Source of the DNA: a virus
Lineage: Duplodnaviria > Heunggongvirae > Uroviricota > Caudoviricetes
DNA length: 64,000 nt
Strand: one strand, 5' to 3'
Virus record (IMG/VR): IMGVR_UViG_3300029740_000238
Shown here: positions 1 to 64,000 of the stretch, piece after piece
Numbering within the stretch: the first letter of the stretch is position 1
How the letters are laid out: each line of letters begins with the position of its first letter
Notes under the pieces: model-generated
The model's database searches: none
What the model was told of the DNA's origin: nothing
Seen by the model: the letters and a program-made list of their open reading frames with translations, nothing else
Position numbers and translations under genes: made by a program

Positions 1-1563
1 CTTTTGGAGTCCCGTGGTTATAAGGTCAAGGTCTTTAACCTTATCAATCTGGACCTTTCTAATGCATGGGATTGTGTCCAGGAAATTTATGACCCGATTA
101 CCGGCAACATTGATGACCAGCGTGTGATTACCTTCTGTAAAACCGTTATTGCGAACACCGGCGGCGGTGCAAACAGTAAGGGTGACCCGTTCTGGGAAAG
201 CTCGGAAGAAAACTTGTTCCGCGTTGCTGTTTCCTATTGTGCGTATATCCGTGAAAAGAGCTTGATTGAGATTTATGAGCGCCGTGCAAAAGAGCTTTTG
301 ACTCAGCTGCCGTATATCACTCAGGAAGATGAGCAATCTCTGATTGAGATTGTAAAGAATCCGGAATCTGCAATGGTGGATAGACGCCGGGTTGTCGAAT
401 ACCTTGCTCATTCGTTCTACGGTGATGAGGAAGGGGACAGGAAACTCTCTGAATGGGAGGAGGATGCTCCGACCTGTAACATCTCTGATATCTATGACGC
501 TCTGCTTCACAACGACCTTGATAAGTGGGAAGCAAACTTCAAGTATGTACCGCTGAGCCATCCGGCCGCATCTGCATGGGCAGTGTTTAAGGGTATGGGT
601 GAGCGCGTACAGCCCAACATTGTTGGCGGCTTGAATACTCGACTCCAGCTGTTCATGACCTACAAGGTTCGCCGCGTTATCAGTAACGATGACATTCGCC
701 TGGCAAATCTTGGCGCGGAAAAAACCGCATTGTTCCTTATCATTTCCGATGATAACGCTTCTATGCAGCTGCTTTCCTCTCTGCTTTTGAGCTTCCTGTT
801 CAAAGACCTGAAAGAAGCTTTCGATGCAGTTGGTGGTGAAGGACGCATCCCGGTCAACGTTGTTGCGGACGAGTTGGCAAACACTGGCGTCTGGCCGAAC
901 TTTGAAAAGACGATTGCTACTGCACGCTCTCGTAAGATTGCAGTTTCCCTCATTTTGCAGAGTTTGCCGCAGTTGACTCAGTTGTACGGCGAGGAAAACG
1001 CCGAAACTATCATCGGCTGCTGCAATACGATGCTGGTTCTGGGCTGTAATGATAAGTATACAGCCGAATATATTTCCGATAAGAGCGGCATTGTTACGAT
1101 TCGCGCCAAGAGCGTCAGCGATACTCGTGCTTCCTCTGCCGGAAATCGCGGCGTGATGCAAGGGTATTCGCTCAGTGAAGGCGACGGCAAACGCAATCTT
1201 GTGAACCCTGATGAAGTTCAGCATTTGGACAAGGAACAGATTTTGATTATGACGAATGGCCAGAACATGTTGGAAGCCAAGCGCTTCGGATTTATTCATC
1301 ATCCTCTGTTCAATGACCCGCATTTTGTCCCCACCAAATGGGCAGAACTTCCGAAAACCGCAGACCTTTATCCCAATGCCCGGAAACACGACGCAATTGA
1401 ATCCCGTGAATCGTCGTTCGGTGATATCCAGCGCCAGAAAGAAATCAATACAGATATTACGCAGAAGCGTTCCGAAGAGCGCATGAAACCGCGTTTGTCC
1501 AAGAAAGATTTGCTGGCTACGGATGAACCTGCTCCCAAAAAGAAAAACGCATTCAAAAAATAA
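1..1563 (+). CDS. Type IV secretion coupling protein (VirD4/TraG family), C-terminal part; the 5' end lies outside the window
   Basis: The reading frame runs from window position 1 with no upstream stop. The conserved TraG/VirD4 C-terminal region is present (LFLIISDDNASMQ ... VADELANTGVWP ... ILQSLPQLTQLYG ... GCCNTMLVLGCND). Confidence 0.75.
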   Translation, partial: LLESRGYKVKVFNLINLDLSNAWDCVQEIYDPITGNIDDQRVITFCKTVIANTGGGANSKGDPFWESSEENLFRVAVSYCAYIREKSLIEIYERRAKELLTQLPYITQEDEQSLIEIVKNPESAMVDRRRVVEYLAHSFYGDEEGDRKLSEWEEDAPTCNISDIYDALLHNDLDKWEANFKYVPLSHPAASAWAVFKGMGERVQPNIVGGLNTRLQLFMTYKVRRVISNDDIRLANLGAEKTALFLIISDDNASMQLLSSLLLSFLFKDLKEAFDAVGGEGRIPVNVVADELANTGVWPNFEKTIATARSRKIAVSLILQSLPQLTQLYGEENAETIIGCCNTMLVLGCNDKYTAEYISDKSGIVTIRAKSVSDTRASSAGNRGVMQGYSLSEGDGKRNLVNPDEVQHLDKEQILIMTNGQNMLEAKRFGFIHHPLFNDPHFVPTKWAELPKTADLYPNARKHDAIESRESSFGDIQRQKEINTDITQKRSEERMKPRLSKKDLLATDEPAPKKKNAFKK

Positions 1564-1578
1564 ATAGTTTGTTCCTTA

Positions 1579-1618
1579 ACCCCTGGTTACTGATTGTGTG
1601 ACCGGGGTTTTTCTTTTT
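1579..1618 (+). terminator. Rho-independent terminator after the coupling-protein gene
   Basis: AACCCCTGGT ... ACCGGGGTT stem followed by TTTTTCTTTTT. Confidence 0.6.
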
Positions 1619-1765
1619 CCCTGATTCGCTCCATGCGGGTCAGGAACCACACAAATCGACAGCCTCCGCGCGGCGTGTGGTGGACAGTGCCCGAATCCTG
1701 CTACCGGGCAGCGACAAATGTCGATAATCTCATATTTCTTTTTTAATACAAAGGAGACAAATACC

Positions 1766-2902
1766 ATGAACGAAAATGAAATGCTGAATCCCACTGCCGT
1801 TGAAACCAATGAAGCTGCTGTCGCTGCTGCACCTGAAGAAAATGTAAACGCCGCGCCGGTATCTGAACCGCAGGAAGCGAAAGAGGCTACCGAAGCAGCT
1901 CCCGCCGATGAGGGCGTTGACGAAGAAGTCAATGAGGTTCCTCGTGCGACTCGCCGCTTCAATGATGATGACTTGGCGATTGGTGCTTTCATTGATGACG
2001 GCAACGATATGCTGCATGTCGATATGCCCGAAGACCGCCGCGCTCGTGACCTGGCTGAGATGCGCCGCTGCGTTGCTGACAACAAGCATGGCCCTCGACG
2101 CTTCCTGCAGGGCAAGGTCTTTGGCGTTCGCCCGGTTCAGAATGGCAGCGCTGTCGTTGAAGTGAGCCGTGGCACGCTGCGCGTCATGATTCCGGCAGAG
2201 GACTTCTTCTACTTCAGTCTGATGAAGGGCATTGAGGAGAACGATGCGACTACCCGGCAGCGCCGTTATCTGCGTAAGGCAAAGCTGATGAATGGCGCTA
2301 TCATCAACTTCTGCCCGTACATGGAAGCCAAGTCTGAGGATGGCGAGGTCGTATTCGCTGGCTCTCGTCAGGACGCTATGCAGCTCCAGCGCAACCGTCA
2401 CTTCTTTGGCCGTAATGCGGATGTTCAGAACGGCTCCCGCGCTATCGCTTCTATTCTGTCTAGTGGTCCGGATTACGTCATCGCTGAAGCTCTGGGCGTT
2501 GAGACCAGCATCGGTGCTGGTGCTCTGTCTGCTTACGAGTATATCGACGATGTATCCAAGAAGTTCCATGTCGGTGAAGGCATTCCCGTGGTCATCGAAG
2601 ACCTGAACGTGGATAACGAAAATGGCACTGTCAGCATGCGCATGAACCGCGCTATCCTGGAACGCCGCGCTAATCCCGCAATGAACATCCACAGCCTGGC
2701 TCGCAACGGCGCTTACGGTGCTACCGTGACTTCCGTTCAGGACAACTACTACCGCCTGATTGTGGATGTCGGCAACATTCAGGCTCGCGTTGCTCGTACC
2801 GCTTCCGATGAACTGCTGACTCGCGGCGACCGCGTGACGCTGCTTGTCTACGGTTACGACGATAAGCGCAACTACGTTTGGGGCGCTTGCCATAAGGCGT
2901 AA
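1766..2902 (+). CDS. Hypothetical protein (Ala/Glu-rich N-terminus)
   Basis: 378-aa ORF. ATG at 1766 is preceded by AAAGGAGAC. The earlier ATG at 1718 has no RBS. Confidence 0.6.
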   Translation: MNENEMLNPTAVETNEAAVAAAPEENVNAAPVSEPQEAKEATEAAPADEGVDEEVNEVPRATRRFNDDDLAIGAFIDDGNDMLHVDMPEDRRARDLAEMRRCVADNKHGPRRFLQGKVFGVRPVQNGSAVVEVSRGTLRVMIPAEDFFYFSLMKGIEENDATTRQRRYLRKAKLMNGAIINFCPYMEAKSEDGEVVFAGSRQDAMQLQRNRHFFGRNADVQNGSRAIASILSSGPDYVIAEALGVETSIGAGALSAYEYIDDVSKKFHVGEGIPVVIEDLNVDNENGTVSMRMNRAILERRANPAMNIHSLARNGAYGATVTSVQDNYYRLIVDVGNIQARVARTASDELLTRGDRVTLLVYGYDDKRNYVWGACHKA

Positions 2903-3058
2903 CTGAAACCCGGCCACTTACTTTTTCTGGCGAGTGGCCGGATACCGCGCATTGTCATCAGCCTTCTCGCGGCGCGTGGTGAGCAACTGCAAAAATTGCA
3001 GGCCAATGATGACTCTTGTTGAAAATGAATTTATTAAGTGGTGACGAGGTGATTTTTT

Positions 3059-3400
3059 GTGAGTAGGTGTGCGAATATGCGGTCGGGAATGTTTCATACG
3101 ACAATAAATGACACAGAAATTTTTGTTACGTGCAGTATAAATGGGCCATGCGTCAAACTGACGGTCTCTGCGTTCTTTGAAAGTGATTTATCTGATATGT
3201 GCAGTCAGATGCAGGCAATGAAAAGCGAGCCGGTTTTGCTTTCAATGGATGTCTATAAAAACGGTACAGTAGCAAACATCAGCGCTGTTGGATTATTGTC
3301 CAGAAAAGAAAAGGAAGACCAGAATATGCTGATGCAGCTATATCGTAATTGCTGCGCCGCAATGCTTGTATTGGCTCGGCAAAAGGGGGAAGAAGCATGA
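3059..3400 (+). CDS. Small hypothetical protein (possible)
   Basis: 113-aa ORF with a GTG start preceded by GACGAGGTGA. Its end overlaps the next gene start. No recognisable domain. Confidence 0.3.
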   Translation: MSRCANMRSGMFHTTINDTEIFVTCSINGPCVKLTVSAFFESDLSDMCSQMQAMKSEPVLLSMDVYKNGTVANISAVGLLSRKEKEDQNMLMQLYRNCCAAMLVLARQKGEEA

Positions 3401-4734
3401 GTAAAGAAGAGCAGAAGCCAAATATTTATCAAATCCCCAAAAACTCGTTTGATACCGGGTATGTGTTGAACGGACAATTCAAAACTCGAAACTTCGTTGA
3501 AGGTATCATCCTGGCACTACCGTTCTTGGGAATTTTCATTTATGGATGGCATGATTTGGGATGGGATGTACAAAGTACCGTGGCCTATTGCGCAATACTC
3601 TGTGCTGCTGCTTTCCTTGGTGCAGCTCATGGTGTTGGCGGCGATAGCTTGTTTGAGTTTATTCAACGTGTTATCCGTTTCCGGCAAAGTCGCAGAATCT
3701 CAAAATACAATCCTCGTATCAAAACCGAACTTGAACCGGAATATCTGATTCATGACGGGCGGATGCTCCCGAAAGACAAGCTCAAGCAAATGCTTGGCAC
3801 TGTAAAGGGAAAAGTTCTTGGTGAAGAGAACGGTCCTATCAGTTCCGACATTACAGATGAAGAGCTCAAGGTCTTCTACGATGATGACTATGGGTTCCTG
3901 GAAAAACCGGATGCCCTCAAATCTAAAGCAGAACTCCGTGCTGAAGCAAAACAGCGTGCGAAAGAAGAGAAGGAATACATTAACTCTTTGCCCCGTTCTG
4001 AACGCAAGGCTGCCAGAGAAGAAATCAAGCGTAAGCGTGAACAGGAAGAGGCTGAGAAGAAGGCAAAAGAAGCAGAGCGCGAACGCATTATTAACGAAGC
4101 TATTAAGAAGCGTCTGGATAAAGCCGAGCGTGTTAAGACCGCACAGTATTACGAGAAGTTCATGGACCCCGACAATGAGCAGGAAAATGACAAGCCGGAA
4201 GAGAATAACGCTGAACTGAATCCTCAGGCTGTAGAGTTCAAGCCCGTCGCTGTAGGGCCGAGCAATAATGCGGTTCAGGATGATGTCGATATCTTTGACA
4301 GTGAAGAAAGCATCGACACCGATGAAGTAGAAGCGAATGTGGAAGCAGATGCGGATACAGAGCTGTTTGAGGACGGCACTGATACCGATATCCAAGCCCC
4401 GCAGATTGATGATGTAGTCTTTGACGATGAAACGGAAGTACTTGACGTCGATGAGGACTTGGATGACTTGTCGGTTGATATCCAGGATACTCAGTCTGCA
4501 CAGCCCGCAAAGCAGGGCAGGGGACAAGTCGTGAACAGCGATGACGATGCCAGCTTGGATGATGTAGACCTTTTCGATGACAGCACGGTCAGCCGCACAG
4601 AGGAAAGACCTCAGAACGTCAAAACCTCTGGAAAGACGATGGGCTCGCAAAAGCAGCCGCAAACCACACAGAACAACAGCGATATTGATTATATGTCCTT
4701 GAATGACATTTCTATCTTTGATAGTGAGGAGTGA
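3397..4734 (+). CDS. Conjugal-transfer membrane protein (TcpE/PrgI/VirB3-like) with a long acidic low-complexity C-terminal tail
   Basis: ATG at 3397 follows AAAAGGGGGAAG. Two hydrophobic helices sit near the N-terminus. The gene lies immediately upstream of the VirB4-like gene. The C-terminal ~200 aa are rich in Asp and Glu. Confidence 0.6.
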   Translation: MSKEEQKPNIYQIPKNSFDTGYVLNGQFKTRNFVEGIILALPFLGIFIYGWHDLGWDVQSTVAYCAILCAAAFLGAAHGVGGDSLFEFIQRVIRFRQSRRISKYNPRIKTELEPEYLIHDGRMLPKDKLKQMLGTVKGKVLGEENGPISSDITDEELKVFYDDDYGFLEKPDALKSKAELRAEAKQRAKEEKEYINSLPRSERKAAREEIKRKREQEEAEKKAKEAERERIINEAIKKRLDKAERVKTAQYYEKFMDPDNEQENDKPEENNAELNPQAVEFKPVAVGPSNNAVQDDVDIFDSEESIDTDEVEANVEADADTELFEDGTDTDIQAPQIDDVVFDDETEVLDVDEDLDDLSVDIQDTQSAQPAKQGRGQVVNSDDDASLDDVDLFDDSTVSRTEERPQNVKTSGKTMGSQKQPQTTQNNSDIDYMSLNDISIFDSEE

Positions 4735-4739
4735 AGCCT

Positions 4740-7400
4740 ATGTTTCGATTCAAAAATGGCGGAGAAATCCCCCACGGTGTTGTGGAACAGAGTATCGGTA
4801 CAATCCCGCTGACGAAAAAGGAACGCGATGAAATCGCCAAAGAAGAGCGGCGGCGGATGAATCAAAAGCTGGAAGCTCAGAATGAGCGCTATCAAATCAT
4901 TCGAAGCACACAGCGTATCATCCCTATTGAGGATATTTACGGCGGCATTGTTGTGACAAAGGACCACCGATATATCAAAATCATGGAATTTCGCCCTATC
5001 AACTTTGCCTATATGGACGCGGAAACTCAAAACCGTATTATTTCGCTTTTCTATCAAACGTTCAAAGCAACTCCCTGCAATATCCAGTTCAAAACCTTTT
5101 CTCGTAAAGCTGATGTCGAGAATTCAATCGCGACCGTGACGGACTATTACAAAGCAGAAAAGAATCCGAGTCGTAAGCGAATGTTGCAGGCATACATCGG
5201 ATTGCTTCGTAAGACGGCTTTGTCCGTTGGTATTACCCGTCGCTTCTTTGTGGTCGTAGAATTCCAGCGCACTATCAGCAACGATGGTTCTAAATTTGAA
5301 ATGGTTGTGGCCGACTTGAATGCCGTTGCGGCAAACGTCCGCTCTCACATGGAACAGTGTGGTAATATCTTTATTCCTGCACTTGGTAACCCTGACGGAA
5401 ACGAGGACGCAGGTCTACACCAGCTTTTTTACCAGCTCTTGAACCGTAGAAAAAGCGAGACCATCACGTTCAAGCAGCATATGGACCCCATTGTTGACCG
5501 TTATTTTGAAGCCGAAAAGAATGGCGTTAAGACGTCTTTGCAGGCAACGGAACTGATTGCTCCGGACTGGATTGACTTTACGCATCACGATTACATTGTC
5601 ATTGATGGCAAGTTTTATACTTTCGCTTACATTCCCTCGAACGGGTTCAGCCAGCGTGTCTATGCGGGCTGGGTGGCTACGTTCGTAAATGCTGGTGAAG
5701 GCATTGACGTCGATATGTTCTTTGAGCACATGTCCCGTGAAGCTGTCTTCAATAAAATCAGTACACAGCTTCGTCTGAGCCGTGCAAACGCCATGGACAG
5801 TCACGATACTGACTCTGACTATCAGGCGCGTATGGAAAAAATTTCGTCCAGTGAATATATGCTGCGCGGCCTTTCCAGCGGCGAAGAGTTCTATTACCTG
5901 TCAATGCTCATCACTATTGTGGCAGATACAAAGAAGGAACTCGATTATAAGTTCGATGCTTTGAAAAAGCGTATCGAAGGTCAGAGCATGAAGATTCGCC
6001 GTGCGGATTTCATGATGGAAGAATGCTTCGATTCCTGCCTGCTTCCTCTTGCGAAAATCAATAAGGAGCTGGCAAAGAAATCTCATCGCAATCTTCTGAC
6101 TTCGGGTGTTGCATCCTGCTATCCGTTCATCTCGTTTGAAATGCAGGACCCGGGCGGCGTTATGGTCGGGACAAATCATGTCAACAACTCTCTGGTCACC
6201 ATCGATATGTTTGATACCCGCGCTCATGCAAACGCAAACGCCGTTATCTTGGGCTCTTCCGGTTACGGCAAGACTTTCACCGCACAGCTGTTCGCACTAC
6301 GCTTGTCTGAGATGGACACGCAGGTGTTTATCATCTCTCCTCTGAAAGGTTTGGAGGACTACGGCGGCGGTTGTAAGGCAGTCAATGGTCAGTTCGTCTC
6401 CATGGACCCCTCTTCGGACAACAACATCAACATCATGGACATTCGCGCTCCTGACGATGAGGACGCAAAACTGCTGGATGATTATGAGGCTTCCGGCTCC
6501 TTCTTGACCAAAAAGATTCATACGATTCTTTCGTTCCTGCACCTGGTTGTTCGCAATATGACGCAGGAAGAAGAGCAGCTGATTGACGGCTGCCTGTATG
6601 CGACATACGCAAAGTTCGGCATCACCCGTGATAACAACTCTATCTACGATAAAGATGGCAACTATAAGGTGATGCCGCTGCTGGAAGATTTGCAGGAAGA
6701 AATGAGAAAAAACCCTGAACTGCATACCGTCTGCAACATCTTGAATCCGCTAATTAACGGTTCTATGGCTTGCTTCAATCACCACACCAACGTGGACCTT
6801 GACTCCAAGTACATCGTATTTGACTTCAATGGCATGAAAGGCTCTTTGCTTACCATGTCTATGTTCGTGGTTCTGGACTTTGTCTGGACGAAAATCAAAG
6901 AGGACCGTACACAGCGCAAAGCCGTATTTATTGACGAATGCTGGAAATTGATTGGCACTGACTCTAACGAGCAGGCAGCTGAAGACGTTGTAGAAATCTT
7001 CCGTACGATTCGTGCTTATGGCGGTTCCGCTTTTGCTATGACTCAGGATATTTCTCAGTTCTACGAATACAAGGGCGGCAAATACGGCAAGGCAATTATT
7101 GGTAACGCCGATACCAAAATCATCATGCACCTGATTCCGTCCGAAGCAAAAGCCCTTCAGGAAGCCATTCAGCTGACCAGCGTTGAGATGGAAGCGGTAT
7201 CCAGTCTGCCGCGTGGTCAAGGTCTGGTTTGCTCTGCATCCGCAAAACTGTTCGTCGATTTTGTGGCCGATGACTATGAAGCCAAGGAAATCACAACCGA
7301 TGCTAAGTCCTTCTACGAACGCCGCAAGGCTTTGGAAAAGAAAAAGCGGGAAGAAGAAGAGAAGGCGGCGGAAAATACCGTCATTGATGTTGAAATGTGA
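4740..7400 (+). CDS. VirB4/TrsE/TcpF-family conjugative transfer ATPase
   Basis: Walker A GSSGYGKT and Walker B VFIDECWKL are present. The protein is ~880 aa. GAGGAG lies 9 nt upstream of the ATG at 4740. Confidence 0.9.
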   Translation: MFRFKNGGEIPHGVVEQSIGTIPLTKKERDEIAKEERRRMNQKLEAQNERYQIIRSTQRIIPIEDIYGGIVVTKDHRYIKIMEFRPINFAYMDAETQNRIISLFYQTFKATPCNIQFKTFSRKADVENSIATVTDYYKAEKNPSRKRMLQAYIGLLRKTALSVGITRRFFVVVEFQRTISNDGSKFEMVVADLNAVAANVRSHMEQCGNIFIPALGNPDGNEDAGLHQLFYQLLNRRKSETITFKQHMDPIVDRYFEAEKNGVKTSLQATELIAPDWIDFTHHDYIVIDGKFYTFAYIPSNGFSQRVYAGWVATFVNAGEGIDVDMFFEHMSREAVFNKISTQLRLSRANAMDSHDTDSDYQARMEKISSSEYMLRGLSSGEEFYYLSMLITIVADTKKELDYKFDALKKRIEGQSMKIRRADFMMEECFDSCLLPLAKINKELAKKSHRNLLTSGVASCYPFISFEMQDPGGVMVGTNHVNNSLVTIDMFDTRAHANANAVILGSSGYGKTFTAQLFALRLSEMDTQVFIISPLKGLEDYGGGCKAVNGQFVSMDPSSDNNINIMDIRAPDDEDAKLLDDYEASGSFLTKKIHTILSFLHLVVRNMTQEEEQLIDGCLYATYAKFGITRDNNSIYDKDGNYKVMPLLEDLQEEMRKNPELHTVCNILNPLINGSMACFNHHTNVDLDSKYIVFDFNGMKGSLLTMSMFVVLDFVWTKIKEDRTQRKAVFIDECWKLIGTDSNEQAAEDVVEIFRTIRAYGGSAFAMTQDISQFYEYKGGKYGKAIIGNADTKIIMHLIPSEAKALQEAIQLTSVEMEAVSSLPRGQGLVCSASAKLFVDFVADDYEAKEITTDAKSFYERRKALEKKKREEEEKAAENTVIDVEM

Positions 7401-7654
7401 TATTTGAAACGTCAAAATGAGGCGAAGGAGCGCTGATTATTATAAAGAATGATACATTTTGAGTAAAGCTGTGAATGTACACGTTAAAATGTGTTCATTT
7501 TTCACTTTCAAAATGTGTCATTCTTTTTCTTTTATCCATAAAAAGGCACAATTCAATTTCACGTAAGCACAACGCTAATGCGTTTAATTTATGGTTCACA
7601 AACGGCAAAAGAACACATTGGTTCATTTTGCTAGAAATGAAAGGAGACATTTAT

Positions 7655-8245
7655 ATGTCTGAGATTCACAATTCCGATATCCGCGAACTGCTGGATGCTA
7701 TCCCCGTTATTCCCAATGAACTGATGGCCGAGTATCTCACTCGTCAATATCAGGTCAGCAAAAACATGGCACAGGAAATCATTTACAACGCCTGCCGTAA
7801 AGGCTCCAACCGCCGTCCGGCTTGCTATCCTACCAAAGAAGGGTTGGCGAAAGCCGATTACATCACGATGACGAGCAGTATCCGCAAGCGCTGCCGTGCT
7901 TTCCGCGTTGCATGTGAATTTTTGCCGGAGAGTCGTAATTTTACGATTCCCAGCGGCACTCCCTGGCTGTTGAGCTTCTGCTTCGATGGCAGTGTCTACT
8001 ATGTTTGTGAATTTGAACGTGGCAACGAACTTATTTTGGGAGACACGATTCGGAGCCTTGGCATTCGTGAGGATATGATGCCGGTCACTTCCCGTATCGC
8101 AATCCTGGCCCCCGGCGCAAATCGAAAGCTTCTGAGTGAATGCGGGATTCGTTATTTCTGCATGGTCAGCGACAACTATGACCTGAATGTGACGGAACAA
8201 ATTGACGACGAGGATGTTTGGAATGGCGTTCCCATCATTAAATGA
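7655..8245 (+). CDS. Hypothetical protein
   Basis: ATG at 7655 is preceded by GAAAGGAGAC. The gene lies downstream of an AT-rich direct-repeat region. Confidence 0.55.
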   Translation: MSEIHNSDIRELLDAIPVIPNELMAEYLTRQYQVSKNMAQEIIYNACRKGSNRRPACYPTKEGLAKADYITMTSSIRKRCRAFRVACEFLPESRNFTIPSGTPWLLSFCFDGSVYYVCEFERGNELILGDTIRSLGIREDMMPVTSRIAILAPGANRKLLSECGIRYFCMVSDNYDLNVTEQIDDEDVWNGVPIIK

Positions 8246-8990
8246 TTATAAACGTTGCATCGACAAAAGCAATGTCAAACGCAACGCCGGTGATGATGCC
8301 CCTGAAGCCGAATATCAAGCCCCGGTTTTGTACAATGCATCGACAAAGTTCGTAAAAAGCAAGCTCCAAAAGGCAGTGGATGCTTTGAAATCGGTTCCGG
8401 ATGATGTTCCCTTGAAAAAGCTGCCGGATTCCATTCGTAATGATGTCTCGATTGAGATTCTTAAAGCCGAACGGTCAATTCTTGTCTCATTTGAGAGTGA
8501 TGAAGCCCCTGCACCGTATCAGCAAAAAAACATTGCAACGTCAATTCCAAACGATTTCTGTATGGTTTCTATCCCTCAAAATGGCTTTCTCAAGCTCCGG
8601 TTTTCTTCCTTTTTGCCGCCTTTTCAGCATGAGTGGTACAGCCGCAAGGCAAAGGCGAAAGACGCTGTTGGGCAGTATTATCTTGATGCCGAATTCGATT
8701 ACATCACGGAGGCTGCTATCAAGGCATTTATCGCTCAAAATGGGCCAATCAACCTGCCTTCCGAACAGCTTTTTCTTGTGTTTTGTCGCGGCGTTTCACC
8801 CACGAAAAAGACCCCGATTGACAGCAACAATGTCTATACGGGAGCCATCACAAATGCCATTTGCAGGGTGCTCCAACACGGTGATGGATGGGATATGATG
8901 AGCTTCCTTTACACTGCAATTCCGACCGAATATGACCCGTATTTGGAAGTGATTCTTTGCTCAAAAGCCGACCTCTTCCATTGGCTTTAA
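8223..8990 (+). CDS. Hypothetical protein
   Basis: ORF 8202..8990. ATG at 8223 has GAGGATG about 8 nt upstream. The start is uncertain (8202, 8214 or 8223). Confidence 0.5.
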   Translation: MAFPSLNDYKRCIDKSNVKRNAGDDAPEAEYQAPVLYNASTKFVKSKLQKAVDALKSVPDDVPLKKLPDSIRNDVSIEILKAERSILVSFESDEAPAPYQQKNIATSIPNDFCMVSIPQNGFLKLRFSSFLPPFQHEWYSRKAKAKDAVGQYYLDAEFDYITEAAIKAFIAQNGPINLPSEQLFLVFCRGVSPTKKTPIDSNNVYTGAITNAICRVLQHGDGWDMMSFLYTAIPTEYDPYLEVILCSKADLFHWL

Positions 8991-9020
8991 CGTAGTCCGG
9001 TAGTAACATTTTAAGGGATA

Positions 9021-9083
9021 TAAAAGAGTAACATTTTTAGGTGTCATATTTTCGTTCCCTAGAAATGTTACTCTTTCTTTTTG
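9021..9083 (+). terminator. Long inverted repeat AGAGTAACATTT ... AAATGTTACTCT followed by a T-run; terminator and/or operator
   Basis: A perfect 12-bp inverted repeat with a 26-nt spacer is followed by CTTTCTTTTTG. A third direct copy, GTAGTAACATTTT, sits at 9010. Confidence 0.5.
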
Positions 9084-9162
9084 ATTTTACGCGGTACGAT
9101 ATGAATTTCAGCCCTGCGATTCATATGAGGTACGGAATCGAACGGACAACTTTGGTGGTACT

Positions 9163-10440
9163 ATGACGAACGAACAAAAGCTTCTCGTATATCTCTATGG
9201 CGTTGATTCTATCCAGCACAAGCAGCTTGCCATTGCTCTCTCTGACATCCCATATCAATGCGTTACCAAAGCTCTGAGAGCGGCCAAAAAGCATGGGTAT
9301 GTTGAGGTCTTTATGAGAGATGAATCGCGGTATGTGCGTATCTCTCCGGACGGTCTGAAATACATTCGAAGCACTCAAAAAGACGCTCTGGATGTAGACA
9401 AGCGGGCGGCTATGAAGCGGCGAATCAAAGGCGAACAAGGACGGCTCACCAGGGTGGAAACGACACTCTGTATGTGCCGAGCAGCGGGAATTCAACCTGC
9501 CAAGGAAGCTGGAATCAAGCTGATTGATGTTCTTAATTCTGAACAGGATGCGTCCCAATCCTTCATGAGCGACTTCTTCTATGACAAAGGGCTTCTTTTC
9601 CTGTCCGATGAAATCTCTGCAACTATCAAGACGAGCACCACAATGGGCGAGGAGTACACGCTCGGTCAAAGCCGTCTGGTAGGTATCGTAATCAACCGCA
9701 CAGGCATTTCTTTTCTCTACTGTACGCTCGATAAGCTGATGCGATGGGTTGTGTCTTACGAACAGCGGCGTGTAAGTGCAGTGATGGAACTCTTGAAATC
9801 CAGCTCACTTGCGGCAACGGACGAGGACTTCGCAACAATCTGCAATATGTCTCCTAAGTGCATCGTTATCGGCAAGACCTGCGCCATAGTTCCAAAAATC
9901 ATTACTGGCGATAAGTATGGCAAAGCAATCGACAGCACTGATATTATCAAAATCCATAACGCAACAAGGCTCTTAACGCTCACGAATCTCGAACAAGTCT
10001 ACAAGTACAGCTATTTCGTTCCAACAAGTTCTATCGGCGTGGAACTTCTTACTCGAACAGCAGCTTTAACACGAAATGAACTCAATGAAATGATTTCCGT
10101 GTGGCTGGATGAGATGGCTGAAAGCCATACAACCGTTACTACTGGGCGATATGTTGAAGCATACATCAATGAACAGAAATGCAAAACCATAACGCTGCCG
10201 GTCATTGAGTTTGAAGAACTCGAATATCAAAAAAACGGACGAGTGCCTTATCATGTCGTTTGTGAGCGAGGAATGCAAGACGGTATCAGCCGGGCACTAG
10301 GAAGCAAAGTTCTCGATTTCAAGGATTTTGACAACATCCCAATGCCAGCACATAAATACGACGACGACGGAATTCGCCGCGATGGGATTAACCCATTGAC
10401 GCATAATGGATACAATGAAGAGGAGATGGATGACCAATGA
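9163..10440 (+). CDS. Hypothetical protein
   Basis: 425-aa ORF. No domain recognised. Confidence 0.55.
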   Translation: MTNEQKLLVYLYGVDSIQHKQLAIALSDIPYQCVTKALRAAKKHGYVEVFMRDESRYVRISPDGLKYIRSTQKDALDVDKRAAMKRRIKGEQGRLTRVETTLCMCRAAGIQPAKEAGIKLIDVLNSEQDASQSFMSDFFYDKGLLFLSDEISATIKTSTTMGEEYTLGQSRLVGIVINRTGISFLYCTLDKLMRWVVSYEQRRVSAVMELLKSSSLAATDEDFATICNMSPKCIVIGKTCAIVPKIITGDKYGKAIDSTDIIKIHNATRLLTLTNLEQVYKYSYFVPTSSIGVELLTRTAALTRNELNEMISVWLDEMAESHTTVTTGRYVEAYINEQKCKTITLPVIEFEELEYQKNGRVPYHVVCERGMQDGISRALGSKVLDFKDFDNIPMPAHKYDDDGIRRDGINPLTHNGYNEEEMDDQ

Positions 10441-10739
10441 TAGCAATTCGAGTATGTCCAACCTGCAAGCGCAAGTTTGAAGCTCGTGTGGGAGAACCCC
10501 AAACTTATTGTGAAGAGTGTCTTGAACTCAAAACCATGAGTGATTCGTCTGTGTGTTCTTGGTTCTTTGATGACGATGACTTCGATGACGATTTCGATAT
10601 CTCAGAAGCTGGAAAAGAAGAAAAGGCGGAGACACAAGAGGGGAAGCAGAGTAGACAAGTATTTGACTTGATTCCGCCGCACAAGGAAAAGACAAGACGC
10701 ATGGACAACGCTTTCTTCCAGGAAGCATTGAAAGGCTGA
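10437..10739 (+). CDS. Small zinc-ribbon protein with an acidic tail
   Basis: CPTC ... CEEC motifs. ATGA start/stop overlap with the upstream gene. Confidence 0.5.
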   Translation: MIAIRVCPTCKRKFEARVGEPQTYCEECLELKTMSDSSVCSWFFDDDDFDDDFDISEAGKEEKAETQEGKQSRQVFDLIPPHKEKTRRMDNAFFQEALKG

Positions 10740-10837
10740 CAGAGGGGTTGATGGAGCTACTTCAACCGCTCGTCTGGCAGGCTGGCAACACTTTGACCGC
10801 TAATCGTGAACTTTCATTTAACAAACCGGCTTCCAAA

Positions 10838-10866
10838 TTGAGAAAAAGTGCAATTTATGGTATAAT
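10838..10866 (+). promoter_or_regulatory. Sigma-A-type promoter
   Basis: TTGAGA, then a 17-nt spacer, then TATAAT, with TGG immediately upstream of the -10. Confidence 0.6.
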
Positions 10867-10970
10867 GCAGATATAGAAAAGAAAAATTGTACATACCTCT
10901 GACCACAAATCATTCAGATGCAATCTAATCAAAGTTTGAGGTTATCTAAATCAAATCGGAAGCATGTCCT

Positions 10971-11639
10971 ATGAAAAGAAAGTTTTTAATTCCATACGCT
11001 GCAGCAACACTGGCAATGGCAGCCGCAATCTGCACTGCCAGAATACCTTCCGTTGCTTTAGCAAGAACCTATGAGGGCTATAATGGAATGAAGCGTAGCT
11101 CGACGGCGGAAGAGACATTCCAGAAAATCAAAGTTCCTGCCTTTGCCTCCATCAAAGAAGTGACGGCGGAGGAAGCACGAAGCGTAGCTGATGGCATTAT
11201 CGTTTTTGCATTTCCTACCTGCCCTTATTGCCGGAACCTGATGCCGGAACTTATTGAGACCGCAAAAGAGGAGGGAAAGACCCTCTACTATTGCCAGATT
11301 GATAACTACCGCGACAAGTATGAATTTGATGAGACTCTGAATGGCCCGGTCATGACCGTGGCTCCCGGAAAAGGATATTATGAGCTTCTTGACTGGCTGA
11401 GCGATTATCTCATCGACTATACTGTGAAAGACGAGAACGGCGAAAGCATCAGTATCGGTGAAAAGAGAATCGGAGCGCCCACCATAATTACAGTCCAGAA
11501 CGGGGTTTCTGTATCCTCCTGGAAGTTGAGCATGGTAGAGAATGCCGAGTTCCCTGACAATGCGTATACTCGTTGGAGCCAGGAAACGCAGGAAATCGTA
11601 TCGGAGTCACTGCATCAATATTTTGCTGAGGAGGCATAA
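10971..11639 (+). CDS. Secreted thioredoxin-fold protein (CPYC active site)
   Basis: N-terminal signal peptide. AFPTCPYCRNL matches a thioredoxin/glutaredoxin CxxC motif. Confidence 0.7.
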   Translation: MKRKFLIPYAAATLAMAAAICTARIPSVALARTYEGYNGMKRSSTAEETFQKIKVPAFASIKEVTAEEARSVADGIIVFAFPTCPYCRNLMPELIETAKEEGKTLYYCQIDNYRDKYEFDETLNGPVMTVAPGKGYYELLDWLSDYLIDYTVKDENGESISIGEKRIGAPTIITVQNGVSVSSWKLSMVENAEFPDNAYTRWSQETQEIVSESLHQYFAEEA

Positions 11640-11642
11640 GTC

Positions 11643-11867
11643 ATGTCGAATATCACTGTTGGTCGAATCTTGCTTCTGGACCTTGTGTTCCTTGTTAATT
11701 CTGCTTTAACTCTTGTTGTTTTCAAGTTCGTTGGTCTTTTGGATGTTATGACTACACCGGCCTTGTTCTTTCATTTTGTTGGTTCTTATATTATCCTGGC
11801 ATATTTCATGTTTTGGATTTATCCGCAGATTCTGGAAGACCGGGAAAACAACGACGACGATAAATAA
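11643..11867 (+). CDS. Small membrane protein
   Basis: 74 aa with two hydrophobic helices. Confidence 0.45.
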   Translation: MSNITVGRILLLDLVFLVNSALTLVVFKFVGLLDVMTTPALFFHFVGSYIILAYFMFWIYPQILEDRENNDDDK

Positions 11868-11877
11868 CCTGGTCGTA

Positions 11878-12073
11878 CCGTAGGTGCTTGAAACCGTAGG
11901 TACTTGCCTAAAGTTGTGCGGGAAGCGTAGCCGCAATAGACTACTCCGAAAGTACCGTAGGCCCGCATACCGTAGGTCATACAATCAAGCGTAGCTGTTT
12001 GTAAAGAAATGAAAGACGGATGACGGAAGCGTAGCCGCTGCCCGGTAACAGGCTGCCGGTTGCGTAGCTGCCA
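11878..12073. repeat. Array of short repeats: 4x ACCGTAGG(T/C) and 4x (A)GCGTAGC
   Basis: The repeats were seen directly in an intergenic region. The same two motif types recur at 55681-55735. Confidence 0.7.
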
Positions 12074-12105
12074 TTCGTCTTTTTTGGTTTAGAGGAGAGA
12101 CGAGA

Positions 12106-12339
12106 ATGGTATATGAGGTAATCAGTCCACGCCCACATGGTTCAGAAACATTCGTGGGATTGCATACAGAATACCCGGAATGCATCGACCCGTTAAGTGT
12201 GCAGGAAGCGATGCTCAGCGGCGGTAACAAAATCACATTCAAGGGCACTGAGAAAGAATATGAGGCGGTCAAGAAAAAGCTGGCAGCCAAAGTCAAGGTG
12301 ACCATCATCAAAGAACAGAAAACGAAGAAAGAAAAATAA
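12106..12339 (+). CDS. Small hypothetical protein
   Basis: 77 aa. RBS AGAGGAGAGA. Confidence 0.5.
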   Translation: MVYEVISPRPHGSETFVGLHTEYPECIDPLSVQEAMLSGGNKITFKGTEKEYEAVKKKLAAKVKVTIIKEQKTKKEK

Positions 12340-12340
12340 T

Positions 12341-13090
12341 ATGGTAAAGACTGATTTCAAGAACACTTATGAAGCATTTATGCATTGCGATAAAAACAAG
12401 CTGGCGAAAGAATTTGCTGCCATGTATTCTGATAACGAGGAACAGGCGGCAGCAGTCAAGGAAGTCGATAGAGCATTTGCAAGAATGGAGACCGTCACGC
12501 CGAAAGCGGTGAACCCGGATGAACAGAGTATCATTGTGGTTTGCAAGGGATTTGGCGATGAGGGGGATGACACTGTCTGCATCGAAGTGGAAAACCTCCG
12601 TAAATGGAGAGAAGAGCACCTGAAAGAATCTGAGCCCATCAGTGATGAGATGCTGACCTTTATGAGCACGGACGAAATCGAGAATGCAGTGATGAAACAG
12701 GACCTTCCCACGAAATATGCTTTTGAGCTCAGTGCTTGGAATGAAATTCTTAGCTGGAAACTGGCACCATCCAGCATCTACATCTATGGCCTTGAATTCT
12801 GCCTGTCCCGTGTGTTATGGGAAATGACCTTCTTTGGTGTAGATGCATCCGGCGTTGAGCTGGAAAAGGAAAAGCTCGATACGAGATTTGAGGAAGCGCA
12901 GAGGGCTTTTGATGAAAACAAGGAACCTCGAATTGGATTCTCGATTGAAGACATTTCCAAGAAACTTCTCGGTGATGACTATACCGAAGACTGGTATCCC
13001 GAAGAAGAGCAGGAGCGCGACCGCCGGAACATGGTTATCTCTTCCTACAAAGACAATAATGAGATGGAACGGCTGCTCATGATGCTTTAA
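12341..13090 (+). CDS. Hypothetical protein
   Basis: 249-aa ORF tightly coupled to the upstream gene. Confidence 0.55.
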   Translation: MVKTDFKNTYEAFMHCDKNKLAKEFAAMYSDNEEQAAAVKEVDRAFARMETVTPKAVNPDEQSIIVVCKGFGDEGDDTVCIEVENLRKWREEHLKESEPISDEMLTFMSTDEIENAVMKQDLPTKYAFELSAWNEILSWKLAPSSIYIYGLEFCLSRVLWEMTFFGVDASGVELEKEKLDTRFEEAQRAFDENKEPRIGFSIEDISKKLLGDDYTEDWYPEEEQERDRRNMVISSYKDNNEMERLLMML

Positions 13091-13115
13091 GAGAAAACGA
13101 GAAGGGGAGATGAGG

Positions 13116-13955
13116 ATGAGCGAAATCTTCGTGGCGGGAGATATCCATGGAAACTATCAAGGATTGATGGAATCTCTCAATGCAGCAGGCTGGCAGGAAG
13201 GCGATACCATCATCTGCGTGGGAGATGTCACCGACCGTGGAAAAGATAATGCCAGAACGGTGTCTTTTCTGCAAGAGCATGAATGTGATGTGAGATTGGT
13301 TCAGGGCAACCATGAGCTTCAACACAGGAAGATGCTTCAGTACTATCATGTGTTAATCAAAGTCCCCCAAATTCGGTTGTTTGCGGCAGGAATATTCAGA
13401 ACATACAAGGAAGGATATACTTATCCCAAAACAAAAGAAGAACTCAAAGAGTATGAGTGCAGTGCTGATAAACGAATCGAAATTATTCGGGGGAAGCCAA
13501 AGACTTTCTATGCATTCGTTCGTGCCTTTATCACCTATACGATAGCATGGGAAGACGATAGCCTTTGGAAGATTATTCTGTACTTGCTGGAAGTGATGTG
13601 CGGCAATCCCTATGATGCCGAAAGAACTATATACGAGTATCTCTCCTGTACAAGGAAACAAAGAGCAGCGTTTGAATGGCTTTGGAATCAGACGGTTACG
13701 GAGGTTAATATAGATTATACAGAGCCATATAGATATCAGCATATAGTGATTACGCATAACAATCCTTTTGGAAGATATTACAGTTACGACCTGGATGAGT
13801 TACGACTTGGACACGATAAGACGCTCTATATCTTTGGACACATCCCGCATTCCGAAATTGTGAGATTCGACAGGGATTGTTCCGGATGCACTTATCTGGA
13901 CATTGACACATCTCCGAACTCGGTTGGCGTCATTAAGCTGAGCGATTATCTCTAA
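13116..13955 (+). CDS. Calcineurin-like metallophosphoesterase (Ser/Thr phosphatase fold)
   Basis: GDIHGN, GDVTDRG and GNHE motifs. RBS GGGGAG. Confidence 0.8.
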   Translation: MSEIFVAGDIHGNYQGLMESLNAAGWQEGDTIICVGDVTDRGKDNARTVSFLQEHECDVRLVQGNHELQHRKMLQYYHVLIKVPQIRLFAAGIFRTYKEGYTYPKTKEELKEYECSADKRIEIIRGKPKTFYAFVRAFITYTIAWEDDSLWKIILYLLEVMCGNPYDAERTIYEYLSCTRKQRAAFEWLWNQTVTEVNIDYTEPYRYQHIVITHNNPFGRYYSYDLDELRLGHDKTLYIFGHIPHSEIVRFDRDCSGCTYLDIDTSPNSVGVIKLSDYL

Positions 13956-13961
13956 GAAAGC

Positions 13962-14007
13962 ATAAGCACCATAGGGGCACAGAGCCTCTGTGGTGCTTTT
14001 TCTTTTT
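13962..14007 (+). terminator. Rho-independent terminator
   Basis: GC-rich palindrome (CACAGAGCCTCTGTG within AAGCACCA..TGGTGCTT) followed by TTTTTCTTTTTG. Confidence 0.65.
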
Positions 14008-14147
14008 GCATGGGTAAAGTTTCCTTGCTCATACGAAAACGATGCGCAGGTAAGGGCTTTCTGACGGCTGTGAGGAGGTAGAGCAATCAGTTCAAAGTCT
14101 GGTTTCATAATGTTCATCAGAACGGATGGCCTGGTCAAAACGAATCT

Positions 14148-14675
14148 ATGCCAAGGCATACCGATTTCTCAGCAGAGCGCAGTCGTCCCAATAAGATAGG
14201 TTCAGAACGTCTGCAGGGCCTTGTGACAACTGCCAGCTTGTCTTTTTGGCTACCCGGTTGTCTCAGCAAACTCTCCTGTAACCAAAACCAGAGACTTGGC
14301 TATTCGGCTTTGATAAAAGCAGTTCACAAAGCGGACTTCCCATTGTATAATAGTGACATACATTTGAGTTTCGCAGGACTGATATCAGGTGGAGCAGATG
14401 GGCAAGAATCGGATGAGCCGCAGGGAAGCGTGAGCAAGGAAAATCACAACGACCACAAATATAATCTTGGCAGAACGGAAAATGCCAAGCTATGGACCGA
14501 CTCGTACTCTGCAAAACTGTTTTCACCTGAATCTGAGATTCTAGTGGATGACAGGGCTTTTGAGAAAGTCGAGGCAGGGGAATATGTGTTTTGCGAGCGA
14601 GTAGACCCAGGAAAATATCAGGATAGAATCGAGAAAGTCCTTGTGTATTTCTGGAGCCGGAAATATCCTTCCTGA
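14148..14675 (+). CDS. Doubtful ORF; only the 3' part, if any, is likely coding
   Basis: No RBS at its ATG. A strong promoter lies inside it. An 11-codon ORF with RBS AGGTGGAG starts at about 14393. Confidence 0.2.
   Translation: MPRHTDFSAERSRPNKIGSERLQGLVTTASLSFWLPGCLSKLSCNQNQRLGYSALIKAVHKADFPLYNSDIHLSFAGLISGGADGQESDEPQGSVSKENHNDHKYNLGRTENAKLWTDSYSAKLFSPESEILVDDRAFEKVEAGEYVFCERVDPGKYQDRIEKVLVYFWSRKYPS
14323..14351 (+). promoter_or_regulatory. Sigma-A-type promoter inside the 14148 ORF
   Basis: TTCACA, then 17 nt, then TATAAT with TG adjacent. Confidence 0.5.
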
Positions 14676-14704
14676 AGCCAATAAATTATTGCGGAGGAAC
14701 CTTA

Positions 14705-15850
14705 ATGGGAACATACATCACGCATGAGGGCTTGCCGTTCCATGGCGCTCTCGAGAAAATCAGAATCAGGTCCTGCCGAGTGGCCGACCTATCTTTGCCA
14801 GGGTTCGATGAAAAGCAGCTTCTCGAAATCACACGGGATGGAACAGCGAAGCTCACGCAAAAGACGCCAGAGGGAACGAAAAAGGCTAAAACCCGTATTT
14901 CACAAGCCGATACTGACTACATCTTTGCTGCATTCTCCGAAACATTCGCGAACTATCGCAGGAAACGCATCCCGTCAGTTAGTGGACATTGGCGTGTCCG
15001 GCTTCTAACGGATGACGATGAAGTATACTTCTACCACGGGGCGAATGGCCAGGACTACCGCTATCACGACGAGTCTCTCACGGATATCCTTCGGCAAAGA
15101 ACCGGAATGCCAGAGCTGTTCGGTCTTTGTGTTAAGGCCGAAACGAAGAACAAGGTGAAATCCATCGAAATCAGCCTGGAACAGACTGCGGCAGATGAGG
15201 TAAAAGACCAATATGTAAATGAGTACGGAATTTGTATACATGATACAAATGAATGGTTGCTCGTTAGTTCAGAGGGCACGATAACTTATAATCGCCGTAT
15301 TGCGCGTGTGGGAAGAGTCTCCTTGCAGTACGAACTCAAAGACAAGGTGGCGGAGTTCCTCAAGGTATATGATGACCAGAGCGTGTTTTCCCACCCAAAA
15401 GGACACTCACCAGATACTGTACAGGATGAGGTTCGAAAGACCTATAGAATAGTCGTGACTCGTGACAGTGGAGACACTTCCGTTCTGGAAGGCTCATTCG
15501 ACAAGGACGGTCTGCCCGATAACTGGCCGGACTTTGTTGGCAGGCTGACAGACTTCTTCCAGGGCCAGAGCCTCGGGATGTTGTTCGACTCTCGCGTGTA
15601 TAGCAAAGTATTGAGGAAGTGCAATGAAGTGGCTTTTTGTGGTGTCGATATCGATGGCGTGGTGAGAACACGCTATTACCGCTGTGGGGACGAAATCTGC
15701 GAGGGAGATACGGTCGTGGTTCCAACACCGATGAAACACACAACGGCCATTGGACGGGTTGTTGAGATTCGGAATCATCCCAAAGACCAGATTCCGAAAG
15801 ACATGGCGCGGGTACAAGAAATTCTTGGTCTTGCCAAAGAAACAGAATAG
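14705..15850 (+). CDS. Hypothetical protein
   Basis: 381 aa. RBS GCGGAGGAA. Confidence 0.55.
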   Translation: MGTYITHEGLPFHGALEKIRIRSCRVADLSLPGFDEKQLLEITRDGTAKLTQKTPEGTKKAKTRISQADTDYIFAAFSETFANYRRKRIPSVSGHWRVRLLTDDDEVYFYHGANGQDYRYHDESLTDILRQRTGMPELFGLCVKAETKNKVKSIEISLEQTAADEVKDQYVNEYGICIHDTNEWLLVSSEGTITYNRRIARVGRVSLQYELKDKVAEFLKVYDDQSVFSHPKGHSPDTVQDEVRKTYRIVVTRDSGDTSVLEGSFDKDGLPDNWPDFVGRLTDFFQGQSLGMLFDSRVYSKVLRKCNEVAFCGVDIDGVVRTRYYRCGDEICEGDTVVVPTPMKHTTAIGRVVEIRNHPKDQIPKDMARVQEILGLAKETE

Positions 15851-15861
15851 GGAAAAGAAAA

Positions 15862-15895
15862 AAGAGGGGCTTAGAACAGCTCCTCTTTTCTTGTT
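15862..15895. terminator. Bidirectional terminator between convergent genes
   Basis: AAGAGGGGC ... GCTCCTCTT hairpin with T-rich flanks on both strands. Confidence 0.55.
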
Positions 15896-15898
15896 GCT

Positions 15899-16288
15899 TT
15901 ATTCGCCCAGAGCCTCTCCGAGCGAGAGGACCGCATTACGGACACATTCTGGGCAGGGACACAGAACCTTGCCGGTCTCAATGCCTTTCAGGTCCTTGCA
16001 GATGGTAGCACCGCATTTGCGCTCGAAATTCTGTACAAGCTCTTTGGAAATACGGGGCGTGCCTTTGCCATCCGTGAGAATACCTGCCACCATGACAGCG
16101 CCAATCAGGGCCCCGCAAGTGCTTTCCATACACCCCATACCGGCAGCATATCCCGCCGTCAGCTTCATCAGTGTTTCATCATCGATAGGTAGTTTGTCCT
16201 CAAACACCTTGACCACAGACTGTGTGCAGTTGCACTTTCCGGTCGCTTTCAGTTCAGCAGCAGCCGCTGCGCGTTCTTCGATACTCAT
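15899..16288 (-). CDS. C_GCAxxG_C_C-family redox-like protein
   Basis: The CGALIGAVM core and four conserved Cys residues are typical of the C_GCAxxG_C_C family. Confidence 0.7.
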   Translation of the reverse strand: MSIEERAAAAAELKATGKCNCTQSVVKVFEDKLPIDDETLMKLTAGYAAGMGCMESTCGALIGAVMVAGILTDGKGTPRISKELVQNFERKCGATICKDLKGIETGKVLCPCPECVRNAVLSLGEALGE

Positions 16289-16398
16289 ATTTCACACTCC
16301 TTTTTTCCAGTATACCACAAGATAGGCTCAAGCAAAAAGAAAGGAGCCACCCGAAGGCGACTCCAATGGTTTGAATTTCAGTCTGCGTCGTGAAAGCA

Positions 16399-17435
16399 TC
16401 AGGCGGCAGACGGGGTATCCGTTGCTGCATCAAAGAGCAGCGTGCCCTCGCCGTTGTAGCTTGCATCATTCAGAGCAGCGTAGGTGTAGTCAATGAAGTA
16501 GCCATCATCACCGTTATAGGCGGACTTCATGGAGATGAGATTGCCGTTGTCATCATAGGTGTTCTCGAAGGTCTGTTCGAAGTTGCCCATCGTAGCATCT
16601 TTGCCCTGCTGTTTGGTCATATTGCCATGCTCATCGTATTCGGTCGAGACCTCACTGCCCTGACCAAAATAATAAGTGGTCTTGTTGTCGCTCGCGCGCT
16701 TGTGATACACAATGTCATCTGCACCATCTTCGCTGACAGTTTCGATGTACAGGCCATCGACATCCATGGTATCGAAATCGCGGGTCGTGGTCTGGACACC
16801 GCTATCATTCGTGATAACTTCCGTGACGGGCAGCTCATGGGTATCATCATAGGTATAGGCGGTGGAGTAGTTCAGATACTGCTCACCATCACTTACGGTG
16901 TAGGACTCTTCGCTCAGTTTCCGGCCGTTGTCATCATAGGTGTACTGGCACACGATGGAAGGATTGCCATCCTCATCATCGCGTTCAATCATGTCCCCGT
17001 GGTCGTTGAAAACCTGAGTGTACAGATAGTTTTGCTCGCCATTGAGGCAGGAGGCCATTTTCAGGACATTGCCGTTCTCGTCCAGCTCTTTGATAATAAC
17101 GGTGTCCATATCACTTGCTTTGTCGATTTCACGCATGAAAACCTCATTGCCGTTCTCATCGTACTTATGGACGGTAACAACGCCATCTTCATCATCAGCA
17201 CTGTAGTGCATCGTCTCGGTGCTCAACAGCAGGTCCTCTGCAGCAGCTTCGTCTACATCAGTAACCTCGGAAGGCGCTTCCTCCGGCGTAGTCTCCTCAA
17301 CCACAGAACTTTCAGCCGGGGCGGTAGAAGCTGCTTCGGAAGAGAAAGCGGCGGCTTCTGAGTAGCGCATCCGGCAAGCATCAGGGCTGCAGCGGTTGCC
17401 ACAGCAGCGGCAGCGGTCAGGTTTTTGTTTCTCAT
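16399..17435 (-). CDS. Putative surface lipoprotein with D/N/G/Y-rich repeats; the signal peptide and the mature part are in different frames (apparent frameshift near 17340-17370)
   Basis: The ATG at 17435 (RBS AGGAGA) encodes MRNKNLTAAAAVATAAALMLAGC in one frame. The 324-aa body (SEAAAFSSEAAS...) is in another frame. Confidence 0.5.
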
Positions 17436-17561
17436 GTTCTTTCGTTCTCCTTCGTTTGGATAGTTTTTGCACAAATACTTCAATGTTGTATTTGTTGTAC
17501 AACTCCTATTGTATCTGGCTCGCATATCCCGGCAAGCAAACAAGGATTACAAAATAGTAAT

Positions 17562-17599
17562 TACAAGCCGTCTGCCTTCGGGTGGGCGGCTTTTTTCTT
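17562..17599 (+). terminator. Terminator-like hairpin with a UUCG loop and a T-run (GGGTGGGCGGCTTTTTTCTTTTG family)
   Basis: 12-bp stem AAGCCGTCTGCC / GGTGGGCGGCTT. Confidence 0.55.
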
Positions 17600-17620
17600 T
17601 TGAAAAAATGTTTGACGAAA

Positions 17621-17657
17621 CTTGCGAACGGCATACAATAAGTGTTGTACGACAGAT
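17621..17657 (+). promoter_or_regulatory. Recurrent promoter-like motif (TTGCGAACGGCATACAAT) plus a downstream inverted partner TTGTACGACAGATA
   Basis: A member of the GTGCGAAT..TACAAT family. Confidence 0.45.
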
Positions 17658-17697
17658 AATAAACCGACATCAACCATTCATAATCTGACAAATTCAG

Positions 17698-17731
17698 ACA
17701 GGCACCAATCGGGTGACCTGTCTTTTTTGTT
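17698..17731 (+). terminator. Leader hairpin plus T-run between the promoter-like motif and the 17769 gene
   Basis: GACAGG ... CCTGTC stem followed by TTTTTTG. Confidence 0.45.
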
Positions 17732-17768
17732 GCAAGACCGCGTAATGCGGAGAAAGTCGAGAAAAGCT

Positions 17769-18119
17769 ATGAACACCATTATGAACACCGCCGAATTCAT
17801 CCGCGTTACCGACCTCCTGAAGAAGGAGAAAATTGCCAAAAATAGCGTCAACATATTTGCCGCTATGATGGCGATGCGCGAGAACCGCCCCGAAGCAATC
17901 TGCGCAGATGGCTTTAAGATGTCTATCCAGGCATCCGAAGACCACTACTGCCAGAAGGACGACGAGGGGAGCTACGTGAGCGTAGAAGTCGGGTTCCCGT
18001 CTCCGTCCGAGCCATTGCTCGACGAATATGGTGATGACGGAGTGTACGGCTATGTGCCGCTCACTGTTGTCGATGCCATCATCGCCAAGCACGGTGGAAT
18101 CCTGCTCGATGAGCAGTAA
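17769..18119 (+). CDS. Small hypothetical protein
   Basis: 116 aa. Its N-terminus (MNTIMNTAEF) resembles the N-termini of the two downstream paralogs. Confidence 0.5.
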   Translation: MNTIMNTAEFIRVTDLLKKEKIAKNSVNIFAAMMAMRENRPEAICADGFKMSIQASEDHYCQKDDEGSYVSVEVGFPSPSEPLLDEYGDDGVYGYVPLTVVDAIIAKHGGILLDEQ

Positions 18120-18252
18120 GCCACTCTATCCAATTCCAGCATGACATTCGGCTGCACGCCGTATGCTCATATATGAAGCAGTTATCGTAAAAATGATAGC
18201 TGCTATTTTTATTTTACAAGCCTCGAAAATACGAGGAGAAAGAGAGTTTGCT

Positions 18253-19413
18253 ATGAAAACCGCTATGAACACCAACATCAACACCAACACTACCAATTCC
18301 AAGAAAGTTATCCCCGGCATCAATGACGTGGCTACCAAATGCCCTAAGGTCGCTGCCATGTGGAGTGACAAGAACACCTTCTCTCCCAGTAAAGTGGCTG
18401 CGGGAAGCAGAAGAAAGTTCACATTTGTTTGCCCAGACTGTGGGCAGGAATTTGAAAGCAAAATCTTTAGTGTTGTTCGTTCGGTAATGAACGGTAACAC
18501 TGGTTGCCCTGTTTGTGCAGGTAAAAAGATTGTTTCCGGCATCAATGATGTGGCTACTAAGTGCCCTATGGCCGCTGCCATGTGGAGTGACAAGAACGCT
18601 TTCACTCCCAGTGAAGCACCTGCAGGAAGCCACAAAAAAGCCATTTTTGTGTGTCCTGATTGCGGACAAGAGTTTGAGTCTTCCATTTGCAATGTCGTCA
18701 ACTCTTTGATGCATTACCGCACCGGTTGTCCCGTTTGTCGTGGCTTGAAAGTGGTTTCCGGAATCAACGACTTGGCTACTAAGTGCCCTGCAGCAGCCAA
18801 CATGTGGGGCAGCAAAAACGCTTGCTCTCCAAATGAGGTATCTGCAGGCAACAACAAAATGGCATGGTTTGTCTGCCCCGACTGCAAACAGGAGTTTAAG
18901 GCTCCCGTTTGCAACGTCGTCAATTCTTTGTTGCATGACAATACCGGTTGCCCTGTTTGTGCAGGTCGCAAAGCTGTTTCCGGCGTCAACGATTTGGCGA
19001 CCATGTATCCAAAAGCCGCTGCTATGTGGAGCGGCAAGAACGATTACGCCCCCAGCAAAATTCCTGCTCGGTCGTCCAGACGCGCAATTTTTGTGTGCCC
19101 CGATTGCAAACAAGAGTTTGTGACAAGCATCCACAACATGACGCGGGCTATTGCATCCGGTGTTACTTGCTGCCCCAATTGCAGAATGCGAGGACATACT
19201 ATCGGTGCGATTTACAAGGATGAGTATGGTTCGCCGAAATCTGTTGGCACTACGATGACGATGAAGGACGGCAGCAAAGCCACCTGCACCGCTTATCATG
19301 GTGTCAACAACATCACCGTCGAGTTCGAAGACGGGTTCGTTCTGTACCATGCTCGCTGGAATCAGTTTATCCGTGGCGCTCTTCACCACGGTCAGAAAAC
19401 CACTGAAGAATAA
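18253..19413 (+). CDS. Protein with four tandem ~70-aa zinc-ribbon repeats (GINDxATKCP ... W ... KN ... CPDC ... GCPVC)
   Basis: Internal repeats were seen directly. RBS GAGGAGAAAG. Paralogous to the next gene. Confidence 0.7.
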   Translation: MKTAMNTNINTNTTNSKKVIPGINDVATKCPKVAAMWSDKNTFSPSKVAAGSRRKFTFVCPDCGQEFESKIFSVVRSVMNGNTGCPVCAGKKIVSGINDVATKCPMAAAMWSDKNAFTPSEAPAGSHKKAIFVCPDCGQEFESSICNVVNSLMHYRTGCPVCRGLKVVSGINDLATKCPAAANMWGSKNACSPNEVSAGNNKMAWFVCPDCKQEFKAPVCNVVNSLLHDNTGCPVCAGRKAVSGVNDLATMYPKAAAMWSGKNDYAPSKIPARSSRRAIFVCPDCKQEFVTSIHNMTRAIASGVTCCPNCRMRGHTIGAIYKDEYGSPKSVGTTMTMKDGSKATCTAYHGVNNITVEFEDGFVLYHARWNQFIRGALHHGQKTTEE

Positions 19414-19542
19414 TAAAAAGCCATCTGATACGAAGTTGGCTTGTGAATGTGAATGTAGCAGCTATCATCTTCCTCCAGTAGGGGGATGGTCGCTGCTTTT
19501 TTATTACAAGCCTCGAATGTTACGAGGAGAAAGAGAAAAATT

Positions 19543-21102
19543 ATGAATGCTTTTATGAATGTTATGCACACCACCACCTGCAACTGCACTGCTTGCACGA
19601 CTGTTCCGACTCTTGGCATTAAGATGCCGTATGAGGAAGAGGAAAAGAAAGCTACTAAAACTAGAAAGACTCGCCAAAAACTGATTGTTGGAGAAAACGA
19701 TTTGGCTACGGTCGCTCCTGAAGTTGCCGCAATGCTGAGTGAGAAAGATAAGCACTTTGCTTTTGAAGTTACTGCTGGAAGCAACAGGAAACTTACTTTT
19801 GTCTGCCCTGACTGCAAGAAAGAGTTTGAGGCTAAAATTTGCAGTGTCACAATAGCAGTTTGCCCATGTCCTTATTGCCGCAAAGTAAAAAAAGCGCGTC
19901 GCAATCCGAAACCTATTGTTGGAGTTAATGATTTGGCTTCGCAATGCCCGCAGGCTGTAGCAATGTGGAGCGAAAAGAATAAATGCTACCCAGCAGAAGT
20001 TTTCGCCCAAAGCACTAAGACTGCAATTTTCAATTGCCCAAAATGTAAGCACGAATTTGAGACGACTGTCACATCCTTTGTGAAAAGCATCAAAAAATCG
20101 AAAGGCAATACTACTGGCTGCCCTATCTGTAATGGGACTAAAGTTGTTGTTGGCTACAATGATTTAGCTACGACCTGCCCCCAAGTAGCTGCTATGTTAA
20201 GCAAAAAAAACGCTGACTTTGCAACAAAGTACACTATGGGAAGCAATGCGGTTGCAAGTTTTACTTGTCCTGATTGCAAAAAAGAGTTTGAGGCTAAAAT
20301 TTGCAAAGTCACAAATGTAGTTTACCCATGTCCTTATTGCCGCGATACGAAAATTCTCGCTAATCATATGGATTTGGAAACTTACTTAAAGAAAAATAAT
20401 CGAGAGGATATTCTTAACTGTATTCGTCCAGATAGTCCGTATCAGGCAAGTGAAGTTTCTTATTCCAGCAACAAAACATTATTTCTTAATTGCCCTGAAT
20501 GTGGTAATAAATGGGTGATTTCAGCTAATTATCTGACTGCACAAGGCATTAGTTATATGTGTGGTAATTGTAATCAAACGACAAATTTTATTTCCAAACC
20601 AGAGCAGTATGCTGTTCGTATTGCAATGGGTTTTGCAAGGGAAAACGGAGTTCCAAATGCATTCGATGAAGTTCGTCACATTTTTGGCTATAACAACAAA
20701 TATGGTGTAGATTTTGTCGATAACACTCGCAAGGTTTGCATGGAGTACAATGGTGTATATTGGCATAAAGACAAAAAAAGAGTTGATTGCTATAAATTCA
20801 TCAAAATCCATAATGCCGGATATACTTTTATTCGTATACTGGAACCGGGCTTAAAAGCTTTTGACAAAAAATATGACATTGTATTGCCAAAAAACAACAA
20901 ACACGGTAACGAGTATGAATCAAAAATCATGGAGGACCTTGGCTATAAGCTTATTTCTTTATTTGAGGAAATCTATAATTACAAGGCCACTCCTGAAATT
21001 CAAAAATTAGTCGATTTTAAAGAATTCGAAAAGTGGTACGATATTCATCGCAAAAGAATTTCTGCAAAAGCTACCGACAACGCAGCAAAGAAAGCTGCCT
21101 GA
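19543..21102 (+). CDS. Zinc-ribbon-repeat protein with a C-terminal DUF559/Vsr-like PD-(D/E)xK-type nuclease domain
   Basis: Four to five repeats of the same zinc-ribbon unit. The C-terminal region (VDFVDNTRKVCMEYNGVYWHKD ... GYTFIRI) resembles Vsr/DUF559 endonucleases. Confidence 0.65.
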   Translation: MNAFMNVMHTTTCNCTACTTVPTLGIKMPYEEEEKKATKTRKTRQKLIVGENDLATVAPEVAAMLSEKDKHFAFEVTAGSNRKLTFVCPDCKKEFEAKICSVTIAVCPCPYCRKVKKARRNPKPIVGVNDLASQCPQAVAMWSEKNKCYPAEVFAQSTKTAIFNCPKCKHEFETTVTSFVKSIKKSKGNTTGCPICNGTKVVVGYNDLATTCPQVAAMLSKKNADFATKYTMGSNAVASFTCPDCKKEFEAKICKVTNVVYPCPYCRDTKILANHMDLETYLKKNNREDILNCIRPDSPYQASEVSYSSNKTLFLNCPECGNKWVISANYLTAQGISYMCGNCNQTTNFISKPEQYAVRIAMGFARENGVPNAFDEVRHIFGYNNKYGVDFVDNTRKVCMEYNGVYWHKDKKRVDCYKFIKIHNAGYTFIRILEPGLKAFDKKYDIVLPKNNKHGNEYESKIMEDLGYKLISLFEEIYNYKATPEIQKLVDFKEFEKWYDIHRKRISAKATDNAAKKAA

Positions 21103-21158
21103 TAGATTACAAGACCTCTGACGAACTCAGTCGTCTTTTTACATAGATAGCGTTTCCT

Positions 21159-21197
21159 GCCGTTCACCCATAACCGGGTGGGCGGCTTTTTCTTTTG
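21159..21197 (+). terminator. Rho-independent terminator (same GGGTGGGCGGCTTTTTCTTTTG family)
   Basis: GCCGTTCACCC ... GGGTGGGCGGC stem plus T-run. Confidence 0.6.
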
Positions 21198-21430
21198 CCA
21201 ACTACTTGCCATACGTCAATTTCATGCATGAATTACAAAATAGTAACCGTTCCATACAACCGCTGGCGATGACTACCAGTTGTAGTGTATTTGATTGGAC
21301 TTCCAAATTCTATTTTACACGCACATATTGCAACTTACGGTTGTATTTGTTATACTAATAACAACCGATAACAACCAACAAAGAGCAAATAACAACTAAC
21401 AGGTGTTGCGGCAAACAAGGGAGGCCAATC

Positions 21431-22699
21431 ATGGCGAGCGAACGAGCGATACTTCACTGTGACATGAACTCTTTTTACGCAAGCTGCGAGGCGGCTTATA
21501 ACCCAAAGCTGCAGGGAAAACCAATTGCGGTATGTGGTGACCCGGAAAGGCGAAATGGCATCGTGTTGACTGCCTCATATCCGGCCAAACGGATGGGCGT
21601 GAAAACCGGGATGGCTTTGTGGGAAGCACAGCAGCATTGCAGAGACATCATCTTTGTTCCGGCTCATTATGACCTTTATACTAGGTACAGTAAATACACC
21701 AGAGAAATCTTCTTGCGTTTCACAGACCAGGTCGAACCGTTTGGCTTAGATGAAGCATGGCTTGATTGTACCGCAAGCCAGTCACTTTTTGGGACAGGGG
21801 AAAAGATAGCCAAGAAAATCTCTGATACCGTGAAGGATGAGCTCGGCATCACCTGTTCTATCGGCGTGAGCTGGAATAAAGTCTTTGCAAAGCTGGGGTC
21901 CGACTATAAGAAACCGGATGCCACCACCATCATATCAAGGTCAAACTGGAAGGATATCGTATTCCCGCTGCCTGCCACGGACCTTTTGTATGTTGGGTCC
22001 AGAACGGGGAAAAAGCTGTCAAACTACTGTATCCATACAATCGGTGACTTGGCGACCACCAATCCAAGCTTTCTGAAAGAGAAACTCGGAAAAATCGGTC
22101 CCATGCTATGGGAATTTGCCAACGGGCTTGATACGGGAACGGTAGCAAAATACGAGGACAGGGAGGCTCAAGCACCCATCAAGAGCGTTGGGAACAGTTG
22201 GACCACGCCAAGAGACCTCCTAACTGATGGGGACGTCTGGATAGTGCTTTATCTTCTTTCGGAGAGTGTTGCGGCCCGCCTCCGGGAGAATCATTTCCGA
22301 TGTCGAGGAGTAGAAGTGAGTCTCCGAGATTCCAGCCTTTTCAGCTTTGAACGGCAAGTCAAGCTGCCTCAGCCAACGATGCAGGAAAAGGATATTGCAG
22401 AGGCAGCGTACCAGCTGTACAAGAAGAATTATCGGTGGAGTGAGCATCTTCGCTCAGTCGGTGTGCGTGCCATTGACCTGCGTCCGGATACCGAACCAAA
22501 CCAGATATCTTTTGAGTATAGTGCCGAAAAGCAAGAGGAGACTGAACGACTCGAATCCGCAATCGATGGGATACGAAACCGATTCGGATACTACTCTGTG
22601 CAAAGGGCTGTTATGTACAAGGACCGCTTTCTCTCGCATTGTGATGCAAAGGGTGACCATACGATTCACCCACATGGGTATTTGCAAGGGAGCGTCTAA
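21431..22699 (+). CDS. Y-family DNA polymerase (DinB/UmuC/ImpB family)
   Basis: The N-terminus DMNSFYASCE ... LDEAWLD is diagnostic. RBS GGGAGG. Confidence 0.9.
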   Translation: MASERAILHCDMNSFYASCEAAYNPKLQGKPIAVCGDPERRNGIVLTASYPAKRMGVKTGMALWEAQQHCRDIIFVPAHYDLYTRYSKYTREIFLRFTDQVEPFGLDEAWLDCTASQSLFGTGEKIAKKISDTVKDELGITCSIGVSWNKVFAKLGSDYKKPDATTIISRSNWKDIVFPLPATDLLYVGSRTGKKLSNYCIHTIGDLATTNPSFLKEKLGKIGPMLWEFANGLDTGTVAKYEDREAQAPIKSVGNSWTTPRDLLTDGDVWIVLYLLSESVAARLRENHFRCRGVEVSLRDSSLFSFERQVKLPQPTMQEKDIAEAAYQLYKKNYRWSEHLRSVGVRAIDLRPDTEPNQISFEYSAEKQEETERLESAIDGIRNRFGYYSVQRAVMYKDRFLSHCDAKGDHTIHPHGYLQGSV

Positions 22700-22702
22700 G
22701 CT

Positions 22703-22975
22703 ATGCCAGAACAAAGAATCAAGAAATATGTAGAAGTCATTGCCGACTTTTCTCCTGAAGGTATCCTGACACCTCAAACAGTCATCTGGGACACAGGCCA
22801 GAAATTCGACATCACCTGTATCTCGGAGGTGCTGCCACGCAAATACTCAAAGACTGGTGGTGTTGGGGTACGCTATACCTGCCAAATAGGAAGAGCCAAA
22901 ACATATCTGTTCTTTGAGGAAGACAAGTGGTTTGTTGAGGCAAAAGAAAACGCTGCAGCAGCAGACTCTTGCTAA
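22703..22975 (+). CDS. Small protein translationally coupled to the Y-family polymerase (possible YolD-like accessory protein)
   Basis: 90 aa, 3 nt after the polymerase stop. The family call rests on position alone. Confidence 0.4.
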   Translation: MPEQRIKKYVEVIADFSPEGILTPQTVIWDTGQKFDITCISEVLPRKYSKTGGVGVRYTCQIGRAKTYLFFEEDKWFVEAKENAAAADSC

Positions 22976-23361
22976 AAGTCGAAGAAATAATTGCCCGTCA
23001 AGACTCCATCGACTTTCATAGTAGCGTTTGGGTCAGGCTTGCAACCGGATTTGCGGCAGAATGACTCCATTTCATGCGTTAACACGGACTGAATGATAAT
23101 GCGGTGTACACCGTATTCTTCGCAAATTTTCTTCAAAGCCGAAAGTATCGCTGTCATCGTACCACAACGCTTATGCGCGAACTCAACACGAGAAAGAACC
23201 AGTGCAAAATGGCCAAGAAAAGCAACACGTAACTCGTTCTTTCCATCGCTTGAGGTAATCCAAACAGTACGCATGCTGGTAGAAACACTGCAATGACAGT
23301 TTTGCTTATTTTCAATAATATCAACAAGTTGTTGTATTTGTTCTTTTGTAAGCTCGAGCAT
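22972..23361 (-). CDS. Hypothetical protein (possibly acyltransferase-fold)
   Basis: 129-aa ORF on the minus strand. Weak fold guess only. Confidence 0.4.
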   Translation of the reverse strand: MLELTKEQIQQLVDIIENKQNCHCSVSTSMRTVWITSSDGKNELRVAFLGHFALVLSRVEFAHKRCGTMTAILSALKKICEEYGVHRIIIQSVLTHEMESFCRKSGCKPDPNATMKVDGVLTGNYFFDF

Positions 23362-23461
23362 ACCGATAGCCCTCCGATATTTTTATCGCTTAAACATTAT
23401 AACACAATATTAAGCAGACGAAACGACTCTAAAACAATTCACAGAAAGAAGGTGAAGCATT

Positions 23462-24016
23462 GTGAATAGCAAGTATCGAGAGCAAACCTGCTGCTTTGTC
23501 GGGCACAAGGATATCCCACCGGGAGAAAAGCTCAAAATATTAGCCAGAGTAGAGCATCGACTGATTCCTCTCATTCAGCAGGGAGTCATATACTTTGGTA
23601 TCGGTGGCTCTTTAGGGTTCGATGCCCTCATGGCAGATATGCTGGTTTCCTTGAAAGCTGCACATCCTCGTATTCGTATCATTGAGGTTTTACCATTTGA
23701 GGGATACCGTTCCAGGTGGAGTTTAGAACAACAGCGGCACGCAGAGAAGATAGACAAACAGGTGGATAAGATTGTCTATGCGGCGAAAGAGCCAAGCAGG
23801 GGAGTATATCTTTTAAGAGACCGGCATTTAGTGGATTGTTCTGCCTATTGCATCTCCTATTGTACTAGAAATACTGGAGGCACAGCATATACGGTAAAAT
23901 ACGCTCTGGAACATGGCGTAACGGTGTATAACGCTTCCAGTTTCGATGTGAGCGCCTTGCTTCAGGCTCAGCCGCTTGGGAAGAACGAACAGGTAGTGTC
24001 TTCGCACAAAATATGA
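23462..24016 (+). CDS. SLOG-superfamily protein (DUF1273/YpsA-like)
   Basis: CCFVGHKDIP near the N-terminus matches the C-x-TGHR signature. GTG start with RBS GAAGGTGAAG. Confidence 0.55.
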   Translation: MNSKYREQTCCFVGHKDIPPGEKLKILARVEHRLIPLIQQGVIYFGIGGSLGFDALMADMLVSLKAAHPRIRIIEVLPFEGYRSRWSLEQQRHAEKIDKQVDKIVYAAKEPSRGVYLLRDRHLVDCSAYCISYCTRNTGGTAYTVKYALEHGVTVYNASSFDVSALLQAQPLGKNEQVVSSHKI

Positions 24017-24296
24017 GGGAGATTTCCTGGCGTTTGGAAAAAGCACCCCTATGACTTTGAGCTTTGCCGCACAAAAAGCGAGCCTCCGCTCTTTGGCGGG
24101 GGCTCTTCTTGTATTCTCAAAAACGTTGAATTTAATTTCACTGAATTCCGATTCAGCATTATTTGGCGTGGCTCAGCTTGGCCCGGTAGCACGATACCAT
24201 GGCGGCCGAACACAACGATTCTCCAGAACGGAATTCTCGACATTCGGTGCGAATCGTATATAATCTAAATAATAAAACAGTATAGGAATATAGCTA

Positions 24297-24338
24297 AGCC
24301 GCCAAGCGAGTGAAATCGTTTGGTGGCTTTTCTTTTTG
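24297..24338 (+). terminator. Rho-independent terminator
   Basis: AGCCGCCAA ... TTGGTGGCT stem plus TTTTCTTTTTG. Confidence 0.55.
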
Positions 24339-24381
24339 CTGCGGAAAAGTAGACATTGTACTTGTCATGAGCTTGTTGCAT

Positions 24382-24445
24382 ACTTGCTACGAACTTGCTA
24401 AAAACTTGCTAAGCACTTGCGACGCTTCACCTCGAAGCAAGTTCA
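24382..24445. repeat. Four direct repeats of ACTTGC(T/G)A at exact 11-bp phasing, plus an inverted GCAAGT copy
   Basis: Copies at 24382, 24393, 24404 and 24415, seen directly. Confidence 0.7.
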
Positions 24446-24903
24446 TTTTTTTGCGCGAAAGAATATCGGATAAGTGACGCTTCCTACTCGTATGACCGAA
24501 AGAAAACATGCAAAGACTCTACCATTCTGGTAGGGCTTTTTTGCTGCCCAAAAAGTTGGAAAAATGTCGCAAGCGAGCCGCTGAAACCTCAGAATTTTGT
24601 CGCAGCCTTTCCGAATATGAGATGTATCTCACAAAAGCGAAATGCGCTGCTTCGTATCTGTGGTGAGACAATCGGAACAGGCGAATAGCAAAATCTCAGC
24701 TGCCGCAAATGCTGTCAAGTTCAAATCACAACTCCCAAAAGTTTCGTTTGGGAAAGCCTGCATTAAAAGTTTCGTTCTGGAAAATGCAGAGGGGAAAGGA
24801 AAATGTCGAAGCATATATGCACTGATTTTCTTCTTGCTATTTGTGCAATCCGCTCAAATTGGCGATAAATATTCCCAAAATAAATAAGTCAAAGTGCTTT
24901 TGG

Positions 24904-24911
24904 TGTATAAT
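24904..24911 (+). promoter_or_regulatory. Extended -10 promoter (TGTATAAT) for the lipoprotein gene
   Basis: TGTATAAT lies 32 nt upstream of the start. A duplicate copy precedes the paralog. Confidence 0.5.
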
Positions 24912-24942
24912 GGCTCTGACAAACAGAAAAAAGGAGAACACT

Positions 24943-26034
24943 ATGAAAAAGGTTGTATCATTAGCACTTTCGACTTTGCTCGTCCTCTCGTTGGCTGCCT
25001 GTGGCAAGGCAGACAGTTCTGCTGCAGCCTCAAGTAAATCCAAGTCAAGTGCTTCGTCGTCAAGTGCTTCGTCAAATAGCACTTCCAATAGCACGCAAGA
25101 TTACAGCCCTGACGGGATTAAAGTAGGAGAGACATATACTACAGAAGACGGCAAAACATATGAAAGGGTGTGGAACGGCACAGGCAGCGATTTACCCACG
25201 CCGTCCCCCGAACCCAAAATTACATACGATAATGATTTCCAGGCACAAACACTTGTTGATAATGAAGAATGCACCATTATCTTGCAGAGCGTAGGCTACG
25301 ATGATGATTACGGCTATTATTGGAAGCTTTACTTCAAGAATAAGACATCAGATAAAAAACTCGGTTACTCGTTTGGCGACTGCACATTGAATGGCGTGGG
25401 TGCGAGCCTTTGGCTTACGAGTGTTGAACCTGGTCAAGAGGAAACGGAGATTCATCATTGGGAAAGTTCCGGGCTTAAAATTTATAACATCAATCCGCAG
25501 GATATCAATACGGTAAGTTTTTATCTCAATGTTTATAACGAATTAGATGATGCTGTCCCACGACATGACCTTGTTGATGACGATTTCGTGGTTTATCCAA
25601 AAGGGGAAGAAAACGCAACCGAGCCAAAGCATGAAACTCAACCCACAGACCTCGTACTGGCCGACAATGACGCTTGCACTCTGATGATTTGTGGATTTGA
25701 CCCCGATGGCCTGGACGGTTACACGGCTAAAGCTTACATCGAAAACAAAACAGATAAAGAAATCATGCTTGCCTTTAGAAGTGGAGGTTCCATAAATGGC
25801 TTTGAGTGCTTCCCTGAAACAGATACAATGGGAATTGATGCGCACACTAATGCCTATGTAGACATCTACTATCGCGATTATTTGGATACTTATGAGGCCA
25901 ACGGTAAAGACCCCACCTCTATCACCGAAATGGTGATGCCAATCGTTATAAACAATTTCAATACTCGGGACATCTATGTAGATGAGACTTTCACTATCAA
26001 CCCTCAGACAAATTCCGTGACAACATCGGAATAA
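24943..26034 (+). CDS. Lipoprotein with an internally duplicated domain (paralog A)
   Basis: MKKVVSLALSTLLVLSLAACG lipobox. Two copies of a DNxxCTxxLQxVGYDDxYGYYW ... NKTD domain. Confidence 0.7.
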   Translation: MKKVVSLALSTLLVLSLAACGKADSSAAASSKSKSSASSSSASSNSTSNSTQDYSPDGIKVGETYTTEDGKTYERVWNGTGSDLPTPSPEPKITYDNDFQAQTLVDNEECTIILQSVGYDDDYGYYWKLYFKNKTSDKKLGYSFGDCTLNGVGASLWLTSVEPGQEETEIHHWESSGLKIYNINPQDINTVSFYLNVYNELDDAVPRHDLVDDDFVVYPKGEENATEPKHETQPTDLVLADNDACTLMICGFDPDGLDGYTAKAYIENKTDKEIMLAFRSGGSINGFECFPETDTMGIDAHTNAYVDIYYRDYLDTYEANGKDPTSITEMVMPIVINNFNTRDIYVDETFTINPQTNSVTTSE

Positions 26035-26150
26035 TTTGACGCCCTCCTGCGATTAAAATTGTTGGCTTTCCCAGACTTCATTTGCAATTTTGCAAATAAA
26101 GTTTCATTCTGGAAAACACGGTGGAAAAGTAAAATGCCGAAGCGCTTTTG

Positions 26151-26158
26151 ATGTATAA
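26151..26158 (+). promoter_or_regulatory. Extended -10 promoter (TGTATAAT), duplicate
   Basis: Same element as at 24904. Confidence 0.5.
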
Positions 26159-26189
26159 TAGCCTTATACAAAGAAAAAAGGAGAAAATC

Positions 26190-27212
26190 ATGAAAAAGGT
26201 TGTATCATTAGCACTTTCGGCTTTGCTTGCCCTTTCCCTGGCCGCCTGTAGCAGCTCTAACACTACCAGTACTGCTGCCAGCAGTGCAGCTACATCTGAT
26301 GCTGCATCCTCCGAGGAAAGCACCAGCGACTCTTCAACGAGTACTGCAAGTAGTGCTGCCGATAATGCAACGGCTGAACCCGACATCCAGTTCGATGAGA
26401 GCTTCCAGCCACAGACGATTGCCGACAACGATACCTGTACCATCATCTTGCAGAACGTGGGTTATGATGACAGCTATGGCTACTACTGGACCGTTGATTT
26501 CCAAAATAAAACGGATGACAAAACTCTTTGCGCTATCACAAGCAGCTCGTCCTTGAATGGAATCCCGGCAGATACCAGTTGGTTCCCGGAAATTGGACCA
26601 GGAGTGAAAACCACCGAGGTCGTTTCGTGGGATAAAGCAGGACTGGAAATCTATGGAGTGAAACCGCAAGACATCGATACCGTCAAACTTCACATCGATG
26701 TCTATGATGAAGCAGAATGGGATGTGTCGAATCGTGATGACCCTGTCGATGATGACTTTGTGATTTATCCGAAAGGTGAAGAGAACGCGACAGAACCAAA
26801 ACACGAGATTCAGCCCACGGATATTGTGCTGTTCGACAATAATGCCTGCAGCATGGTCATTTGCGGATTCTATTCCGACAGCTTCATGGGCTATACGGCG
26901 AAAGCCTACTATCAGAACAAGACGGATGACCGTATCGATATCATTTTGGACAAAGGCTCTATCAACGGCTTTGAATGTACCCCGGAAGGAGCGGCACTAC
27001 TGGAACCACATTCCAACGCCTATGTTGACATTCGTTGGCAAGAATATGCTGAAACTTATGCAGAGAATGGCAACGACCCAACATCCATCACAGAAATTGT
27101 AATGCCAGTTTTTGTGAGAAAAGACACAGGGAACAATACGGTATACATTGATGCCACTTATTCTATTGACCCGCAGGCAAGAACTGCAACGCCGATAGTG
27201 AACCCCCAATGA
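26190..27212 (+). CDS. Lipoprotein paralog B (same duplicated-domain architecture)
   Basis: MKKVVSLALSALLALSLAACS lipobox. Shares long identical stretches with paralog A (DDDFV.YPKGEENATEPKHE.QPTD). Confidence 0.7.
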   Translation: MKKVVSLALSALLALSLAACSSSNTTSTAASSAATSDAASSEESTSDSSTSTASSAADNATAEPDIQFDESFQPQTIADNDTCTIILQNVGYDDSYGYYWTVDFQNKTDDKTLCAITSSSSLNGIPADTSWFPEIGPGVKTTEVVSWDKAGLEIYGVKPQDIDTVKLHIDVYDEAEWDVSNRDDPVDDDFVIYPKGEENATEPKHEIQPTDIVLFDNNACSMVICGFYSDSFMGYTAKAYYQNKTDDRIDIILDKGSINGFECTPEGAALLEPHSNAYVDIRWQEYAETYAENGNDPTSITEIVMPVFVRKDTGNNTVYIDATYSIDPQARTATPIVNPQ

Positions 27213-27307
27213 TAGTCGCATGATTTTCCGAAACCAAAAAACTTCTGGAATAGCAGCAAAACTTTTCTGGAATGGGAAAACTCTCCGGCTTTTTGGAATG
27301 AAAAAAT

Positions 27308-27344
27308 AAAAGCGCTCACCATTTTTCGGTGGGCGCTTTTCTTC
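27308..27344. terminator. Bidirectional terminator
   Basis: AAAGCGCTCACC ... GGTGGGCGCTTT stem with T/A runs on both sides. Confidence 0.6.
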
Positions 27345-27372
27345 ATAAATCAGGGCAAGGAGACCCGCGACT

Positions 27373-28917
27373 TTAGTCGTGGGTTATTGACTCTTCAGTT
27401 TTCTTTTTCAGCCATTGTCTTCTCACAAACGGCGTGACATAAGTTTCATCACTCTTCAGCTCATAGCCATAGCTTTCAGCTATCAGGATGGCACGTTCGC
27501 TTGCTTTCTGTCCGGCAGGCAGGTGGCGAATGAAACCATTGATGTTTTTGGACGAAGCATCATATTTGGACTTGTCGAACACCCGCAGCGGCTCGTCGTC
27601 ACCATTGCCTTTCTTGCGATAATCGCGGGGCTTTCCGCCAATCATCAGACAACGAATCCCAAATGGAGCATCCGCGTGTGTCACAAACGAAGACCGGAAC
27701 GACGCATCAGTGGGCAGGACATCCGGCAAATCACAGGCGAGAGAAGTGTACAGCCAGAGAATCAGATTCGTGACGCTGTCAACCAGCTCTGGAAATTGAG
27801 CTCGGTCAGTCAAAATATAAAACCACTCGGTGCTTGTGTTATAGTATCCGGCCAGGTCACCGAACTTGGTTACGATTTTATACAGACACACAATCTCGTT
27901 GTCGCGGCAAGTCTCTTTCAGCTTAATTTCCTGTATCAGCTGGCAGACATCAAACTGAAACAATGCACCGTTGGCGGGAAGAGTTCTGCGGCGATGGTGC
28001 AGCGTATCTTTCAGAAACTCTGTCGTATATTTGGGTGAGATGGGCTTTGGCCACCAGGACCACATGTTCGGAGTATTCTCAATCAGCGGCTTGTCCGGCA
28101 GCATGTCCACGGTATACTCGTTCACATAGGTGGCCATCGAAAGAACCGTGTTTGTATACAAATGCGAGAGCAAAGCGAGGTCGTTGATGCTATCGAAATC
28201 TGCTACATTCTCATAGCCATAACGCTTATAGTACGAAAAGACCATATCCAGGCGTCTATCTTCAGAAATCTGAAAATCGCATTTATCGTATGGCCGATTA
28301 TTGAAAAGGGCTTCACTATAATAGACTGGAACATCCGCAAGGGGATAGGGGTCCCGAATGATGATAGGCTCATTCTCAGTCGAAATGCCAACAATGTTGT
28401 TCACAATGTCAAATTCCTGAGGCTTGAGGTATTCGCTCCCCTGTATCAGCATATCGATTACCGCGTACAGGACAGAATCATTACGTTCCATAACTCCGTC
28501 AATGGACAATCCTGAATGAACACATTCCTGCGCATAGGCAATAGCCTTGAAATACAGAGCATAGTCCTTATTCTTCTTGATGGGCTTTGTGAGCTCCTGC
28601 AAGAACCGATGATATCCCTTGATGAATTTATCAGAGTTCGCCATGGCGAGCTCTATCTGAGAGTTAACGGCCTCAATAAGAGGTTTGCACTCCTCAGCTC
28701 CACGGGCCAGGTGAAAGAGGAAAGTAGATGCTTTCCCAAAATCCATGTCATGCAATGTCGTCGCAACCTGGCAAGCGCTGGACAGGGTTCTTCTCTGAAA
28801 TACCCAGATAAACTCGCCTTTGCTCCGATACTTCTTATCCCATACCGGTGCGTATTTATCGACTAAGGCATTACCGAAATCTTCCTGCACTGCCAAAACA
28901 CCATTTTCGTTCTGCAC
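27373..28917 (-). CDS. Hypothetical 514-aa protein, second gene of a two-gene operon
   Basis: Starts 10 nt after the upstream gene stop. No domain recognised. Confidence 0.55.
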   Translation of the reverse strand: MQNENGVLAVQEDFGNALVDKYAPVWDKKYRSKGEFIWVFQRRTLSSACQVATTLHDMDFGKASTFLFHLARGAEECKPLIEAVNSQIELAMANSDKFIKGYHRFLQELTKPIKKNKDYALYFKAIAYAQECVHSGLSIDGVMERNDSVLYAVIDMLIQGSEYLKPQEFDIVNNIVGISTENEPIIIRDPYPLADVPVYYSEALFNNRPYDKCDFQISEDRRLDMVFSYYKRYGYENVADFDSINDLALLSHLYTNTVLSMATYVNEYTVDMLPDKPLIENTPNMWSWWPKPISPKYTTEFLKDTLHHRRRTLPANGALFQFDVCQLIQEIKLKETCRDNEIVCLYKIVTKFGDLAGYYNTSTEWFYILTDRAQFPELVDSVTNLILWLYTSLACDLPDVLPTDASFRSSFVTHADAPFGIRCLMIGGKPRDYRKKGNGDDEPLRVFDKSKYDASSKNINGFIRHLPAGQKASERAILIAESYGYELKSDETYVTPFVRRQWLKKKTEESITHD

Positions 28918-28927
28918 GGTATCCTCC

Positions 28928-30325
28928 TTACAACTTTAACTGCCCCACACAACTCTGCGCGGTGGGCAGTAGCTTGTGGGCCATCTCGTTTCGAAAATAC
29001 TTGGGGTCCACGGCCCGCATCCCGAACCGCACACGGTCCAGGGCATCTGCGTCCTTGAGAATCGTATATAGCAGCCACACCCGTTCTTTGTTTCGAATAT
29101 TGGATGTTTTGAGGTCTGCAAGAGCCTTGCGGTCATCCAAGCAATGATACTCGATGAGGAAAGCAGTTGCCGAATTGCATTCGGGAACAGCATCATAATA
29201 AATGTCATTGGACTTTGCTCCGTGACTGTCATCGACATCATCATTCGTCCGCCCAATATCATGATAAAGAATCGCATCACATAGCTGGTGGGATTCTTTT
29301 CTTGTTAAGGCAATGCCCTGAACCTGAACCAAAAGCAGCGCATCAAAGAGAACTCGCAGCGTATGCTCGGCGTCGTGCTCCTCATCATTAGCCCGGCCAT
29401 AAGCATCATACAGAGTGGAAATGCGGCTCCGGTAGCGCTGGTAGAGAGGGTAGAGCGCCTGGATTTCGTCTGTCAGAGCGTTGATACCGAGAAGCACATC
29501 GACCTTTACATCTTTTACGGCAGCCGGTAGGACAAGGACCTCTTTTTCCTCATCGTCCGGAAAATACTCGATGATGTCACATTTGCTGACATGGGCAGTG
29601 ATGATTCTGCTGTTCTCGAGACTCGGGATGCGGCAGGCGAAGAAACAGGCTGCCTTGTAGCTTGTGGTCCAGGAGAAAGATTTCTCGTATGGAGTTGACT
29701 TACTCCCTTCCCCGCGATAGATGGTCACAACATCCGGCAGGCTGGACAGCTTCTTTTCAGTATCTTCCTTTTGCTTTTGAGATTTTCCAGCAAAGACCTT
29801 TTGCAGGCCATTCTCACTGAGGGAAGAAAAGCCAAAATCACTGGTGCGATACAGGTCAAGAAAGAGAACATATAAGTCCTCACCAGGATTGGACAACTCA
29901 ATGTATTTAGAAAGAACCGATACGCGAAGGCTGTCTTCCAGGGAAAAGAGGTAGCTGCGAATAAAGGGGGCGTTTCCCGATGAGATTTTCTCGGCCATAT
30001 CCAGAACTCTCTGCTGAAACTTTTCGTCCGATTCGCCGTTCACAGCCAGACGCTTGTCCCCGTAAATGTTCAGAGAGAGAACAATGGGAACGGTCGTGCT
30101 ATCGAGCTCGCAATAATAGAGAGGAGCAAGCATATTGTGCGCAGCATAAATCTTGTCGATGGGGAGTCTCGGATACTTTTTAGCGAATTCAGTGGCTGTT
30201 ATACCGATGCTGTAGCCTTCTTTGTAGTACCGTTCAATATCCGCGCTCGTCTGCACTGCAGTGAGGGGTAGCATCGTCTCGAGACTTGCTTGGTTGATGC
30301 TTACAAGAATATCCCCGACCGTCAT
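28928..30325 (-). CDS. Multidomain protein: central ADP-ribosyltransferase-like motifs plus a C-terminal HD phosphohydrolase domain
   Basis: HD motifs at EHTLRV and LYHDIGR. Candidate R-S-E triad at YRG (aa 203-205), TTS (220-222) and EKEVLVLP (260-267). RBS GGAGGAGAAA. Confidence 0.55.
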   Translation of the reverse strand: MTVGDILVSINQASLETMLPLTAVQTSADIERYYKEGYSIGITATEFAKKYPRLPIDKIYAAHNMLAPLYYCELDSTTVPIVLSLNIYGDKRLAVNGESDEKFQQRVLDMAEKISSGNAPFIRSYLFSLEDSLRVSVLSKYIELSNPGEDLYVLFLDLYRTSDFGFSSLSENGLQKVFAGKSQKQKEDTEKKLSSLPDVVTIYRGEGSKSTPYEKSFSWTTSYKAACFFACRIPSLENSRIITAHVSKCDIIEYFPDDEEKEVLVLPAAVKDVKVDVLLGINALTDEIQALYPLYQRYRSRISTLYDAYGRANDEEHDAEHTLRVLFDALLLVQVQGIALTRKESHQLCDAILYHDIGRTNDDVDDSHGAKSNDIYYDAVPECNSATAFLIEYHCLDDRKALADLKTSNIRNKERVWLLYTILKDADALDRVRFGMRAVDPKYFRNEMAHKLLPTAQSCVGQLKL

Positions 30326-30792
30326 TGTTTTTCTCCTCCCACAATTCTTCTAACATAATTATATCATATTTTACAGATGGACGGGCCAAAATCGCAACTT
30401 TGTTCATGAATACTTAACCTTTATGCACGAGATTTATTGTTGCCTTAATATATAAAACTAGAGCCCCGTCATCTTGGATGGGGCTCTTGAGTTGTAGCTG
30501 GAGGTGTATCTCATTTTGTGCCAGGGGTATTGTATGGTAGTTTTCGAAAATGAGTGCAAAAAAACAAACACCAGAAGTCAAACTCAAAAATATCTTAGTC
30601 TTGGCAAGTTTACCCTTGCGCTGCTGTGCGAACTTCGTACAATAAGAATTGTACAAGAGAAACGGCAAGAGACATTTGTAGTGATTGTAGTTGGTCGCCA
30701 CGAATCGATGCCGCATCTGCTTGCGCATAATTACCTCTTTTCGAAGCCCACAGGTCATTCTCTCACCTGTGGGTTTTGTTTATTGCGGAATC

Positions 30793-30810
30793 GTGCGAAT
30801 TGCGGACAAT
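30793..30810 (+). promoter_or_regulatory. Recurrent promoter-like motif GTGCGAATTGCGGACAAT
   Basis: Family consensus GTGCGAATTGC-N-TACAAT. A partial second copy AGTGCGATTGTGAG follows. Confidence 0.45.
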
Positions 30811-30829
30811 TAAAGACAGTGCGATTGTG

Positions 30830-31190
30830 AGATGGGGCGATACCGATGCAGTAGGGATGAGAATCTTAGCAGCTAAAAGAGTCAACAACCCCGCCTAAAC
30901 CGGTTCGGCGGTTATAGACGGGGCTTGCGGGGCAACCTGTAAGCCCAGTTGATTAGCCTAAGCCCATTGCTCCGGCAGTGGGGAAAACTACGTTGTGTAC
31001 TAATAATATAGGCACCTTATCCATGCTCCACAAGTGGTGAGCTCTGCAGGCGTTTCGTTAAACATCTCCGAGGGGAGGAGAAGTGCGAGCGTTATGTCGA
31101 AAGGCTAAAACAGTGCATAACATTGGCGAAGTGGACCACAGGACGCAAGTCCTGACTTATAGTTTTATTACTATTTTACGAATGGAGAAA
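30830..31190 (+). other. About 360 nt of GC-rich, hairpin-dense non-coding sequence upstream of the flotillin gene; candidate structured leader or ncRNA
   Basis: Multiple stems (CCGCC..GGCGG, GGGCTT..AAGCCC, CCCATTG..CAGTGGG, AGGAC-GCAA-GTCCT plus a U-rich tail) and no ORF. Confidence 0.35.
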
Positions 31191-31198
31191 CAAAAATT

Positions 31199-32842
31199 AT
31201 GGTATATGTGATTGGAATTGTGGCAGCCCTGATTATTCTCTTTGGATTTCTCTGCTACAAGAAAGCTCCGCCCACGGAGGCTATCGTTGTAACTGGCTTT
31301 GGCCTGTCTAAGCCTAAAGTGGTTTGCGGAAAGGGTACATTTGTTCTGCCCGTTCTTCAACGGGCTGACCGACTGAATATGCGCCTTTTGAAAATCGATG
31401 TCAAGACTCCTGAAACAGGTGTTAAGACGAAGAACGGCGTAAGTCTCTGGATTGACTCTGTTGTCACGATTCAAGTCTACAGCGAAAACTCTACCGTTCT
31501 GGATGAAGAAGTGAAGGCATCCGGTCTGAAAGACGCCAAGGCGTACATCATGTCCCGCCAGCAGGCAGCCATCTCGAACTTTCTCGGCATGAACGAGCAG
31601 GGCATCAATGAGAAAGTTAATGACGTTCTGCAGGGCAATTTGCGTGAGATTGTCTCTGACATGACCGTTGACCAAATTCTGACGAACCGCAAGCAGATGG
31701 CTGTGAGCGTTATCGAGAATGCTCGCCCCGACCTTGCTAAGATGGGACTTGAGGTCGTGACTTTTAATGTCCAGGACATCAGGGATGCAGTGGATGTTCA
31801 AGGCCACAATCACGGCGTTATCGAAGCTATCGGCATCGAACAGGAAGAGCTCGTAAAGAAACAGGCTGAAATTGCCCGTGCTCAGGCTGCCCGTGATGTA
31901 GCCTGCGCGAAGGCCGATGCTGAGATGGCTGCAAATGCCAAGGAAGTTGAAGCGCAGACTGCGATTGCAAAACGCAACAATGAATTGCAGCTCGCCAAGG
32001 CAAAGCTGAAAGCTGAAGCTGATAAAGCTGCGGCTGACGCAGATGCTGCCGGTCAGATTCAGATGAATCTCCGCGCCAAAGAAATCAAAGAAGCGGAAGC
32101 GGATGCTGAAATCGCCAAGCAGAAGAAAATGGTAGACCTTGCCGCACAGGAAGCCGAGGTCCAGCAACGCAAACTGGATGCGGAAGTCCGCAAACAGGCA
32201 GATGCTGACCTGTACCGCTGCCAGAAAGAGGCAGAAGCCAAGAAATATGAGGCGGAACGTGCAGCTGAGGCACAGAAGTTCTCTAAGCAGCAGGAAGCAG
32301 AAGGCATTGAGCTTGTCGGTAAGGCAGAAGCTGAAGCGATTCGTCAGAAAGGCTTGGCTGAAGCGGAAGCCATGAAACAGAAAGCAGAGGCATATAAGCA
32401 GTATAACGATGCGGCTGTGGCTGAAATGCTCATCAAGGTTCTTCCTGACATTGCCAAGAGCGTGGCTCAGCCTTTGTCCAGCATTGATAAGGTTTCTATC
32501 ATTGGCGGTGATGCCTCCGGCGTATCCGGCGTTTCCGGGAACGTTCCTATCCTGATGGCTCAAACCATGCAGACGGTGAAAGAAGCGACCGGCATTGACA
32601 TGGGCGAAATTGTCCGTGCCAACAGCATCCAGGCAAAGACAGACCGCAACATCAACATTATGACTCAATGTGAACAGCCTGAGAATAACAAAGAGAAAGG
32701 AGGTGCCAAGGCAATGGAACGCGTAGAAGGCGGCTATCTGATTCATGAGAAGAATCTCAACGGTGAGGAAGTCACTCATTTTCGACCGGATGTGACCGAA
32801 GAAGAGAAGGCTATCATGAAAGACAAAAAGGCCAAAGATTAA
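31199..32842 (+). CDS. Flotillin-like SPFH/band-7 protein with an Ala/Glu/Lys-rich coiled-coil region
   Basis: N-terminal TM helix, SPFH core and long EA-repeat coiled coil, as in FloT/YuaG. Confidence 0.8.
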   Translation: MVYVIGIVAALIILFGFLCYKKAPPTEAIVVTGFGLSKPKVVCGKGTFVLPVLQRADRLNMRLLKIDVKTPETGVKTKNGVSLWIDSVVTIQVYSENSTVLDEEVKASGLKDAKAYIMSRQQAAISNFLGMNEQGINEKVNDVLQGNLREIVSDMTVDQILTNRKQMAVSVIENARPDLAKMGLEVVTFNVQDIRDAVDVQGHNHGVIEAIGIEQEELVKKQAEIARAQAARDVACAKADAEMAANAKEVEAQTAIAKRNNELQLAKAKLKAEADKAAADADAAGQIQMNLRAKEIKEAEADAEIAKQKKMVDLAAQEAEVQQRKLDAEVRKQADADLYRCQKEAEAKKYEAERAAEAQKFSKQQEAEGIELVGKAEAEAIRQKGLAEAEAMKQKAEAYKQYNDAAVAEMLIKVLPDIAKSVAQPLSSIDKVSIIGGDASGVSGVSGNVPILMAQTMQTVKEATGIDMGEIVRANSIQAKTDRNINIMTQCEQPENNKEKGGAKAMERVEGGYLIHEKNLNGEEVTHFRPDVTEEEKAIMKDKKAKD

Positions 32843-32974
32843 AGACAACGAATGAAAAGAGGGTGACTCGAAAGAGCCATCCTTTTTTCTGTTGTGACGC
32901 AAACGAAAAGTTCATGGTAGCCATCCAATTTGGGTGACTGTCTTTTTTGCATGTTAAGGCTTTGTTGCTGAATT

Positions 32975-32992
32975 GTGCGAATTGAAGATAAT
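32975..32992 (+). promoter_or_regulatory. Recurrent promoter-like motif GTGCGAATTGAAGATAAT
   Basis: Family member about 55 nt upstream of the 33047 gene. Confidence 0.4.
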
Positions 32993-33046
32993 TAAAAACA
33001 AAAGATGCTTTGTATCAAATCGATTGAAACCGAAGAGGTGAAGTTA

Positions 33047-33439
33047 ATGCTCGGCGTGAGTTTGATTATCATAGCAGCGGCTATAGTCTACATGGTCGAA
33101 ACCTATATCAGCACCTATTACACTATCGAATACATGCACGGAACATCGCTGTTCCTTATCCTCCTTGCGAAATATGGCACGCCAGTCCTGTTCCTGCTGC
33201 TCTGCGCCTACATTGCATATCGCAAATTCCTCAAAAAGCAGAAAGCTGCGGCTTCTGCTGCATCTGAACGGCCTACAAGCAAAGAAGAGCTGTATACCAA
33301 CAAAATTCAAACGGCATTGACACCTCCCACGATTGAAATCGTGGGATTCCTGGGCGGCGCGGCAAGGTTCATCGCCAAACCGTGTCTGAAACAGCGAGTT
33401 ATGTGGTTTCCCATCATGCACTACGGGTGTAGCGCATGA
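33047..33439 (+). CDS. Small membrane protein (possible flotillin-associated NfeD-like partner)
   Basis: 130 aa with two to three TM helices. RBS GAAGAGGTGAAG. The family call rests on position alone. Confidence 0.45.
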   Translation: MLGVSLIIIAAAIVYMVETYISTYYTIEYMHGTSLFLILLAKYGTPVLFLLLCAYIAYRKFLKKQKAAASAASERPTSKEELYTNKIQTALTPPTIEIVGFLGGAARFIAKPCLKQRVMWFPIMHYGCSA

Positions 33440-33449
33440 CGAGCATCCA

Positions 33450-33577
33450 GCCAAAATGGTTGACCAACATACTTGTCTGTATTCCCAGTTCTTTTAAGTG
33501 CATCCTCCGAAGGGAGTTTCACCTCTTGCGAGGCAGCTCTTTAATGAGGGAGTGTCGAACCCCCAGAAAGTTATTGT
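33450..33577 (-). ncRNA. Candidate TnpB guide (omega/right-end RNA) region at the IS right end
   Basis: By analogy, TnpB guide RNAs derive from the 3' end of tnpB plus the IS right end. A hairpin-rich segment lies directly downstream of the tnpB stop. Confidence 0.3.
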
Positions 33578-35314
33578 TTAGAATCCAATGCTTGCAGGAA
33601 GAGAACTTCCAACCGCCTGCAAGCGATGCTTTGTATTTTCGTGCATTTCTAAAAATGCAGGAAAAGCTGAATTAAGGGTTTCCATATTGTACTGCAAGGA
33701 TTCGATATCTATATGTTCAAGCAGGAAGGCAGAATATAAGTCACGCTGGACTACTTCTCCGCTGTGGAGACGAGCCATTCGCTCGGATAGTTTCTTTTTG
33801 GTATAACTTTCATCTGTATGGTCAAATTGCGAGGCTTTTGTTTCAAAGGTGCTGACTTTGATAACGCTGCCGCCATAACGATTGGCTTTTTTGTTCAGGA
33901 TGGAAATAAACATTGCGGGGGCGCAGCGGCTTAGAGACTTTCCGAACCGTTTTTTCGTATGTGCTCTGCCAGTTTTAGCGTTGATTTTTGTTTCTTTGCT
34001 GCGCTTCTGCAAGGCTTTGTAGTTCATATCTTCAACCACAAACTCGTTACCATATGCCAACAATTCGTTGGCGAGAATGTTGTGCTCCATTTTGCGAATG
34101 TCAGCTAACTTACGGTACAGGTTACGAAGCTTTGCACGCAAACGATAATACCTTTTGCTGTATTTCCACTTGCGCTTTTGTTTTTGTCCATGCTGTCGCT
34201 TCAACCTTTTGATTGTACCATCCGAATTATAGTATTTCGGATTCGTAGCGCGGCGCGAACGGTCCATTGCACGAAGCGTACAAGCGATTTCGTTCACGAG
34301 GCTTTTTGCCTGCGCTCTTGCAGACGGAGCGAGTACGCGAAGGTCGCAAACATCCTTACCGCTAAAGGCAATGGTTTGTGTACCGATATCAAGACCTATG
34401 CGCCCTTGATTGACAGGATGCTTCATCACACCGTTACTGTCGCATTTGGTGGGAGGATAGCCTTCTAAGATGAATTGTGCATAATACTTCCACTTGGTCT
34501 TAACCCACTTACGAGTAATGCGGCAGTATTTCACTCCACATTTGAGAGCTTCTTGCTGATATTTTCCTGTCTGAGTTTTAGGATTACGCAACACAACAGG
34601 AAATTCATGCTTTCCGTACACAATGCGCAGGTTGCCTTCTCCGATAGTGGGCTTAATTTTTGCGATAGCGGCAGCAATTTCAGCTTCCATTTGTGGTTTT
34701 ACCTCATCAGGAAGAACGACTTTCTTATCGTCTTTAGGGTCAGGCCGCCCGTACATATCATCGTATCGCTTCTCGACGGCTTTTTGCGCCTTGCGCTTAG
34801 CCGACTCAATATTGCTTGTAGTGAGGTTTGCCGGGCGAAGCACGATACCGGTGAAGTTGTTTTTTCCGGAGATAGCTGCTAAATCATCTAACCTTTTGTA
34901 GTGAACCTCTTTTCCTTTGCTAAAGAAGAAAGTGCTCCATGCTTTCCAAACATCAGAGGCAACTGCCTGTGCTATATGGGAGTTTATGGCATAGTGCTTC
35001 GCGTACGGCACAACCAACTTATGAAAAGCATCTTCAGAAAAACGATATTCTTTAAGCATCTTTTCGCGTTGCTTAAAGAGTGTTTTTTGCTCATCGCTGT
35101 CGGGAGTTGCTTTTGCAATAGCTGCCATCAACTCACGATACTTGCGCGTCTTGCGCAATTGATGCCACATTTTTGTAGTCGCACTCACAAGCTGATTGTA
35201 GATGACACCACACTTCTTGAACTCCTTATACAGATAGTCTTGCTCGTTGAGACTTATATCAAGAGGCAATGTCAATACAAATGATGGCGTGCTATTCTTG
35301 CTCCCGAAAGCCAT
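33578..35314 (-). CDS. tnpB: TnpB (IS605 OrfB family, RuvC-like RNA-guided nuclease homolog)
   Basis: GLDIG (RuvC-I), VVEDMNYKALQKR (RuvC-II) and C-terminal QRDLYSAFLL (RuvC-III-like) motifs. 578 aa. Confidence 0.75.
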   Translation of the reverse strand: MAFGSKNSTPSFVLTLPLDISLNEQDYLYKEFKKCGVIYNQLVSATTKMWHQLRKTRKYRELMAAIAKATPDSDEQKTLFKQREKMLKEYRFSEDAFHKLVVPYAKHYAINSHIAQAVASDVWKAWSTFFFSKGKEVHYKRLDDLAAISGKNNFTGIVLRPANLTTSNIESAKRKAQKAVEKRYDDMYGRPDPKDDKKVVLPDEVKPQMEAEIAAAIAKIKPTIGEGNLRIVYGKHEFPVVLRNPKTQTGKYQQEALKCGVKYCRITRKWVKTKWKYYAQFILEGYPPTKCDSNGVMKHPVNQGRIGLDIGTQTIAFSGKDVCDLRVLAPSARAQAKSLVNEIACTLRAMDRSRRATNPKYYNSDGTIKRLKRQHGQKQKRKWKYSKRYYRLRAKLRNLYRKLADIRKMEHNILANELLAYGNEFVVEDMNYKALQKRSKETKINAKTGRAHTKKRFGKSLSRCAPAMFISILNKKANRYGGSVIKVSTFETKASQFDHTDESYTKKKLSERMARLHSGEVVQRDLYSAFLLEHIDIESLQYNMETLNSAFPAFLEMHENTKHRLQAVGSSLPASIGF

Positions 35315-35318
35315 AAAG

Positions 35319-35720
35319 TTACCCTCCTCTCTTTTTTTGCTGTTCTACATAGTGTTGAATCGTAGCGGTAGACACATCTCCGGCAGTGCTTACAAAATAG
35401 TTGCGTGTCCACATTTGCATTTCGATGTCGGGAAAAAATTCTTTCTTTAATTGCCTGCCGGTGGTTCCTTTAATAATTTTCATGATTTCTGCAGCACTTA
35501 ATGTAGGCGGAGCATTCACGAAAAGATGACAATGGTCGATATGACATTCCATTGCCAGTATCACAATGTCGTTTTGCTCACAAATTTGAGTTACAAGTTC
35601 CTTGAAACGAGCTTCAAACCCATCCACCAGAAATAATTTTCTCCGATAGCGTGGGCAAAACACAAAGTGATAATTTATCATAGAAACGGTTGTTTTTGTG
35701 CGTCTGTAGTTTCTTTTCAT
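35319..35720 (-). CDS. tnpA: IS200/IS605 TnpA (Y1 HUH transposase)
   Basis: HIDHCHLFV (HuH) motif and a catalytic Tyr in RNYFVSTAG. Confidence 0.85.
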   Translation of the reverse strand: MKRNYRRTKTTVSMINYHFVFCPRYRRKLFLVDGFEARFKELVTQICEQNDIVILAMECHIDHCHLFVNAPPTLSAAEIMKIIKGTTGRQLKKEFFPDIEMQMWTRNYFVSTAGDVSTATIQHYVEQQKKRGG

Positions 35721-35920
35721 GTATCTATTTTATCACAATTCAGACAATTTTATGTTACAGATATATGAACTTTATATCACAACATCGTCACATTACAATT
35801 ATATTGGCAAATACGAAGAAAACCATTATTGTCGGCCTATCATCCCACGGTTGAAACCGTGGGCTTTCCCGGCCTTCATTTTGTAAAGACAAAAAGCGTC
35901 TTCTCAGAGCAGGCTGACCA

Positions 35921-36227
35921 AATGCTGTATCAGGTACGGCGCTTCGGGCAAAAAATGGCCGTTGCCTACAGCATGACCCAGGATAGCAAGACGTCCGGGG
36001 AACAAGCCAAGTGCCTAACGTTATTGGAATCCGCAGAACGTATCTTCTATGACCGACTGGATGACGCGATTCGCTCGGCTTCAATGTTTGATGAAACGGA
36101 ATACAAGGCTTTCTGTCTGGTCGGAAACGGCACGGTCATCAGCTACCAGTGCCGGTCGATGGATGAGGCGGTCGATATGGTCGCCGCCTTGTACAATGGC
36201 AGAAAAACAGAAGCAGCGCAAGCATAA
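35921..36227 (+). CDS. Hypothetical protein, possibly 5'-truncated by the IS insertion
   Basis: ORF 35829..36227 begins inside the IS left end. The first plausible internal start is at 35921. Confidence 0.3.
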
Positions 36228-36247
36228 CCATCCTGCAAAAATATATG

Positions 36248-36284
36248 CCGTTCATCTTTTTGGGTGGACGGCTTTTTGTTTTGT
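36248..36284 (+). terminator. Rho-independent terminator (GGGTGGACGGCTTTTTGTTTTG family)
   Basis: GCCGTTCATC ... GGGTGGACGGC stem plus T-run. Confidence 0.55.
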
Positions 36285-36316
36285 GAATACAGCGATTCAG
36301 TGGCGAAGCGAGCCGA

Positions 36317-36373
36317 TTTTACCAGCAGTTTGATATTCTGCGGCATGATTTCCAGCAGTTTGATACTCTGTGG
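36317..36373. repeat. Tandem copies of TTT(A)CCAGCAGTTTGATAYTCTGYGG
   Basis: Copies at 36317-36343 and 36349-36373. A third copy is at 42521-42547. Confidence 0.7.
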
Positions 36374-36386
36374 GCAGTTGCACAGC

Positions 36387-36404
36387 CGTGCAAATTGCAT
36401 ACAA
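36387..36404 (+). promoter_or_regulatory. Recurrent promoter-like motif variant GTGCAAATTGCATACAAT
   Basis: Family member downstream of the tandem repeats. Confidence 0.4.
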
Positions 36405-36748
36405 TGGGAATTGGAAAACAAAAAGAGCGATGCAAGGCTGTATTTACAAAAAATCCTGTGAGCGTTTTTTAGTATTCATTAAACGACACGAAATTCAACA
36501 AAACGCGAAGAGAATACAAGAAAAGGTGAATGAAATCCGGCTGAGGCGGATAAAACTTGCGCTGAGTGGTTTGAAGTCCGGACAATGGGACAGCTAAAGT
36601 GGTAGAATGAAACAAGGAATACCTAAAATCAGATTTAACCGAAAAAACAAAAACCATGAATGAATAATTGGTTGCTAAAAAGTAACCGCTCGCTTTTATA
36701 CCCAAACCAACAAATGACACAAATCTGTTTAGAAAGGATAGGCACAAA

Positions 36749-38914
36749 ATGGCAAGAAGGAAAACAAACGACTTGGAAAATCAGATGTCGCTGATGGACA
36801 TGATGGCATCGGAAAGCCCCGAATATACCGAAGAAGGCCCGGAAGAACTCTTGGACCCCGGCGAGGACATGGAGGACAGTGAAGGGCAGACGGATAAGCC
36901 CTTCAAACTCGTGGCGAACAAGACCACGAAGGCAAAGGCGAGCATCTCCACGCAGGCGTTGAGTGTTGTGAAGGCGGTATATGCTGATACGGTAGAAACG
37001 AATTGGGAAGAGTTGTTTGACGGGTTCGACAGACTCTATGCTATCACTTTTTCGTCCGGTATCGAGTTCGTGAATAAGGTCATCAACAAGTTCTCGTATG
37101 CGGAAGTCGTGTTCGGCTGCGAGAAAATCATCGCCAACGACATTGCTGCCATCATGTCGGTGCAAATCGACAGCGTGCAGCGGCTCGCTAAGTCTAAGTC
37201 GGCAGGGAACCTTGCGAACCGCCTCGATGACGGGTCTTTGCAGCTGTATGTATCGCGAGACACGAAATCGCACGAGAAAATCTTTATCTTGGAGAGCGCT
37301 GACCATAAGCGTGTCCGAGTCATCACCGGCAGTGCGAATATGTCGGCATCGGCGTTTTGCGGCATTCAGCGAGAGAATATCGTCTGCTTCGATGACGAGG
37401 CGGCATTTTCGCATTACAAGGTTCTGTTCGAGACCTTCAAGGAGACCTGCTCCGACAATGTCTCCTATAAGGCAGTCGTGAACACCATGAACCAGGAAGA
37501 TTATCTGAAAGAGAACATCAAAGAAGTACCCGTCTTTCAGTCTATTGAAAAGCAGAAGCTTGTCTTTCTGGAACAGGCACAGCCTGAGGATGAGGTCGAA
37601 TACGAGATAGTTGCCGATGTCAAGAAAATGCAGGAACTCGTCAAGCCAATCATGCCTAAGATGCCGGTACAGGCGAATCGTATTGTAGTGGCAGCGGAAC
37701 CGATGCGCGTTTTCGGGAAACGATATACCGAGGTTCGGCGTGTGGCAGCTGAGGCAGTTAAGCAGCTCCCGAAATTACATATCGACTATGATGCCGGGAC
37801 CATGACCTTCAACGACGAGAATATCGACCTCAATCCGAATCTCAGCGAGGTGGCAAAGAACATCAAGAGCATCCAGAAGTTCTTCTCAGGCATGGACTAC
37901 TTTTACGGCGATATCGAGCAGGCCAAGAAGGACTACTTCAAATACATGACCTGGTATCTGGCTACTCCGTTCATGGCGTATCTGCGGTATTTCGCATCGA
38001 GGAACAACTACGATACGAAGCTGTTCCCGATGTACGGCGTTATATACGGCGACTCAAACGGCGGCAAGACGACATTTATAAAATTTCTTGTCAAACTCAT
38101 GTGCGGTGAGACCGTTAAGATGAACACGACGGAGGATTTCACAGCCACAAGAATCGACGGCCTCAAACGAGTTTGTGAGGGACTGCCGCTGAACATCGAC
38201 GACCTCGCCAAGACCCAGTTTCAGAACCATTCAGAACGGGTAATCAAGAACGATGAATGGGGTATCTCGGACAGGCTTGTGAACTATCCTGCTGTATCTA
38301 TCACATCGAATAAAATTACCTCGCTGACAAAAGACCTCTCGAAACGCGCTATCATCTGTCGAATTGGTGCTAAAATCGACAACGAGCGCGGTGCCAAGAA
38401 CTCGAAGCGTGTGAATGAGAGTATGTCGGAGCTGACAACCGCGTTCTATGGCGAATATGTCCGCCGAATGCTTGTTTGCATCGATGAGATGACGACGGAA
38501 ATGCGTGAAAATGCGAATGGCAAGGAATACTTCCCGGATATCTTCCACGCTTCGTCTAGCGTCATTGCAGATATCTTCGAGGCATGCGGAATCGATTTGC
38601 CGGACTATGTGCGTATCCTGTACTATAACGACTATATGGGTGATGAGAGCATTGGTCGTGCTGCAATTGAGAAAATCGAACTGGCATGGCAGGCTGACCC
38701 GAGCAAGTTCCGGGTCGATAAGAAGCAGAACAGGCTCATTTACTCCTATCCGCCGGATGGACCGTGGTACGAACTGAAATACATTGCAGATGAGCTGCCG
38801 AACTCCCTCGAAGCAGAGATTTCTGGCGGCAACCAGCTTATCATGAACTACGAGCAGGCACAGGAATTGTTCGGCATCAAGTTTCGGCGCTGGCTGGGCA
38901 TCTTTAACCTCTAA
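36749..38914 (+). CDS. Large protein with an N-terminal PLD/HKD-like nuclease motif and a C-terminal P-loop NTPase (VirE/primase-C-terminal-like)
   Basis: SHEKIFILE ... ITGSANMS resembles an HxK ... GSxN motif. Walker A YGDSNGGKTTF and Walker B LPLNIDDL. Confidence 0.55.
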   Translation: MARRKTNDLENQMSLMDMMASESPEYTEEGPEELLDPGEDMEDSEGQTDKPFKLVANKTTKAKASISTQALSVVKAVYADTVETNWEELFDGFDRLYAITFSSGIEFVNKVINKFSYAEVVFGCEKIIANDIAAIMSVQIDSVQRLAKSKSAGNLANRLDDGSLQLYVSRDTKSHEKIFILESADHKRVRVITGSANMSASAFCGIQRENIVCFDDEAAFSHYKVLFETFKETCSDNVSYKAVVNTMNQEDYLKENIKEVPVFQSIEKQKLVFLEQAQPEDEVEYEIVADVKKMQELVKPIMPKMPVQANRIVVAAEPMRVFGKRYTEVRRVAAEAVKQLPKLHIDYDAGTMTFNDENIDLNPNLSEVAKNIKSIQKFFSGMDYFYGDIEQAKKDYFKYMTWYLATPFMAYLRYFASRNNYDTKLFPMYGVIYGDSNGGKTTFIKFLVKLMCGETVKMNTTEDFTATRIDGLKRVCEGLPLNIDDLAKTQFQNHSERVIKNDEWGISDRLVNYPAVSITSNKITSLTKDLSKRAIICRIGAKIDNERGAKNSKRVNESMSELTTAFYGEYVRRMLVCIDEMTTEMRENANGKEYFPDIFHASSSVIADIFEACGIDLPDYVRILYYNDYMGDESIGRAAIEKIELAWQADPSKFRVDKKQNRLIYSYPPDGPWYELKYIADELPNSLEAEISGGNQLIMNYEQAQELFGIKFRRWLGIFNL

Positions 38915-38975
38915 TATGCATGGCAGGTTCTTTTCGGAGCCTGCCTTCTTATTTCGCAAAAATAGTTGCCCATTT

Positions 38976-38993
38976 GTGCGAATTGCAGACAAT
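38976..38993 (+). promoter_or_regulatory. Recurrent promoter-like motif GTGCGAATTGCAGACAAT
   Basis: Family member. Confidence 0.45.
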
Positions 38994-39076
38994 CAGAAAT
39001 AAAGCATAAAGCAAAGGAGCTGAGTACCATCTCAAAATTTGCAAGCAAAAAGTTGATTGAGCGAAATTGGAATATC

Positions 39077-39544
39077 ATGAAAGACTACGGCAACGGCTAT
39101 TCCATTGAGGAGCTTGCCGCAAAATACAGGTTGAGCGTCCGTACATGCTATCGAGCGTTAGACGACGCGAAACAGGAGGCCAGAATTCAGTTGGCGCAGG
39201 TAGAGGATGCTAGAAAGGCCGAAATTCTTGCGGCATACAAGAACAGTGTCCCTCTCAAGGAAATGATTGCGAAATTTAACGTGGCAGAAGGATATTGCAG
39301 CATGGTTGCCAACGATGCGGGCCTGACTGAAAACCGTAGAAATGAGCGCATCAAAATTAGACAAAGACCGCGCAATGAGAATATCTTTCGAGAATACGAG
39401 AGTGGCGTACCGGTGCAGAAACTATCCGAAAAATATCAGCTCTCGGTTCCTGGTATTTACAAGGTTATCCAGCGAGTGAGAAGGCAAAAGGAGGCGATGA
39501 GTCTTGCAATGGATTGTGAAGCAAACCAAATCGAAAGGATATGA
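39077..39544 (+). CDS. Small DNA-binding protein with three tandem helix-turn-helix repeats (sigma-70 region 4 / resolvase-HTH-like)
   Basis: Three similar ~45-aa segments (SIEELAAKYRLSVRTCYRAL / LKEMIAKFNVAEGYCSMVA / VQKLSEKYQLSVPGIYKVIQR). The start is uncertain (ORF opens at 38966). Confidence 0.5.
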   Translation: MKDYGNGYSIEELAAKYRLSVRTCYRALDDAKQEARIQLAQVEDARKAEILAAYKNSVPLKEMIAKFNVAEGYCSMVANDAGLTENRRNERIKIRQRPRNENIFREYESGVPVQKLSEKYQLSVPGIYKVIQRVRRQKEAMSLAMDCEANQIERI

Positions 39545-40142
39545 GTTCACCTTCGATATCGTGAAAGGCAAGGCCGTTATCGGGCAGGCACACTATATCC
39601 CGAAATTGCTACGGCAGGGTTATGGCATCCGGCTGAATGATTCCAAGTTTCTGCTGCAATACATGCCAGCTGCTGACGCAAGGGCGTACATGCGCGGCAT
39701 CAACACGAAAGATATTCTGAGACACCCTTTTGCTATCCGTGAGAACAACTGCACGGTAGGCGAGATTTCCGTCATCCATACAAAAACCGGATTCCTCCAA
39801 GGATACAATTCTATCGCCATGCAGCTGTATGGCGAGGAATACCAAAGCTACAAAATTGGTTTTGGAAAAGAAGGAGTATGCTGCCCTGTATTCCTTTGCG
39901 GACAGCAAATCGCCCAAATCAATAAGAGCGCGGTGGTCAAGGATAATCTGGATGAATACCTGATTTACGCAGTGAATGAAAAAGCACTGATGCCGTCCGT
40001 TATGTTCGCCATTTATATCGATGGGATATACTACGCAAACCGAGGCATGTATGTGGATGACGCAACGACTATCAACTGCGAATACAGCTTGAACGAGGAA
40101 GTCCTGTCCCACTACGACCCGAATTTTGTCAAAGGACTATGA
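39504..40142 (+). CDS. Hypothetical protein
   Basis: TTG start with AAAGGAGG 9 nt upstream. 212 aa. Confidence 0.5.
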   Translation: MQWIVKQTKSKGYEFTFDIVKGKAVIGQAHYIPKLLRQGYGIRLNDSKFLLQYMPAADARAYMRGINTKDILRHPFAIRENNCTVGEISVIHTKTGFLQGYNSIAMQLYGEEYQSYKIGFGKEGVCCPVFLCGQQIAQINKSAVVKDNLDEYLIYAVNEKALMPSVMFAIYIDGIYYANRGMYVDDATTINCEYSLNEEVLSHYDPNFVKGL

Positions 40143-40185
40143 CTCCGATAACTGGTATTCACAGACAATATCATGTTGCGAAACT

Positions 40186-40203
40186 GTGCGAATCGCAGAC
40201 AAT
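40186..40203 (+). promoter_or_regulatory. Recurrent promoter-like motif GTGCGAATCGCAGACAAT
   Basis: Family member 40 nt upstream of the 40243 gene. Confidence 0.45.
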
Positions 40204-40242
40204 TAAAAGTGAATGAATTACAAAAGCTACAGAGGATAAACA

Positions 40243-40839
40243 ATGAGCTATGAACCCATTATCACACCGGGCAGGAATTTCTTTCTTGTCTCGACGGAGT
40301 ACAAAGAGAGCTGCTCTGCCTGGTGCCGCAAGCAAATTAGAGCGACACTGAGGACCTGTCAGGGACGAGTCATCATCATTGATGCAACGGGCGAGTACGC
40401 GGACTTGGCGCTTGAACATGACAGATTGATTCGAGAGAAAATCCCGTCCATCATTTATCGGTATAAGCTGGTGGACGGGAAACCGTATATTGCTCATGTC
40501 ATTGAAGTTGATACGGAAGCAAATGAAGCACCGCACCTGATTGTATACGATATCAGCCGGACCATAATCACCAGCTGGAAGGTCGGCGTGGAGGCAATTG
40601 ATAAAATCCTGCAATCCTATGCCGTGATGCAGGACAGTGAAATTGCGTGGCTGTATGTTCCGTTGGACCTATATACCAATGTCAAGCCCGAAAGCGAATC
40701 CTGGAACATTTTGGAACGAACCATCAAGGGCAATGAAGGAAAGCTCATGACAGTACTGACGACTCGCAAATTCACCATTGGGATGGTCCAGCGCTGTTTG
40801 CATATGACAAAAAATAAACTTTTGGAGGATAGCAAATGA
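40243..40839 (+). CDS. Hypothetical protein
   Basis: 198 aa. RBS AGAGGATAA. Confidence 0.55.
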   Translation: MSYEPIITPGRNFFLVSTEYKESCSAWCRKQIRATLRTCQGRVIIIDATGEYADLALEHDRLIREKIPSIIYRYKLVDGKPYIAHVIEVDTEANEAPHLIVYDISRTIITSWKVGVEAIDKILQSYAVMQDSEIAWLYVPLDLYTNVKPESESWNILERTIKGNEGKLMTVLTTRKFTIGMVQRCLHMTKNKLLEDSK

Positions 40840-41723
40840 CCAATGAACAGCTGAGAATCGCATTGACAGCGAATGCCGTTACCAAACAGACCCGTAACCA
40901 TTTTGGGTTCAGTGACCCGTGTGGGAAGACTCTGGAAGAGTACAACAAATCTTCAACGCTTTGCTGTGTGACGGCAGCGCAGAAAATGAACACGCCGGGT
41001 TTTGAGCGTGTTTTGGCTGCGCAGATTTTTCCCTGCTTTACCATTGGCTGCTGGAATCAGACAAAGACGGTCTATGATTTTGACTACGAGTTTCAGAAAA
41101 TGCTGATGGATACGGATGACGTGGCAATTCATCAGGATATTCTGCAGCGACTCCCGGCTCGTGATTTCTTTATCCCGGTGTATGACAGCTACGACTACAA
41201 CGGTATGTTCGTGCATGTGGAATTCGAAGAGAAAGAGAAGACCACTGCTTTCGGCATCGTTCTTGTCGGCCCGGCCAAAGGCAGCCATGATGATTTCACG
41301 TTCCTGACTCTGCCTGCCTGGGCCAAAGAAAACCAGAGCTTGACGGAAGCAACTCGGAGCACGAAAGAATACCTGGAAAAGGCAGCCGGGCAGCGGCAGG
41401 TAAATGGAATCAGTGTACCGGCTGTGATGGAAGCAGTTCCTTCGGTCTTTGACGGCGGCACACCTTATGTTCGCCTGGCAATCCTGTGTGCCTACTATCT
41501 TGCCAGTAAGAACCCTGATGTCCGCTTGGAAACTTCCAAAAAGCGTGACCGCCCGGTATTCGTGTTTCAGGGAAAGGCACAGCGAATCAACGTCAAGACA
41601 TATACCGTTGGTGAGAATGCGGCCAAAGAATACAAAAAGAATGGGGAAGGCAAAACTCCCCGCTGGCGGCATTACTGGTGCGGCAATAGCCGGGAACGCC
41701 GGGAACGCAAGTTTATTTACTGA
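40836..41723 (+). CDS. Hypothetical protein
   Basis: 295 aa. ATGA overlap with the upstream gene. Confidence 0.55.
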   Translation: MTNEQLRIALTANAVTKQTRNHFGFSDPCGKTLEEYNKSSTLCCVTAAQKMNTPGFERVLAAQIFPCFTIGCWNQTKTVYDFDYEFQKMLMDTDDVAIHQDILQRLPARDFFIPVYDSYDYNGMFVHVEFEEKEKTTAFGIVLVGPAKGSHDDFTFLTLPAWAKENQSLTEATRSTKEYLEKAAGQRQVNGISVPAVMEAVPSVFDGGTPYVRLAILCAYYLASKNPDVRLETSKKRDRPVFVFQGKAQRINVKTYTVGENAAKEYKKNGEGKTPRWRHYWCGNSRERRERKFIY

Positions 41724-41741
41724 TGGCGGTGAGGGTGAATC

Positions 41742-42449
41742 ATGGCTCCCCATACTTATCAGGACCCGATTGGGTTCTATGAATGGTTCGATGACCTTCC
41801 TTATGCTATCCAGGATAGTATTCTGAAACACCTGCCGCATATGGAAGGCGAGGAATGGCTCATTGTCATTATCCTTGCAGCTCTTCTTCTGATGATTCTG
41901 GTTTCAGCGTATCTGGGCTTTGCAAGACATAATGTCAAAAAAACGAGTGAACGACTCAACGCTTTGAAAGAGCTGAACAACGCGACTGAATTCATGCCGG
42001 TCGAGGCGCAGTACCGCTACTATCTACGTTCTGATACGAAGCTGGAATACGAGGAGTTCTCGCTCCCGAAGTTCTTTCGCCGTGAAGTGAGGGAAAACTT
42101 CAAGCTGTACAATACCCTGCTTGGCAATGCTCGGGCAAACACGGTATTGTATGAAACATACGGCCGCGAAATCCAGGAACTCCCGGATTGGACAGAATCG
42201 GATGACGATTGCGGGCGGCATATCCCGTTCTTTCTCTACCACAACATCGAGAAAGAGTTGTACGATGAAACCGTCCTGGACTGCCCCGTAACGAGCCCTG
42301 AGTTTGTCTGTACGAAAAGCTATCTGCCCAAAGATGCCAAAGAGCCGATTGAGACGGAAGAAACCTATACGCTGGAAGAGCTCGAAGAGTACATACGCCG
42401 CTTGAAGGTTGCAGCCGATGTCAAGAAGAACAGCCAGAACGCAGGCTGA
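41742..42449 (+). CDS. Hypothetical membrane-anchored protein
   Basis: 235 aa. One TM helix (WLIVIILAALLLMILVSAYLGF). Confidence 0.55.
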   Translation: MAPHTYQDPIGFYEWFDDLPYAIQDSILKHLPHMEGEEWLIVIILAALLLMILVSAYLGFARHNVKKTSERLNALKELNNATEFMPVEAQYRYYLRSDTKLEYEEFSLPKFFRREVRENFKLYNTLLGNARANTVLYETYGREIQELPDWTESDDDCGRHIPFFLYHNIEKELYDETVLDCPVTSPEFVCTKSYLPKDAKEPIETEETYTLEELEEYIRRLKVAADVKKNSQNAG

Positions 42450-42520
42450 AAAAAGTCAGCAGCCATAAGCAAGAAGCAGGGCCCTGTGTTTCATGGTTCC
42501 AGAACGTCTTCCCACCTTAA

Positions 42521-42547
42521 TTTTACCAGTACTTTGATATTCTGTGG
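42521..42547. repeat. Third copy of TTTTACCAG(T/C)A(C/G)TTTGATATTCTGTGG
   Basis: Matches the tandem pair at 36317-36373. Confidence 0.65.
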
Positions 42548-42588
42548 CCATTGACAAACGGCGCAAAAGGTGCTTGGGTTAAAAGCCC

Positions 42589-42616
42589 TTGCAAAAAAGT
42601 GCAATATCCATATAAT
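42589..42616 (+). promoter_or_regulatory. Sigma-A-type promoter
   Basis: TTGCAA, then 16 nt, then TATAAT, about 28 nt upstream of the 42644 start. Confidence 0.55.
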
Positions 42617-42643
42617 AAGAAATCCAAAAGGGAGATACACATT

Positions 42644-43252
42644 ATGAGTGAACAGAAAGAAAATGCTCAGCTCGAAGCTTATCGGAAGCTCGTTGAAGAT
42701 TTCAAGCGCTTCGTCAGTTCTGAAATTCGGGCAGAAGAGAACAGCTACAGGATTGTGGACATGACTTCCGAAGATGCCGAAATCGATGACCCGAGCGTTC
42801 CGGTGACTCAACTGGAGGACGAAAAAGCAGAGAAGCTTGCCGGTATTTGCATGGACCTGTCCAATGCCACGCTGTGGCTCTACTACAACCGTGACAAATT
42901 TGCAAACGTCGAGTTTATGCCCCTGACTGATGAAACTCTGAAAGAATACCAGAAGCAGGCTCAGAATGCTCTGAATGAACCGAAGAGCCCTCTGTATCTG
43001 AAATCCTGGTATCAGCTCATTGAAATGTTGAGTCAGGAATGTATCCCGCAGCGCTACGAGGACGACGGTCAGCGATATACAGACGTCTATGTGAACACCT
43101 ATATGCTCATGTACCTGACCATGACCCGACTCAAGAATGGCGGAACCTTTACACGCCTTGCAAACGGGCAGGGAAGCGATGCTGTGAAAATCACGACCAT
43201 CGCAATGTACTACTTCTCCAGCCTTTTGACGGTTCTCTGCACTGAATATTAA
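42644..43252 (+). CDS. Hypothetical protein
   Basis: 202 aa. RBS AAAGGGAGA. Confidence 0.55.
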   Translation: MSEQKENAQLEAYRKLVEDFKRFVSSEIRAEENSYRIVDMTSEDAEIDDPSVPVTQLEDEKAEKLAGICMDLSNATLWLYYNRDKFANVEFMPLTDETLKEYQKQAQNALNEPKSPLYLKSWYQLIEMLSQECIPQRYEDDGQRYTDVYVNTYMLMYLTMTRLKNGGTFTRLANGQGSDAVKITTIAMYYFSSLLTVLCTEY

Positions 43253-43262
43253 GAAATTTTTT

Positions 43263-43302
43263 CCCGTGTGAGCAGCGACGCTCATGCGGGAATTTTTTTG
43301 TA
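43263..43302 (+). terminator. Rho-independent terminator
   Basis: 13-bp stem TTCCCGTGTGAGC / GCTCATGCGGGAA followed by TTTTTTTG. Confidence 0.65.
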
Positions 43303-43320
43303 ATTTTCTATTGTCAATCT

Positions 43321-43338
43321 GTGCGAATTACGTACAAT
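43321..43338 (+). promoter_or_regulatory. Recurrent promoter-like motif GTGCGAATTACGTACAAT
   Basis: Family member. Confidence 0.45.
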
Positions 43339-43372
43339 GAAAAATATAAACCAAAAATATATCTTATCGTTG

Positions 43373-43410
43373 TCCCGCATGAGTTGTTTGTGCGGGACTT
43401 TTTTGTTTGC
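43373..43410 (+). terminator. Leader hairpin plus T-run between the promoter-like motif and the small gene
   Basis: Perfect 8-bp stem GTCCCGCA / TGCGGGAC followed by TTTTTTGTTTG. Confidence 0.5.
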
Positions 43411-43426
43411 GGAAAGGAAATGCACT

Positions 43427-43624
43427 ATGTACGGTTTATCAGAAGAAAGCTTAACGATTGTTGGTGTTATTTTGATTGTGGTTGGTGTCGCTATGATTGG
43501 TTGGGGATTTGAATGGAATCAGGACATTACCAATGATAAACGGGTCGGAACCGTTGTCAGAGACATTGGCGTTATGGTTTTGGCAACCGGCATTATATTT
43601 GTGATGCAGCGGGCAATGAACTAA
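43427..43624 (+). CDS. Small membrane protein (65 aa)
   Basis: Two hydrophobic helices. RBS AAAGGAAAT. Confidence 0.45.
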   Translation: MYGLSEESLTIVGVILIVVGVAMIGWGFEWNQDITNDKRVGTVVRDIGVMVLATGIIFVMQRAMN

Positions 43625-43679
43625 ATTGAGAAAAAGTAAGGCAGGCTCATTTCGGGCTTGCTTGTTTTTTGGGTGAAAT

Positions 43680-45875
43680 ATGATTACAACAAAGAAGATT
43701 GACCCACGGCCATATCAGCAGAAAGCTGCTGCGGCGATTCATAGAGAGTGGGATGCCGGGAATAAGAAAACGCTGGTTGTGATGCCGACCGGAACCGGCA
43801 AAACTATTGTGTTTGCAAGCATCGTGAACGACCAGGTGGCAAAGGGCGAACACGTTTTGATTCTTGCGCACCGGGAAGAGCTTTTACAGCAGGCAAGCGA
43901 CAAGCTCAAGATGGTGACGGGGCTAGAGACCGCGTTAGAGAAAGCGCAAAGCTCGGCGCTCGATTCCGATAAGATGGTCGTGGTTGCCAGTGTTCAGACT
44001 CTCTCTAAGCAGAATCGGTTAATGAAGTATCCGCGTGATTATTTCGGGACTATCATCATTGATGAAGCGCATCACACGGCAGCCAAAACTTACAAGGGAA
44101 TTCTCGAGCATTTCATCGATGCCAAAGTGTTGGGCGTGACCGCAACACCCGACCGAAGCGACATGAAATCCCTATCTGATATCTTTGATAGTCTTGCATT
44201 TGAATATAAGCTCCCGGATGCAATTCGGGAAGGATATCTCGGCAAAATTAACACGAAGACAATTCCGGTCGAGGTAGACATCAGCAAGGTTCATATCAAT
44301 GCCGGTGATTTCAGTGCTCAGGACCTCGGCAATGTTCTTGACCTGTATCTGGACACGATTGCGGATGCCATTGTGCGAGAATGCCAGAACCGAAAGACTG
44401 TCATCTTTACGCCTCTGGTACGAATCAGCAAAAGACTGTGTAATATCCTCAATAAGCGAAACTTCAAGACCGCAGAAGTCAACGGCGCGTCTGCGGACCG
44501 GAAGGACGTTCTGAAAGGGTTTGACAATGGCGAGTACAAGGCGCTGACGAACGCGATGCTCCTGACGGAAGGCTGGGATTGCCCGACCGTTGACTGTATC
44601 ATCTGCTTGCGTCCTACCAAGAGCCGTAGCCTGTATGCGCAGATTGTGGGACGCGGAACACGCCTATGTGAAGGGAAAAAGAATCTTCTCGTGCTGGATT
44701 TCCTGTGGCTGACAAAGAAACATAGTCTTTGCCATCCTGCTGATATTTTCTGTGAAGACCCGGAAGTGGCACAAAAGACCACCGATTTGCTGGCGGATGC
44801 GGCACTCACCGGTTCGAATAGCCAGGAGAATTTCGGGAGTCCCGAATTGGGGCTGATTGAGGCAATCGAGGAAGCACAGACTGAGCTGGACGAGGAAAAG
44901 CGGAAAGCACTGTGTGAACTCGAAAAGCAGGATACGATTCAGCGCAAGCTCAAGGCACAGCGTCAAAAGCCGAGAGGATTGGTTGACCCGCTGCAGTACA
45001 TTTTCAGCATCGAAGCGCCGGAACTCAACGATTATCAGCCGATGTTTGAGAGTGAGAGGCAGGAGCCTTCCGATGACATCATCGATAGTATTTCGTGCTA
45101 CGGCGTAAAAGGGGATGCCATCAAATCTCAGGGCCTTGCCGCTGCGATTCTCAAACGACTCATCGCTCGCAGGGCCAGCGGAATGGCTACCCCGAAACAG
45201 ATTCGGTGTCTTGAAAGTTTTGGGTTCGTCCATGTTGGGCGCTGGACAATGCAGTATGCAAGCAGTTTCCTGAACGTCATCAGCTCTCATGACTGGAAAC
45301 TTCCGAATGGGTTCGACGCATCCACGCTGGACCCGGAAAAGAATACGGCAGAAGACCTCGCCAAGCTGTATCCAGACTACAAGGAAGATGAGACGAAGAA
45401 AGCACCGCGTGGGGATGCTTTCATCTGCTGCTACTACGATGCAAGCTACAATTTGGCTCGCAAGAAGGTCTGCAACAGTGAAAAAGAAATGTTGAATCTG
45501 TATTATTCACTGTTCAATACTTGCGAAGCAAAGTACTTCTATTATACGAAGGAAGCTGATGCCTGGATGGCAGAAAAGCAGAATCTAATTGCCAGAAAGA
45601 CTGGAACACCGATTCCTGCCGCACAGCCGACTCAGGCAACACCCGCAGTACCTCCTCCCTTTGTCCCGACAGCTCCCGCTAAGAGCCACGAATATTATTG
45701 CTGCCTTGCCCGATGGGATGGGTCCTACATTGGCTATGAAACTTACAAGAGTGAGCAGGCAGCTCAGAATGCCCGAAAGCAGATTGCCCGGCGCGGTGAG
45801 ACGGCAGTGTATGCCACAGTAGAGGAAGCCGAAGCGTGGGTCGAACAACAGAAGGCGGCAAGAACCAGGAGGTAA
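43680..45875 (+). CDS. SF2 DEAD/DEAH-box helicase (type III restriction Res-subunit-like ATPase) with a C-terminal extension
   Basis: Motif I VVMPTGTGKT, motif II DEAHH and motif III TATPDR. Confidence 0.8.
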   Translation: MITTKKIDPRPYQQKAAAAIHREWDAGNKKTLVVMPTGTGKTIVFASIVNDQVAKGEHVLILAHREELLQQASDKLKMVTGLETALEKAQSSALDSDKMVVVASVQTLSKQNRLMKYPRDYFGTIIIDEAHHTAAKTYKGILEHFIDAKVLGVTATPDRSDMKSLSDIFDSLAFEYKLPDAIREGYLGKINTKTIPVEVDISKVHINAGDFSAQDLGNVLDLYLDTIADAIVRECQNRKTVIFTPLVRISKRLCNILNKRNFKTAEVNGASADRKDVLKGFDNGEYKALTNAMLLTEGWDCPTVDCIICLRPTKSRSLYAQIVGRGTRLCEGKKNLLVLDFLWLTKKHSLCHPADIFCEDPEVAQKTTDLLADAALTGSNSQENFGSPELGLIEAIEEAQTELDEEKRKALCELEKQDTIQRKLKAQRQKPRGLVDPLQYIFSIEAPELNDYQPMFESERQEPSDDIIDSISCYGVKGDAIKSQGLAAAILKRLIARRASGMATPKQIRCLESFGFVHVGRWTMQYASSFLNVISSHDWKLPNGFDASTLDPEKNTAEDLAKLYPDYKEDETKKAPRGDAFICCYYDASYNLARKKVCNSEKEMLNLYYSLFNTCEAKYFYYTKEADAWMAEKQNLIARKTGTPIPAAQPTQATPAVPPPFVPTAPAKSHEYYCCLARWDGSYIGYETYKSEQAAQNARKQIARRGETAVYATVEEAEAWVEQQKAARTRR

Positions 45876-45879
45876 CAAG

Positions 45880-46434
45880 ATGCGTACAAACAAGACGGCA
45901 AGCCATATTTACTATGAGCTTGACCACGATGTGCAGGAATATGCGAAACGGCTTTTAGCCAAAAAAATTCTGCACGCGGCACAGCAGAACAATGCCGCTC
46001 CGTTATCTGATAAAACGGCAAAGAAGACTGCTGAGACGGCAGTATTTCTGACCGAACGCCTCGCGCTTTTGTATGAGCTGAATTCTGGATTCCGAGGCAT
46101 CCGATTCAGCACTTTCGGAGAACAACCTGCTGTTTACACTACCATGGTCCAGCACAATGCTCCGCTGTACGATGAGCTGATGCTTGGACGGGCCTATAAC
46201 CTTGCCAACTACCTTGCTGCTGATAACGCGGATATCAAAGAATCTGCTTTGATGAAGCACAAGGTTTTGGCAGCAATTTATAGTGCCGCTGCGCACATAA
46301 GGGAACAGACTTTGGAACCGGGGAAAATCAAGGTTCAGAGCCAGCTGTTTGTGTCTACGGCTGTTGAGCTGTTCAGCAGCCTTTTGGATGCAGTGGCAGA
46401 GAAAAAGAACGACAGCAATAAAAGTGCCGCCTGA
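45880..46434 (+). CDS. Hypothetical protein
   Basis: 184 aa. RBS CAGGAGG. Confidence 0.55.
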   Translation: MRTNKTASHIYYELDHDVQEYAKRLLAKKILHAAQQNNAAPLSDKTAKKTAETAVFLTERLALLYELNSGFRGIRFSTFGEQPAVYTTMVQHNAPLYDELMLGRAYNLANYLAADNADIKESALMKHKVLAAIYSAAAHIREQTLEPGKIKVQSQLFVSTAVELFSSLLDAVAEKKNDSNKSAA

Positions 46435-46456
46435 GTTAGAAATTAGGGGAGTTTGC

Positions 46457-46909
46457 ATGATTCGAGTTAAGAAAGAGAACCACCGTAGTTGGTTCATGAG
46501 CAACTATTATCATTGCGAATTTGTGATGAATGGGATTCGTTACAAGAACGCCGAGGCAGCATTCCAGAGTCACAAGGTCCCACTGGAAGAGCGCAGACAG
46601 TTTGCGGACATGCCACCGGCTTCTGCCAAGCGCTTTGGCCGCAATGTAGCTATCCCCGCAAACTGGGATGAGGCTCGGGACGACGTGATGCGCCGCGTGG
46701 TGATGGCCAAGTTCGAGCAGAATGAGGACCTCAAACAGCGTCTCCTCGAAACGGGAACGCAGCCAATCGAGGAAGATACCACCAGTTGGCACGATAACTA
46801 CTGGGGAAACTGCCATTGCCCGAAATGCCGGAACATCCCGGGTCAGAACCGGCTTGGGATTATTCTGATGGAAACGAGGGACAAGCTAAAAAAACAAACG
46901 AGTAAATAA
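46457..46909 (+). CDS. NADAR/YbiA-like (DUF1768) protein; candidate ADP-ribosyl N-glycosidase
   Basis: SNYYHCEF ... YKNAEAAFQSHK ... W ... pattern typical of the NADAR family. RBS GGGGAG. Confidence 0.65.
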   Translation: MIRVKKENHRSWFMSNYYHCEFVMNGIRYKNAEAAFQSHKVPLEERRQFADMPPASAKRFGRNVAIPANWDEARDDVMRRVVMAKFEQNEDLKQRLLETGTQPIEEDTTSWHDNYWGNCHCPKCRNIPGQNRLGIILMETRDKLKKQTSK

Positions 46910-46940
46910 TATTTGCGAGTCATTTCCTTTTTTAAGACAA

Positions 46941-46980
46941 AAGGCTGCCGCCCATCACGGGTAGCAGCCTTCTTTTTTTG
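46941..46980. terminator. Bidirectional terminator
   Basis: AAGGCTGC ... GCAGCCTT perfect stem with T-runs on both strands. Confidence 0.65.
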
Positions 46981-46981
46981 T

Positions 46982-47416
46982 TTAGTGGGTGTCGTGGCAC
47001 ACATGCTCGAAATCGACGAGCAGCTCATTTGCTGCCTTTTGCACACATGCTATGGCCGGTTCATCCTTGACTTTTTCAGGTAAAAGGATAAGGCACGGAC
47101 GGTTAATATCAGTTGAGCTGCTATAGTGGCAGGAGAGCAACTCTTCTCCAAATTCGTGATTAAGGGCGGAGGCAAGACATTTACCGAGCAAAGCACAATC
47201 CTCATCTTTCGCCAAAAGCCTATCCGCCTCATCGTAGTTAATGCGGCCGTTATCGAGACATATACGGTCAAGAAATGCACGAACAGAAGCAGATGCGCTC
47301 ATGGCATCTATAGTCTGACGATGATTCTCAAGAAAAATGCAAAATATCGGCTTTTCGATTTCATCCAAGTAAAAGCCAAGGCCGGTAATACGGGTATTGG
47401 TATCGGTTTGTGTCAT
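46982..47416 (-). CDS. Hypothetical protein
   Basis: The second in-frame ATG (47416) has RBS GGATGAGGTG. 144 aa. Confidence 0.5.
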   Translation of the reverse strand: MTQTDTNTRITGLGFYLDEIEKPIFCIFLENHRQTIDAMSASASVRAFLDRICLDNGRINYDEADRLLAKDEDCALLGKCLASALNHEFGEELLSCHYSSSTDINRPCLILLPEKVKDEPAIACVQKAANELLVDFEHVCHDTH

Positions 47417-47470
47417 AGGAAACACCTCATCCATTATGGCAGCGAATCACCTTGCCGCATTCAGAACAAC

Positions 47471-49357
47471 TCACTGAACAACTTCGCCAAGGTCATTTGC
47501 GTATTTCGGGTCACACATCATGAAATAGTTGACGGGGCCGTACTCCAGACCGAGCTCCTGCGCGTATGCCTTGATGACTTCCAGAACGTCCTCTTTCTTG
47601 AGATTATACTTGGAATGCAGACGGGCAAACTCTTTGTCAGAGACAGAAACGCAAGAGCAATTTTCTGCATCGGTTTCTTTGCTGCCCAGCATCCCGTCAA
47701 AGATGTCCTGCCCTGCACAGAGAATCGTCTCATTGTTCATCGCATAGGCGATAACGGAAGCCTTACAGTCAAAGTCGCTGTCTTCCACAAGGAAATCCTC
47801 AGGGCGGCCGTGACGTTCAACAACGTTTTCATAGATGTCCCGGAGTTCGATAGGAGCAGAAGGAGCGGTCAGCGCTGCTTTATGAAGGCGCATGAATTCC
47901 ACAAACTTTTCATCCGAGAGGGTATCGGTATAAAAGCCGATGCCGGAAACGCGAACCTTCACTTCGCTGGCAAAGTAATCGTTAATTTTGGAGACGATTT
48001 TCTGCTGGACCCGCTTGTATGCTTCCTGAACATTGGAAGCCGTGTAAAATACCGGGAACTTCATGATGTCGATTCCCTCCGGCAGACTCGCGTCATAGGC
48101 CGCATCAATGCCGCCCCGCAGCGCCGGAACCGCGTCATGCAGCTCTTTCACAGAAGAAATGTATCCGGTAATGTACAGCTCATCGTTTTTGCTGTAATGC
48201 CCGATAAGTCCCACATAGAGGGTCTGCATCAGCATCCGCTTGAAGCTGAACCAACATAGACGAATGGGTAGAATGACATTAGCAGCCGTACCTTCCGCAC
48301 GATAGGTGCCGGGGGCAGAGACCTTTTCCAGCAGAATCTGGTCGTTCTTGTCACCGTATTTTTCCTTGAAAAGAGCTTGAAGAATTTCAGTGGACGAAAG
48401 AGGAGTGGACATTGGAATCGTTTCATTCAGAAAAGAGAGGAATGCATCCACGTTGTCTTTCTGCCATGCGTCATCAGACATGCTTGCACGCTGCATAGAG
48501 AGCTTGTCTTTCCCGTCGTCAGGCAAGGGCTCATACCCACAGGCGATACGAAGCTCGTTCTCCGTGACAGCATCCGTTGCGCTTGCAATTTTCTTGATGG
48601 TATTTTCGGTCGGCTGAGCTTTTGCGTTGCCATTCACGAGGCTGCTGATATACCCACGAGTCAGTCCTGCCTGAAACGCAAACTTACCCTGTGTTCGGGT
48701 TCCGATGGCTTTTTTGACCAGCGATGCCAGCCTTTGAAAGTCGGGCTCTTTGGGAAAGGTGGCCTCCGTATCCTTATTGCTGTTCTTTTCAAGTACCGAC
48801 TTGTCCCAACCGGTGACAAGAGAATACCCAATATCCTTCAAGGATTGATAGGCAACCCCGTTCTGGTCAAGAGCCGGGGAGTATGTACCGCTGTTATCTT
48901 CCAGCTGCTCTACAGCGTCACGCACCATCCTTGCTTCGTTCATCAGGATGACGTCCGGGGCTTCAAGCCGGGCAAGACTCTTGTACCGATTATTGAGGCG
49001 CTCGACTCGTGCGGCCAATGCAGTGATGTTGGCAACTTGGTCTTCCGTTGCATGGGCAGAGATATCTGCACCAAGTTCAAAATGGTTCAGTGCAGGAATA
49101 TCCACGCCTTTGCTCTTGGCGAATTCCACAATGGCTTCCGCGCCATAGAAACGCTTCTCATGGGCTGCGACAACTTTCGTTATCGTGTCGGCCGAGTTGT
49201 CCAGCTCAAGCACTTCACCTTTTCCGGCATCCTCGACATAACACCTGGCGTTGGTGAGAAAGCCTTTCAAAAAATCAGCATCCACATCCAGCTTCTTAGC
49301 GATGCCGGGCAGCTGCTTATAGAAAATCACGGGCGTGGCGAGGTTAACAGAAATCAT
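47471..49357 (-). CDS. Large hypothetical protein with a central XRE-type helix-turn-helix
   Basis: 628 aa. KFAFQAGLTRGYISSLVNG resembles an HTH_XRE segment. Divergent from hsdM. Confidence 0.55.
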   Translation of the reverse strand: MISVNLATPVIFYKQLPGIAKKLDVDADFLKGFLTNARCYVEDAGKGEVLELDNSADTITKVVAAHEKRFYGAEAIVEFAKSKGVDIPALNHFELGADISAHATEDQVANITALAARVERLNNRYKSLARLEAPDVILMNEARMVRDAVEQLEDNSGTYSPALDQNGVAYQSLKDIGYSLVTGWDKSVLEKNSNKDTEATFPKEPDFQRLASLVKKAIGTRTQGKFAFQAGLTRGYISSLVNGNAKAQPTENTIKKIASATDAVTENELRIACGYEPLPDDGKDKLSMQRASMSDDAWQKDNVDAFLSFLNETIPMSTPLSSTEILQALFKEKYGDKNDQILLEKVSAPGTYRAEGTAANVILPIRLCWFSFKRMLMQTLYVGLIGHYSKNDELYITGYISSVKELHDAVPALRGGIDAAYDASLPEGIDIMKFPVFYTASNVQEAYKRVQQKIVSKINDYFASEVKVRVSGIGFYTDTLSDEKFVEFMRLHKAALTAPSAPIELRDIYENVVERHGRPEDFLVEDSDFDCKASVIAYAMNNETILCAGQDIFDGMLGSKETDAENCSCVSVSDKEFARLHSKYNLKKEDVLEVIKAYAQELGLEYGPVNYFMMCDPKYANDLGEVVQ

Positions 49358-49592
49358 GGTGTACTCCTTTCAAATGTGTCATTTGCTGTATAATAATGTC
49401 ATCTTCTGTAATTATAATAGCACATCTCGTACTAAAAAGCAAGCATGAATTTACAATAAATGACAAGAAAATACACGAGATGACATATTTGGGCAAAGCG
49501 GTTGATTTTTGGCATTTCCTGTTCAGCAACGGAACAAGTCCCATGTGCCTTGTCTTTGTCACGGCTTTGCCATATTTTTGCCTTGTGCATCC

Positions 49593-49610
49593 GTGCGAAT
49601 TGAATATGAT
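49593..49610 (+). promoter_or_regulatory. Recurrent promoter-like motif variant GTGCGAATTGAATATGAT
   Basis: Family member upstream of hsdM. Confidence 0.4.
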
Positions 49611-49635
49611 GGGAAATATAAAATAAATAAGTGTA

Positions 49636-49672
49636 AGCCGCAGAGATTATGTTTCTGCGGCTCTTTCTTTTG
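49636..49672 (+). terminator. Leader hairpin plus T-run between the promoter-like motif and hsdM
   Basis: Perfect 9-bp stem AGCCGCAGA / TCTGCGGCT followed by CTTTCTTTTG. Confidence 0.5.
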
Positions 49673-49730
49673 TGGTCCCCATGCGGATGAAAATGTCTGC
49701 GTGGGGATTTTAATTTTAGGAGAATCTATT

Positions 49731-51548
49731 ATGGTAAAAGCATTTCGCACGGAAGACGAAGTTCGTGACAGTGCCAAGCTGGTTCTTGGCTTTGATAGGG
49801 AGGAATCCGGCGTACAGCAGGGAACGGGGCAAATCACTACCTTCAACCAGCTGGGATTCCGTGGCTGTAATGATAAGCCCGATGGCTGGTATCTGCCGGA
49901 TGACGCCAGCAAACCCGCCATCATTCTCGAAACGAAATCGGAAGCAGAAGGCGTTTCCAAGGAAAAGCATGTCAAGGAACTGTTCAAGAACATCGATGTA
50001 GTTGCCAAGAAATACTCCAAGACCATCGGTATTCTTTATAGCGGCAGTGCTATCCGCGTGTTCAAGAACAAAATCGAGCTGTCTGATGCGTCCAAGCGCT
50101 TGGAAAACAAGGACTACTACATCCGCCTGTGTACGAGCCAGAAACTCGACAGCAACTACATCTTCGAAATCACGCAGAAAATCAACAACAGCCTGCATTT
50201 CAAGTTCGGCATGACGGACTTGCAGGACCGGATGATTTTTACGGCTTGTGCCCTTGTCGCCCAGCGTTTTCACCCTCAACAAGGATTAAAACAACTCAAA
50301 GGCATGAGTTTTGAAATGTTTAAAAAGTGGATTCTTGATACATTAGAAAATGAACTCAAAAATGATATAAAGAAAAATGAAAAACTCGAAATTTTGATAA
50401 AAGAATACGAAAGCATTACAGTGTCAATCGAAAAAACGGAAGCTATTAACGATTTCATTGATAATGTCTGCAAAATTGCTGACCTCGTAAATTCCGATGG
50501 TTGGAATGGCGAAGATGTCATGGCAATCTTCTTCAATGAGTTCAACCGTTATCGCGGTAAAGCTCAGGCGGGACAGGTGTTTACTCCTGACCATATTGCA
50601 TCGTTTATGTACCGACTCATTGATGTGAATATGAATGACCGGGTTCTGGATGCCACCTGTGGTTCCGGCACCTTCCTCGTAAAGAGCATGTGCAATATGA
50701 TTCGTGAGGCAGGCGGCAGCAACACCAGCAAGGCAAAGCAAATCAAGTCTGAGCAGTTGTTTGGTATCGAGATGTACCGGAAAGTCTACGCTCTGGCTTG
50801 CGCAAACATGATGATTCATAAGGATGGCAAAACTAATCTTGTCCAGATGGATGCAAAATCACAGGAGGCATCAGATTGGATTAAAAAGCAGCGCATTACC
50901 AAAGTTTTAATGAACCCGCCGTATGAACGTAAATACGGTTGCGCAACAATCGTCTCCAATGTGCTGGACAGCGTTCCTGCCGGTACGAAGTGTGCCTTCA
51001 TTCTCCCGGATAAGAAAATAGAGAAGGAATCCAAGCTGAAAGCCTTGCTGGAACGCCATACCCTGACCACCATCATCAAGCTGCCTGAAAATCTTTTCTT
51101 CGGTCTGGGCGTTACTACTTCCATCTTCATTTTTGAAACCGGCAAGCCGCAGAATGGACGCAACATCAAGGGCTACTATGTAGCTGATGACGGTCTGGAG
51201 ACGGTCAAGAACAAGGGTCGGCAGGATGTACACGACAAGTGGCCTGCGCTGGAAGATTACTGGGTCAAGGCAATTCAGGATGACAACGATGACCGCTACA
51301 ACACCCGCCAGCTTATCAATCCGGCTAAACACCTGTCCTATCAGATGCCGGAGAAGCCTTTTGAATTGTACGAGGAAGATTTCATTAAGACCGTGATGGA
51401 CTACGAGATGTACAAGCGTGGCATCAACGCCAAGGAGTTCGGAGACAAACTGCTGCAGAAGGTGCTCTACGGTTCGACTGTGACCGGCACGGAGGAAGGC
51501 ACGAACATTCTGGTAGAGAAGGGAGAGGACAATAATGGGGAAGATTGA
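49731..51548 (+). CDS. hsdM: Type I restriction-modification N6-adenine DNA methyltransferase subunit (HsdM-like)
   Basis: Motif I LDATCGSGTFL and motif IV NPPY. RBS TTAGGAGAA. Overlaps hsdS. Confidence 0.8.
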   Translation: MVKAFRTEDEVRDSAKLVLGFDREESGVQQGTGQITTFNQLGFRGCNDKPDGWYLPDDASKPAIILETKSEAEGVSKEKHVKELFKNIDVVAKKYSKTIGILYSGSAIRVFKNKIELSDASKRLENKDYYIRLCTSQKLDSNYIFEITQKINNSLHFKFGMTDLQDRMIFTACALVAQRFHPQQGLKQLKGMSFEMFKKWILDTLENELKNDIKKNEKLEILIKEYESITVSIEKTEAINDFIDNVCKIADLVNSDGWNGEDVMAIFFNEFNRYRGKAQAGQVFTPDHIASFMYRLIDVNMNDRVLDATCGSGTFLVKSMCNMIREAGGSNTSKAKQIKSEQLFGIEMYRKVYALACANMMIHKDGKTNLVQMDAKSQEASDWIKKQRITKVLMNPPYERKYGCATIVSNVLDSVPAGTKCAFILPDKKIEKESKLKALLERHTLTTIIKLPENLFFGLGVTTSIFIFETGKPQNGRNIKGYYVADDGLETVKNKGRQDVHDKWPALEDYWVKAIQDDNDDRYNTRQLINPAKHLSYQMPEKPFELYEEDFIKTVMDYEMYKRGINAKEFGDKLLQKVLYGSTVTGTEEGTNILVEKGEDNNGED

Positions 51549-52602
51549 TACTTCCGAATGGAAGAAGTTCCGGGTAGGAGATTTGTTCGAGGCTTGCCTT
51601 TCAAAAGATGATATTCAGCCAAAAGATTTTGTCGAAGGGAAAATTCCGCTTGTATCTTCTGGCAAAGAAAACAATGGCATTATTGCGTTTGTTGAAGATA
51701 AGAAAGCGCGGCTGTGGGAAGCAAATACCTTGACCATCGACATGTTTGGAAAAGTATTTTATCAAGAAAATCCGTACTTTGCCGTTTCTCATGGACGCGT
51801 AAACATCCTGTTGCCAAAAATCAGTATGACAAAAGGGTGCCTTCAGTTTATGGGGTGTGCAATCGAAAAAGTTACGTTACAGAAATACGCATTTAACGAA
51901 ATGTGTACAGGCACTAAAGTTCTGAAGGATAACATCAAACTCCCAGCCACCCCTGACGGTGCCCCAGATTGGGCTTATATGGAATCCTACATGGCAAACC
52001 TTGAAACCAAAGTTGCCGAGTCTATGACCCTGCTGCAGGCTGCGAAGAATGCGGAAAAGAAAAAGGTGGATACAAGGGAGTGGGGAGAGTTCCGGGTAGG
52101 GGAGTTGTTTGAAGTAAAAATCAGCAAAAGCGTTGACAAAGGCGAATTGGAATTTGCTGAAGATGGAGAATATGACTTTATTGGTAGAACCCCTTTGAAT
52201 AATGGAATTCAGGGGAGATTGAACAAATTAAAGTTTGAAGCTAACCAAGAAGGCACATATTCTATTGCTCAAATTGGAATGCATGTTTGTCAATATAGAG
52301 AAAGAAAATGGTATGCAAGCCAAAATATATTTGTTTTAACGCCTTTTGCGGAGAAATCACATAAAGCAAACAAGTTCATCGCGACTATCATCACTAGATA
52401 TTTGGATTGCGCCTATGGAGAGGATACTTACGCTACATATCCAACCGCAAAAACACTGCCTCATCTTAAAATTAAGCTTCCTGTGGACAAGACCGGCCAG
52501 CCTGACTGGGCGTATATGGAGGAGTATATGAGGAAGATGGAAGAACGGGTGAAGGTAATGATGGGAAAATATGAAATGACAGTAAATGAGGCTGCTTTAT
52601 GA
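51535..52602 (+). CDS. hsdS: Type I restriction-modification specificity subunit (HsdS) with two target-recognition domains
   Basis: Duplicated halves, each with EW(K/G)xFRVG(D/E)LFE and LPxxxxGxPDWAYMExYM conserved regions. Confidence 0.85.
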   Translation: MGKIDTSEWKKFRVGDLFEACLSKDDIQPKDFVEGKIPLVSSGKENNGIIAFVEDKKARLWEANTLTIDMFGKVFYQENPYFAVSHGRVNILLPKISMTKGCLQFMGCAIEKVTLQKYAFNEMCTGTKVLKDNIKLPATPDGAPDWAYMESYMANLETKVAESMTLLQAAKNAEKKKVDTREWGEFRVGELFEVKISKSVDKGELEFAEDGEYDFIGRTPLNNGIQGRLNKLKFEANQEGTYSIAQIGMHVCQYRERKWYASQNIFVLTPFAEKSHKANKFIATIITRYLDCAYGEDTYATYPTAKTLPHLKIKLPVDKTGQPDWAYMEEYMRKMEERVKVMMGKYEMTVNEAAL

Positions 52603-53414
52603 TTGATGTCAATGGTCCGCAAGCACAATATGACGCGGAAGAACGGTGCCTGAAAATTGCCAGAACGGCGGCAAAGTATGAATACACAAAAAATGTTATT
52701 CAAGAAATCATTGGAGATAACATTGTAGAACCAACACGGTCAAATGCTCCATTAGACTTCGTAATTAAAGATAAAAATGCAGACATGCCAGTAGGCGGGA
52801 TTGAGCATTTTCATGTAAGCCTCATATACGAAGGTGCTGAAGGAAACCAATTGAAAAGCACTGCGAAAAAACATGAAGAGCAGACAAAAGAACTTTTTAA
52901 TAAGCACGAAAATTCAAGTGAACCTCAAGAATTAAGCACTGCATTTAATGAATTGTTGCTTTTGACAAGCGACTCAATAAATGACAGAAGGAAATTCGAT
53001 TACAAAAACTATATAAAACAATTCAGTTACCAAACAGAGAAACATTTCAGCAAAATTCGTAGTTATTGTGAAACGGCGCAATGTAGTCCTGACAAAGTAG
53101 CGTTTATGATAGAAATAGTTGTTCCTAATTGTGCTGAATGGAATACAATCAACTATAAAACGCAAAGATTTGAAGCCTTACCATACGAAAAATTTCCAAT
53201 AACACAGGATGTAATCAATATCATTGAAAGCGGGAAAACCCAAGGAATAAAATATGTCCTACTTGTTGTTCATGACGAATTTGGAAGTGAGACTAAAATA
53301 GTTTACGCATTTGATGTCAACGATATTGAAACCTCTTGTAAGGCGCAAAACATCACAATATATGAATGTTTCGCGCCAAAGCCACTGTTGGCAAAAATAC
53401 AGGTGCTTTATTAG
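52599..53414 (+). CDS. Hypothetical protein translationally coupled to hsdS (not an HsdR)
   Basis: ATGA overlap with hsdS. 271 aa. No helicase motifs. Confidence 0.5.
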   Translation: MIDVNGPQAQYDAEERCLKIARTAAKYEYTKNVIQEIIGDNIVEPTRSNAPLDFVIKDKNADMPVGGIEHFHVSLIYEGAEGNQLKSTAKKHEEQTKELFNKHENSSEPQELSTAFNELLLLTSDSINDRRKFDYKNYIKQFSYQTEKHFSKIRSYCETAQCSPDKVAFMIEIVVPNCAEWNTINYKTQRFEALPYEKFPITQDVINIIESGKTQGIKYVLLVVHDEFGSETKIVYAFDVNDIETSCKAQNITIYECFAPKPLLAKIQVLY

Positions 53415-53444
53415 AAGCATACAAAATCAGCGAGGTAGAAGACA

Positions 53445-53834
53445 ATGTTTAACACTAAGAAAACCGTCCGCCAAAACATTCACGGAAGTGAAGCAACTTA
53501 CTCCGGAACCGTGACCACCGTCACCCACAAGACCATCGTGGTCTTCATCCCGGCGCTCGATATCGATGTGGATGTCCAGCGTAACCCCGATGCATCCGTC
53601 CAGAACGGTTCTGTCCCCGAAGTAGGGGATATCGCAACCGTGCAGATTGTGCTCGAAGACGGCGACTATACCGCTACCGCTGCCACGTTCGTGCCACAGC
53701 AGGACATCAGGGAAGACATTCCCGTCACTGATGACGACTTCTTTGATGACGATTTGGATGATGAAAAAGCAGAGGAGTATGACTGGTACAACGAGCCTCC
53801 TGCAGATGATTTTGGCAACTTAGATATTGACTGA
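53445..53834 (+). CDS. Small hypothetical protein with an acidic C-terminus
   Basis: 129 aa. Confidence 0.45.
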   Translation: MFNTKKTVRQNIHGSEATYSGTVTTVTHKTIVVFIPALDIDVDVQRNPDASVQNGSVPEVGDIATVQIVLEDGDYTATAATFVPQQDIREDIPVTDDDFFDDDLDDEKAEEYDWYNEPPADDFGNLDID

Positions 53835-53961
53835 GTTATTGATAATGATAATTGCAAATCAAAAAAATGAATGGTATAATGTAAATAATACAAACCGCCA
53901 TCCCGCACCAAATTCAAATACCAACAATCCAAACAAATCCCATCATGAAAGGAGCCATACC

Positions 53962-54426
53962 ATGTCCACCCTCAAAAACGGCGAGTTCGGCATCGATTTG
54001 GACAAGGAGAAAATTCTCTGGACTGACCGCAAACGCCACACTATCTTTTCTCTGCCGCTGTCCTTTACGAAGTACACCCTTACCGAGACCAAACTCATCA
54101 TCCAGCGTGGCTGCTTTAACCTGCGCGAGGATGAAATTCAGCTGTACCGCGTCCGGGACATCGCGTTCAAGCAGAACTTCTATGAACGCCTTTGCCGTGT
54201 TGGCAGCATCCATCTCTGCTCCACAGATGCCATGACACCTGAAATCGATATCCGTCGTATCAAGAACCCGCGCGATGTCAAGGAAGTACTTTCTAAGACC
54301 ATCGAGGCTTGCCGGAAAGCAAACGGTATCCGTACTTCGGAAATCATCGGGGACCATGGCCACTTCCCCGAGCCTGACCTGCATGGTATGCCACCTGAAC
54401 CCTGCCACGAACATCCTCATGACTAA
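53962..54426 (+). CDS. Bacterial PH-domain-like protein (bPH_2/YdbT-like fold)
   Basis: LWTDRKRHTIFSL ... ETKLIIQRG ... EIQLYRVRDI pattern. RBS GAAAGGAG. Confidence 0.5.
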   Translation: MSTLKNGEFGIDLDKEKILWTDRKRHTIFSLPLSFTKYTLTETKLIIQRGCFNLREDEIQLYRVRDIAFKQNFYERLCRVGSIHLCSTDAMTPEIDIRRIKNPRDVKEVLSKTIEACRKANGIRTSEIIGDHGHFPEPDLHGMPPEPCHEHPHD

Positions 54427-54430
54427 TACA

Positions 54431-54470
54431 AGCCCGTACAGATTCGATTCTGTGCGGGCTATTTTTTTTG
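54431..54470 (+). terminator. Rho-independent terminator
   Basis: AGCCCGTACAGA ... TCTGTGCGGGCT stem plus T8. Confidence 0.7.
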
Positions 54471-54514
54471 TTTACAAAGAAATTTAAAATCCGGTCTGGT
54501 CGGATTCATGAGGC

Positions 54515-54703
54515 ATGACGGTTGACCGATTATGCGAACCTCATACAAGTCAACTACCCAACCTGAAGGAGGGGTGTACTAAGATTGGCCTTGAATACAA
54601 GCAGGTTAGCAGCTTCTCCGACCACATGCAGCGGATGACTGTTGAGGAGTTTGGCGAACGCCTGAAGGAACAGTGGAAGGTTTTGATGAGAGACCTGAAA
54701 TAA
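54515..54703 (+). CDS. Small hypothetical protein (doubtful)
   Basis: 62 aa with a weak RBS. Confidence 0.25.
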   Translation: MTVDRLCEPHTSQLPNLKEGCTKIGLEYKQVSSFSDHMQRMTVEEFGERLKEQWKVLMRDLK

Positions 54704-54722
54704 ACTGCCACCGAAAAGAATA

Positions 54723-54755
54723 ACCTACCTGCCACAAGCAGGTGGGTCTTTTTGT
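54723..54755 (+). terminator. Rho-independent terminator
   Basis: ACCTACCTGC ... GCAGGTGGGT stem plus CTTTTTG. Confidence 0.6.
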
Positions 54756-54844
54756 ACTGGCAGCAGCCTAAAGAGGAGGGAGCCGCCCAATGGAATACCT
54801 ATTCCAGAACGTCTTAAATTGACTCGTGGTGCGATTCGCATAGA

Positions 54845-55081
54845 ATGAAAAGAAATGAAATAGAAAGCGAGATGAGTATAATGTTTGCCATGTGTCGAGA
54901 TGGCTCAGCCGTTCATGTCTTTGGGAACACCATAAGTGTCAGCGGCCGGGGCATGAGCGAAACCTATATTTTGTGCGGGAACATGCTCATGGGCCCACGC
55001 GGATTCAGGTCGATGAACTGCAGGAGCATCGACGAGGCGTTTTGCCTGGTGTGCGGTGTACACGGCGGCAAGAATTGGTGA
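54845..55081 (+). CDS. Small hypothetical protein (doubtful)
   Basis: 78 aa with no clear RBS. Confidence 0.2.
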   Translation: MKRNEIESEMSIMFAMCRDGSAVHVFGNTISVSGRGMSETYILCGNMLMGPRGFRSMNCRSIDEAFCLVCGVHGGKNW

Positions 55082-55090
55082 AGCAAAATC

Positions 55091-55171
55091 CTTGATTTGT
55101 GTTGTTTTCGGGGGTGTGTTAAGGTCTTGATTTGTGTAGGATTTTACCCTTTCATAGGTCTTGATTTGTGT
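55091..55171. repeat. Three direct repeats of CTTGATTTGTGT spaced 34-35 bp apart
   Basis: Copies at 55091, 55126 and 55160, seen directly. Confidence 0.7.
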
Positions 55172-55234
55172 TAAGTCCTGAGACAAATACAAGAAATCGC
55201 GAACCCGATATAAGAAATTTTGTATTGCTACAGC

Positions 55235-55252
55235 GTGCGAATTGCATACAAT
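55235..55252 (+). promoter_or_regulatory. Recurrent promoter-like motif GTGCGAATTGCATACAAT (near-consensus copy)
   Basis: Lies 49 nt upstream of the 55301 start. A TTGCTA hexamer sits 17 nt upstream of TACAAT. Confidence 0.5.
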
Positions 55253-55300
55253 AAAAGATGTCGAAAGATAAACCACAACACACAAAAAGGAGATTTTAAC

Positions 55301-55621
55301 ATGAGCACTAGCATTCTGAAACTTGAAGCCACTGTAATCCGTCCCAAAGATTTTGACGAACTCGACGGCCTCGCCGCTTCCATCAGCTTCCCTGTCGAAT
55401 ACGATGATGAAGCAATTGGTGAGGCCCTGGGCGACCAGGACCTAATGGCCTATGTCGTCGGAGAGCTGCACGACCTCGTTGTCCGTATGCGTCCCGAATG
55501 GCTGGATAACGAGGATACCAGCCTGACCATCAAGGCATTCCTGGACGACGCCGAGTGCCAGAAGTTTAAGGGCCTTGTTGCAATGAAAGAGGGCAGCTAC
55601 ACCTTCGACCTTGAAGGCTAA
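55301..55621 (+). CDS. Hypothetical acidic protein
   Basis: 106 aa. RBS AAAAAGGAGA. Confidence 0.55.
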   Translation: MSTSILKLEATVIRPKDFDELDGLAASISFPVEYDDEAIGEALGDQDLMAYVVGELHDLVVRMRPEWLDNEDTSLTIKAFLDDAECQKFKGLVAMKEGSYTFDLEG

Positions 55622-55642
55622 ACACAACAGTGCAAAAGCAAA

Positions 55643-55680
55643 CCCTGCTCGCAGCAAAATGCGGGTAGGACTTTTTTGTT
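55643..55680 (+). terminator. Rho-independent terminator
   Basis: CCCTGCTCGCA ... TGCGGGTAGG stem plus TTTTTTG. Confidence 0.55.
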
Positions 55681-55735
55681 TGCGTAGCTGCATCCTTTTG
55701 CCCGCAGAAACCGTAGGTGCCAGGATGCGTAGCTG
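55681..55735. repeat. Second cluster of GCGTAGC / ACCGTAGGT motifs
   Basis: TGCGTAGCTGC ... AACCGTAGGTGC ... TGCGTAGCTGCC; the same motifs as at 11878-12073. Confidence 0.65.
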
Positions 55736-55755
55736 CCGACATGGCTTGACCTGAT

Positions 55756-55793
55756 GTGCGAGGCTCGTACAATCAGATTTGTACGACAGATAT
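55756..55793 (+). promoter_or_regulatory. Promoter-like motif GTGCGAGGCTCGTACAAT with an inverted partner ATTTGTACGACAGATA
   Basis: Family member of the palindromic subtype. Confidence 0.45.
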
Positions 55794-55861
55794 CAAACAC
55801 AAAATAGGGTTTACATTGAGCTGCTCAGTGGCCTTATGGCTGTTGGGTAGCTTTTTCTTTT

Positions 55862-55879
55862 GTGCGAGTTGCGTACAAT
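55862..55879 (+). promoter_or_regulatory. Recurrent promoter-like motif GTGCGAGTTGCGTACAAT
   Basis: Lies 25 nt upstream of the lipoprotein gene start. Confidence 0.45.
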
Positions 55880-55903
55880 AAAAACCAAGCGGAGGAAACG
55901 ACG

Positions 55904-56311
55904 ATGAAAAAATTTATTGGAATTGTTTTAGTGTTGTGCTGCCTGGCTCTACCTTTGGCTGGCTGTGAGGACGCAATCAGCACTGTGACAAGTACCACAA
56001 TGTCTGAACTCGAAGATATTCCGAGTCAGATATTGTCTACACCAGAAAGTGCTGAGACAGTACCGGAATACAATTACATTCATTTTCGCTACGACAATAT
56101 TTGGACCGTATCCGCTCTCGTAAGCTACGAAATCGTGGACAACGGGCAAAACATCAAGTTTGAAATCAACGATAGCCGTTATCGTGATAAAGTCTTTTAT
56201 ACCAGCATGTCCAATGTCGAGCTCGTATACCGCGACGATAGCGTTGATTATCGCACGGACTATGCTGTTTATCCGGGTAACACCTCGAAGTTTGACAGGA
56301 AGGGAAAATGA
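55904..56311 (+). CDS. Small lipoprotein
   Basis: MKKFIGIVLVLCCLALPLAGC lipobox. RBS GCGGAGGAA. Confidence 0.65.
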   Translation: MKKFIGIVLVLCCLALPLAGCEDAISTVTSTTMSELEDIPSQILSTPESAETVPEYNYIHFRYDNIWTVSALVSYEIVDNGQNIKFEINDSRYRDKVFYTSMSNVELVYRDDSVDYRTDYAVYPGNTSKFDRKGK

Positions 56312-56312
56312 C

Positions 56313-64000: not shown

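What the first reader, a model, noticed from the sequence alone, without database searches (positions are those of the whole stretch)
11878..12073. Iteron-like array of ACCGTAGGT and AGCGTAGC motifs, recurring at 55681-55735 next to promoter-like motifs
Eight CGTAG-core repeats are packed into 200 bp of an intergenic region. The same two motif types recur immediately upstream of the 55756 promoter-like motif. The 11878 array also ends in a CATACAAT -10-like element. Such arrays are typical binding platforms for a Rep protein (origin), a partition protein (centromere) or a transcriptional activator.
Basis: seen in the sequence. Interest (0 to 1): 0.65.

Follow-up and report, generated by a model that had tools for sequence, protein, structure and literature searches.

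The report
Sense-strand CGTAG mini-hairpin repeat arrays
The repeat cluster is real and conserved in a widespread gut-bacterial conjugative element, but it looks like a row of tiny single-strand hairpins placed around a transcription terminator, probably controlling read-through, rather than a double-strand docking platform for a replication or partition protein.

Summary
Eight N-CGTAG-N' motifs lie at 11877-12069 and three at 55681-55736, all on the + strand; simulated sequence never gave more than two per 200 bp. The window is part of a large (100-290 kb) conjugative element of human-gut Oscillospiraceae/Clostridiales.

Relatives whose proteins are only 45-65% identical keep the motif at the same places and on the same strand. 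Those places are the leader and first 230 nt of a TrbB-like thioredoxin gene, and the gap between a small membrane ORF and a 77-aa ORF. In that gap the array ends in a strong hairpin plus U-run, an intrinsic terminator.

The two bases flanking CGTAG are Watson-Crick complementary in 65 of 71 copies (G:C, C:G, A:T), against 25% in background. One orthologous G:C to A:T swap is seen. The unit is therefore a GNA-triloop mini-hairpin. GCGTAGC is also the published core of the Bacteroides fragilis PSA ops site.

There is no helical phasing, no AT-rich region, and no rep or par gene nearby.

Best reading (about 0.4): co-transcriptional, ops/LoaP-like hairpin signals that govern termination. Rivals: ssDNA priming signals, or double-strand operators. 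No NusG-like factor was found.

The parts
11877..12069 (+). Site-1 array: eight N-CGTAG-N' mini-hairpin motifs. Copies 1, 2, 4 and 5 are ACCGTAGGY. Copies 3, 6 and 7 are AGCGTAGCY. Copy 8 is TGCGTAGCT.
   Evidence: Identical in 8 other contigs. The motif, its strand and its position are kept in relatives L012, L015, L018, L024, L027 and L324.
12015..12085 (+). Long hairpin (12015-12079) carrying copy 7 in its 5' arm and copy 8 in its 3' arm, followed by T-run 12080-12085. This is an intrinsic-terminator-like element just before the RBS of ORF 12106.
   Evidence: RNA fold -40.3 kcal/mol, z = -5.2. An equivalent hairpin plus U-run is present in L012, L015, L018 and L024, with z from -3 to -5.5. 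It is much weaker when folded as DNA, z = -2.2.
11090..11189 (+). Two outlying copies (GAAGCGTAGCT at 11090-11100 and 11179-11189) inside the TrbB-like thioredoxin ORF, in different reading frames.
   Evidence: Relatives carry 4-5 copies in the first 160 nt of the same ORF plus 3-4 in its 5' leader.
10838..10866 (+). Strong sigma-70-type promoter, TTGAGA-17-(TG)TATAAT, of the TrbB-like gene. In relatives the motif copies start 15-25 nt downstream of its -10 element.
11978..11985 (+). CATACAAT -10-like octamer inside the array. No -35 partner; not conserved in the diverged relatives. Probably not a promoter.
55681..55736 (+). Site-2 array of three copies: TGCGTAGCTGC (55681-55691), AACCGTAGGT (55709-55718) and TGCGTAGCTGC (55726-55736).
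   Evidence: In the 14 distinct variants, which were collected by requiring copies 2 and 3, the first copy is kept in 13 while the spacers change.
55644..55677 (+). Terminator-like hairpin plus T-run of the upstream gene, immediately 5' of site 2.
   Evidence: A terminator of different sequence occupies the same place in variants L292, L299 and L304.
55746..55785 (+). Promoter TTGACC-16-TACAAT with the element-wide GTGCGAG spacer motif and the palindrome CGTACAA-N6-TTGTACG. It lies 13 nt downstream of the last site-2 copy.
10437..10739 (+). 100-aa CxxC...CxxC zinc-ribbon protein with an acidic middle and a basic tail. It always accompanies the arrays, including in L006 where the upstream gene differs. 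It is a candidate trans-factor by inference only.
12106..12339 (+). 77-aa ORF directly downstream of the terminator, found only in this element family. Function unknown.
   Evidence: The AlphaFold model is of low confidence, pLDDT 62.

Best explanation
The repeats are not duplex iterons. Each unit is a roughly 13-nt sense-strand signal, G-A-A-S-C-[GTA]-G-S'-Y-R. Its core folds into a GNA-triloop mini-hairpin: two Watson-Crick pairs, a sheared G·A pair and one looped-out T.

I propose that the units act while the DNA is being transcribed. They would act either as hairpins in the exposed non-template strand of a paused RNA polymerase, as RfaH and UpxY ops sites do, or as small hairpins in the nascent RNA, as the LoaP leader hairpin does. 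Several copies give several chances to load an elongation or antitermination factor, or to modulate pausing.

The outcome would be control over whether polymerase stops at the intrinsic terminator at 12015-12085. That terminator separates the T4SS-associated genes from the downstream cargo genes, which include anti-defence-like genes.

Shown: the motif, its strand bias, the flank covariation, its conservation, the terminator, and the position in transcribed leaders of relatives.

Inferred: the co-transcriptional mode of action, the antitermination outcome, and the existence of a trans-factor, which has not been identified.
For: 1. Strand: all 71 copies in five diverged lineages are on the sense (non-template) strand.

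2. Covariation: the bases flanking CGTAG are complementary in 65 of 71 copies (G:C 47, C:G 15, A:T 3). GCGTAGG and CCGTAGC never occur in the arrays. For other CGTAG in the same DNA the figure is 37 of 149. One orthologous double change is seen: GACGGAA-G-CGTAG-C in the window and L012 becomes GACGGAA-A-CGTAG-T in L015 and L018.

3. Known structure: d(GCGNAGC) and CCGNAGG are the documented, unusually stable DNA mini-hairpins (PMC13037366).

4. Precedent: GCGTAGC is the core of the B. fragilis PSA ops site (ccGCGTAGCgca). That site carries an apparent non-template-strand hairpin and is recognised by the NGN domain of the NusG paralog UpxY (PMC11685472). The RfaH ops site is GGCGGTAGCGTG (PMC11880322).

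5. Leader position: in relatives the copies begin 15-25 nt after the -10 element of a strong promoter and fill the 5' leader.

6. Terminator: in every lineage the site-1 array runs from the stop codon into an intrinsic terminator, and the last copy lies 8-13 nt before the U-run. The long hairpin is strong as RNA (z = -5.2) and weak as DNA (z = -2.2).

7. Flanks: conserved G at -4, pyrimidine at +6 (66 of 70) and purine at +7 (59 of 70). These read as G(-11)...Y(-1)R(+1) of an elemental pause, by my own comparison with the published consensus.

8. Other precedents: leader hairpin plus terminator is the LoaP design in Firmicutes (PMC12691694). Processive antitermination is common in Gram-positive conjugation operons (conAn, PMC8191782).
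Against: - No NusG/RfaH/LoaP-like gene was found in about 92 kb of the element. Pfam gave none and phmmer with E. coli RfaH and NusG gave none. More than 100 kb of the element remains unseen.
- Known ops and LoaP sites are single; here there are 3 to 15 copies.
- Site 2 lies after a terminator and 13 nt before a -35 hexamer in all 14 variants, and it recombines together with the promoter. That position suits a DNA-level role better.
- The window's own leader (10867-10970) has no copies.
- The fit to the pause consensus is partial: A rather than G at -10.
- A second repeat, GGTACTTGC, expands within the array in some variants and is unexplained.
Confidence: 0.4

Rival explanations
1. Single-strand DNA initiation or processing signals (ssi-like). 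The + strand is the one that becomes single-stranded, as the transferred strand, the rolling-circle-displaced strand or the lagging-strand template. The mini-hairpins would exclude SSB and mark sites where the element's own primase, or the host primase, starts complementary-strand synthesis.
For: - The GNA-triloop mini-hairpin is specifically a DNA structure. The review places such sequences at or near ssDNA priming sites: G4 (GCGAAAGC), St-1 and alpha3 (GCGTTAGC), and RSF1010 ssiA (CCGAAGG). Recognition of the mini-hairpin by primase is proposed there, not shown. A fragment carrying two such mini-hairpins binds SSB poorly (PMC13037366).
- Both flank types seen here (G..C and C..G) have such precedents.
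- The element encodes a CHC2-zinc-finger/DUF3854 primase-like protein and a RecD2-like helicase.
- Nearly all genes are on the + strand, and GC skew is positive there. In ICEBs1-type Firmicute elements (my own knowledge) this makes the + strand the displaced or transferred strand.
- A DNA-level signal need not respect promoters, terminators or reading frames, so it accommodates site 2 and the copies inside the ORF.
- The same sequence folds as a long terminator in RNA but not in DNA, so both uses could coexist.
Against: - Known ssi and sso elements are single, larger structures, not rows of minimal hairpins.
- The transferred strand, oriT and relaxase of this element are unknown.
- This reading does not explain the conserved Y-R after the hairpin, the start of the arrays right after promoters and stop codons, or the constant 8-13 nt distance to the U-run.
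Confidence: 0.25
2. One reading: a double-strand binding platform for a DNA-binding protein, acting as operator or activator sites for a plasmid global regulator, as a partition centromere, or as Rep iterons.
For: - Direct repeats cluster in intergenic DNA of a plasmid-like element.
- Site 2 keeps a fixed 13-nt distance to a -35 hexamer and travels with that promoter in recombinant variants.
- Copy number changes fast, and a second repeat expands in the array, as seen in centromere and operator arrays.
- A wHTH-like 425-aa protein and a zinc-ribbon protein are encoded just upstream.
- Proteins with several tandem HTH domains are encoded beyond the window.
Against: - Flank covariation towards complementarity is not expected for a duplex site.
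- There is no helical phasing.
- There is no AT-rich region, only one 1-mismatch DnaA-box-like 9-mer inside an ORF, and the array is relatively GC-rich.
- No rep or par gene was seen in the window or in 28 kb upstream.
- Some copies overlap each other (GCGTAGCGTAGC) or lie in a coding sequence.
- L006 keeps the array without the 425-aa gene.
- None of the other roughly 15 promoters of the same type has the motif.
Confidence: 0.15
3. RNA-level attenuation by a multimeric RNA-binding protein that reads the UAG-containing repeats as single-stranded RNA, as TRAP and HutP do. The protein would free or occlude the terminator arms.
For: - Each unit contains UAG.
- In 3 of 4 lineages, copies occupy both arms of the terminator and the 100-150 nt upstream of it.
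- From my own knowledge, TRAP binds 11 (G/U)AG repeats and HutP binds UAG triplets next to terminators in Firmicutes.
Against: - Spacing runs from 5 to 85 nt, not the 2-4 nt that TRAP or HutP require.
- Flank complementarity is unexplained if the RNA is read unfolded.
- Site 2 is downstream of a terminator.
- No TRAP- or HutP-like Pfam hit was found.
Confidence: 0.08
4. Part of an origin of transfer: binding sites for a relaxase accessory protein, with the nic site nearby.
For: The array sits at the junction between the T4SS genes and the cargo genes. From my own knowledge, some enterococcal oriT regions combine an inverted repeat with short direct repeats.
Against: - No relaxase gene is adjacent or was found in 92 kb.
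- L006 has the array without T4SS genes.
- There are two or three separate arrays per element.
- The T-run after the hairpin and the RNA-specific stability of the hairpin point to a terminator.
Confidence: 0.04

Closest known systems
ops elements, the recruitment sites of specialised NusG paralogs: RfaH ops GGCGGTAGCGTG, and Bacteroides fragilis UpxY class-1 ops sites, e.g. PSA ccGCGTAGCgca and PSE ctGCGAAGCata
   Same: The heptamer GCGTAGC is identical to the PSA ops core. Both have a C-G-(N)-T/A-A-G hairpin with a C:G closing pair and a G·A pair. Both lie on the non-template strand, in the 5' leader of long co-directional operons, conjugation operons included. Both are followed by a pyrimidine-purine step compatible with a pause.
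   Different: There are 3-15 copies per locus here instead of one. Copies also occur inside an ORF, inside a terminator, and upstream of a promoter. The host is a Firmicute. No NGN-domain gene was found in about 92 kb. The loop is one nucleotide shorter than in the RfaH ops site. The roughly 40-bp extended site with upstream-duplex contacts described for UpxY is not evident.
LoaP leader system of Bacillus velezensis (small UNCG RNA hairpin, then a NusA-dependent terminator) and the conAn systems of Gram-positive conjugative plasmids
   Same: Firmicute hosts. Small hairpin signal(s) upstream of an intrinsic terminator in a leader or inter-operon region. Control of long mobile-element or secondary-metabolite operons.
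   Different: The loop is GUA, not UNCG. There are many copies. No LoaP or ConAn1 homolog was detected. conAn2 is a 260-600-nt RNA that has no such repeats.
Single-strand initiation signals carrying mini-hairpins: G4, St-1 and alpha3 complementary-strand origins, RSF1010 ssiA and ssiB, and N4 early promoters
   Same: S-C-GNA-G-S' mini-hairpin cores, with both GC..GC and CC..GG types. Strand-specific. Associated with an element-encoded primase.
   Different: Those are single hairpins embedded in larger stems at defined origins. Here there are irregular arrays of minimal hairpins at two or three loci, overlapping transcription signals.
Plasmid iterons and centromere or operator repeat arrays: Rep iterons, R1 parC, R388 stbDR, pSM19035 omega heptads
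   Same: Clusters of short direct repeats in intergenic DNA of a conjugative element; at site 2, next to a promoter.
   Different: No helical periodicity, no adjacent rep or par genes, no AT-rich region, flank covariation, and copies inside a coding sequence and a terminator.
REP/BIME-type extragenic palindromes
   Same: Environmental contigs found with the same pattern carry longer intergenic hairpins capped by the same CCGTAGG and GCGTAGC turns (L212, L220, L158, L187, L258).
   Different: Those have 6-9-bp stems and alternate orientation or form tandem units. The copies here have 2-3-bp stems and a single orientation.

Membership tests
ops / NusG-paralog recruitment site | Short motif on the non-template strand that can form a small hairpin with a C:G closing pair and a G·A pair | tested here: met
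   All copies are on the sense strand. The flanks are complementary in 65 of 71 copies. The core is identical to the B. fragilis PSA ops core GCGTAGC.
ops / NusG-paralog recruitment site | Located in the transcribed 5' leader, between the TSS and the first start codon of a long operon | tested here: inconclusive
   Met in relatives L012, L015, L024, L027 and L324. In the window the copies are instead in an ORF, in an inter-operon gap, and upstream of a promoter.
ops / NusG-paralog recruitment site | A cognate NGN-KOW (NusG-like) gene in the element or host | tested here: not met
   None in the window, 28 kb upstream or 10 kb downstream, by Pfam or by phmmer with RfaH and NusG. More than half of the element and the whole host genome could not be examined.
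ops / NusG-paralog recruitment site | RNA polymerase pauses at the site | not testable with these tools
   Only a partial sequence match to G(-11)...Y(-1)R(+1) is available. NET-seq or in-vitro transcription is needed.
Rep iterons (theta-replicon origin) | Direct repeats of 17-22 bp at helically phased spacing | tested here: not met
   Information content spans about 13 nt. Spacings run from 5 to 85 nt. The Rayleigh test for periods of 10-11 bp gives p = 0.2-0.7.
Rep iterons (theta-replicon origin) | Adjacent rep gene, AT-rich unwinding element and DnaA boxes | tested here: not met
   No Rep family in the window. The array is 52% GC against 47% for the window. Only one 1-mismatch DnaA-box-like 9-mer was found, inside an ORF.
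Partition centromere (parC, parS, tubC) | Adjacent ParA, ParM or TubZ NTPase gene plus an adaptor gene whose operon the repeats flank | tested here: not met
   No such Pfam families within the window or within 28 kb upstream and 10 kb downstream of it. The neighbours are a thioredoxin-like protein, a membrane peptide, a 77-aa ORF, DUF6557 and a phosphoesterase.
Single-strand initiation signal (ssi/sso) | Strand-specific stable ssDNA hairpin recognised by a primase or RNA polymerase | tested here: inconclusive
   The mini-hairpin core and the strand specificity are met. Larger conserved ssDNA structure is not: DNA folds give z from -2.2 to +0.9. Priming itself is not testable here.
Single-strand initiation signal (ssi/sso) | Lies on the strand that is displaced or transferred | not testable with these tools
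   oriT, nic and the relaxase were not found. There is only an indirect argument from gene co-orientation and GC skew.
TRAP/HutP-type RNA attenuation site | NAG triplets at regular 2-4-nt spacers, and a cognate protein | tested here: not met
   Spacings run from 5 to 85 nt. No TRAP or HutP family hit.
Rfam RNA families | Match to any curated RNA family | tested here: not met
   Nothing at the gathering threshold except HEARO elsewhere in the window. Only chance-level hits in 10700-12200 at E <= 10.

The most novel reading that the evidence does not exclude
A previously undescribed control device of Firmicute conjugative megaplasmid-like elements: multi-copy arrays of minimal GTA-triloop DNA or RNA hairpins on the sense strand.

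These would be read by a factor that is not a NusG paralog. Candidates, by inference only, are the always-adjacent 100-aa zinc-ribbon protein and the element's primase.

The arrays would couple two processes on the same strand: termination or antitermination in the donor, and single-strand processing after transfer. The same sequence folds as a terminator in RNA and as mini-hairpins in DNA.
Probability: 0.2. Interest if true: 0.8.

Novelty: new variant of a known kind. Interest (0 to 1): 0.55.

Why it matters
The element is very common in human-gut metagenomes. One of its T4SS-cluster proteins is indexed in 4,729 blocks of the assembly collection. It carries tens of kilobases of cargo that includes several anti-defence-like genes.

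If the arrays gate read-through from the transfer genes into that cargo, they are a switch for when a widespread gut plasmid arms itself.

They would also extend ops-type, non-template-strand hairpin signalling, so far shown for Proteobacteria (RfaH, ActX/PrfaH) and Bacteroides (UpxY), to Clostridia, in an unusual multi-copy form and possibly with a new kind of reader protein.

If instead they are priming signals, they would be the first array-type ssi described for a Gram-positive conjugative element.

Either way the covariation gives a sharp, cheap experimental handle: break the flank pairing, then restore it.

Tried and rejected
- Phage and plasmid databases: no nucleotide match for the region in 'phages' or 'plasmids', in near or distant mode. 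No annotated relative was available.
- Rfam: no family covers the arrays.
- Link to DUF6557: rejected. DUF6557 homologs outside the T4SS context (L025, L026) have no arrays.
- More distant relative: L326, whose TrbB-like protein is 45% identical, also lacks arrays. The motif is therefore confined to one sub-family.
- Genome-collection scan with the DUF6557 profile: one locus only, a Clostridiales MAG.
- Pattern scans of IMG/VR and of metagenomes for three-copy arrays. Apart from members of this family, the hits were coding tandem repeats (spacings in multiples of 3 or 6) or REP-like long hairpins capped by the same heptamers. No second family with minimal-stem arrays was seen.
- Search for a NusG-like gene: negative (and the Pfam calls).
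- Walking 28 kb upstream and 10 kb downstream through IMG/VR contigs. This found a primase-like protein, a RecD2-like helicase, a T4SS pilin, an M23 peptidase and multi-HTH proteins. It found no relaxase, Rep, Par or NusG gene.
- AlphaFold model of the 77-aa ORF: pLDDT 62, too poor for a fold search.
- Larger conserved RNA structure in the leader arrays: none, z from -0.5 to -1.
- Val-GTA codon enrichment in the copies inside the ORF: suggestive only (4-5 of 9-12 Val codons against 18% overall), and not conserved in the window.
- Depletion of the motif on the + strand outside the arrays: not separable from ordinary coding bias.

Full report
**1. What is there**

The window is almost entirely + strand genes. 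It starts with a VirD4-type coupling protein (4-1563) and a VirB4-like ATPase (4731-7400).

From 12 kb onward it carries cargo that includes several anti-defence-like genes. These include an AcrVA2-like protein, NADAR, an Apyc1-like lactamase, an orphan N6 methylase with its S subunit, a Y-family polymerase and Mor.

Identical or near-identical DNA occurs on many human-gut metagenome contigs of 100-290 kb. It also occurs on a Clostridiales MAG. One of its proteins is deposited under 'Oscillospiraceae bacterium SCCA1'. Shine-Dalgarno sequences and TTGACA/TATAAT-type promoters fit a Firmicute host. The element has no match in the phage or plasmid collections.

**2. The observation**

Eight CGTAG cores lie at 11879-12067 and three at 55683-55732, all on the + strand.

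In 300 Markov simulations the largest cluster per 200 bp was 2; the observed cluster is 8.

Two more copies lie inside ORF 10971-11639.

The CATACAAT octamer sits mid-array and has no -35 partner. It is missing in the diverged relatives.

**3. Conservation**

I fetched syntenic loci through DUF6557 homologs and through TrbB-like homologs. The gene order is the same in all of them:

- VirB4
- 196-aa ORF
- 257-aa ORF
- 421-443-aa ORF
- zinc-ribbon protein (91-103 aa)
- TrbB-like thioredoxin (about 221 aa)
- membrane peptide (62-74 aa)
- 77-83-aa ORF
- DUF6557
- phosphoesterase

At 45-65% protein identity the intergenic sequences no longer align. Even so, CGTAG motifs are present at the same two places and only on the + strand.

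- Place (a) starts 15-25 nt after the -10 element of a TTGAGA-17-TGGTATAAT promoter. It runs through the 5' leader and up to 160 nt into the thioredoxin ORF.
- Place (b) starts 0-20 nt after the stop codon of the membrane peptide and runs to the RBS of the 77-aa ORF.

Site 2 is present in 14 distinct variants, collected by requiring copies 2 and 3. The unanchored first copy is kept in 13 of them, while the spacers and even the upstream gene differ.

Close variants lose single copies. Some gain a block of five GGTACTTGC repeats. Individual copies are therefore dispensable, but the array is maintained.

**4. Anatomy of the unit**

From 70 non-redundant copies the consensus is G-A-A-S-C-G-T-A-G-S'-Y-R-c, with information content over about 13 nt.

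The key result concerns the two bases flanking CGTAG. They are Watson-Crick complementary in 65 of 71 copies: G:C 47, C:G 15, A:T 3. GCGTAGG and CCGTAGC never occur in the arrays, although both exist elsewhere in the window. Background CGTAG in the same DNA has complementary flanks in 37 of 149 cases.

At one orthologous position, the copy in the 5' arm of the terminator preceded by GACGGAA, G...C in the window and L012 is replaced by A...T in L015 and L018. This is a compensatory double change.

S-C-[GTA]-G-S' is exactly the d(GCGNAGC)/d(CCGNAGG) 'mini-hairpin': two base pairs, a sheared G·A pair and a one-base loop. This structure is unusually stable in DNA (PMC13037366).

Selection for complementarity argues for a single-stranded form and against a duplex protein site.

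Spacings run from 5 to 85 nt and show no helical periodicity.

**5. The terminator**

In every lineage, place (b) ends in a long hairpin followed by a U-run. As RNA it is strong:

- Window: -40.3 kcal/mol, z = -5.2.
- L012: z = -5.5.
- L015: z = -4.7.
- L018: z = -4.0.
- L024: z = -3.0.

The last motif copy always lies in the 3' arm, 8-13 nt before the U-run. In three of four lineages another copy lies in the 5' arm.

The inner stem uses G·U pairs between the two GCGU segments. Folded as DNA, the structure is weak (z = -2.2 in the window, +0.9 for the L015 region).

It is therefore an RNA terminator, and the same bases can form DNA mini-hairpins.

Site 2 differs. It starts 3-8 nt after the T-run of the upstream terminator and ends 13 nt before the -35 hexamer of a promoter of the element-wide GTGCGAA...TACAAT type. 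It recombines together with that promoter.

**6. Comparison with known systems**

A literature search for the heptamer returned the B. fragilis capsule work. The PSA ops site is ccGCGTAGCgca and the PSE site is ctGCGAAGCata. Class-1 ops sites carry an apparent non-template-strand DNA hairpin. They are recognised, at a paused polymerase, by the NGN domain of the NusG paralog UpxY (PMC11685472).

The RfaH ops site, GGCGGTAGCGTG, forms the analogous hairpin. It drives F-like and IncX transfer operons (PMC11880322).

In Firmicutes, LoaP uses a small leader RNA hairpin followed by a NusA-dependent terminator (PMC12691694). Gram-positive conjugation operons commonly use processive antitermination (conAn, PMC8191782).

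The arrays studied here share several features with these systems:

- The sense (non-template) strand.
- The hairpin type.
- The leader position, in relatives.
- A downstream terminator.
- A pyrimidine-purine step two bases after the hairpin, plus a G eleven bases upstream of it. This resembles an elemental pause signal; the comparison is my own and only partly fits.

They also differ:

- There are many copies.
- Some copies lie in an ORF or upstream of a promoter.
- No NusG-like gene was found in about 92 kb.

**7. Rivals**

The same mini-hairpins occur at or near ssDNA priming sites: G4, St-1 and alpha3, and RSF1010 ssiA, which has CCGAAGG.

The element encodes a CHC2-zinc/DUF3854 primase-like protein and a RecD2-like helicase.

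The + strand is the one expected to be displaced or transferred if replication is co-oriented with transcription. This last point is an inference.

An ssi-like role would explain site 2 and the copies inside the ORF without difficulty. It would not explain the tight relation to promoters, stop codons and the U-run.

A duplex operator or centromere role fits the constant promoter distance at site 2. It is contradicted by the covariation, the lack of phasing, the absence of an AT-rich region, and the absence of rep and par genes.

TRAP/HutP-type RNA binding fails on spacing. An oriT role lacks a relaxase, and it conflicts with L006, which keeps the array without T4SS genes.

**8. Verdict**

- The iteron or centromere interpretation is largely not supported.
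- Best-supported description: strand-specific arrays of GNA-triloop mini-hairpin signals.
- Best-supported function (about 0.4): co-transcriptional, ops/LoaP-like control of termination at the boundary between the transfer genes and the cargo.
- Serious alternative (about 0.25): ssDNA priming or processing.
- Duplex binding sites: about 0.15.
- One mechanism may not cover both sites.

I class the feature as a new variant of a known kind. It is of moderate interest because it is conserved, widespread and directly testable with break-and-restore mutations of the flanking pair.

Noticed in passing
window 30881-31141 (+): HEARO / IscB omega-RNA family match (RF02033, 89.7 bits; gathering score 83). 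The ORF that follows is an SPFH/flotillin protein (31199-32842), not an IscB nuclease. Two unannotated ORFs lie just upstream on the - strand (27373-28917 and 28928-30325). This may be an orphan or relocated omega-RNA.
   Followed up: no
window, + strand, about 15 or more sites, e.g. 17622, 30626, 30793, 36388, 38976, 40186, 43321, 54829, 55235, 55756, 55862, 56852, 63892: Element-wide promoter architecture: TTGnnn-N4-GTGCGAA-N3-CRTACAAT, i.e. a conserved GTGCGAA in the spacer. At 17622, 30626, 55756 and 63892 it is followed by the palindrome CGTACAAT-N5-TTGTACGACAGATA. It looks like a regulon under one repressor or an unusual sigma factor or activator.
   Followed up: partly
window 33578-35720 (-): IS200/IS605-type insertion: a Y1 transposase (35319-35720) plus a TnpB-like ORF (33578-35314), on the strand opposite to nearly all other genes.
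   Followed up: no
window 12-64 kb: Co-directional cargo with several anti-defence-like genes: AcrVA2-like (40836-41723), NADAR, Apyc1-like metallo-beta-lactamase (62682-63863), orphan N6 methylase with S subunit (49509-52602), Y-family polymerase (21431-22699), treble-clef zinc-finger/HNH-like proteins (about 18-21 kb) and Mor (about 39 kb). It resembles a plasmid 'leading region', but oriT was not located.
   Followed up: partly
L327-L332, about 2660-2820 (equivalent to window 11902-11920): Some close variants carry a 130-bp expansion of five direct repeats, aaaGGTACTTGC(c). This is the type-A unit AAACCGTAGGTACTTGCC minus CCGTA. It is a second repeat family inside the array, and it is not enriched elsewhere in the window.
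   Followed up: partly
L271:53-1135, L271:10001-12283, L267:3075-3500, L267:3566-9853 (8-28 kb upstream of the window start): The element also encodes a CHC2-zinc-finger/DUF3854 primase-like protein, a RecD2-like helicase, a T4SS pilin, a 2,095-aa protein with no Pfam match, a signal peptidase and a YqaJ exonuclease. No recognisable relaxase was found.
   Followed up: partly
L300:16356-18487 (about 6-8 kb beyond the window end): Three consecutive genes encode proteins made of several tandem HTH domains (Mor-, HTH_23-, HTH_28- and HTH_7-like; up to five or more per protein). They are possible readers of repeated DNA motifs.
   Followed up: no
IMG/VR contigs, e.g. IMGVR_UViG_3300045988_182459 (222 kb), _184202 (268 kb), _183020 (125 kb): IMG/VR files dozens of 35-270-kb contigs of this T4SS-bearing element as viral genomes. 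No phage structural genes were seen in the parts examined, so they are probably misclassified plasmids or ICEs.
   Followed up: partly
The C-GTA-G triloop thus seems to be a recurrent hairpin cap in bacterial extragenic palindromes.
   Followed up: no

What the first reader, a model, noticed from the sequence alone, without database searches (positions are those of the whole stretch)
18163..21102. Tandem paralogs built from repeated zinc-ribbon modules, one with a Vsr/DUF559-like nuclease; the 5' UTR is duplicated with the gene
Both proteins consist of four to five ~70-aa repeats (G-[IV]-ND-[LV]-ATxCP ... W ... KN ... CPDC ... E ... GCP.C). The second adds a C-terminal endonuclease-like domain (CMEYNGVYWHKD ... 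GYTFIRI). The ~50-nt upstream sequences are near-identical (TTATTTTACAAGCCTCGAA..TACGAGGAGAAAGAGA), so the duplication included the leader. The N-termini MKTAMNT, MNAFMNV and the upstream MNTIMNT (17769) resemble each other. Repeat-array nucleic-acid-binding proteins of this kind are typical of phage and mobile-element conflict systems, and I did not recognise them as a named family.
Basis: partly seen in the sequence, partly recalled or inferred. Interest (0 to 1): 0.6.

Follow-up and report, generated by a model that had tools for sequence, protein, structure and literature searches.

The report
Zinc-ribbon homing-type nuclease cassette
Two neighbouring genes on a gut-bacterial conjugative element encode arrays of zinc-ribbon modules, and the second carries an intact Vsr/EDxHD-type homing-endonuclease domain; with a small acidic gene they form an optional three-gene operon whose nuclease gene is swapped, mutated and deleted in natural populations, as expected of a selfish or competitive site-specific nuclease of a family recognised only recently.

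Summary
Gene A (18253-19413) has four in-register 74-aa DUF4379 zinc-ribbon repeats plus a small beta-rich C-terminal module. Gene B (19543-21102) has three canonical repeats, one degenerate repeat and a C-terminal nuclease domain. That domain matches the EDxHD/Vsr homing endonuclease I-Bth0305I, and all its catalytic residues are invariant in homologues. This architecture was described in 2025 as a large unrecognised outgroup of EDxHD/Vsr homing endonucleases, so B is a new member of a known kind.

New here:
- A, B and an upstream acidic 116-aa gene S form one operon. Each gene follows a terminator-like hairpin, a TTRCAAGMC motif and a small hairpin at the ribosome-binding site.
- The operon is a 3.7-kb insert flanked by 15-bp direct repeats and is absent from about half of related elements.
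- The body of B is a recently exchanged block, 99-100% identical across backbones 8-20% diverged. Other alleles at the same locus are about 50% identical.
- Variation concentrates on one face of a helix in each repeat.
- B is often inactivated, and six independent deletions share one end at 20546/20547.

Best reading: a site-specific, homing-endonuclease-like DNA nuclease with a modular recognition array. The roles of S and A are inferred only.

The parts
17546..17560 (+). Left copy of the 15-bp direct repeat ATTACAAAATAGTAA that flanks the S-A-B insert
   Evidence: Identical copy at 21232-21246. Elements without the cassette carry a single related copy.
17561..21246 (+). S-A-B cassette: a 3686-bp insert relative to related elements that lack it
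   Evidence: 36 of 74 metagenome loci anchored on the PolY promoter lack it. The junctions are precise.
17565..17592 (+). Terminator-like hairpin plus T-run at the cassette's left end. It is homologous to the one at 21159-21186 and is preceded by TTACAAGCC at 17561.
   Evidence: (family D5).
17612..17639 (+). Promoter-like site TTGACG-16-TACAAT of the operon
   Evidence: 10/12 match. Conserved in L015, where the operon sits in an unrelated context.
17696..17757 (+). Leader of S: terminator-like hairpin 17696-17723 plus U-run, TTGCAAGACC, small hairpin CCGC/GCGG at 17738-17750, then GGAGAAAG
   Evidence: Fold z-score -2.6; alignment; regex.
17769..18119 (+). Gene S: 116-aa acidic protein (pI 4.4) with no family match
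   Evidence: Always found upstream of A and B.
18177..18241 (+). Leader of A: terminator-like hairpin 18177-18204 plus U-run, TTACAAGCC, small hairpin CCTCG/CGAGG at 18221-18236 overlapping the ribosome-binding site
   Evidence: (z-score -4.4).
18253..19413 (+). Gene A: 386 aa, a nuclease-free zinc-ribbon array
   Evidence: Four DUF4379 hits. AF2 model pLDDT 75. Homologues have 2-6 repeats.
18313..19200 (+). Four 74-aa zinc-ribbon repeats of A (aa 21-316)
19234..19392 (+). C-terminal beta-rich module of A (about aa 328-380): four strands plus a helix, nearly invariant in A-type homologues
19457..19536 (+). Leader of B: terminator-like hairpin 19457-19497 plus U-run, TTACAAGCC, small hairpin CCTCG/CGAGG at 19511-19527, then GGAGAAAGAGA
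   Evidence: (z-score -3.6).
19543..21102 (+). Gene B: 519 aa, zinc-ribbon array plus EDxHD/Vsr-type nuclease
19543..19632 (+). Conserved N-terminal 30 aa of B with the motif H-x3-C-x-C-x2-C. Homology between B alleles ends at about 19632.
19687..20358 (+). Three canonical zinc-ribbon repeats of B (aa 49-118, 126-202, 203-272)
20359..20592 (+). Degenerate fourth zinc-ribbon unit of B (DUF7836-type), ending in MCGNC
20546..20547 (.). Deletion hot spot CTGCACAAGG^CATTAGTTATATG: the shared right end of six independent deletions
20593..20862 (+). EDxHD/Vsr-like nuclease domain (aa 351-440), with catalytic candidates E354, D390, E401/N403, H408 and D415
20863..21099 (+). Conserved helical C-terminal tail of B (aa 441-519)
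19650..21300 (+). Recently exchanged block (the body of B plus its terminators): 99-100% identical in backbones that are 8-20% diverged on both sides. GC is 0.39 for gene B against 0.47 for the window.
21107..21186 (+). TTACAAGACC plus hairpin 21111-21137, and a terminator-like hairpin 21159-21186 after B
21232..21246 (+). Right copy of the direct repeat ATTACAAAATAGTAA
   Evidence: (family D9).

Best explanation
Gene B encodes a sequence-specific DNA endonuclease of the homing-endonuclease type. A C-terminal Vsr-like (EDxHD) catalytic domain is directed to its target by an N-terminal array of treble-clef zinc-ribbon modules. Each module presents one variable face of a short helix as its likely recognition surface. 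Gene A is a nuclease-free paralogue with the same kind of array plus a small beta-rich module, so it is a sequence-specific nucleic-acid binder of fixed specificity, most simply a regulator of the operon. S, A and B are one self-contained, optional operon on a conjugative element of human-gut Clostridia. Terminator-like hairpins ahead of each gene probably step expression down so that the nuclease is made least. The body of B behaves as a selfish or competitive cassette: it is exchanged between diverged backbones by recombination in conserved flanks, exists as deeply diverged alleles at one locus, and decays often.

Shown here: the domain identities, conservation of the catalytic residues, operon synteny, presence/absence of the cassette, allele exchange, the pattern of variability, and the inactivating mutations.

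Inferred only: DNA cleavage, the target, homing, and the roles of S, A and the leaders.
For: Architecture:
- DUF4379 hits four times in each protein.
- The C-terminal domain matches I-Bth0305I (3r3p) at E 0.0025, and 3e-5 with a profile. It also hits the PADLOC 'homing endonuclease' model (E 3e-5) and gives weak hits only to Vsr-clan families.
- The equivalents of I-Bth0305I's E170, D196, N208, H213 and D222 (PMC3239194) and of the acidic residue before N208 are B's E354, D390, E401/N403, H408 and D415. They are invariant in 43 homologues, and at least 95% conserved in 117.
- The same architecture was described as a new outgroup of EDxHD/Vsr homing endonucleases in phage introns (PMC12350094). 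It occurs in a coliphage gene annotated 'homing endonuclease', in giant-virus 'restriction endonucleases' and in several copies on actinobacterial plasmids.

Selfish or competitive behaviour:
- The cassette is absent from 36 of 74 related loci, with precise junctions and 15-bp flanking repeats.
- The body of B is 99-100% identical in backbones 8-20% diverged on either side.
- Other alleles at the same locus are about 50% identical, while S, A and PolY are 94-98% identical.
- B has lower GC (0.39) than its surroundings.
- B carries nonsense, frameshift and many deletion variants.

Recognition surface:
- Variability peaks at repeat positions 50, 52, 53, 56, 59, 60 and 62. These lie at the end of strand 2 and on one face of the following helix, and the pattern holds both among all repeats and among orthologues.

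Operon:
- S-A-B synteny holds in two unrelated contexts and carries its own promoter and terminators.
- The leader design is specific to the three genes.
Against: - No activity, target or homing event has been shown.
- The AF2 model of the nuclease domain has low confidence (pLDDT 29-55), so the fold rests on sequence alone. DUF559 is below Pfam's cut-off.
- A nuclease that homes into one constant empty site should keep its specificity. Instead, the putative recognition residues differ in every B allele, which fits conflict with variable targets better than simple homing.
- A classic free-standing homing endonuclease gene needs no partners, yet S and A travel with B.
- The deletion hot spot does not resemble the empty site more than chance allows.
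- The only solved DUF4379 structures sit in kinetoplastid mitoribosome and assembly-intermediate structures, so RNA rather than DNA binding is not excluded.
Confidence: 0.6

Rival explanations
1. S-A-B is a three-part conflict system of the conjugative element, used for defence against phages or warfare against rival plasmids, rather than a homing element. B is a nuclease whose specificity diversifies against changing targets. A is a fixed-specificity partner or regulator. The acidic S is an inhibitor or adaptor.
For: - The trio is conserved as a unit in two contexts, with its own promoter.
- B's putative recognition residues differ in every allele, while A's are identical. Variability is concentrated on one surface while the catalytic residues stay fixed.
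- The window also carries restriction-modification-like genes.
Against: - PADLOC finds no defence-system match apart from the generic homing-endonuclease model.
- Deletions that remove S keep an intact nuclease-domain ORF in many samples, so S is unlikely to be an essential antitoxin.
- B is frequently inactivated in nature and the cassette is absent from half the elements. That fits a dispensable or selfish gene.
Confidence: 0.22
2. B is a Vsr-like repair or processing nuclease that works with the neighbouring Y-family polymerase, or with conjugative DNA processing. The zinc ribbons recognise DNA structure rather than sequence.
For: - The Y-family polymerase lies directly downstream in most loci.
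- The catalytic core is Vsr-like.
Against: - The operon also occurs without the polymerase (L015), and the polymerase occurs without the operon in 36 of 74 loci.
- B has its own terminators, and the polymerase has its own conserved promoter.
- Deep allelic divergence and frequent loss are not expected of a repair enzyme.
Confidence: 0.05
3. The arrays bind RNA. A and B act on the operon's own leader RNAs or on other RNAs, for example in antitermination or RNA cleavage, not on DNA.
For: - Five copies of TTRCAAGMC plus a hairpin lie at gene boundaries in the cassette, against 0.5 expected.
- Terminator-like hairpins lie inside the transcription unit.
Against: - The catalytic domain's closest characterised relative cuts DNA.
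- All annotated relatives are DNA endonucleases.
- No Rfam family matches the leaders.
- There is no covariation beyond the three paralogous copies.
Confidence: 0.08
4. The genes are decaying remnants with no present function.
For: Many truncated, fused or interrupted copies exist in metagenomes.
Against: - The window's copies are intact.
- The intact B cluster has 483 member sequences and A-type clusters have more than 1000.
- The catalytic and zinc ligands are invariant.
- A's C-terminal module is nearly invariant.
Confidence: 0.05

Closest known systems
Zinc-ribbon-array (CapR/DUF4379/DUF723-like) plus EDxHD/Vsr homing endonucleases of phage group I and II introns (PMC12350094, 2025)
   Same: - Three to five ~60-70-aa zinc-ribbon modules followed by a ~100-aa EDxHD/Vsr-like nuclease domain.
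- Found in mobile DNA.
- The arrays are thought to act as nuclease-associated DNA-binding modules.
   Different: - Here the gene is free-standing, not inside an intron.
- It lies on a conjugative element of gut Clostridia.
- It sits in an operon with a nuclease-free paralogue and a small acidic protein.
- It carries a ~80-aa helical tail and a conserved N-terminal H-C-C-C motif.
- I did not compare it directly with the sequences in that paper.
I-Bth0305I, prototype of the EDxHD homing endonucleases (PDB 3r3p; PMC3239194)
   Same: The catalytic domain is detectably homologous (E 3e-5 with a profile). It has the same IEVNGVYWH-type core and the same set of catalytic residues.
   Different: - I-Bth0305I uses NUMOD/helix-turn-helix DNA-binding regions, not zinc ribbons.
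- It is encoded in an intron of a phage recA gene.
- Only about 50 residues align.
Giant-virus and phage 'restriction endonuclease / treble clef zinc finger' proteins (Marseilleviridae, Mimivirus R635, coliphage Bas95 'homing endonuclease')
   Same: Full-length structural matches over 430-500 columns (E down to 6e-21). Lausannevirus relatives have four DUF4379 domains plus a restriction-endonuclease domain, with frameshift variants.
   Different: - Sequence identity is only 13-28% in the fold matches and 23-25% by tblastn to phage records.
- Hosts are viral.
- No S or A partner genes are known there.
- None has been characterised biochemically, as far as the searched library shows.
Free-standing homing endonuclease genes of T-even and ICP1 phages ('nuclease genes occupy boundaries of genetic exchange', PMC10055350)
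   Same: - Sporadic presence.
- Mosaic identity boundaries at the nuclease gene.
- Allele replacement between close relatives.
   Different: - Different nuclease families and a different kind of host replicon.
- I saw only the title and abstract of that paper. The comparison otherwise rests on general knowledge.
C2H2 zinc-finger and TALE arrays (modular recognition)
   Same: Tandem small modules with variability focused on a few positions of one helix.
   Different: - Different fold (treble clef, 74 aa).
- No recognition code or DNA contact has been shown.
- This is an analogy only.

Membership tests
Pfam DUF4379 (PF14311, probable treble-clef zinc finger) | Score above Pfam's gathering threshold of 24.5 bits | tested here: met
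   A scores 133.4 bits (E 3e-39, 4 stretches). B scores 95.1 bits (E 2.8e-27, 4 stretches).
Pfam DUF4379 (PF14311, probable treble-clef zinc finger) | Two CxxC knuckles per unit and a treble-clef-like fold | tested here: met
EDxHD / Vsr-like homing endonucleases | Sequence homology of the catalytic domain to a characterised member | tested here: met
   3r3p (I-Bth0305I) at E 0.0025 with a single sequence and 3e-5 with a profile of 10 homologues. The PADLOC homing-endonuclease model scores E 3e-5.
EDxHD / Vsr-like homing endonucleases | Conserved catalytic residues E, D, (E-x-N), H, D | tested here: met
   E354, D390, E401/N403, H408 and D415 are invariant in alignment A3. H408 and D415 are mapped by the HMMER alignment. 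E354 and D390 are mapped by position and motif only (SKPE, GVDFVD).
EDxHD / Vsr-like homing endonucleases | Vsr-like alpha/beta fold | tested here: inconclusive
   The AF2 model of residues 340-420 has pLDDT 29-55. No fold match to a nuclease was obtained.
EDxHD / Vsr-like homing endonucleases | Site-specific double-strand cleavage next to the insertion site, and homing | not testable with these tools
   Only indirect signs are available: presence/absence polymorphism, a near-identical B block in diverged backbones, and a deletion hot spot.
Pfam DUF559 (PF04480) | Score above the gathering threshold of 20.6 bits | tested here: not met
   14.2 bits for the whole protein and 16.4 bits for the domain alone. 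B is related at clan level only.
Vsr very-short-patch repair endonuclease proper | Stand-alone ~150-aa enzyme, usually next to a Dcm-type cytosine methylase, acting on T:G mismatches | tested here: not met
   B is 519 aa with a zinc-ribbon array. No methylase is adjacent. No NCBIfam Vsr model matches. Mismatch specificity was not tested.
HNH endonuclease (the annotation of PHROG 559) | HNH/His-Me finger motif | tested here: not met
   Neither A nor B has a Pfam HNH hit. The PHROG match covers the zinc ribbons and the Vsr-like part, so I take the PHROG name to be a mislabel.
Known anti-phage defence systems (PADLOC) | Match of S, A or B to a defence-system protein model | tested here: not met
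   The only hits are a weak PDC-M14A hit on a zinc ribbon and the homing-endonuclease model.

The most novel reading that the evidence does not exclude
The 74-aa zinc-ribbon units form a modular, reprogrammable nucleic-acid recognition code, read out by about seven positions on one strand-helix face of each unit. The B alleles that replace one another at this single plasmid locus are then nucleases aimed at each other's cassettes or at rival elements. The recurrent break at 20546/20547 would be the in-vivo footprint of such a cut. S (acidic) and A (fixed specificity) would be the inhibitor and the leader-binding regulator of a three-part system that is not a classic homing endonuclease.
Probability: 0.15. 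Interest if true: 0.75.

Novelty: new member of a known kind. Interest (0 to 1): 0.4.

Why it matters
The family (zinc-ribbon arrays fused to an EDxHD/Vsr nuclease) was recognised only in 2025, and I found no biochemical characterisation of it in the library I searched. This locus offers a natural comparison set:
- dozens of alleles at one site in near-identical backbones;
- a nuclease-free paralogue of fixed sequence;
- empty sites;
- a recurrent in-vivo break point.

That makes several questions directly testable: what the arrays recognise, whether recognition is modular, and whether the nuclease drives allele replacement between conjugative elements of gut bacteria. If the arrays read DNA module by module, they would be a new compact scaffold for targeting nucleases. 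If not, this is one more homing-type nuclease on a mobile element.

Tried and rejected
- Near-identical DNA in the plasmid and phage collections: none.
- Two scans of species-representative genomes, using the B and A alignments: only one irrelevant hit. The host is therefore inferred only from VirB4 similarity to Subdoligranulum and Vescimonas plasmids (38%).
- Fold search with the full B model against the PDB: it returned only zinc-ribbon matches and nothing for the nuclease part, which is modelled poorly. The afdb50 library was unavailable.
- Gene S: no match in Pfam, NCBIfam, PHROGs, PADLOC or PDB sequences.
- Rfam on the leaders: nothing. My first leader pattern had the wrong spacing and found nothing; the regex replaced it.
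- Idea that the deletion hot spot is a pseudo-copy of the empty-site sequence (shared ACAAG(G)CATTA): rejected. 429 of 8526 windows of the 64-kb sequence score at least as well.
- Idea that A protects B's target by sharing its specificity: not supported. A's variable-position residues are the same in all loci, and B's differ in every allele.
- Idea that the fused ORFs are assembly artefacts: unlikely. The junctions have 0-4 nt of microhomology, too short for k-mer mis-joins, and they recur in ENA and Logan assemblies from different samples.
- Literature searches for a described S-A-B system or a CapR link: nothing relevant.
Full report
**What is there**

The finding spans two forward-strand genes. 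Gene A most likely starts at 18253 (MKTAMNT) and ends at 19413 (386 aa). Gene B starts at 19543 (MNAFMNV) and ends at 21102 (519 aa). Each start lies a few bases after GGAGAAAG.

A contains four head-to-tail 222-nt units at 18276-19163. Pfam's DUF4379, 'probable treble clef zinc finger', hits A four times (E 3e-39) and B four times (E 2.8e-27), far above its cut-off. With a repeat HMM of my own, A has four 74-aa units and B has three canonical ones. B also has a degenerate fourth unit, which DUF7836 matches. A and B are 40% identical (E 3e-67).

**The nuclease**

The last 184 residues of B match only Vsr-clan families in Pfam (DUF559, MTES_1575, DUF2726), all below their cut-offs. They match one solved structure, 3r3p, at E 0.0025, or 3e-5 with a profile of ten homologues. 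3r3p is the catalytic domain of I-Bth0305I, the prototype of the EDxHD homing endonucleases, whose fold is Vsr-like (PMC3239194). PADLOC's 'homing endonuclease' model also hits this stretch (E 3e-5).

The paper names E170, D196, N208, H213 and D222, plus a conserved acidic residue two positions before N208, as active-site residues. The corresponding B residues are E354 (SKPE), D390 (GVDFVD), E401/N403 (MEYNG), H408 and D415. All are invariant in a 43-sequence alignment and at least 95% conserved among 117 homologues.

The AlphaFold2 model is good for the repeats (pLDDT 75-89) but poor for this domain (29-55). The fold is therefore inferred from sequence, not shown.

**What is already known**

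[quoted passage not shown] B has this architecture.

Distant relatives with the same layout include:
- a coliphage gene annotated 'homing endonuclease';
- giant-virus 'restriction endonucleases' (full-length fold matches, E down to 6e-21; four DUF4379 domains plus a restriction-endonuclease domain in Marseilleviridae);
- genes present in 4-7 places per record on Rhodococcus and Curtobacterium plasmids, annotated 'zinc-ribbon domain-containing protein' or 'DUF559 domain-containing protein'.

**Gene A**

Nuclease-free arrays like A are common. Clusters P0122 and P0128 each have more than 1000 member sequences. Such arrays come with 2, 3, 4 or 6 repeats, always followed by a nearly invariant ~65-aa C-terminal module. 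The model shows this module as four strands and a helix, at moderate confidence, with weak SH3-like fold matches.

A search of 1.8 billion representative proteins found the module in 1175 proteins, usually as 4-13 tandem copies. One of them, P0192, also contains a Vsr-like core (GVEYDGVKWH). No Pfam family covers the module. A is therefore built entirely from modules that elsewhere accompany this nuclease family.

**Context: a three-gene operon**

The window is part of a conjugative element. It has a type IV coupling protein at 4-1563 and a VirB4-like ATPase at 4731-7400. The closest plasmid relatives of the ATPase are in Subdoligranulum and Vescimonas (38%).

Upstream of A lies gene S (17769-18119), which encodes a 116-aa acidic protein (pI 4.4) with no family match. 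The order S-A-B is kept in every related contig examined. This includes one in which all the flanking genes are different (L015), where homology starts at the promoter-like site 17612-17639 and ends after B's terminators.

Each of the three genes is preceded by the same set of elements:
- a strong terminator-like hairpin with a T-run (17696-17723, 18177-18204, 19457-19497; fold z-scores -2.6 to -4.4);
- then T(T/G)(A/G)CAAG(A/C)C;
- then a 4-5-bp hairpin abutting GGAGAAAG. The hairpin is CCGC/GCGG before S and CCTCG/CGAGG before A and B, so the stem is kept with a different sequence.

The full leader pattern occurs only at these three places in the window. The 9-mer alone occurs five times in the cassette, against 0.5 expected.

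The shared leader is therefore not just a by-product of the A/B duplication. It also precedes a non-homologous gene, and it is much better conserved than the coding DNA. My inference, untested, is that successive attenuators keep nuclease expression low, and that the motif plus hairpin is a processing or protein-binding site. Rfam has no match.

**The cassette is optional**

I anchored on an invariant 30-mer in the promoter of the downstream Y-family polymerase (21320-21349). This retrieved 84 human-gut metagenome contigs without reference to A or B. Of the 74 with enough upstream sequence:
- 36 lack S-A-B, and 21 of those also lack the RHS-repeat gene at 16399-17502;
- 12 carry the window's B allele;
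- 21 carry other B alleles;
- 5 are unclear.

Cassette-free elements have a single copy of ATTACAAA..GGTAA. In the window the 3686-bp cassette sits between two copies of ATTACAAAATAGTAA, at 17546-17560 and 21232-21246.

**B is exchanged as a block**

Between the window and L003 or L013, the flanking genes S, A and PolY are 94-98% identical at protein level, but B is only 50-52% identical. DNA homology stops about 90 nt into B (19632) and resumes at 21081.

Conversely, L021 and L027 are only 85-92% identical to the window across 18450-19650 and 80-93% identical after 21300. They are 99-100% identical across 19650-21300. The deletion variants show the same right-hand boundary.

The window's B has GC 0.39, against 0.45-0.47 for other alleles, 0.49 for A and 0.47 for the window. 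The body of B has therefore moved recently between diverged backbones by recombination in its conserved flanks, namely the leader plus the N-terminal 30 codons on one side and the terminator region on the other.

**Where the variation lies**

Repeat number ranges from 1 to 8 in 190 family members. Across 526 distinct repeats, the zinc ligands and the G-x-ND-L, P, W/S and F positions are fixed. Entropy peaks at repeat positions 50, 52, 53, 56, 59, 60 and 62. In the models these lie at the end of the second strand and on one face of the helix that follows.

The same periodic pattern appears among orthologous B proteins. In those proteins the nuclease domain, the tail and the N-terminal 30 residues (which carry an H-x3-C-x-C-x2-C motif) are much less variable.

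The residues at these positions are identical in A from the window, L003 and L013. They differ in every B allele. This is the pattern expected of a specificity surface that is fixed in A and diversifying in B. It also argues against A acting as a decoy for B's target. It sits awkwardly with simple homing into one constant empty site.

**Decay and a deletion hot spot**

Close relatives of the window's B include:
- a CGA-to-TGA nonsense allele (L021, L026);
- a 1-nt deletion (L027);
- in-frame losses of repeats;
- A-B fusions;
- many illegitimate deletions.

Nine mapped deletions all remove DNA to the left of a narrow zone in B. Six of them have different left ends (12955, 13540, 13667, 16895, 17113 and one outside the window) but share the right end CTGCACAAGG^CATTAGTT at 20546/20547, joined through 0-4 nt of microhomology. 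Three others end at 20408, 20474 and 20508. In the unbiased polymerase-anchored sample, 2 of 12 window-type loci are deletion derivatives.

The junctions recur in different assemblers and samples, so they are not assembly artefacts. A recurrent, site-specific break repaired by microhomology joining with one-sided resection would explain them. What makes the break is unknown. The site does not resemble the empty site beyond chance.

**Verdict**

B is best read as an active, site-specific, homing-endonuclease-like DNA nuclease of the recently recognised zinc-ribbon/EDxHD family. It sits in an optional three-gene operon of a gut conjugative element, and its allele behaves as a selfish or competitive cassette (confidence about 0.6).

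The main rival is that S-A-B is a conflict system with diversifying specificity rather than a homing element (about 0.2). The two readings differ mainly in the target, which only experiments can settle. The domain architecture is known, so B is a new member of a known kind. The operon design, the allele-exchange pattern and the break hot spot are new details that make the family experimentally approachable.

Noticed in passing
window 20408-20582, centred on 20546/20547: Nine or ten independent natural deletions end in this short stretch of gene B. Six end at the same dinucleotide, with 0-4 nt of microhomology. Their left ends cluster at 12955-13667 and 16851-17177. The pattern suggests a recurrent site-specific break of unknown cause.
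   Followed up: partly
window 19234-19392 (A residues ~328-380); proteins P0192, P0219, P0333: A's C-terminal beta-rich module is a widespread tandem-repeat domain (G.T..M.NG..ATC.AY....DIDVQFEDG..V). It is found in 1175 representative proteins, with up to 13 copies, sometimes with a Vsr-like nuclease core. It has no Pfam family.
   Followed up: partly
window 16399-17502 (- strand): The RHS-repeat gene is itself a presence/absence polymorphism. 21 of the 36 cassette-free loci also lack it and join the C_GCAxxG_C_C gene (about 16320) directly to the polymerase promoter region.
   Followed up: partly
window 16390-17361 (+ strand): This long ORF antisense to the RHS-repeat gene is probably not a gene. 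Gene callers nevertheless fuse it to the remnant of B in deletion variants (P0102, P0103, P0006, P0346), creating apparent chimeric proteins in public databases.
   Followed up: yes
window 21281-21349: The region upstream of the Y-family polymerase gene is extremely conserved, with 15-, 21- and 30-nt invariant runs separated by 1-2 variable positions. It includes a TTGCAA-17-TATACT promoter-like site. It is found in 84 human-gut metagenome contigs whose coding flanks differ by up to 20%.
   Followed up: partly
window 19543-19632 (B residues 1-30): The N-terminal peptide MN.F..VMH..TCNC.AC..VPTLGI.MPY, with an H-x3-C-x-C-x2-C motif, is among the most conserved parts of B-type proteins. It is also the left boundary of allele exchange. 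Its function is unknown and the model has low confidence here.
   Followed up: no
window 17561, 17730, 18214, 19504, 21107: The motif T(T/G)(A/G)CAAG(A/C)C followed by a hairpin marks every gene boundary of the cassette. It occurs five times against 0.5 expected, with only three other copies on this strand of the window.
   Followed up: partly
window 36749-38914, 43680-45875, 49509-51548: The same element carries a PLD/NgoFVII-like nuclease, a ResIII/SNF2 helicase and an N6 DNA methylase, so it has restriction-modification-like or defence cargo.
   Followed up: no
window 12341-13090 and 23462-24016: A DUF6557 protein and a YpsA/SLOG-family protein lie in the variable cargo region around the cassette. 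Related elements instead carry HipA_C, PIN and HTH-peptidase M78 genes downstream of the polymerase.
   Followed up: no
PHROG 559 / 681: PHROG 559 is labelled 'HNH endonuclease', but it matches B across the zinc ribbons and the Vsr-like domain, and B has no HNH motif. The label looks wrong for at least part of that family.
   Followed up: partly

Follow-up and report, generated by a model that had tools for sequence, protein, structure and literature searches.

ADP-ribosylation is a central weapon in the conflicts among phages, plasmids and bacteria. To our knowledge, the other pairing of an ADP-ribosyltransferase (ART) with an HD-type domain is that of the Legionella SidE effectors, and we are aware of phosphoribosyl-linked modification essentially only from these effectors, which act on eukaryotic ubiquitin. 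The SidE family comprises the phosphoribosyl-ubiquitin ligases SdeA, SidE and SdeC, with mART and PDE domains, and the PDE-only proteins DupA and DupB (SdeD). The signature R / S-x-T / E-x-E marks protein transferases specific for arginine, among them VIP2, iota, Alt, ART2 and CT/LT. The ARTs of polyvalent proteins, which phages and conjugative elements encode, have an H-Y-D active site and are presumed to act on host proteins when the cell is entered (PMC5512222).

The window, the whole stretch of 64,000 nucleotides that was analysed, encodes a 465-aa protein in which the ART and HD folds are joined, both with conserved active sites and in a mobile-element context. The one-polypeptide pairing is shared with SidE at the fold level only. 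The domain order, ART before HD, is the reverse of that in SidE, PDB profile searches of the enzyme returned no SidE-family chain at E<=10, and neither SidE sequence homology nor the Legionella-type H-E-H triad was found. The HD domain keeps the classical HD motif, in contrast to the Legionella PDEs (PMC6941232). The family differs from the R-S-E clade ARTs (C3/VIP2/iota/Alt-type, PF03496; Rhs/T6SS TreX and TreTu) in having no Pfam ART match, in the very compact spacing of 14 residues from R to S-x-T and in lacking a conserved adjacent immunity protein. The ecological setting is that of ART-PolyVal and Tox-ART-HYD2, but membership in ART-PolyVal was rejected, as the active site is R-S-E rather than H-Y-D and no PF18760, LPD or other polyvalent-module match was found. 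The anti-CRISPR ADP-ribosyltransferase AcrIF11 is only 11% identical and has no HD domain. The initial annotation did not recognise the fusion from known families. In the literature searched, neither an ART-HD family nor a Sir2-HD-PncAB operon was described. The ART-HD enzyme is widespread and hitherto unannotated.

Organisation of the operon

The two-gene minus-strand operon was found as first annotated, with both ORFs co-oriented and 10 nt apart (Table 1). The 465-aa ORF starts with ATG and the 514-aa ORF with GTG. A GGAGG ribosome-binding site lies 7 nt 5' of the GTG and overlaps the TAA of the upstream ORF, and a second GGAGG precedes the ATG. The bidirectional terminator proposed on one side of the operon was also recovered, as a hairpin with folding energies of -21.9/-19.7 kcal/mol, z values of -6.7 on the plus strand and -5.4 on the minus strand, and U-runs on both. 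Promoter-like sites in the region were no more numerous than in shuffled sequences by the consensus scan. The 800 bp of structured non-coding DNA described on the other side (30326-31198) stood in part: the region includes a HEARO RNA within a 304-bp insertion, a segment absent from most sister elements. The gene of the 465-aa enzyme is best explained as cargo on a conjugative element from a Bacillota bacterium of the gut; a search for a plasmid near-identical to the window region found none.

Table 1. Positions of the operon, its protein domains and adjacent signals in the window; motif coordinates were obtained by direct translation.
Feature	Position	Strand	Evidence or detail
CDS of three-domain enzyme, 465 aa (N-terminal domain + ART + HD)	28928..30325	-	ORF call
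N-terminal domain, aa 1-167	29825..30325	-	conserved across family; no Pfam or PDB sequence match
ADP-ribosyltransferase domain, R-S-ExE type, aa ~168-280	29486..29824	-	YRGE = 29708-29719; R204 = 29714-29716; S218-W-T220 = 29666-29674; E260-K-E262 = 29540-29548
HD phosphohydrolase domain, aa ~310-465	28931..29398	-	H321, H355-D356 = 29258-29263, H394, D425/D430; KDADALDR signature
CDS of 514-aa partner, orphan family	27373..28917	-	ORF call; 10-nt gap, translationally adjacent
Bidirectional intrinsic terminator hairpin, common to convergent lipoprotein gene	27308..27340	both	13-bp hairpin flanked by A/T runs
Promoter-like site TTGCGA-18-TAAAAT (weak candidate)	30368..30397	-	consensus scan; ~43 nt upstream of ATG
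HEARO RNA (RF02033)	30881..31141	opposite to operon	89.7 bits

The 465-aa enzyme and its family

The AF2 model of the enzyme reached a pLDDT of 91.6. It placed an ART fold, whose core is a split beta-sheet with a cleft for NAD binding, around the proposed YRG, S-W-TTS and ExE motifs, and an all-helical HD/PDE fold in the C-terminal part. Strand 199-206 holds R204 and strand 218-220 holds S218-W-T220, while E260-x-E262 runs into strand 262-265; this is the layout of the R-S-E clade, in which beta1 carries the catalytic Arg, beta2 carries S-x-S/T and beta5 begins with (Q/E)-x-E. The HD domain contains the sequences EHTLRV and LYHDIGR noted at the outset and the H...HD...D metal-ligand motif.

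Conservation was counted over 135 cluster representatives from a library clustered at 50% identity. R204 and G205 were present in all 135, S218 in 133, W219 in 125 and T/S220 in 134. E260 was kept in 132 (with D in the other three) and E262 in 133, while the HD residues H321, H355, D356 and D425 were kept in 134, 131, 132 and 134, respectively. Because the motifs are near-invariant, they are not due to chance. Hits numbered about 5,600 in all, and the matches listed from the library included more than 130 independent full-length representatives, which rules out the fusion being a gene-call artefact. The reading of the protein as an ART and HD fusion is thus supported, and from its sequence and model it is very probably an active enzyme in both respects.

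Database models largely missed the enzyme. Scans with Pfam, NCBIfam, PADLOC and PHROGs gave just a sub-threshold HD match (PF01966, 14.9 bits; gathering cut-off 22) and function-unknown PHROGs. PF01966 was passed by relatives, namely P0119 (34.7 bits, plus HD-CE with 33.1) and proteins of L020, L043 and L075. No ART family (e.g. PF03496, PF01129, PF18760) matched the 465-aa protein at E<=1, and none of the Pfam ART models matched any of 32 family members. Aligned by hhalign to a PF03496-type ART, the ART profile gave a non-significant probability of 2%; against the PDB its best and sole match was TreX, with an E value of 0.94. The full-length profile gave spurious MBP-fusion matches in the PDB and the N-terminal domain profile nothing, and a word-indexed search with the ART profile yielded nothing but short standalone proteins that lack annotation, none with an informative architecture.

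The three-domain architecture defines a large family, of which the ART and N-terminal parts have no Pfam model. Its members are labelled "HD domain-containing protein" or "hypothetical protein" in GenBank. One relative, WP_000067227.1, is encoded by plasmid pBTB_502p of Bacillus thuringiensis Bt407. L018 and L019, the versions in Syntrophomonadaceae, lack the N-terminal domain, a Clostridium perfringens plasmid match (H9) spans query aa 193-456 only, and on C. botulinum plasmids the N-terminal domain occurs without the HD domain. Compared with sister elements, the enzyme had dN/dS values of 0.12-0.21 in each of the three domains, all of which are under purifying selection. The ART-HD alleles are unusually divergent, and fragmentation affects about 10% of the close copies; positive selection was rejected as the cause of the divergence, since dN/dS is about 0.14 and it is dS that is raised.

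The 514-aa partner

Profile searches with the partner, proposed as a check in the initial annotation, gave no family or PDB match. None of its 40 homologs had a relevant Pfam domain, and Pfam and PDB searches with 14 family members and their profile yielded no match and nothing credible, including no macro or ARH domain. PHROGs gave only a chance-level match (E 0.076) and PADLOC none. Where the partner is at least 60% identical, its gene follows the ART-HD gene immediately in almost every locus, whereas more distant homologs do not and adjoin unrelated genes. A partner homolog in L008 has an ART-only gene and a PIN gene as neighbours; the 404-aa protein encoded upstream of a distant homolog (L005/L006) was considered as an ART-HD relative and found not to be related.

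Most ART-HD family members have no adjacent partner, and their neighbours are not conserved. The downstream genes encode proteins of 75, 88, 132, 200, 383, 495 or 509 aa without mutual BLAST similarity, or are lacking altogether, which rules out the partner as an obligate subunit. No conserved gene for a cognate immunity protein or antitoxin, whether a small immunity protein, a macro or an ARH, was found beside family members. The 514-aa protein is a lineage-specific orphan and not a universal component; its gene is presumably co-transcribed with that of the enzyme in this lineage, as an accessory.

Proposed reaction and alternative explanations

The HD domain belongs to a clade that is repeatedly linked to NAD/ADP-ribose enzymes. 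Its nearest sequence relatives are standalone HD proteins of about 192 aa ("HD domain-containing protein"; 33-40% identity), which share the KDADALDR motif. Unlike the ART-HD enzyme, these are single-domain, chromosomal and uncharacterised proteins in a metabolic context of NAD salvage. Members of the clade were seen in Sir2-Sir2-HD-PncB-PncA operons of Bacilli, Flavobacteriaceae and Oscillospiraceae, in a PARG-HD fusion and in an independent C3-like ART-HD fusion. As the clade recurs with ARTs, PARG, nicotinamidase and Sir2, a shared NAD/ADP-ribose substrate is indicated rather than an arbitrary pairing, and on balance we lean towards functional coupling of the two domains.

The enzyme would act in the cytoplasm, where the N-terminal domain may recognise a target or partner. 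The ART domain would transfer ADP-ribose from NAD+ to a target, which the ExE signature suggests is most likely a protein arginine, and the fused metal-type HD domain would then act on the ADP-ribose moiety. Its likeliest reaction would be cleavage of the pyrophosphate, by which AMP is released and the target keeps a phosphoribosyl mark resistant to ordinary ADP-ribosylhydrolases. Such a hand-over from ART to HD would follow the logic of SidE; the specific phosphoribosyl chemistry, predicted by this analogy, is put forward tentatively. More speculative still is that ART-HD proteins are a prokaryotic, mobile-element-borne counterpart of SidE chemistry, placing on a bacterial target a phosphoribosyl adduct or cross-link that host ADP-ribosylhydrolases could not undo, and that the KDADALDR clade is a general, hitherto unrecognised ADP-ribose pyrophosphate-cleaving family also serving Sir2 and PARG pathways. 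If the ART is coupled to an ADP-ribose-processing HD domain, SidE-type chemistry would extend to conflicts between bacteria or between element and host, many proteins annotated merely as "HD domain-containing protein" would gain a function, and a new clade of ADP-ribose-processing enzymes, present also in Sir2/PncA/PncB operons, would be defined.

The two domains might instead work independently in a polyvalent-style effector, with the ART modifying a host protein and the HD domain separately destroying a nucleotide signal or alarmone (ADP-ribose-derived or cyclic-nucleotide immune messengers, (p)ppGpp) with no hand-over of substrate. This is unlikely, given that two or more fusions, alike in domain order, have joined this HD clade to different ART families, and that the clade is also fused to PARG and nicotinamidase and sits beside Sir2 genes. 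An NAD-consuming enzyme, in which the ART fold hydrolyses NAD+ as in the Tse6, TNT and RES toxins and the HD domain degrades ADP-ribose for NAD turnover or depletion, is very unlikely: the signature is that of arginine-specific protein transferases, and the conserved 167-aa N-terminal domain and the allelic diversification better suit a macromolecular target.

A defence or abortive-infection module, with a toxic ART-HD effector and a 514-aa protein that senses infection or restrains the toxin, would fit the tight 10-nt coupling, the fragmented copies and divergent alleles, the ART-only and PIN neighbours of the L008 partner homolog, and the wealth of defence-type genes near the operon (Type I R-M methylase and S subunit, ResIII helicase, PLD nuclease). 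We nevertheless consider it decidedly improbable, as no PADLOC model fits either protein (the enzyme gave only a chance-level PycTM match, E 0.037), the partner is mostly absent beside ART-HD genes with unconserved neighbours, and its distant homologs keep unrelated company. Furthermore, ssb adjoins a family member in two plasmids and a primase gene is also seen as a plasmid neighbour, as is typical for genes of transfer and establishment. The likeliest role of the coupled ART-HD enzyme would be that of an effector aiding establishment of the mobile element or countering host defence in the cell it enters or resides in; taken by itself this role is plausible but somewhat doubtful, and the explanation as a whole, a cytoplasmic cargo effector with coupled chemistry and such a role, has about an even chance. 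In Bacillota the family is carried by plasmids, phages and conjugative elements, including abundant human-gut elements and plasmids of Bacillus thuringiensis, Paenibacillus and Clostridium.

Domain architecture and conservation of ART-HD

In Pfam, the HD domain of the 465-aa ART-HD protein gave a match below threshold (14.9 bits vs a cut-off of 22), and scans with PADLOC and NCBIfam returned nothing credible. The family phrog_4776, of unknown function, matched aa 173-276 (E 1e-14). The AlphaFold model, calculated with 19 homologs as input, was confident (pLDDT 91.6) and had three parts. The N-terminal domain (aa 1-167) is alpha/beta plus helical, two helices lead into a small beta-rich domain at aa ~195-280, and the C-terminal domain is all-helical.

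An exhaustive profile search over 1.84 billion cluster representatives yielded 5,588 matches at E<=1e-3, of which 363 reached E<=1e-30. Of the 150 matches listed, more than 130 spanned the whole 465-residue profile, with lengths of 430-510 aa. In an alignment of 135 full-length representatives, R204 and G205 were present in all 135, S218 in 133, T/S220 in 134, E260 in 132 (the other 3 had D) and E262 in 133, while H321 was found in 134, H355 in 131, D356 in 132, H394 in 131 and D425 in 134. The dN/dS against 65 sister elements (close relatives of the mobile element in the window) was 0.12 for the N-terminal domain, 0.21 for ART and 0.17 for HD. Given the full-length representatives, the near-invariant catalytic residues of both domains and the low dN/dS, the fusion is a real and selected architecture in which both active sites are maintained. 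The reading as ART plus HD was supported by the test proposed with it in the initial annotation, and direct translation confirmed all motifs quoted there.

None of 32 family members (0/32) was matched by the Pfam ART models, and hhalign of the family ART against the PF03496-type domain was not significant. At the sequence level the ART part is an unmodelled ART family. Members are named 'HD domain-containing protein' or 'hypothetical protein' in GenBank/RefSeq. ART-HD forms a sequence family of the R-S-E ART clade that is new and unannotated, fused to an HD clade with links to NAD/ADP-ribose; its component parts belong to already known superfamilies. We know of no studied member. Four related proteins of 579-664 aa (P0109-P0112) were 57% identical to ART-HD over their first ~340 residues, covering the N-terminal domain and ART. 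The remainder was the C-terminal half of FtsH (truncated AAA, lid, peptidase M41) in P0109-P0111, and PF04055 plus AAA in its place in P0112; either insertion into ftsH or chimeric assembly would account for them.

Operon, partner gene and upstream region

Both ORFs of the minus-strand arrangement were found where the initial annotation had placed them (table). Ten nucleotides separate the TAA of ART-HD from the GTG of the partner, a GGAGG upstream of the partner overlaps the ART-HD stop codon, and the ART-HD ATG has a GGAGG of its own ahead of it. On either strand the hairpin beyond the partner folded much more stably than shuffled sequence and is thus, as had been claimed, a bidirectional terminator, common to the operon and the convergent lipoprotein gene. 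The two lipoprotein-like genes are tandem paralogs with Ser/Ala-rich linkers, both pointing toward this terminator; one copy is apparently absent from some sister loci, e.g. L103.

Features of the window and their positions
Feature	Position	Strand	Remarks
VirD4/TraG coupling protein	4-1563
VirB4-like ATPase	4731-7400
Two DUF4379 treble-clef zinc-ribbon proteins, Y-family polymerase (IMS), YpsA-SLOG	18163-24016	+	zinc-ribbon proteins 416 and 538 aa
Flanking genes in dS comparison	24272-27298, 31183-33316
Lipoprotein-like gene	24841-26034	+	397 aa
Lipoprotein-like gene	26148-27212	+	354 aa
Hairpin	27308-27340	both	13 bp, A-/T-runs on flanks; z -6.7 and -5.4 vs shuffles
Partner CDS	27373-28917	-	514 aa, GTG start
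ART-HD CDS	28928-30325	-	465 aa
Promoter-like TTGCGA-18-TAAAAT	~43 nt 5' of ART-HD		weak; such sites no commoner than in shuffled sequence
Polymorphic segment with HEARO	30879-31182		304 bp
HEARO RNA (RF02033)	30881-31141	+	full-length, 89.7 bits (Rfam)
Segment with 578-aa gene	33317-35882		2.57 kb
578-aa gene	33578-35314	-	weak OrfB_IS605/TnpB match, E 0.0045

The 800 bp of structured non-coding DNA noted upstream of the operon did contain a structured RNA, HEARO, the RNA associated with IscB, but they are not a single native region. The segment carrying HEARO was missing in L103, L105, L106, L127, L132, L173 and L176 and retained in L097, L135 and L187; without it the native intergenic region is ~555 bp. 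No HEARO was found in ten related loci, and no IscB/HNH ORF adjoins the copy in the window. From the presence and absence of the segment among sister elements, this HEARO is an inserted, ORF-less element outside the operon.

The partner belongs to a small orphan family of 40 homologs with no relevant Pfam domains; 14 members and their profile gave no match in Pfam or PDB. In ~100 metagenomic and IMG/VR loci with a partner at least 60% identical, ART-HD directly preceded it almost everywhere, except in L157, L158, L161 and L162. Downstream of ART-HD genes at 59% and 43% identity, genes of 75 aa and 88 aa were present instead of the partner, and the neighbours of eleven diverse family members showed no mutual similarity. 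Partner homologs at 30-40% identity adjoined an AAA_33/Zeta-like kinase (L007), a transmembrane protein (L188-L196) or unknown proteins. On L008, a conjugative-type contig that also encodes an LPD1 protein, a PIN7 gene, a 482-aa partner homolog and, 17 nt further, a 233-aa ART-only protein with YRG / SWT / ENE (hhalign probability 97.4%) lie in a row at 5515-8168. This distant case is suggestive: the partner and ART families are associated here a second time, in another order. Because the link dissolves beyond the close lineage and recurs in L008, the partner is a modular cargo gene whose link to the ART family is recurrent, not obligate.

The HD clade and a possible reaction sequence

The nearest relatives of the HD domain were standalone proteins of ~192 aa (33-40% identity) with the 'KDADALDR' motif in common. 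Among 63 standalone-HD loci, two Sir2-like genes were immediately upstream in 23, nicotinate phosphoribosyltransferase was at most two genes downstream in 22, and nicotinamidase was present in at least 9; 31 loci had at least one of the three. A conserved five-gene row of Sir2-like (~294 aa), Sir2 (~285 aa), HD (~192 aa), nicotinate phosphoribosyltransferase and nicotinamidase genes was seen in Bacilli, Flavobacteriaceae and Oscillospiraceae (L024, L025, L029, L033-L040, L049, L056, L060, L064, L086 and others, at position ~6001); no description of it was found in the literature searched.

The same HD clade was fused to nicotinamidase in L022 and to a microbial-type PARG in L020 (452-aa ORF, Peptococcaceae MAG). 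In L075 (1,020-aa ORF at ~6001, uncultured Bacilli MAG), a toxin-like, glycine-rich protein ends in a classical C3-like ART (PF03496, E 1.7e-17; C3stau2, E 1.3e-4) and HD, also in the order ART->HD. The fusions in L020 and L075 are independent ones. Sir2, PARG and ART have ADP-ribose in common, so the most economical inference is that ADP-ribose is also the moiety on which the KDADALDR-type HD clade acts. The two domains of ART-HD probably work together.

Mechanism, target and partner role are inferences. Judging by its ExE signature, the ART domain would ADP-ribosylate arginine, and the HD domain would then cleave the ADP-ribose mark to a phosphoribosyl mark. This order is suggested by the presumed ADP-ribose action of the HD clade and by Legionella SidE, the known precedent for ART plus an HD-derived PDE, in which the mART attaches ADP-ribose to Arg42 of ubiquitin and the PDE splits the pyrophosphate with release of AMP. 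The precedent is functional, without homology; a search for sequence homology of ART-HD to SidE found none. The Legionella PDE, a type that has been compared with HD domains (PMC6941232), is of the H-E-H type, whereas the HD of ART-HD is of the classical metal type and is structurally no more similar to SidE PDEs than to PPX.

Mobile elements and allele age

The window is a conjugative element. Its accessory region encodes DUF4379 zinc-ribbon proteins, a Y-family polymerase, a YpsA-SLOG protein, flotillin, a PLD nuclease, a Mor-like regulator, a ResIII helicase and Type I R-M M and S subunits. Close relatives came from human-gut metagenomes. The ART-HD family is widespread on mobile elements of Bacillota: full-length members were found in Clostridia genomes and on large plasmids of B. 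thuringiensis, Pontibacillus and Aneurinibacillus, and shorter matches on plasmids of Paenibacillus, Brevibacillus, Alkaliphilus and C. perfringens. C. botulinum plasmids carried the N-terminal domain plus ART without HD, and mycobacteriophages and Lysinibacillus phages ART-only versions. On Bt407 pBTB_502p the family gene follows RuvC, SSB and CHC2 primase, and on B. subtilis plasmids an ART-only relative lies between ssb, which it follows directly, and genes for sortase and pilin. A position beside ssb or primase is typical of plasmid transfer and establishment regions (PMC11541004); such adjacency was not seen in the window itself. One gut locus had an AcrVA2-like gene near the ART-HD member, and in L004 a Y-family polymerase and a YolD-like gene were just upstream of the homolog.

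Against 11 sister elements, the median dS of ART-HD was 0.345, ~3-fold that of the partner (0.12) and ~6-fold that of the flanking flotillin and lipoprotein genes (0.03-0.06), with dN/dS near 0.14. By these values the ART-HD alleles are much older than what surrounds them, and the gene in the window appears to be an old allele, acquired by exchange, in a backbone that is young. This indicates either that alleles have been exchanged or that a polymorphism has long been maintained under purifying selection. About 10% of close ART-HD copies were split into 2-4 ORFs (split or truncated examples are L095, L104, L110, L116, L118, L148, L156, L165 and L170; proteins P0063-P0098). They could be low-coverage assembly errors or recurrent pseudogenes; several truncated forms recurred across many samples, e.g. 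P0091 (266 aa, 96 member sequences). Divergent alleles and fragmented copies are both common in conflict genes, though neither is decisive.

The 578-aa gene beyond the upstream flank is large for TnpB. Its segment was missing in the otherwise collinear L103, L105, L106, L173 and L176 and therefore looks like a TnpB-only insertion.

What the first reader, a model, noticed from the sequence alone, without database searches (positions are those of the whole stretch)
30830..31190. About 360-nt hairpin-dense non-coding region between a promoter-like motif and the flotillin gene
The region has no ORF and much higher GC than other intergenic DNA. It contains at least five strong local stems and ends in AGGAC-GCAA-GTCCT plus a U-rich tail just before the flotillin RBS. 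It could be a riboswitch-like or attenuator leader or an independent ncRNA. It does not resemble tmRNA, RNase P or SRP RNA on inspection.
Basis: seen in the sequence. Interest (0 to 1): 0.5.

Follow-up and report, generated by a model that had tools for sequence, protein, structure and literature searches.

The report
Orphan IscB guide RNA before flotillin
The hairpin-rich stretch is not a riboswitch: it is the guide-RNA scaffold (HEARO/omega RNA) left by an IscB transposon that landed just upstream of a flotillin gene and later lost its nuclease gene, which is a known kind of element in an ordinary if neatly documented situation.

Summary
Window 30881..31141 (+) is a full-length match to Rfam RF02033, the HEARO RNA, which is the omega (guide) RNA of the transposon nuclease IscB: 89.7 bits, cut-off 83, E 7e-17.

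The same RNA, 84-91% identical, sits directly upstream of intact iscB genes in more than 20 gut viral or plasmid contigs. Here the downstream gene is flotillin, and the 64-kb window holds no iscB.

Related copies of this mobile element give filled and empty sites. In the cleanest allele (L239) the RNA is a 301-nt insertion (30881..31181) placed immediately 5' of ATGGA. That motif is the target used by this transposon family, and it lies in the flotillin ribosome-binding region. About 60% of related elements lack the insertion, as do chromosomal flotillin orthologues. It is therefore not a flotillin riboswitch or attenuator.

The scaffold is structurally intact and much less polymorphic than its flanks. 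It lies downstream of a sigma-70-like promoter, in the orientation omega RNAs need. One related 222-kb contig carries both this solo RNA and an intact IscB.

Best reading: a stranded solo omega RNA, co-transcribed as the flotillin leader and possibly usable by IscB supplied in trans. It is a new member of a known kind, of modest interest.

The parts
30783..30810 (+). Sigma-70-like promoter of the host element: -35 TTGCGG at 30783-30788, a 16-nt conserved spacer containing GTGCGAATTGC, and -10 GACAAT at 30805-30810. It is the probable source of the transcript that runs through the omega RNA into flotillin. It belongs to the flank, not to the insertion.
   Evidence: The motif GTGCGAATTGNNGANAATTAAA occurs 7 times on the + strand, each upstream of an ORF, against 0.03 expected by chance. 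The aligned copies show TTGCnn, then the spacer, then (T/G)A(C/T)AAT. The motif is present in both filled and empty alleles. Promoter function is inferred.
30865..30880 (+). The 16 nt of flanking DNA immediately 5' of the scaffold (CTTAGCAGCTAAAAGA). This is the position of the guide segment in IscB omega RNAs.
   Evidence: Homology to all IscB-linked relatives begins exactly at 30881, and the upstream sequence differs in every locus. The guide position follows the literature (bioRxiv 10.1101/2023.03.14.532601). The window holds no other match with 3 or fewer mismatches.
30881..31141 (+). HEARO / IscB omega-RNA scaffold, full length. It includes the transposon-end hairpin CCCCGCCTAAACCGG..CCGGTTATAGACGGGG at its 5' end.
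   Evidence: RF02033 scores 89.7 bits (gathering score 83), E 7.4e-17, model positions 1-211 of 211. It is 84-91% identical to RNAs directly upstream of IscB genes. Ten base pairs show compensatory changes, against 0-3 in the slid controls.
31139..31154 (+). 3' terminal hairpin CAGGAC-GCAA-GTCCTG of the transposon RNA region.
   Evidence: It is conserved in all 21 aligned relatives. GGAC/GTCC here replaces GGGC/GCCC in the others, a compensatory A-U for G-C change (helix 13). The scan lists it as terminator-like, but its tail is not a U-run.
31155..31181 (+). Remnant of the former iscB 5' UTR (ACTTATAGTTTTATTACTATTTTACGA). This is the last stretch of the insertion.
   Evidence: It aligns to the stretch between the hairpin and the iscB Shine-Dalgarno sequence in IscB-linked loci. 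Empty-site alleles resume at ATGGAG, which is 31182 here.
30881..31181 (+). The whole insertion relative to empty alleles (301 nt): the solo omega-RNA remnant of an ISC (IscB-type IS200/IS605) element.
   Evidence: Empty allele E2 reads ...CTAAAAAACTGAAT|ATGGAGAAAC. Allele F3 (L239) reads ...CTGAAT|GTCAAC...TTTTACGA|ATGGAGAAAC. The window carries allele F1...CTAAAAGA|GTCAAC....
31182..31198 (+). Native flotillin 5' UTR. It holds the target motif ATGGA and the Shine-Dalgarno GGAG (31184-31187).
   Evidence: The sequence is identical in empty allele E2 and in L141. Two other polymorphic ISC insertions, at |ATGAA and |AAGGA, support this target rule, as does PMC4810608.
31199..32842 (+). Flotillin (SPFH/Band 7) gene, 547 aa. 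It is a pre-existing gene of the host element, not transposon cargo.
   Evidence: Pfam Band_7 and Flot. The NCBIfam FloT model gives a partial score. The gene is present with the same promoter in empty alleles.

Best explanation
The region is a solo ('stranded') omega RNA. It is the RNA-coding end of an IscB-encoding IS200/IS605-family transposon (ISC element), whose RNA family is catalogued as HEARO (RF02033).

Origin. An ISC element inserted, co-oriented with flotillin, immediately 5' of an ATGGA motif in the flotillin Shine-Dalgarno region of a gut conjugative or phage-like element. The iscB ORF and the other transposon end were then lost. What remains is 301 nt (30881..31181): the scaffold, its terminal hairpin and part of the old iscB 5' UTR.

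Expression (inferred). The remnant lies 70 nt downstream of the -10 hexamer of a sigma-70-like promoter and upstream of an intact SD and ATG. It is therefore most likely transcribed as the 5' leader of the flotillin mRNA. That is the arrangement IscB omega RNAs need, because their guide is encoded outside the element.

Function (inferred). The scaffold is still intact. If it acts at all, it acts as a guide RNA for IscB protein made by other ISC copies in the same cell, with the 16 nt at 30865..30880 as the guide. It is not a device that senses or regulates flotillin.

Status of the steps. Shown: family identity, insertion boundaries, absence of iscB from the window, and intactness of the structure. 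Inferred: transcription from the flotillin promoter, the way iscB was lost, and any activity in trans.

The confidence given (0.85) is for identity and origin. Activity in trans I rate at about 0.4.
For: Identity
- Full-length RF02033 hit above the gathering score.
- 84-91% identity over 30881..31187 to RNAs that directly precede 456-468 aa ORFs.
- Those ORFs are IscB: NF040563, 272.7 bits against a cut-off of 175; Pfam RRXRR and HNH.
- Homology to all relatives starts exactly at GTCAAC (30881), with unrelated flanks upstream. This is the behaviour of a transposon end and guide junction.

Insertion
- Nine viral and about 38 metagenomic copies of the same locus lack the RNA. Four viral and about 25 metagenomic copies have it.
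- L239 shows a clean 301-nt insertion at CTGAAT|ATGGAG.
- The same target rule holds for two other polymorphic ISC insertions and in PMC4810608.

Loss of iscB
- tblastn of five IscB proteins against the window finds nothing better than E 0.32.
- There are no HNH or RRXRR domains in the large ORFs scanned.
- There is no right-end hairpin in the window.

Intactness
- The 89.7 bits fall within the 82.9-97.9 range of the eight IscB-linked relatives of this subfamily that were scored.
- 93% of cells are paired and 10 pairs carry compensatory changes.
- Nucleotide diversity among 17 filled copies is 0.004. It is 0.050 at flotillin third codon positions and 0.019-0.041 upstream.

Context
- A promoter family lies upstream.
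- Omega RNAs depend on transcription that starts outside the element.
- Standalone omega RNAs can work with IscB in trans (PMC9581776).
- A related 222-kb contig holds both the solo RNA and an intact 465-aa IscB.
Against: - No expression data exist. The promoter is only a consensus-like motif, and the tool's own promoter scan did not call it.
- There is no iscB in this 64-kb window. The remaining roughly 80 kb of the source contig could not be read.
- In the common allele, which the window carries, the left junction lies 6 nt upstream of the canonical site. The guide's matching protospacer in empty alleles is therefore followed by CTGAA or TTGAA rather than ATGGA, and it carries one mismatch to the commonest empty alleles. 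This weakens a homing role.
- The window copy has two private substitutions. One (30908) opens the loop-closing pair of the end hairpin.
- Low diversity is also expected for a young insertion without any selection.
- How iscB was lost is unresolved. The right junction looks like a clean transposase-type boundary, and a deletion between the two Shine-Dalgarno sequences would need one extra base change.
Confidence: 0.85

Rival explanations
1. Inert relic. The RNA is a dead fragment of a transposon that is carried along in the flotillin 5' UTR. It has no activity of its own and no partner protein.
For: - The window holds no iscB, and the element lacks one transposon end.
- It is found at a single genomic site only. 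No other solo copy with this right end exists in IMG/VR.
- In the major allele the guide is out of register with the target motif.
- Low diversity can be explained by a recent single origin.
Against: - The covariance-model score is as good as that of IscB-linked copies.
- The differences from relatives keep the pairing. The terminal hairpin changed G-C to A-U, and helix 7 re-pairs as a continuous 10-bp stem.
- 11 of 20 metagenomic copies are identical, on flanks that differ by 2-8%.
- IscB copies are abundant in this family of elements: 143 loci in IMG/VR, and at least one lies on a contig that also has the solo RNA.
Confidence: 0.4
2. Guide-only selfish element. The solo omega RNA uses IscB from co-resident ISC copies to cut empty alleles of the same locus in related elements, and it is copied in by repair (homing).
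For: - The identical 301-nt insert sits on at least three flank haplotypes that are shared with empty alleles. The insert-specific linked SNPs found are 30879, 31191 and 31207, and flanking variants at 30856 and at 31215 onward are already shuffled among haplotypes.
- The guide of allele F2 matches the commonest empty alleles 16 of 16, followed by CTGAA, which is 4 of 5 positions of the ATGAA target motif.
- Cut-and-copy homing is the known role of these nucleases, and standalone omega RNAs work in trans.
Against: - These elements are mosaic everywhere, so shuffled flanks are not specific evidence.
- Empty alleles with a perfectly matching protospacer survive: 4 in the metagenome set.
- The TAM of these IscBs is unknown.
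- The guide of the major allele has a mismatch 2 nt from the TAM-proximal end against most empty alleles.
Confidence: 0.15
3. Cis-regulatory leader (riboswitch, attenuator or mRNA-stabilising 5' UTR) that controls flotillin.
For: - It lies between a promoter and the flotillin SD on the same strand.
- It contains a hairpin listed as terminator-like.
- As a 301-nt structured insert in the leader, it probably has some effect on mRNA stability or translation.
Against: - It is absent from about 60% of otherwise near-identical loci and from all flotillin orthologues examined.
- It belongs to a family with a known, different function.
- The hairpin and tail are shared with iscB leaders.
- No ligand-sensing family matched.
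Confidence: 0.05
4. On origin only: the 301 nt arrived as a ready-made miniature (PATE-like) element mobilised by a TnpA transposase, rather than as a full ISC that later lost iscB.
For: - In L239 both junctions are exactly those of a canonical insertion, CTGAAT|...ACGA|ATGGAG.
- The T of GAATGGAG is explained by the target, whereas a deletion between the two SD sequences predicts an A.
- The 3' hairpin plus TATAG (GGACGCAAGTCC..TATAG) resembles the inner hairpin of the true ISC right end (GTCGCAAGCGAC TATAG), at a similar distance from the boundary.
- An internally deleted mini-ISC does exist (L026).
Against: - The outer stem of the right-end hairpin is missing.
- No second insertion of such a mini-element exists anywhere in IMG/VR.
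- L026 keeps the genuine right end, unlike this element.
Confidence: 0.2

Closest known systems
HEARO RNA (Rfam RF02033), the omega RNA of IscB / ISC transposons of the IS200/IS605 superfamily
   Same: - Full-length covariance-model match above threshold.
- The same helices, with compensatory changes.
- The first scaffold base coincides with the transposon boundary.
- The 5'-GTCA terminus and the N|ATGRA target are as described for ISC elements (PMC4810608).
- Close relatives lie directly 5' of iscB.
   Different: Here no iscB follows. The RNA is fused to the native Shine-Dalgarno sequence of a flotillin gene, and the other transposon end is missing.
Standalone omega RNAs reported to function with IscB in trans (Altae-Tran et al. 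2021, as cited in PMC9581776)
   Same: A complete omega-RNA scaffold without an adjacent nuclease gene, in a lineage rich in IscB copies.
   Different: Activity in trans was not tested here. This copy is embedded in the 5' UTR of a host-element gene, and its origin can be traced through filled and empty alleles.
PATEs: protein-less IS200/IS605 derivatives (bioRxiv 10.1101/2023.03.14.532601; PMC4810608)
   Same: A short, non-coding derivative of an IS200/IS605-family element.
   Different: PATEs keep both subterminal hairpins and multiply. This element keeps only one end and occupies one site. L026 in a related contig is a better PATE candidate.
Riboswitch or attenuator leaders
   Same: A long structured 5' leader between a promoter and the SD, ending in a hairpin.
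   Different: It is not conserved with the downstream gene, it is present or absent among near-identical loci, and it belongs to a transposon RNA family.

Membership tests
HEARO / IscB omega RNA (RF02033) | Scores at or above the curated gathering score against the family covariance model, over the whole model | tested here: met
   89.7 bits against 83, E 7.4e-17, model positions 1-211 of 211, not truncated. The eight IscB-linked relatives of this subfamily that were scored give 82.9-97.9 bits.
HEARO / IscB omega RNA (RF02033) | The secondary structure is supported by covariation | tested here: met
   On 21 subfamily sequences, 93.3% of cells are paired. Ten pairs and 35 cells carry changes on both sides, against 0-3 pairs and 0-7 cells when the partners are slid. 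My pseudoknot helix 5 was mis-registered by one column in that call. Read directly, G77-C249, C78-G248, C79-G247 and A81-U245 pair and never vary.
HEARO / IscB omega RNA (RF02033) | Lies immediately 5' of an iscB (HNH + RuvC) ORF on the same strand | tested here: not met
   The downstream ORF is flotillin, and the window holds no IscB. The feature is met in more than 20 relatives that are 84-91% identical. This feature describes the usual locus, not the RNA itself; standalone copies are reported in the literature.
HEARO / IscB omega RNA (RF02033) | The scaffold begins at the transposon boundary and the guide is variable flanking DNA | tested here: met
   All loci share sequence from GTCAAC onward and differ upstream of it. 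Empty sites confirm the boundary.
HEARO / IscB omega RNA (RF02033) | Binds IscB and directs DNA cleavage | not testable with these tools
   This needs biochemistry or a plasmid-interference assay.
ISC element (IscB-type IS200/IS605 transposon), complete | Both subterminal hairpin ends plus iscB | tested here: not met
   Only the omega-RNA end is present. The right-end hairpin pattern is absent from the window, and there is no iscB.
PATE / miniature IS200/IS605 derivative | Two transposase-recognised ends and several copies at different sites | tested here: not met
   One end is missing. Only the flotillin-site copies were found in IMG/VR.
Riboswitch / transcription attenuator of flotillin | Conserved together with the regulated gene, and matches a known aptamer or leader family | tested here: not met
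   There is no such Rfam match. The element is absent upstream of flotillin in 4 orthologous genome loci, and in 9 viral and about 38 metagenomic near-identical loci.

The most novel reading that the evidence does not exclude
The solo omega RNA is a protein-less, guide-only selfish element. It is transcribed from the flotillin promoter, borrows IscB from other ISC copies in the cell, cuts alleles of related mobile elements that lack it, and is copied in by repair. This would explain why an identical 301-nt insert sits on several diverged flank haplotypes.
Probability: 0.12. Interest if true: 0.55.

Novelty: new member of a known kind. Interest (0 to 1): 0.27.

Why it matters
It resolves an apparent 'mystery leader' into a catalogued RNA family, and it shows that flotillin is not under riboswitch control here.

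The locus is also a clean natural record of how an IscB transposon decays into a stand-alone guide RNA. It offers empty sites, a pristine insertion allele, two derived junction alleles, and rearrangements that break exactly at the RNA's first base. That makes it a convenient test case for two open questions: whether solo omega RNAs are used in trans in nature, and how guide-only loci arise, which is a step discussed in the origin of CRISPR-Cas9.

The practical value is modest. It offers one more IscB/omega-RNA subfamily, abundant in human-gut mobile elements.

Tried and rejected
- Megablast of 24 kb around the site against the phage and plasmid record collections found no match.
- Pfam and PHROGs scans of the neighbouring ORFs found no IscB.
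- I looked for a conserved RNA-flotillin pairing in genomes. Flotillin orthologues in contigs assigned to Gemmiger, Subdoligranulum, Parolsenella and Oribacterium share only the coding region and have no HEARO. The idea of a conserved flotillin leader was rejected.
- I first thought the RNA-flotillin unit might itself be mobile, because L038 has a different left flank. L135 showed this is an inversion of window 17110..30880 that breaks at the RNA boundary. The idea was rejected.
- I considered that surviving empty alleles all escape the guide. Four metagenomic empty alleles match it perfectly, so this was rejected.
- A search for a right-end hairpin in the window found none.
- A search for other targets of the 16-nt guide in the window found none.
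- One search used a mistyped pattern that was one N too long and found nothing; it was repeated correctly.
- In one search my pseudoknot columns were off by one, so helix 5 there is meaningless.
- Literature: one search was rejected for syntax. Altae-Tran 2021 and Weinberg 2009 are not held, so they are cited only through papers that cite them.
- I could not read the other roughly 80 kb of the source contig to look for iscB.

Full report
**1. Observation**

Window 30830..31190 has no credible ORF. Its GC content is higher than that of neighbouring intergenic DNA: 0.488 for the region and 0.521 for its core, against 0.38-0.41 for the neighbours. It folds more stably than dinucleotide shuffles (z = -3.1).

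The hairpin CAGGAC-GCAA-GTCCTG is at 31139..31154. GGAG follows at 31184..31187, and the flotillin ATG is at 31199. The description is accurate, except that the U-rich tail does not abut the stem.

**2. What it is**

A scan of the window against Rfam gives one hit above threshold: RF02033, HEARO RNA, at 30881..31141 on the + strand. It scores 89.7 bits (gathering score 83), E 7e-17, over the full model. HEARO is the omega (guide) RNA of IscB, the transposon-encoded relative of Cas9.

A 24-mer from the RNA recovers 29 loci in IMG/VR. In most of them the same RNA, 84-91% identical over 30881..31187, is followed 8 nt after a GGAG by a 456-468 aa ORF. That ORF is IscB:
- NCBIfam NF040563 scores 272.7 bits against a cut-off of 175.
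- Pfam finds RRXRR and HNH.

Homology to every relative starts exactly at GTCAAC (30881), and the DNA upstream differs from locus to locus. This is the expected behaviour of a transposon end whose guide is flanking DNA.

Within this subfamily, 10 base pairs carry compensatory changes, against 0-3 in the slid controls.

**3. What is unusual here**

The ORF downstream is flotillin (Band_7 and Flot), not iscB. The window holds no IscB:
- The large ORFs that were scanned have no such domains.
- tblastn with five IscB proteins gives nothing better than E 0.32.
- There is no right-end hairpin of the ISC type.

**4. Filled and empty sites**

The window is part of a gut mobile element of roughly 140-220 kb. 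It encodes a T4SS coupling protein, a VirB4/TraG-like ATPase, Mor, AcrVA2-like and restriction-modification genes.

Searching with the flotillin protein and with a pattern spanning the site gave many copies of the same locus. Nine viral and about 38 metagenomic copies have the promoter motif and flotillin but no RNA. Four viral and about 25 metagenomic copies have the RNA.

The alleles are:
- E1: ...CTAAAAAACTGAATGTGGAG
- E2: ...CTAAAAAACTGAATATGGAGAAAC
- F3 (L239): ...CTGAAT|GTCAAC...TTTTACGA|ATGGAGAAAC
- F2 (L238): ...CTAAAAAA|GTCAAC...
- F1 (the window and most other copies): ...CTAAAAGA|GTCAAC...

F3 is E2 plus a clean 301-nt insertion, which corresponds to window 30881..31181. F3 and F2 also keep one base (30938 C) that the IscB-linked consensus has, so they look older than F1.

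Two other polymorphic ISC insertions in the same elements sit at AACA|ATGAA (inside flotillin) and GCAG|AAGGA (at window-equivalent 39287). ISC elements are described as having a 5'-GTCA terminus and as inserting at N|ATGA (PMC4810608). The RNA therefore marks an ISC insertion at its normal kind of target, which here overlaps the flotillin SD.

Flotillin orthologues with 78-86% amino-acid identity, in contigs assigned to Gemmiger, Subdoligranulum, Parolsenella and Oribacterium, share only the coding region and have no HEARO.

**5. How iscB was lost**

Two routes fit the data.

(a) A full ISC inserted, and iscB plus the right end were then deleted between the two similar SD regions: ACGAAAGGAG of iscB and ATGGAG of flotillin.

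(b) A one-off transposition of a truncated unit that used the 3' hairpin plus TATAG as a surrogate end. That stretch partly resembles the inner hairpin of the true right end.

Route (a) needs one extra A-to-T change. Route (b) lacks the outer stem of the right-end hairpin, and no second copy of such a unit was found in IMG/VR. I favour (a), but only weakly.

**6. Present state and likely working**

The scaffold's model score lies within the range of the IscB-linked copies of this subfamily (82.9-97.9 bits). The differences from those relatives preserve pairing:
- The terminal hairpin changed G-C to A-U.
- Helix 7 re-pairs as a continuous 10-bp stem.

Among 17 filled copies, nucleotide diversity in the 301 nt is 0.004. 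It is 0.050 at flotillin third codon positions, 0.0018 at first and second positions, and 0.019-0.041 upstream. The insert sits on several flank haplotypes that are shared with empty alleles. This fits either constraint or a recent single origin with recombining flanks, and the data cannot separate the two.

Upstream lies a sigma-70-like promoter: -35 TTGCGG at 30783-30788 and -10 GACAAT at 30805-30810. It is one of seven similar promoters in the window. IscB omega RNAs depend on transcription that enters from outside the element, in the same direction as iscB, and that is the geometry here.

I therefore infer that the RNA is made as the leader of the flotillin mRNA, with 30865..30880 in the guide position.

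Standalone omega RNAs are reported to work with IscB in trans. IscB copies are common in this family of elements: 143 loci in IMG/VR. One 222-kb contig carries both the solo RNA and an intact 465-aa IscB.

Against an active homing role:
- In F1 the guide is out of register with the ATGGA motif.
- The guide has one mismatch to the commonest empty alleles.
- Empty alleles that match the guide perfectly survive.

**7. Comparison with what is known**

As an RNA this is a member of HEARO / omega RNA, and all RNA-level features that were tested are met. The usual locus feature, an adjacent iscB, is not met. That places it with the standalone omega RNAs already reported.

It is not a complete ISC, not a PATE (it has one end and occupies one site), and not a riboswitch or attenuator.

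**8. Verdict**

The interpretation as an independent ncRNA is roughly right; the interpretation as a flotillin riboswitch or attenuator is not supported. This is a new member of a known kind. Its interest is modest and lies mainly in being a well-documented natural example of an IscB transposon decaying to a guide-only locus.

Noticed in passing
window 1646..1725 and 2942..3016 (+), flanking ORF 1718..2902: Two sub-threshold HDV-like ribozyme matches bracket a GC-rich (0.57) 394-aa ORF that has no Pfam hit. RF02682 HDV-F-prausnitzii scores 32.7 and 38.3 bits (gathering score 44); RF00094 scores 38.7 bits. Both show the GCCUC..CGCGGCG core. The antisense strand also carries a long ORF here.
   Followed up: partly
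window 33317..35882 (- strand): An IS605-type element with TnpA (35319..35720; NF033573) and a 578-aa TnpB-like protein (33578..35314) is a polymorphic insertion. L129, L130, L123 and other loci join 33316 directly to 35883. On its own strand it sits 3' of TTAC and ends in TCAA, as IS608 does. It interrupts the 3' end of the small membrane-protein ORF 33047..33439.
   Followed up: yes
window 30793, 32975, 38976, 40186, 43321, 55235, 55862 (+): A family of seven near-identical promoter-like sites, all upstream of + strand ORFs: TTGCnn, then a conserved spacer GTGCGAATTGC, then (T/G)A(C/T)AAT. The conserved spacer suggests a common regulator or operator of this mobile element.
   Followed up: partly
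L135 (= contig of L038) 1..5989; L266: Rearrangements break exactly at the first base of the omega RNA. L135 has window 17110..30880 inverted, which truncates a lipoprotein ORF. L266 joins the flotillin upstream region to a different ISC copy, one with an internally deleted iscB and a foreign right flank. ISC copies evidently act as recombination substrates.
   Followed up: partly
L026 1882..about 2250: A miniature ISC derivative: the first 171 nt of the omega RNA are fused to the last roughly 150 nt of an ISC, including the genuine type B right-end hairpin and ...ATAATT|ATGAA. It is a PATE-like candidate.
   Followed up: partly
L141 6781/6782, L142 1485/1486; L123, L125, L142 at window-equivalent 39287: Independent ISC insertions in related elements. 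One lies inside flotillin after about codon 262, at AACA|ATGAA; two different HEARO subfamilies occupy this same site in L141 and L142. Another lies at GCAG|AAGGA.
   Followed up: yes
L042 5673..5915, L025 981..1220, L142 1486..1725: A second, more divergent HEARO subfamily (75.7-84.6 bits) occurs in the same viral contigs, so several ISC lineages coexist in them.
   Followed up: no
window 30326..30333: L124, L130, L125, L131 and L141 carry an extra segment of about 1.3 kb here relative to the window. Loci also differ by 2-3.4 kb at window 36117. The neighbourhood is highly mosaic.
   Followed up: no
window 24877..25006 and 26125..26253; 18163..19413 and 19486..21102: A 130-nt repeat (82% identity) occurs at the 5' ends of two adjacent ORFs of unknown function. 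There are also two tandem paralogues with multiple DUF4379 treble-clef zinc fingers; the second lies in a low-GC (0.365) patch.
   Followed up: no
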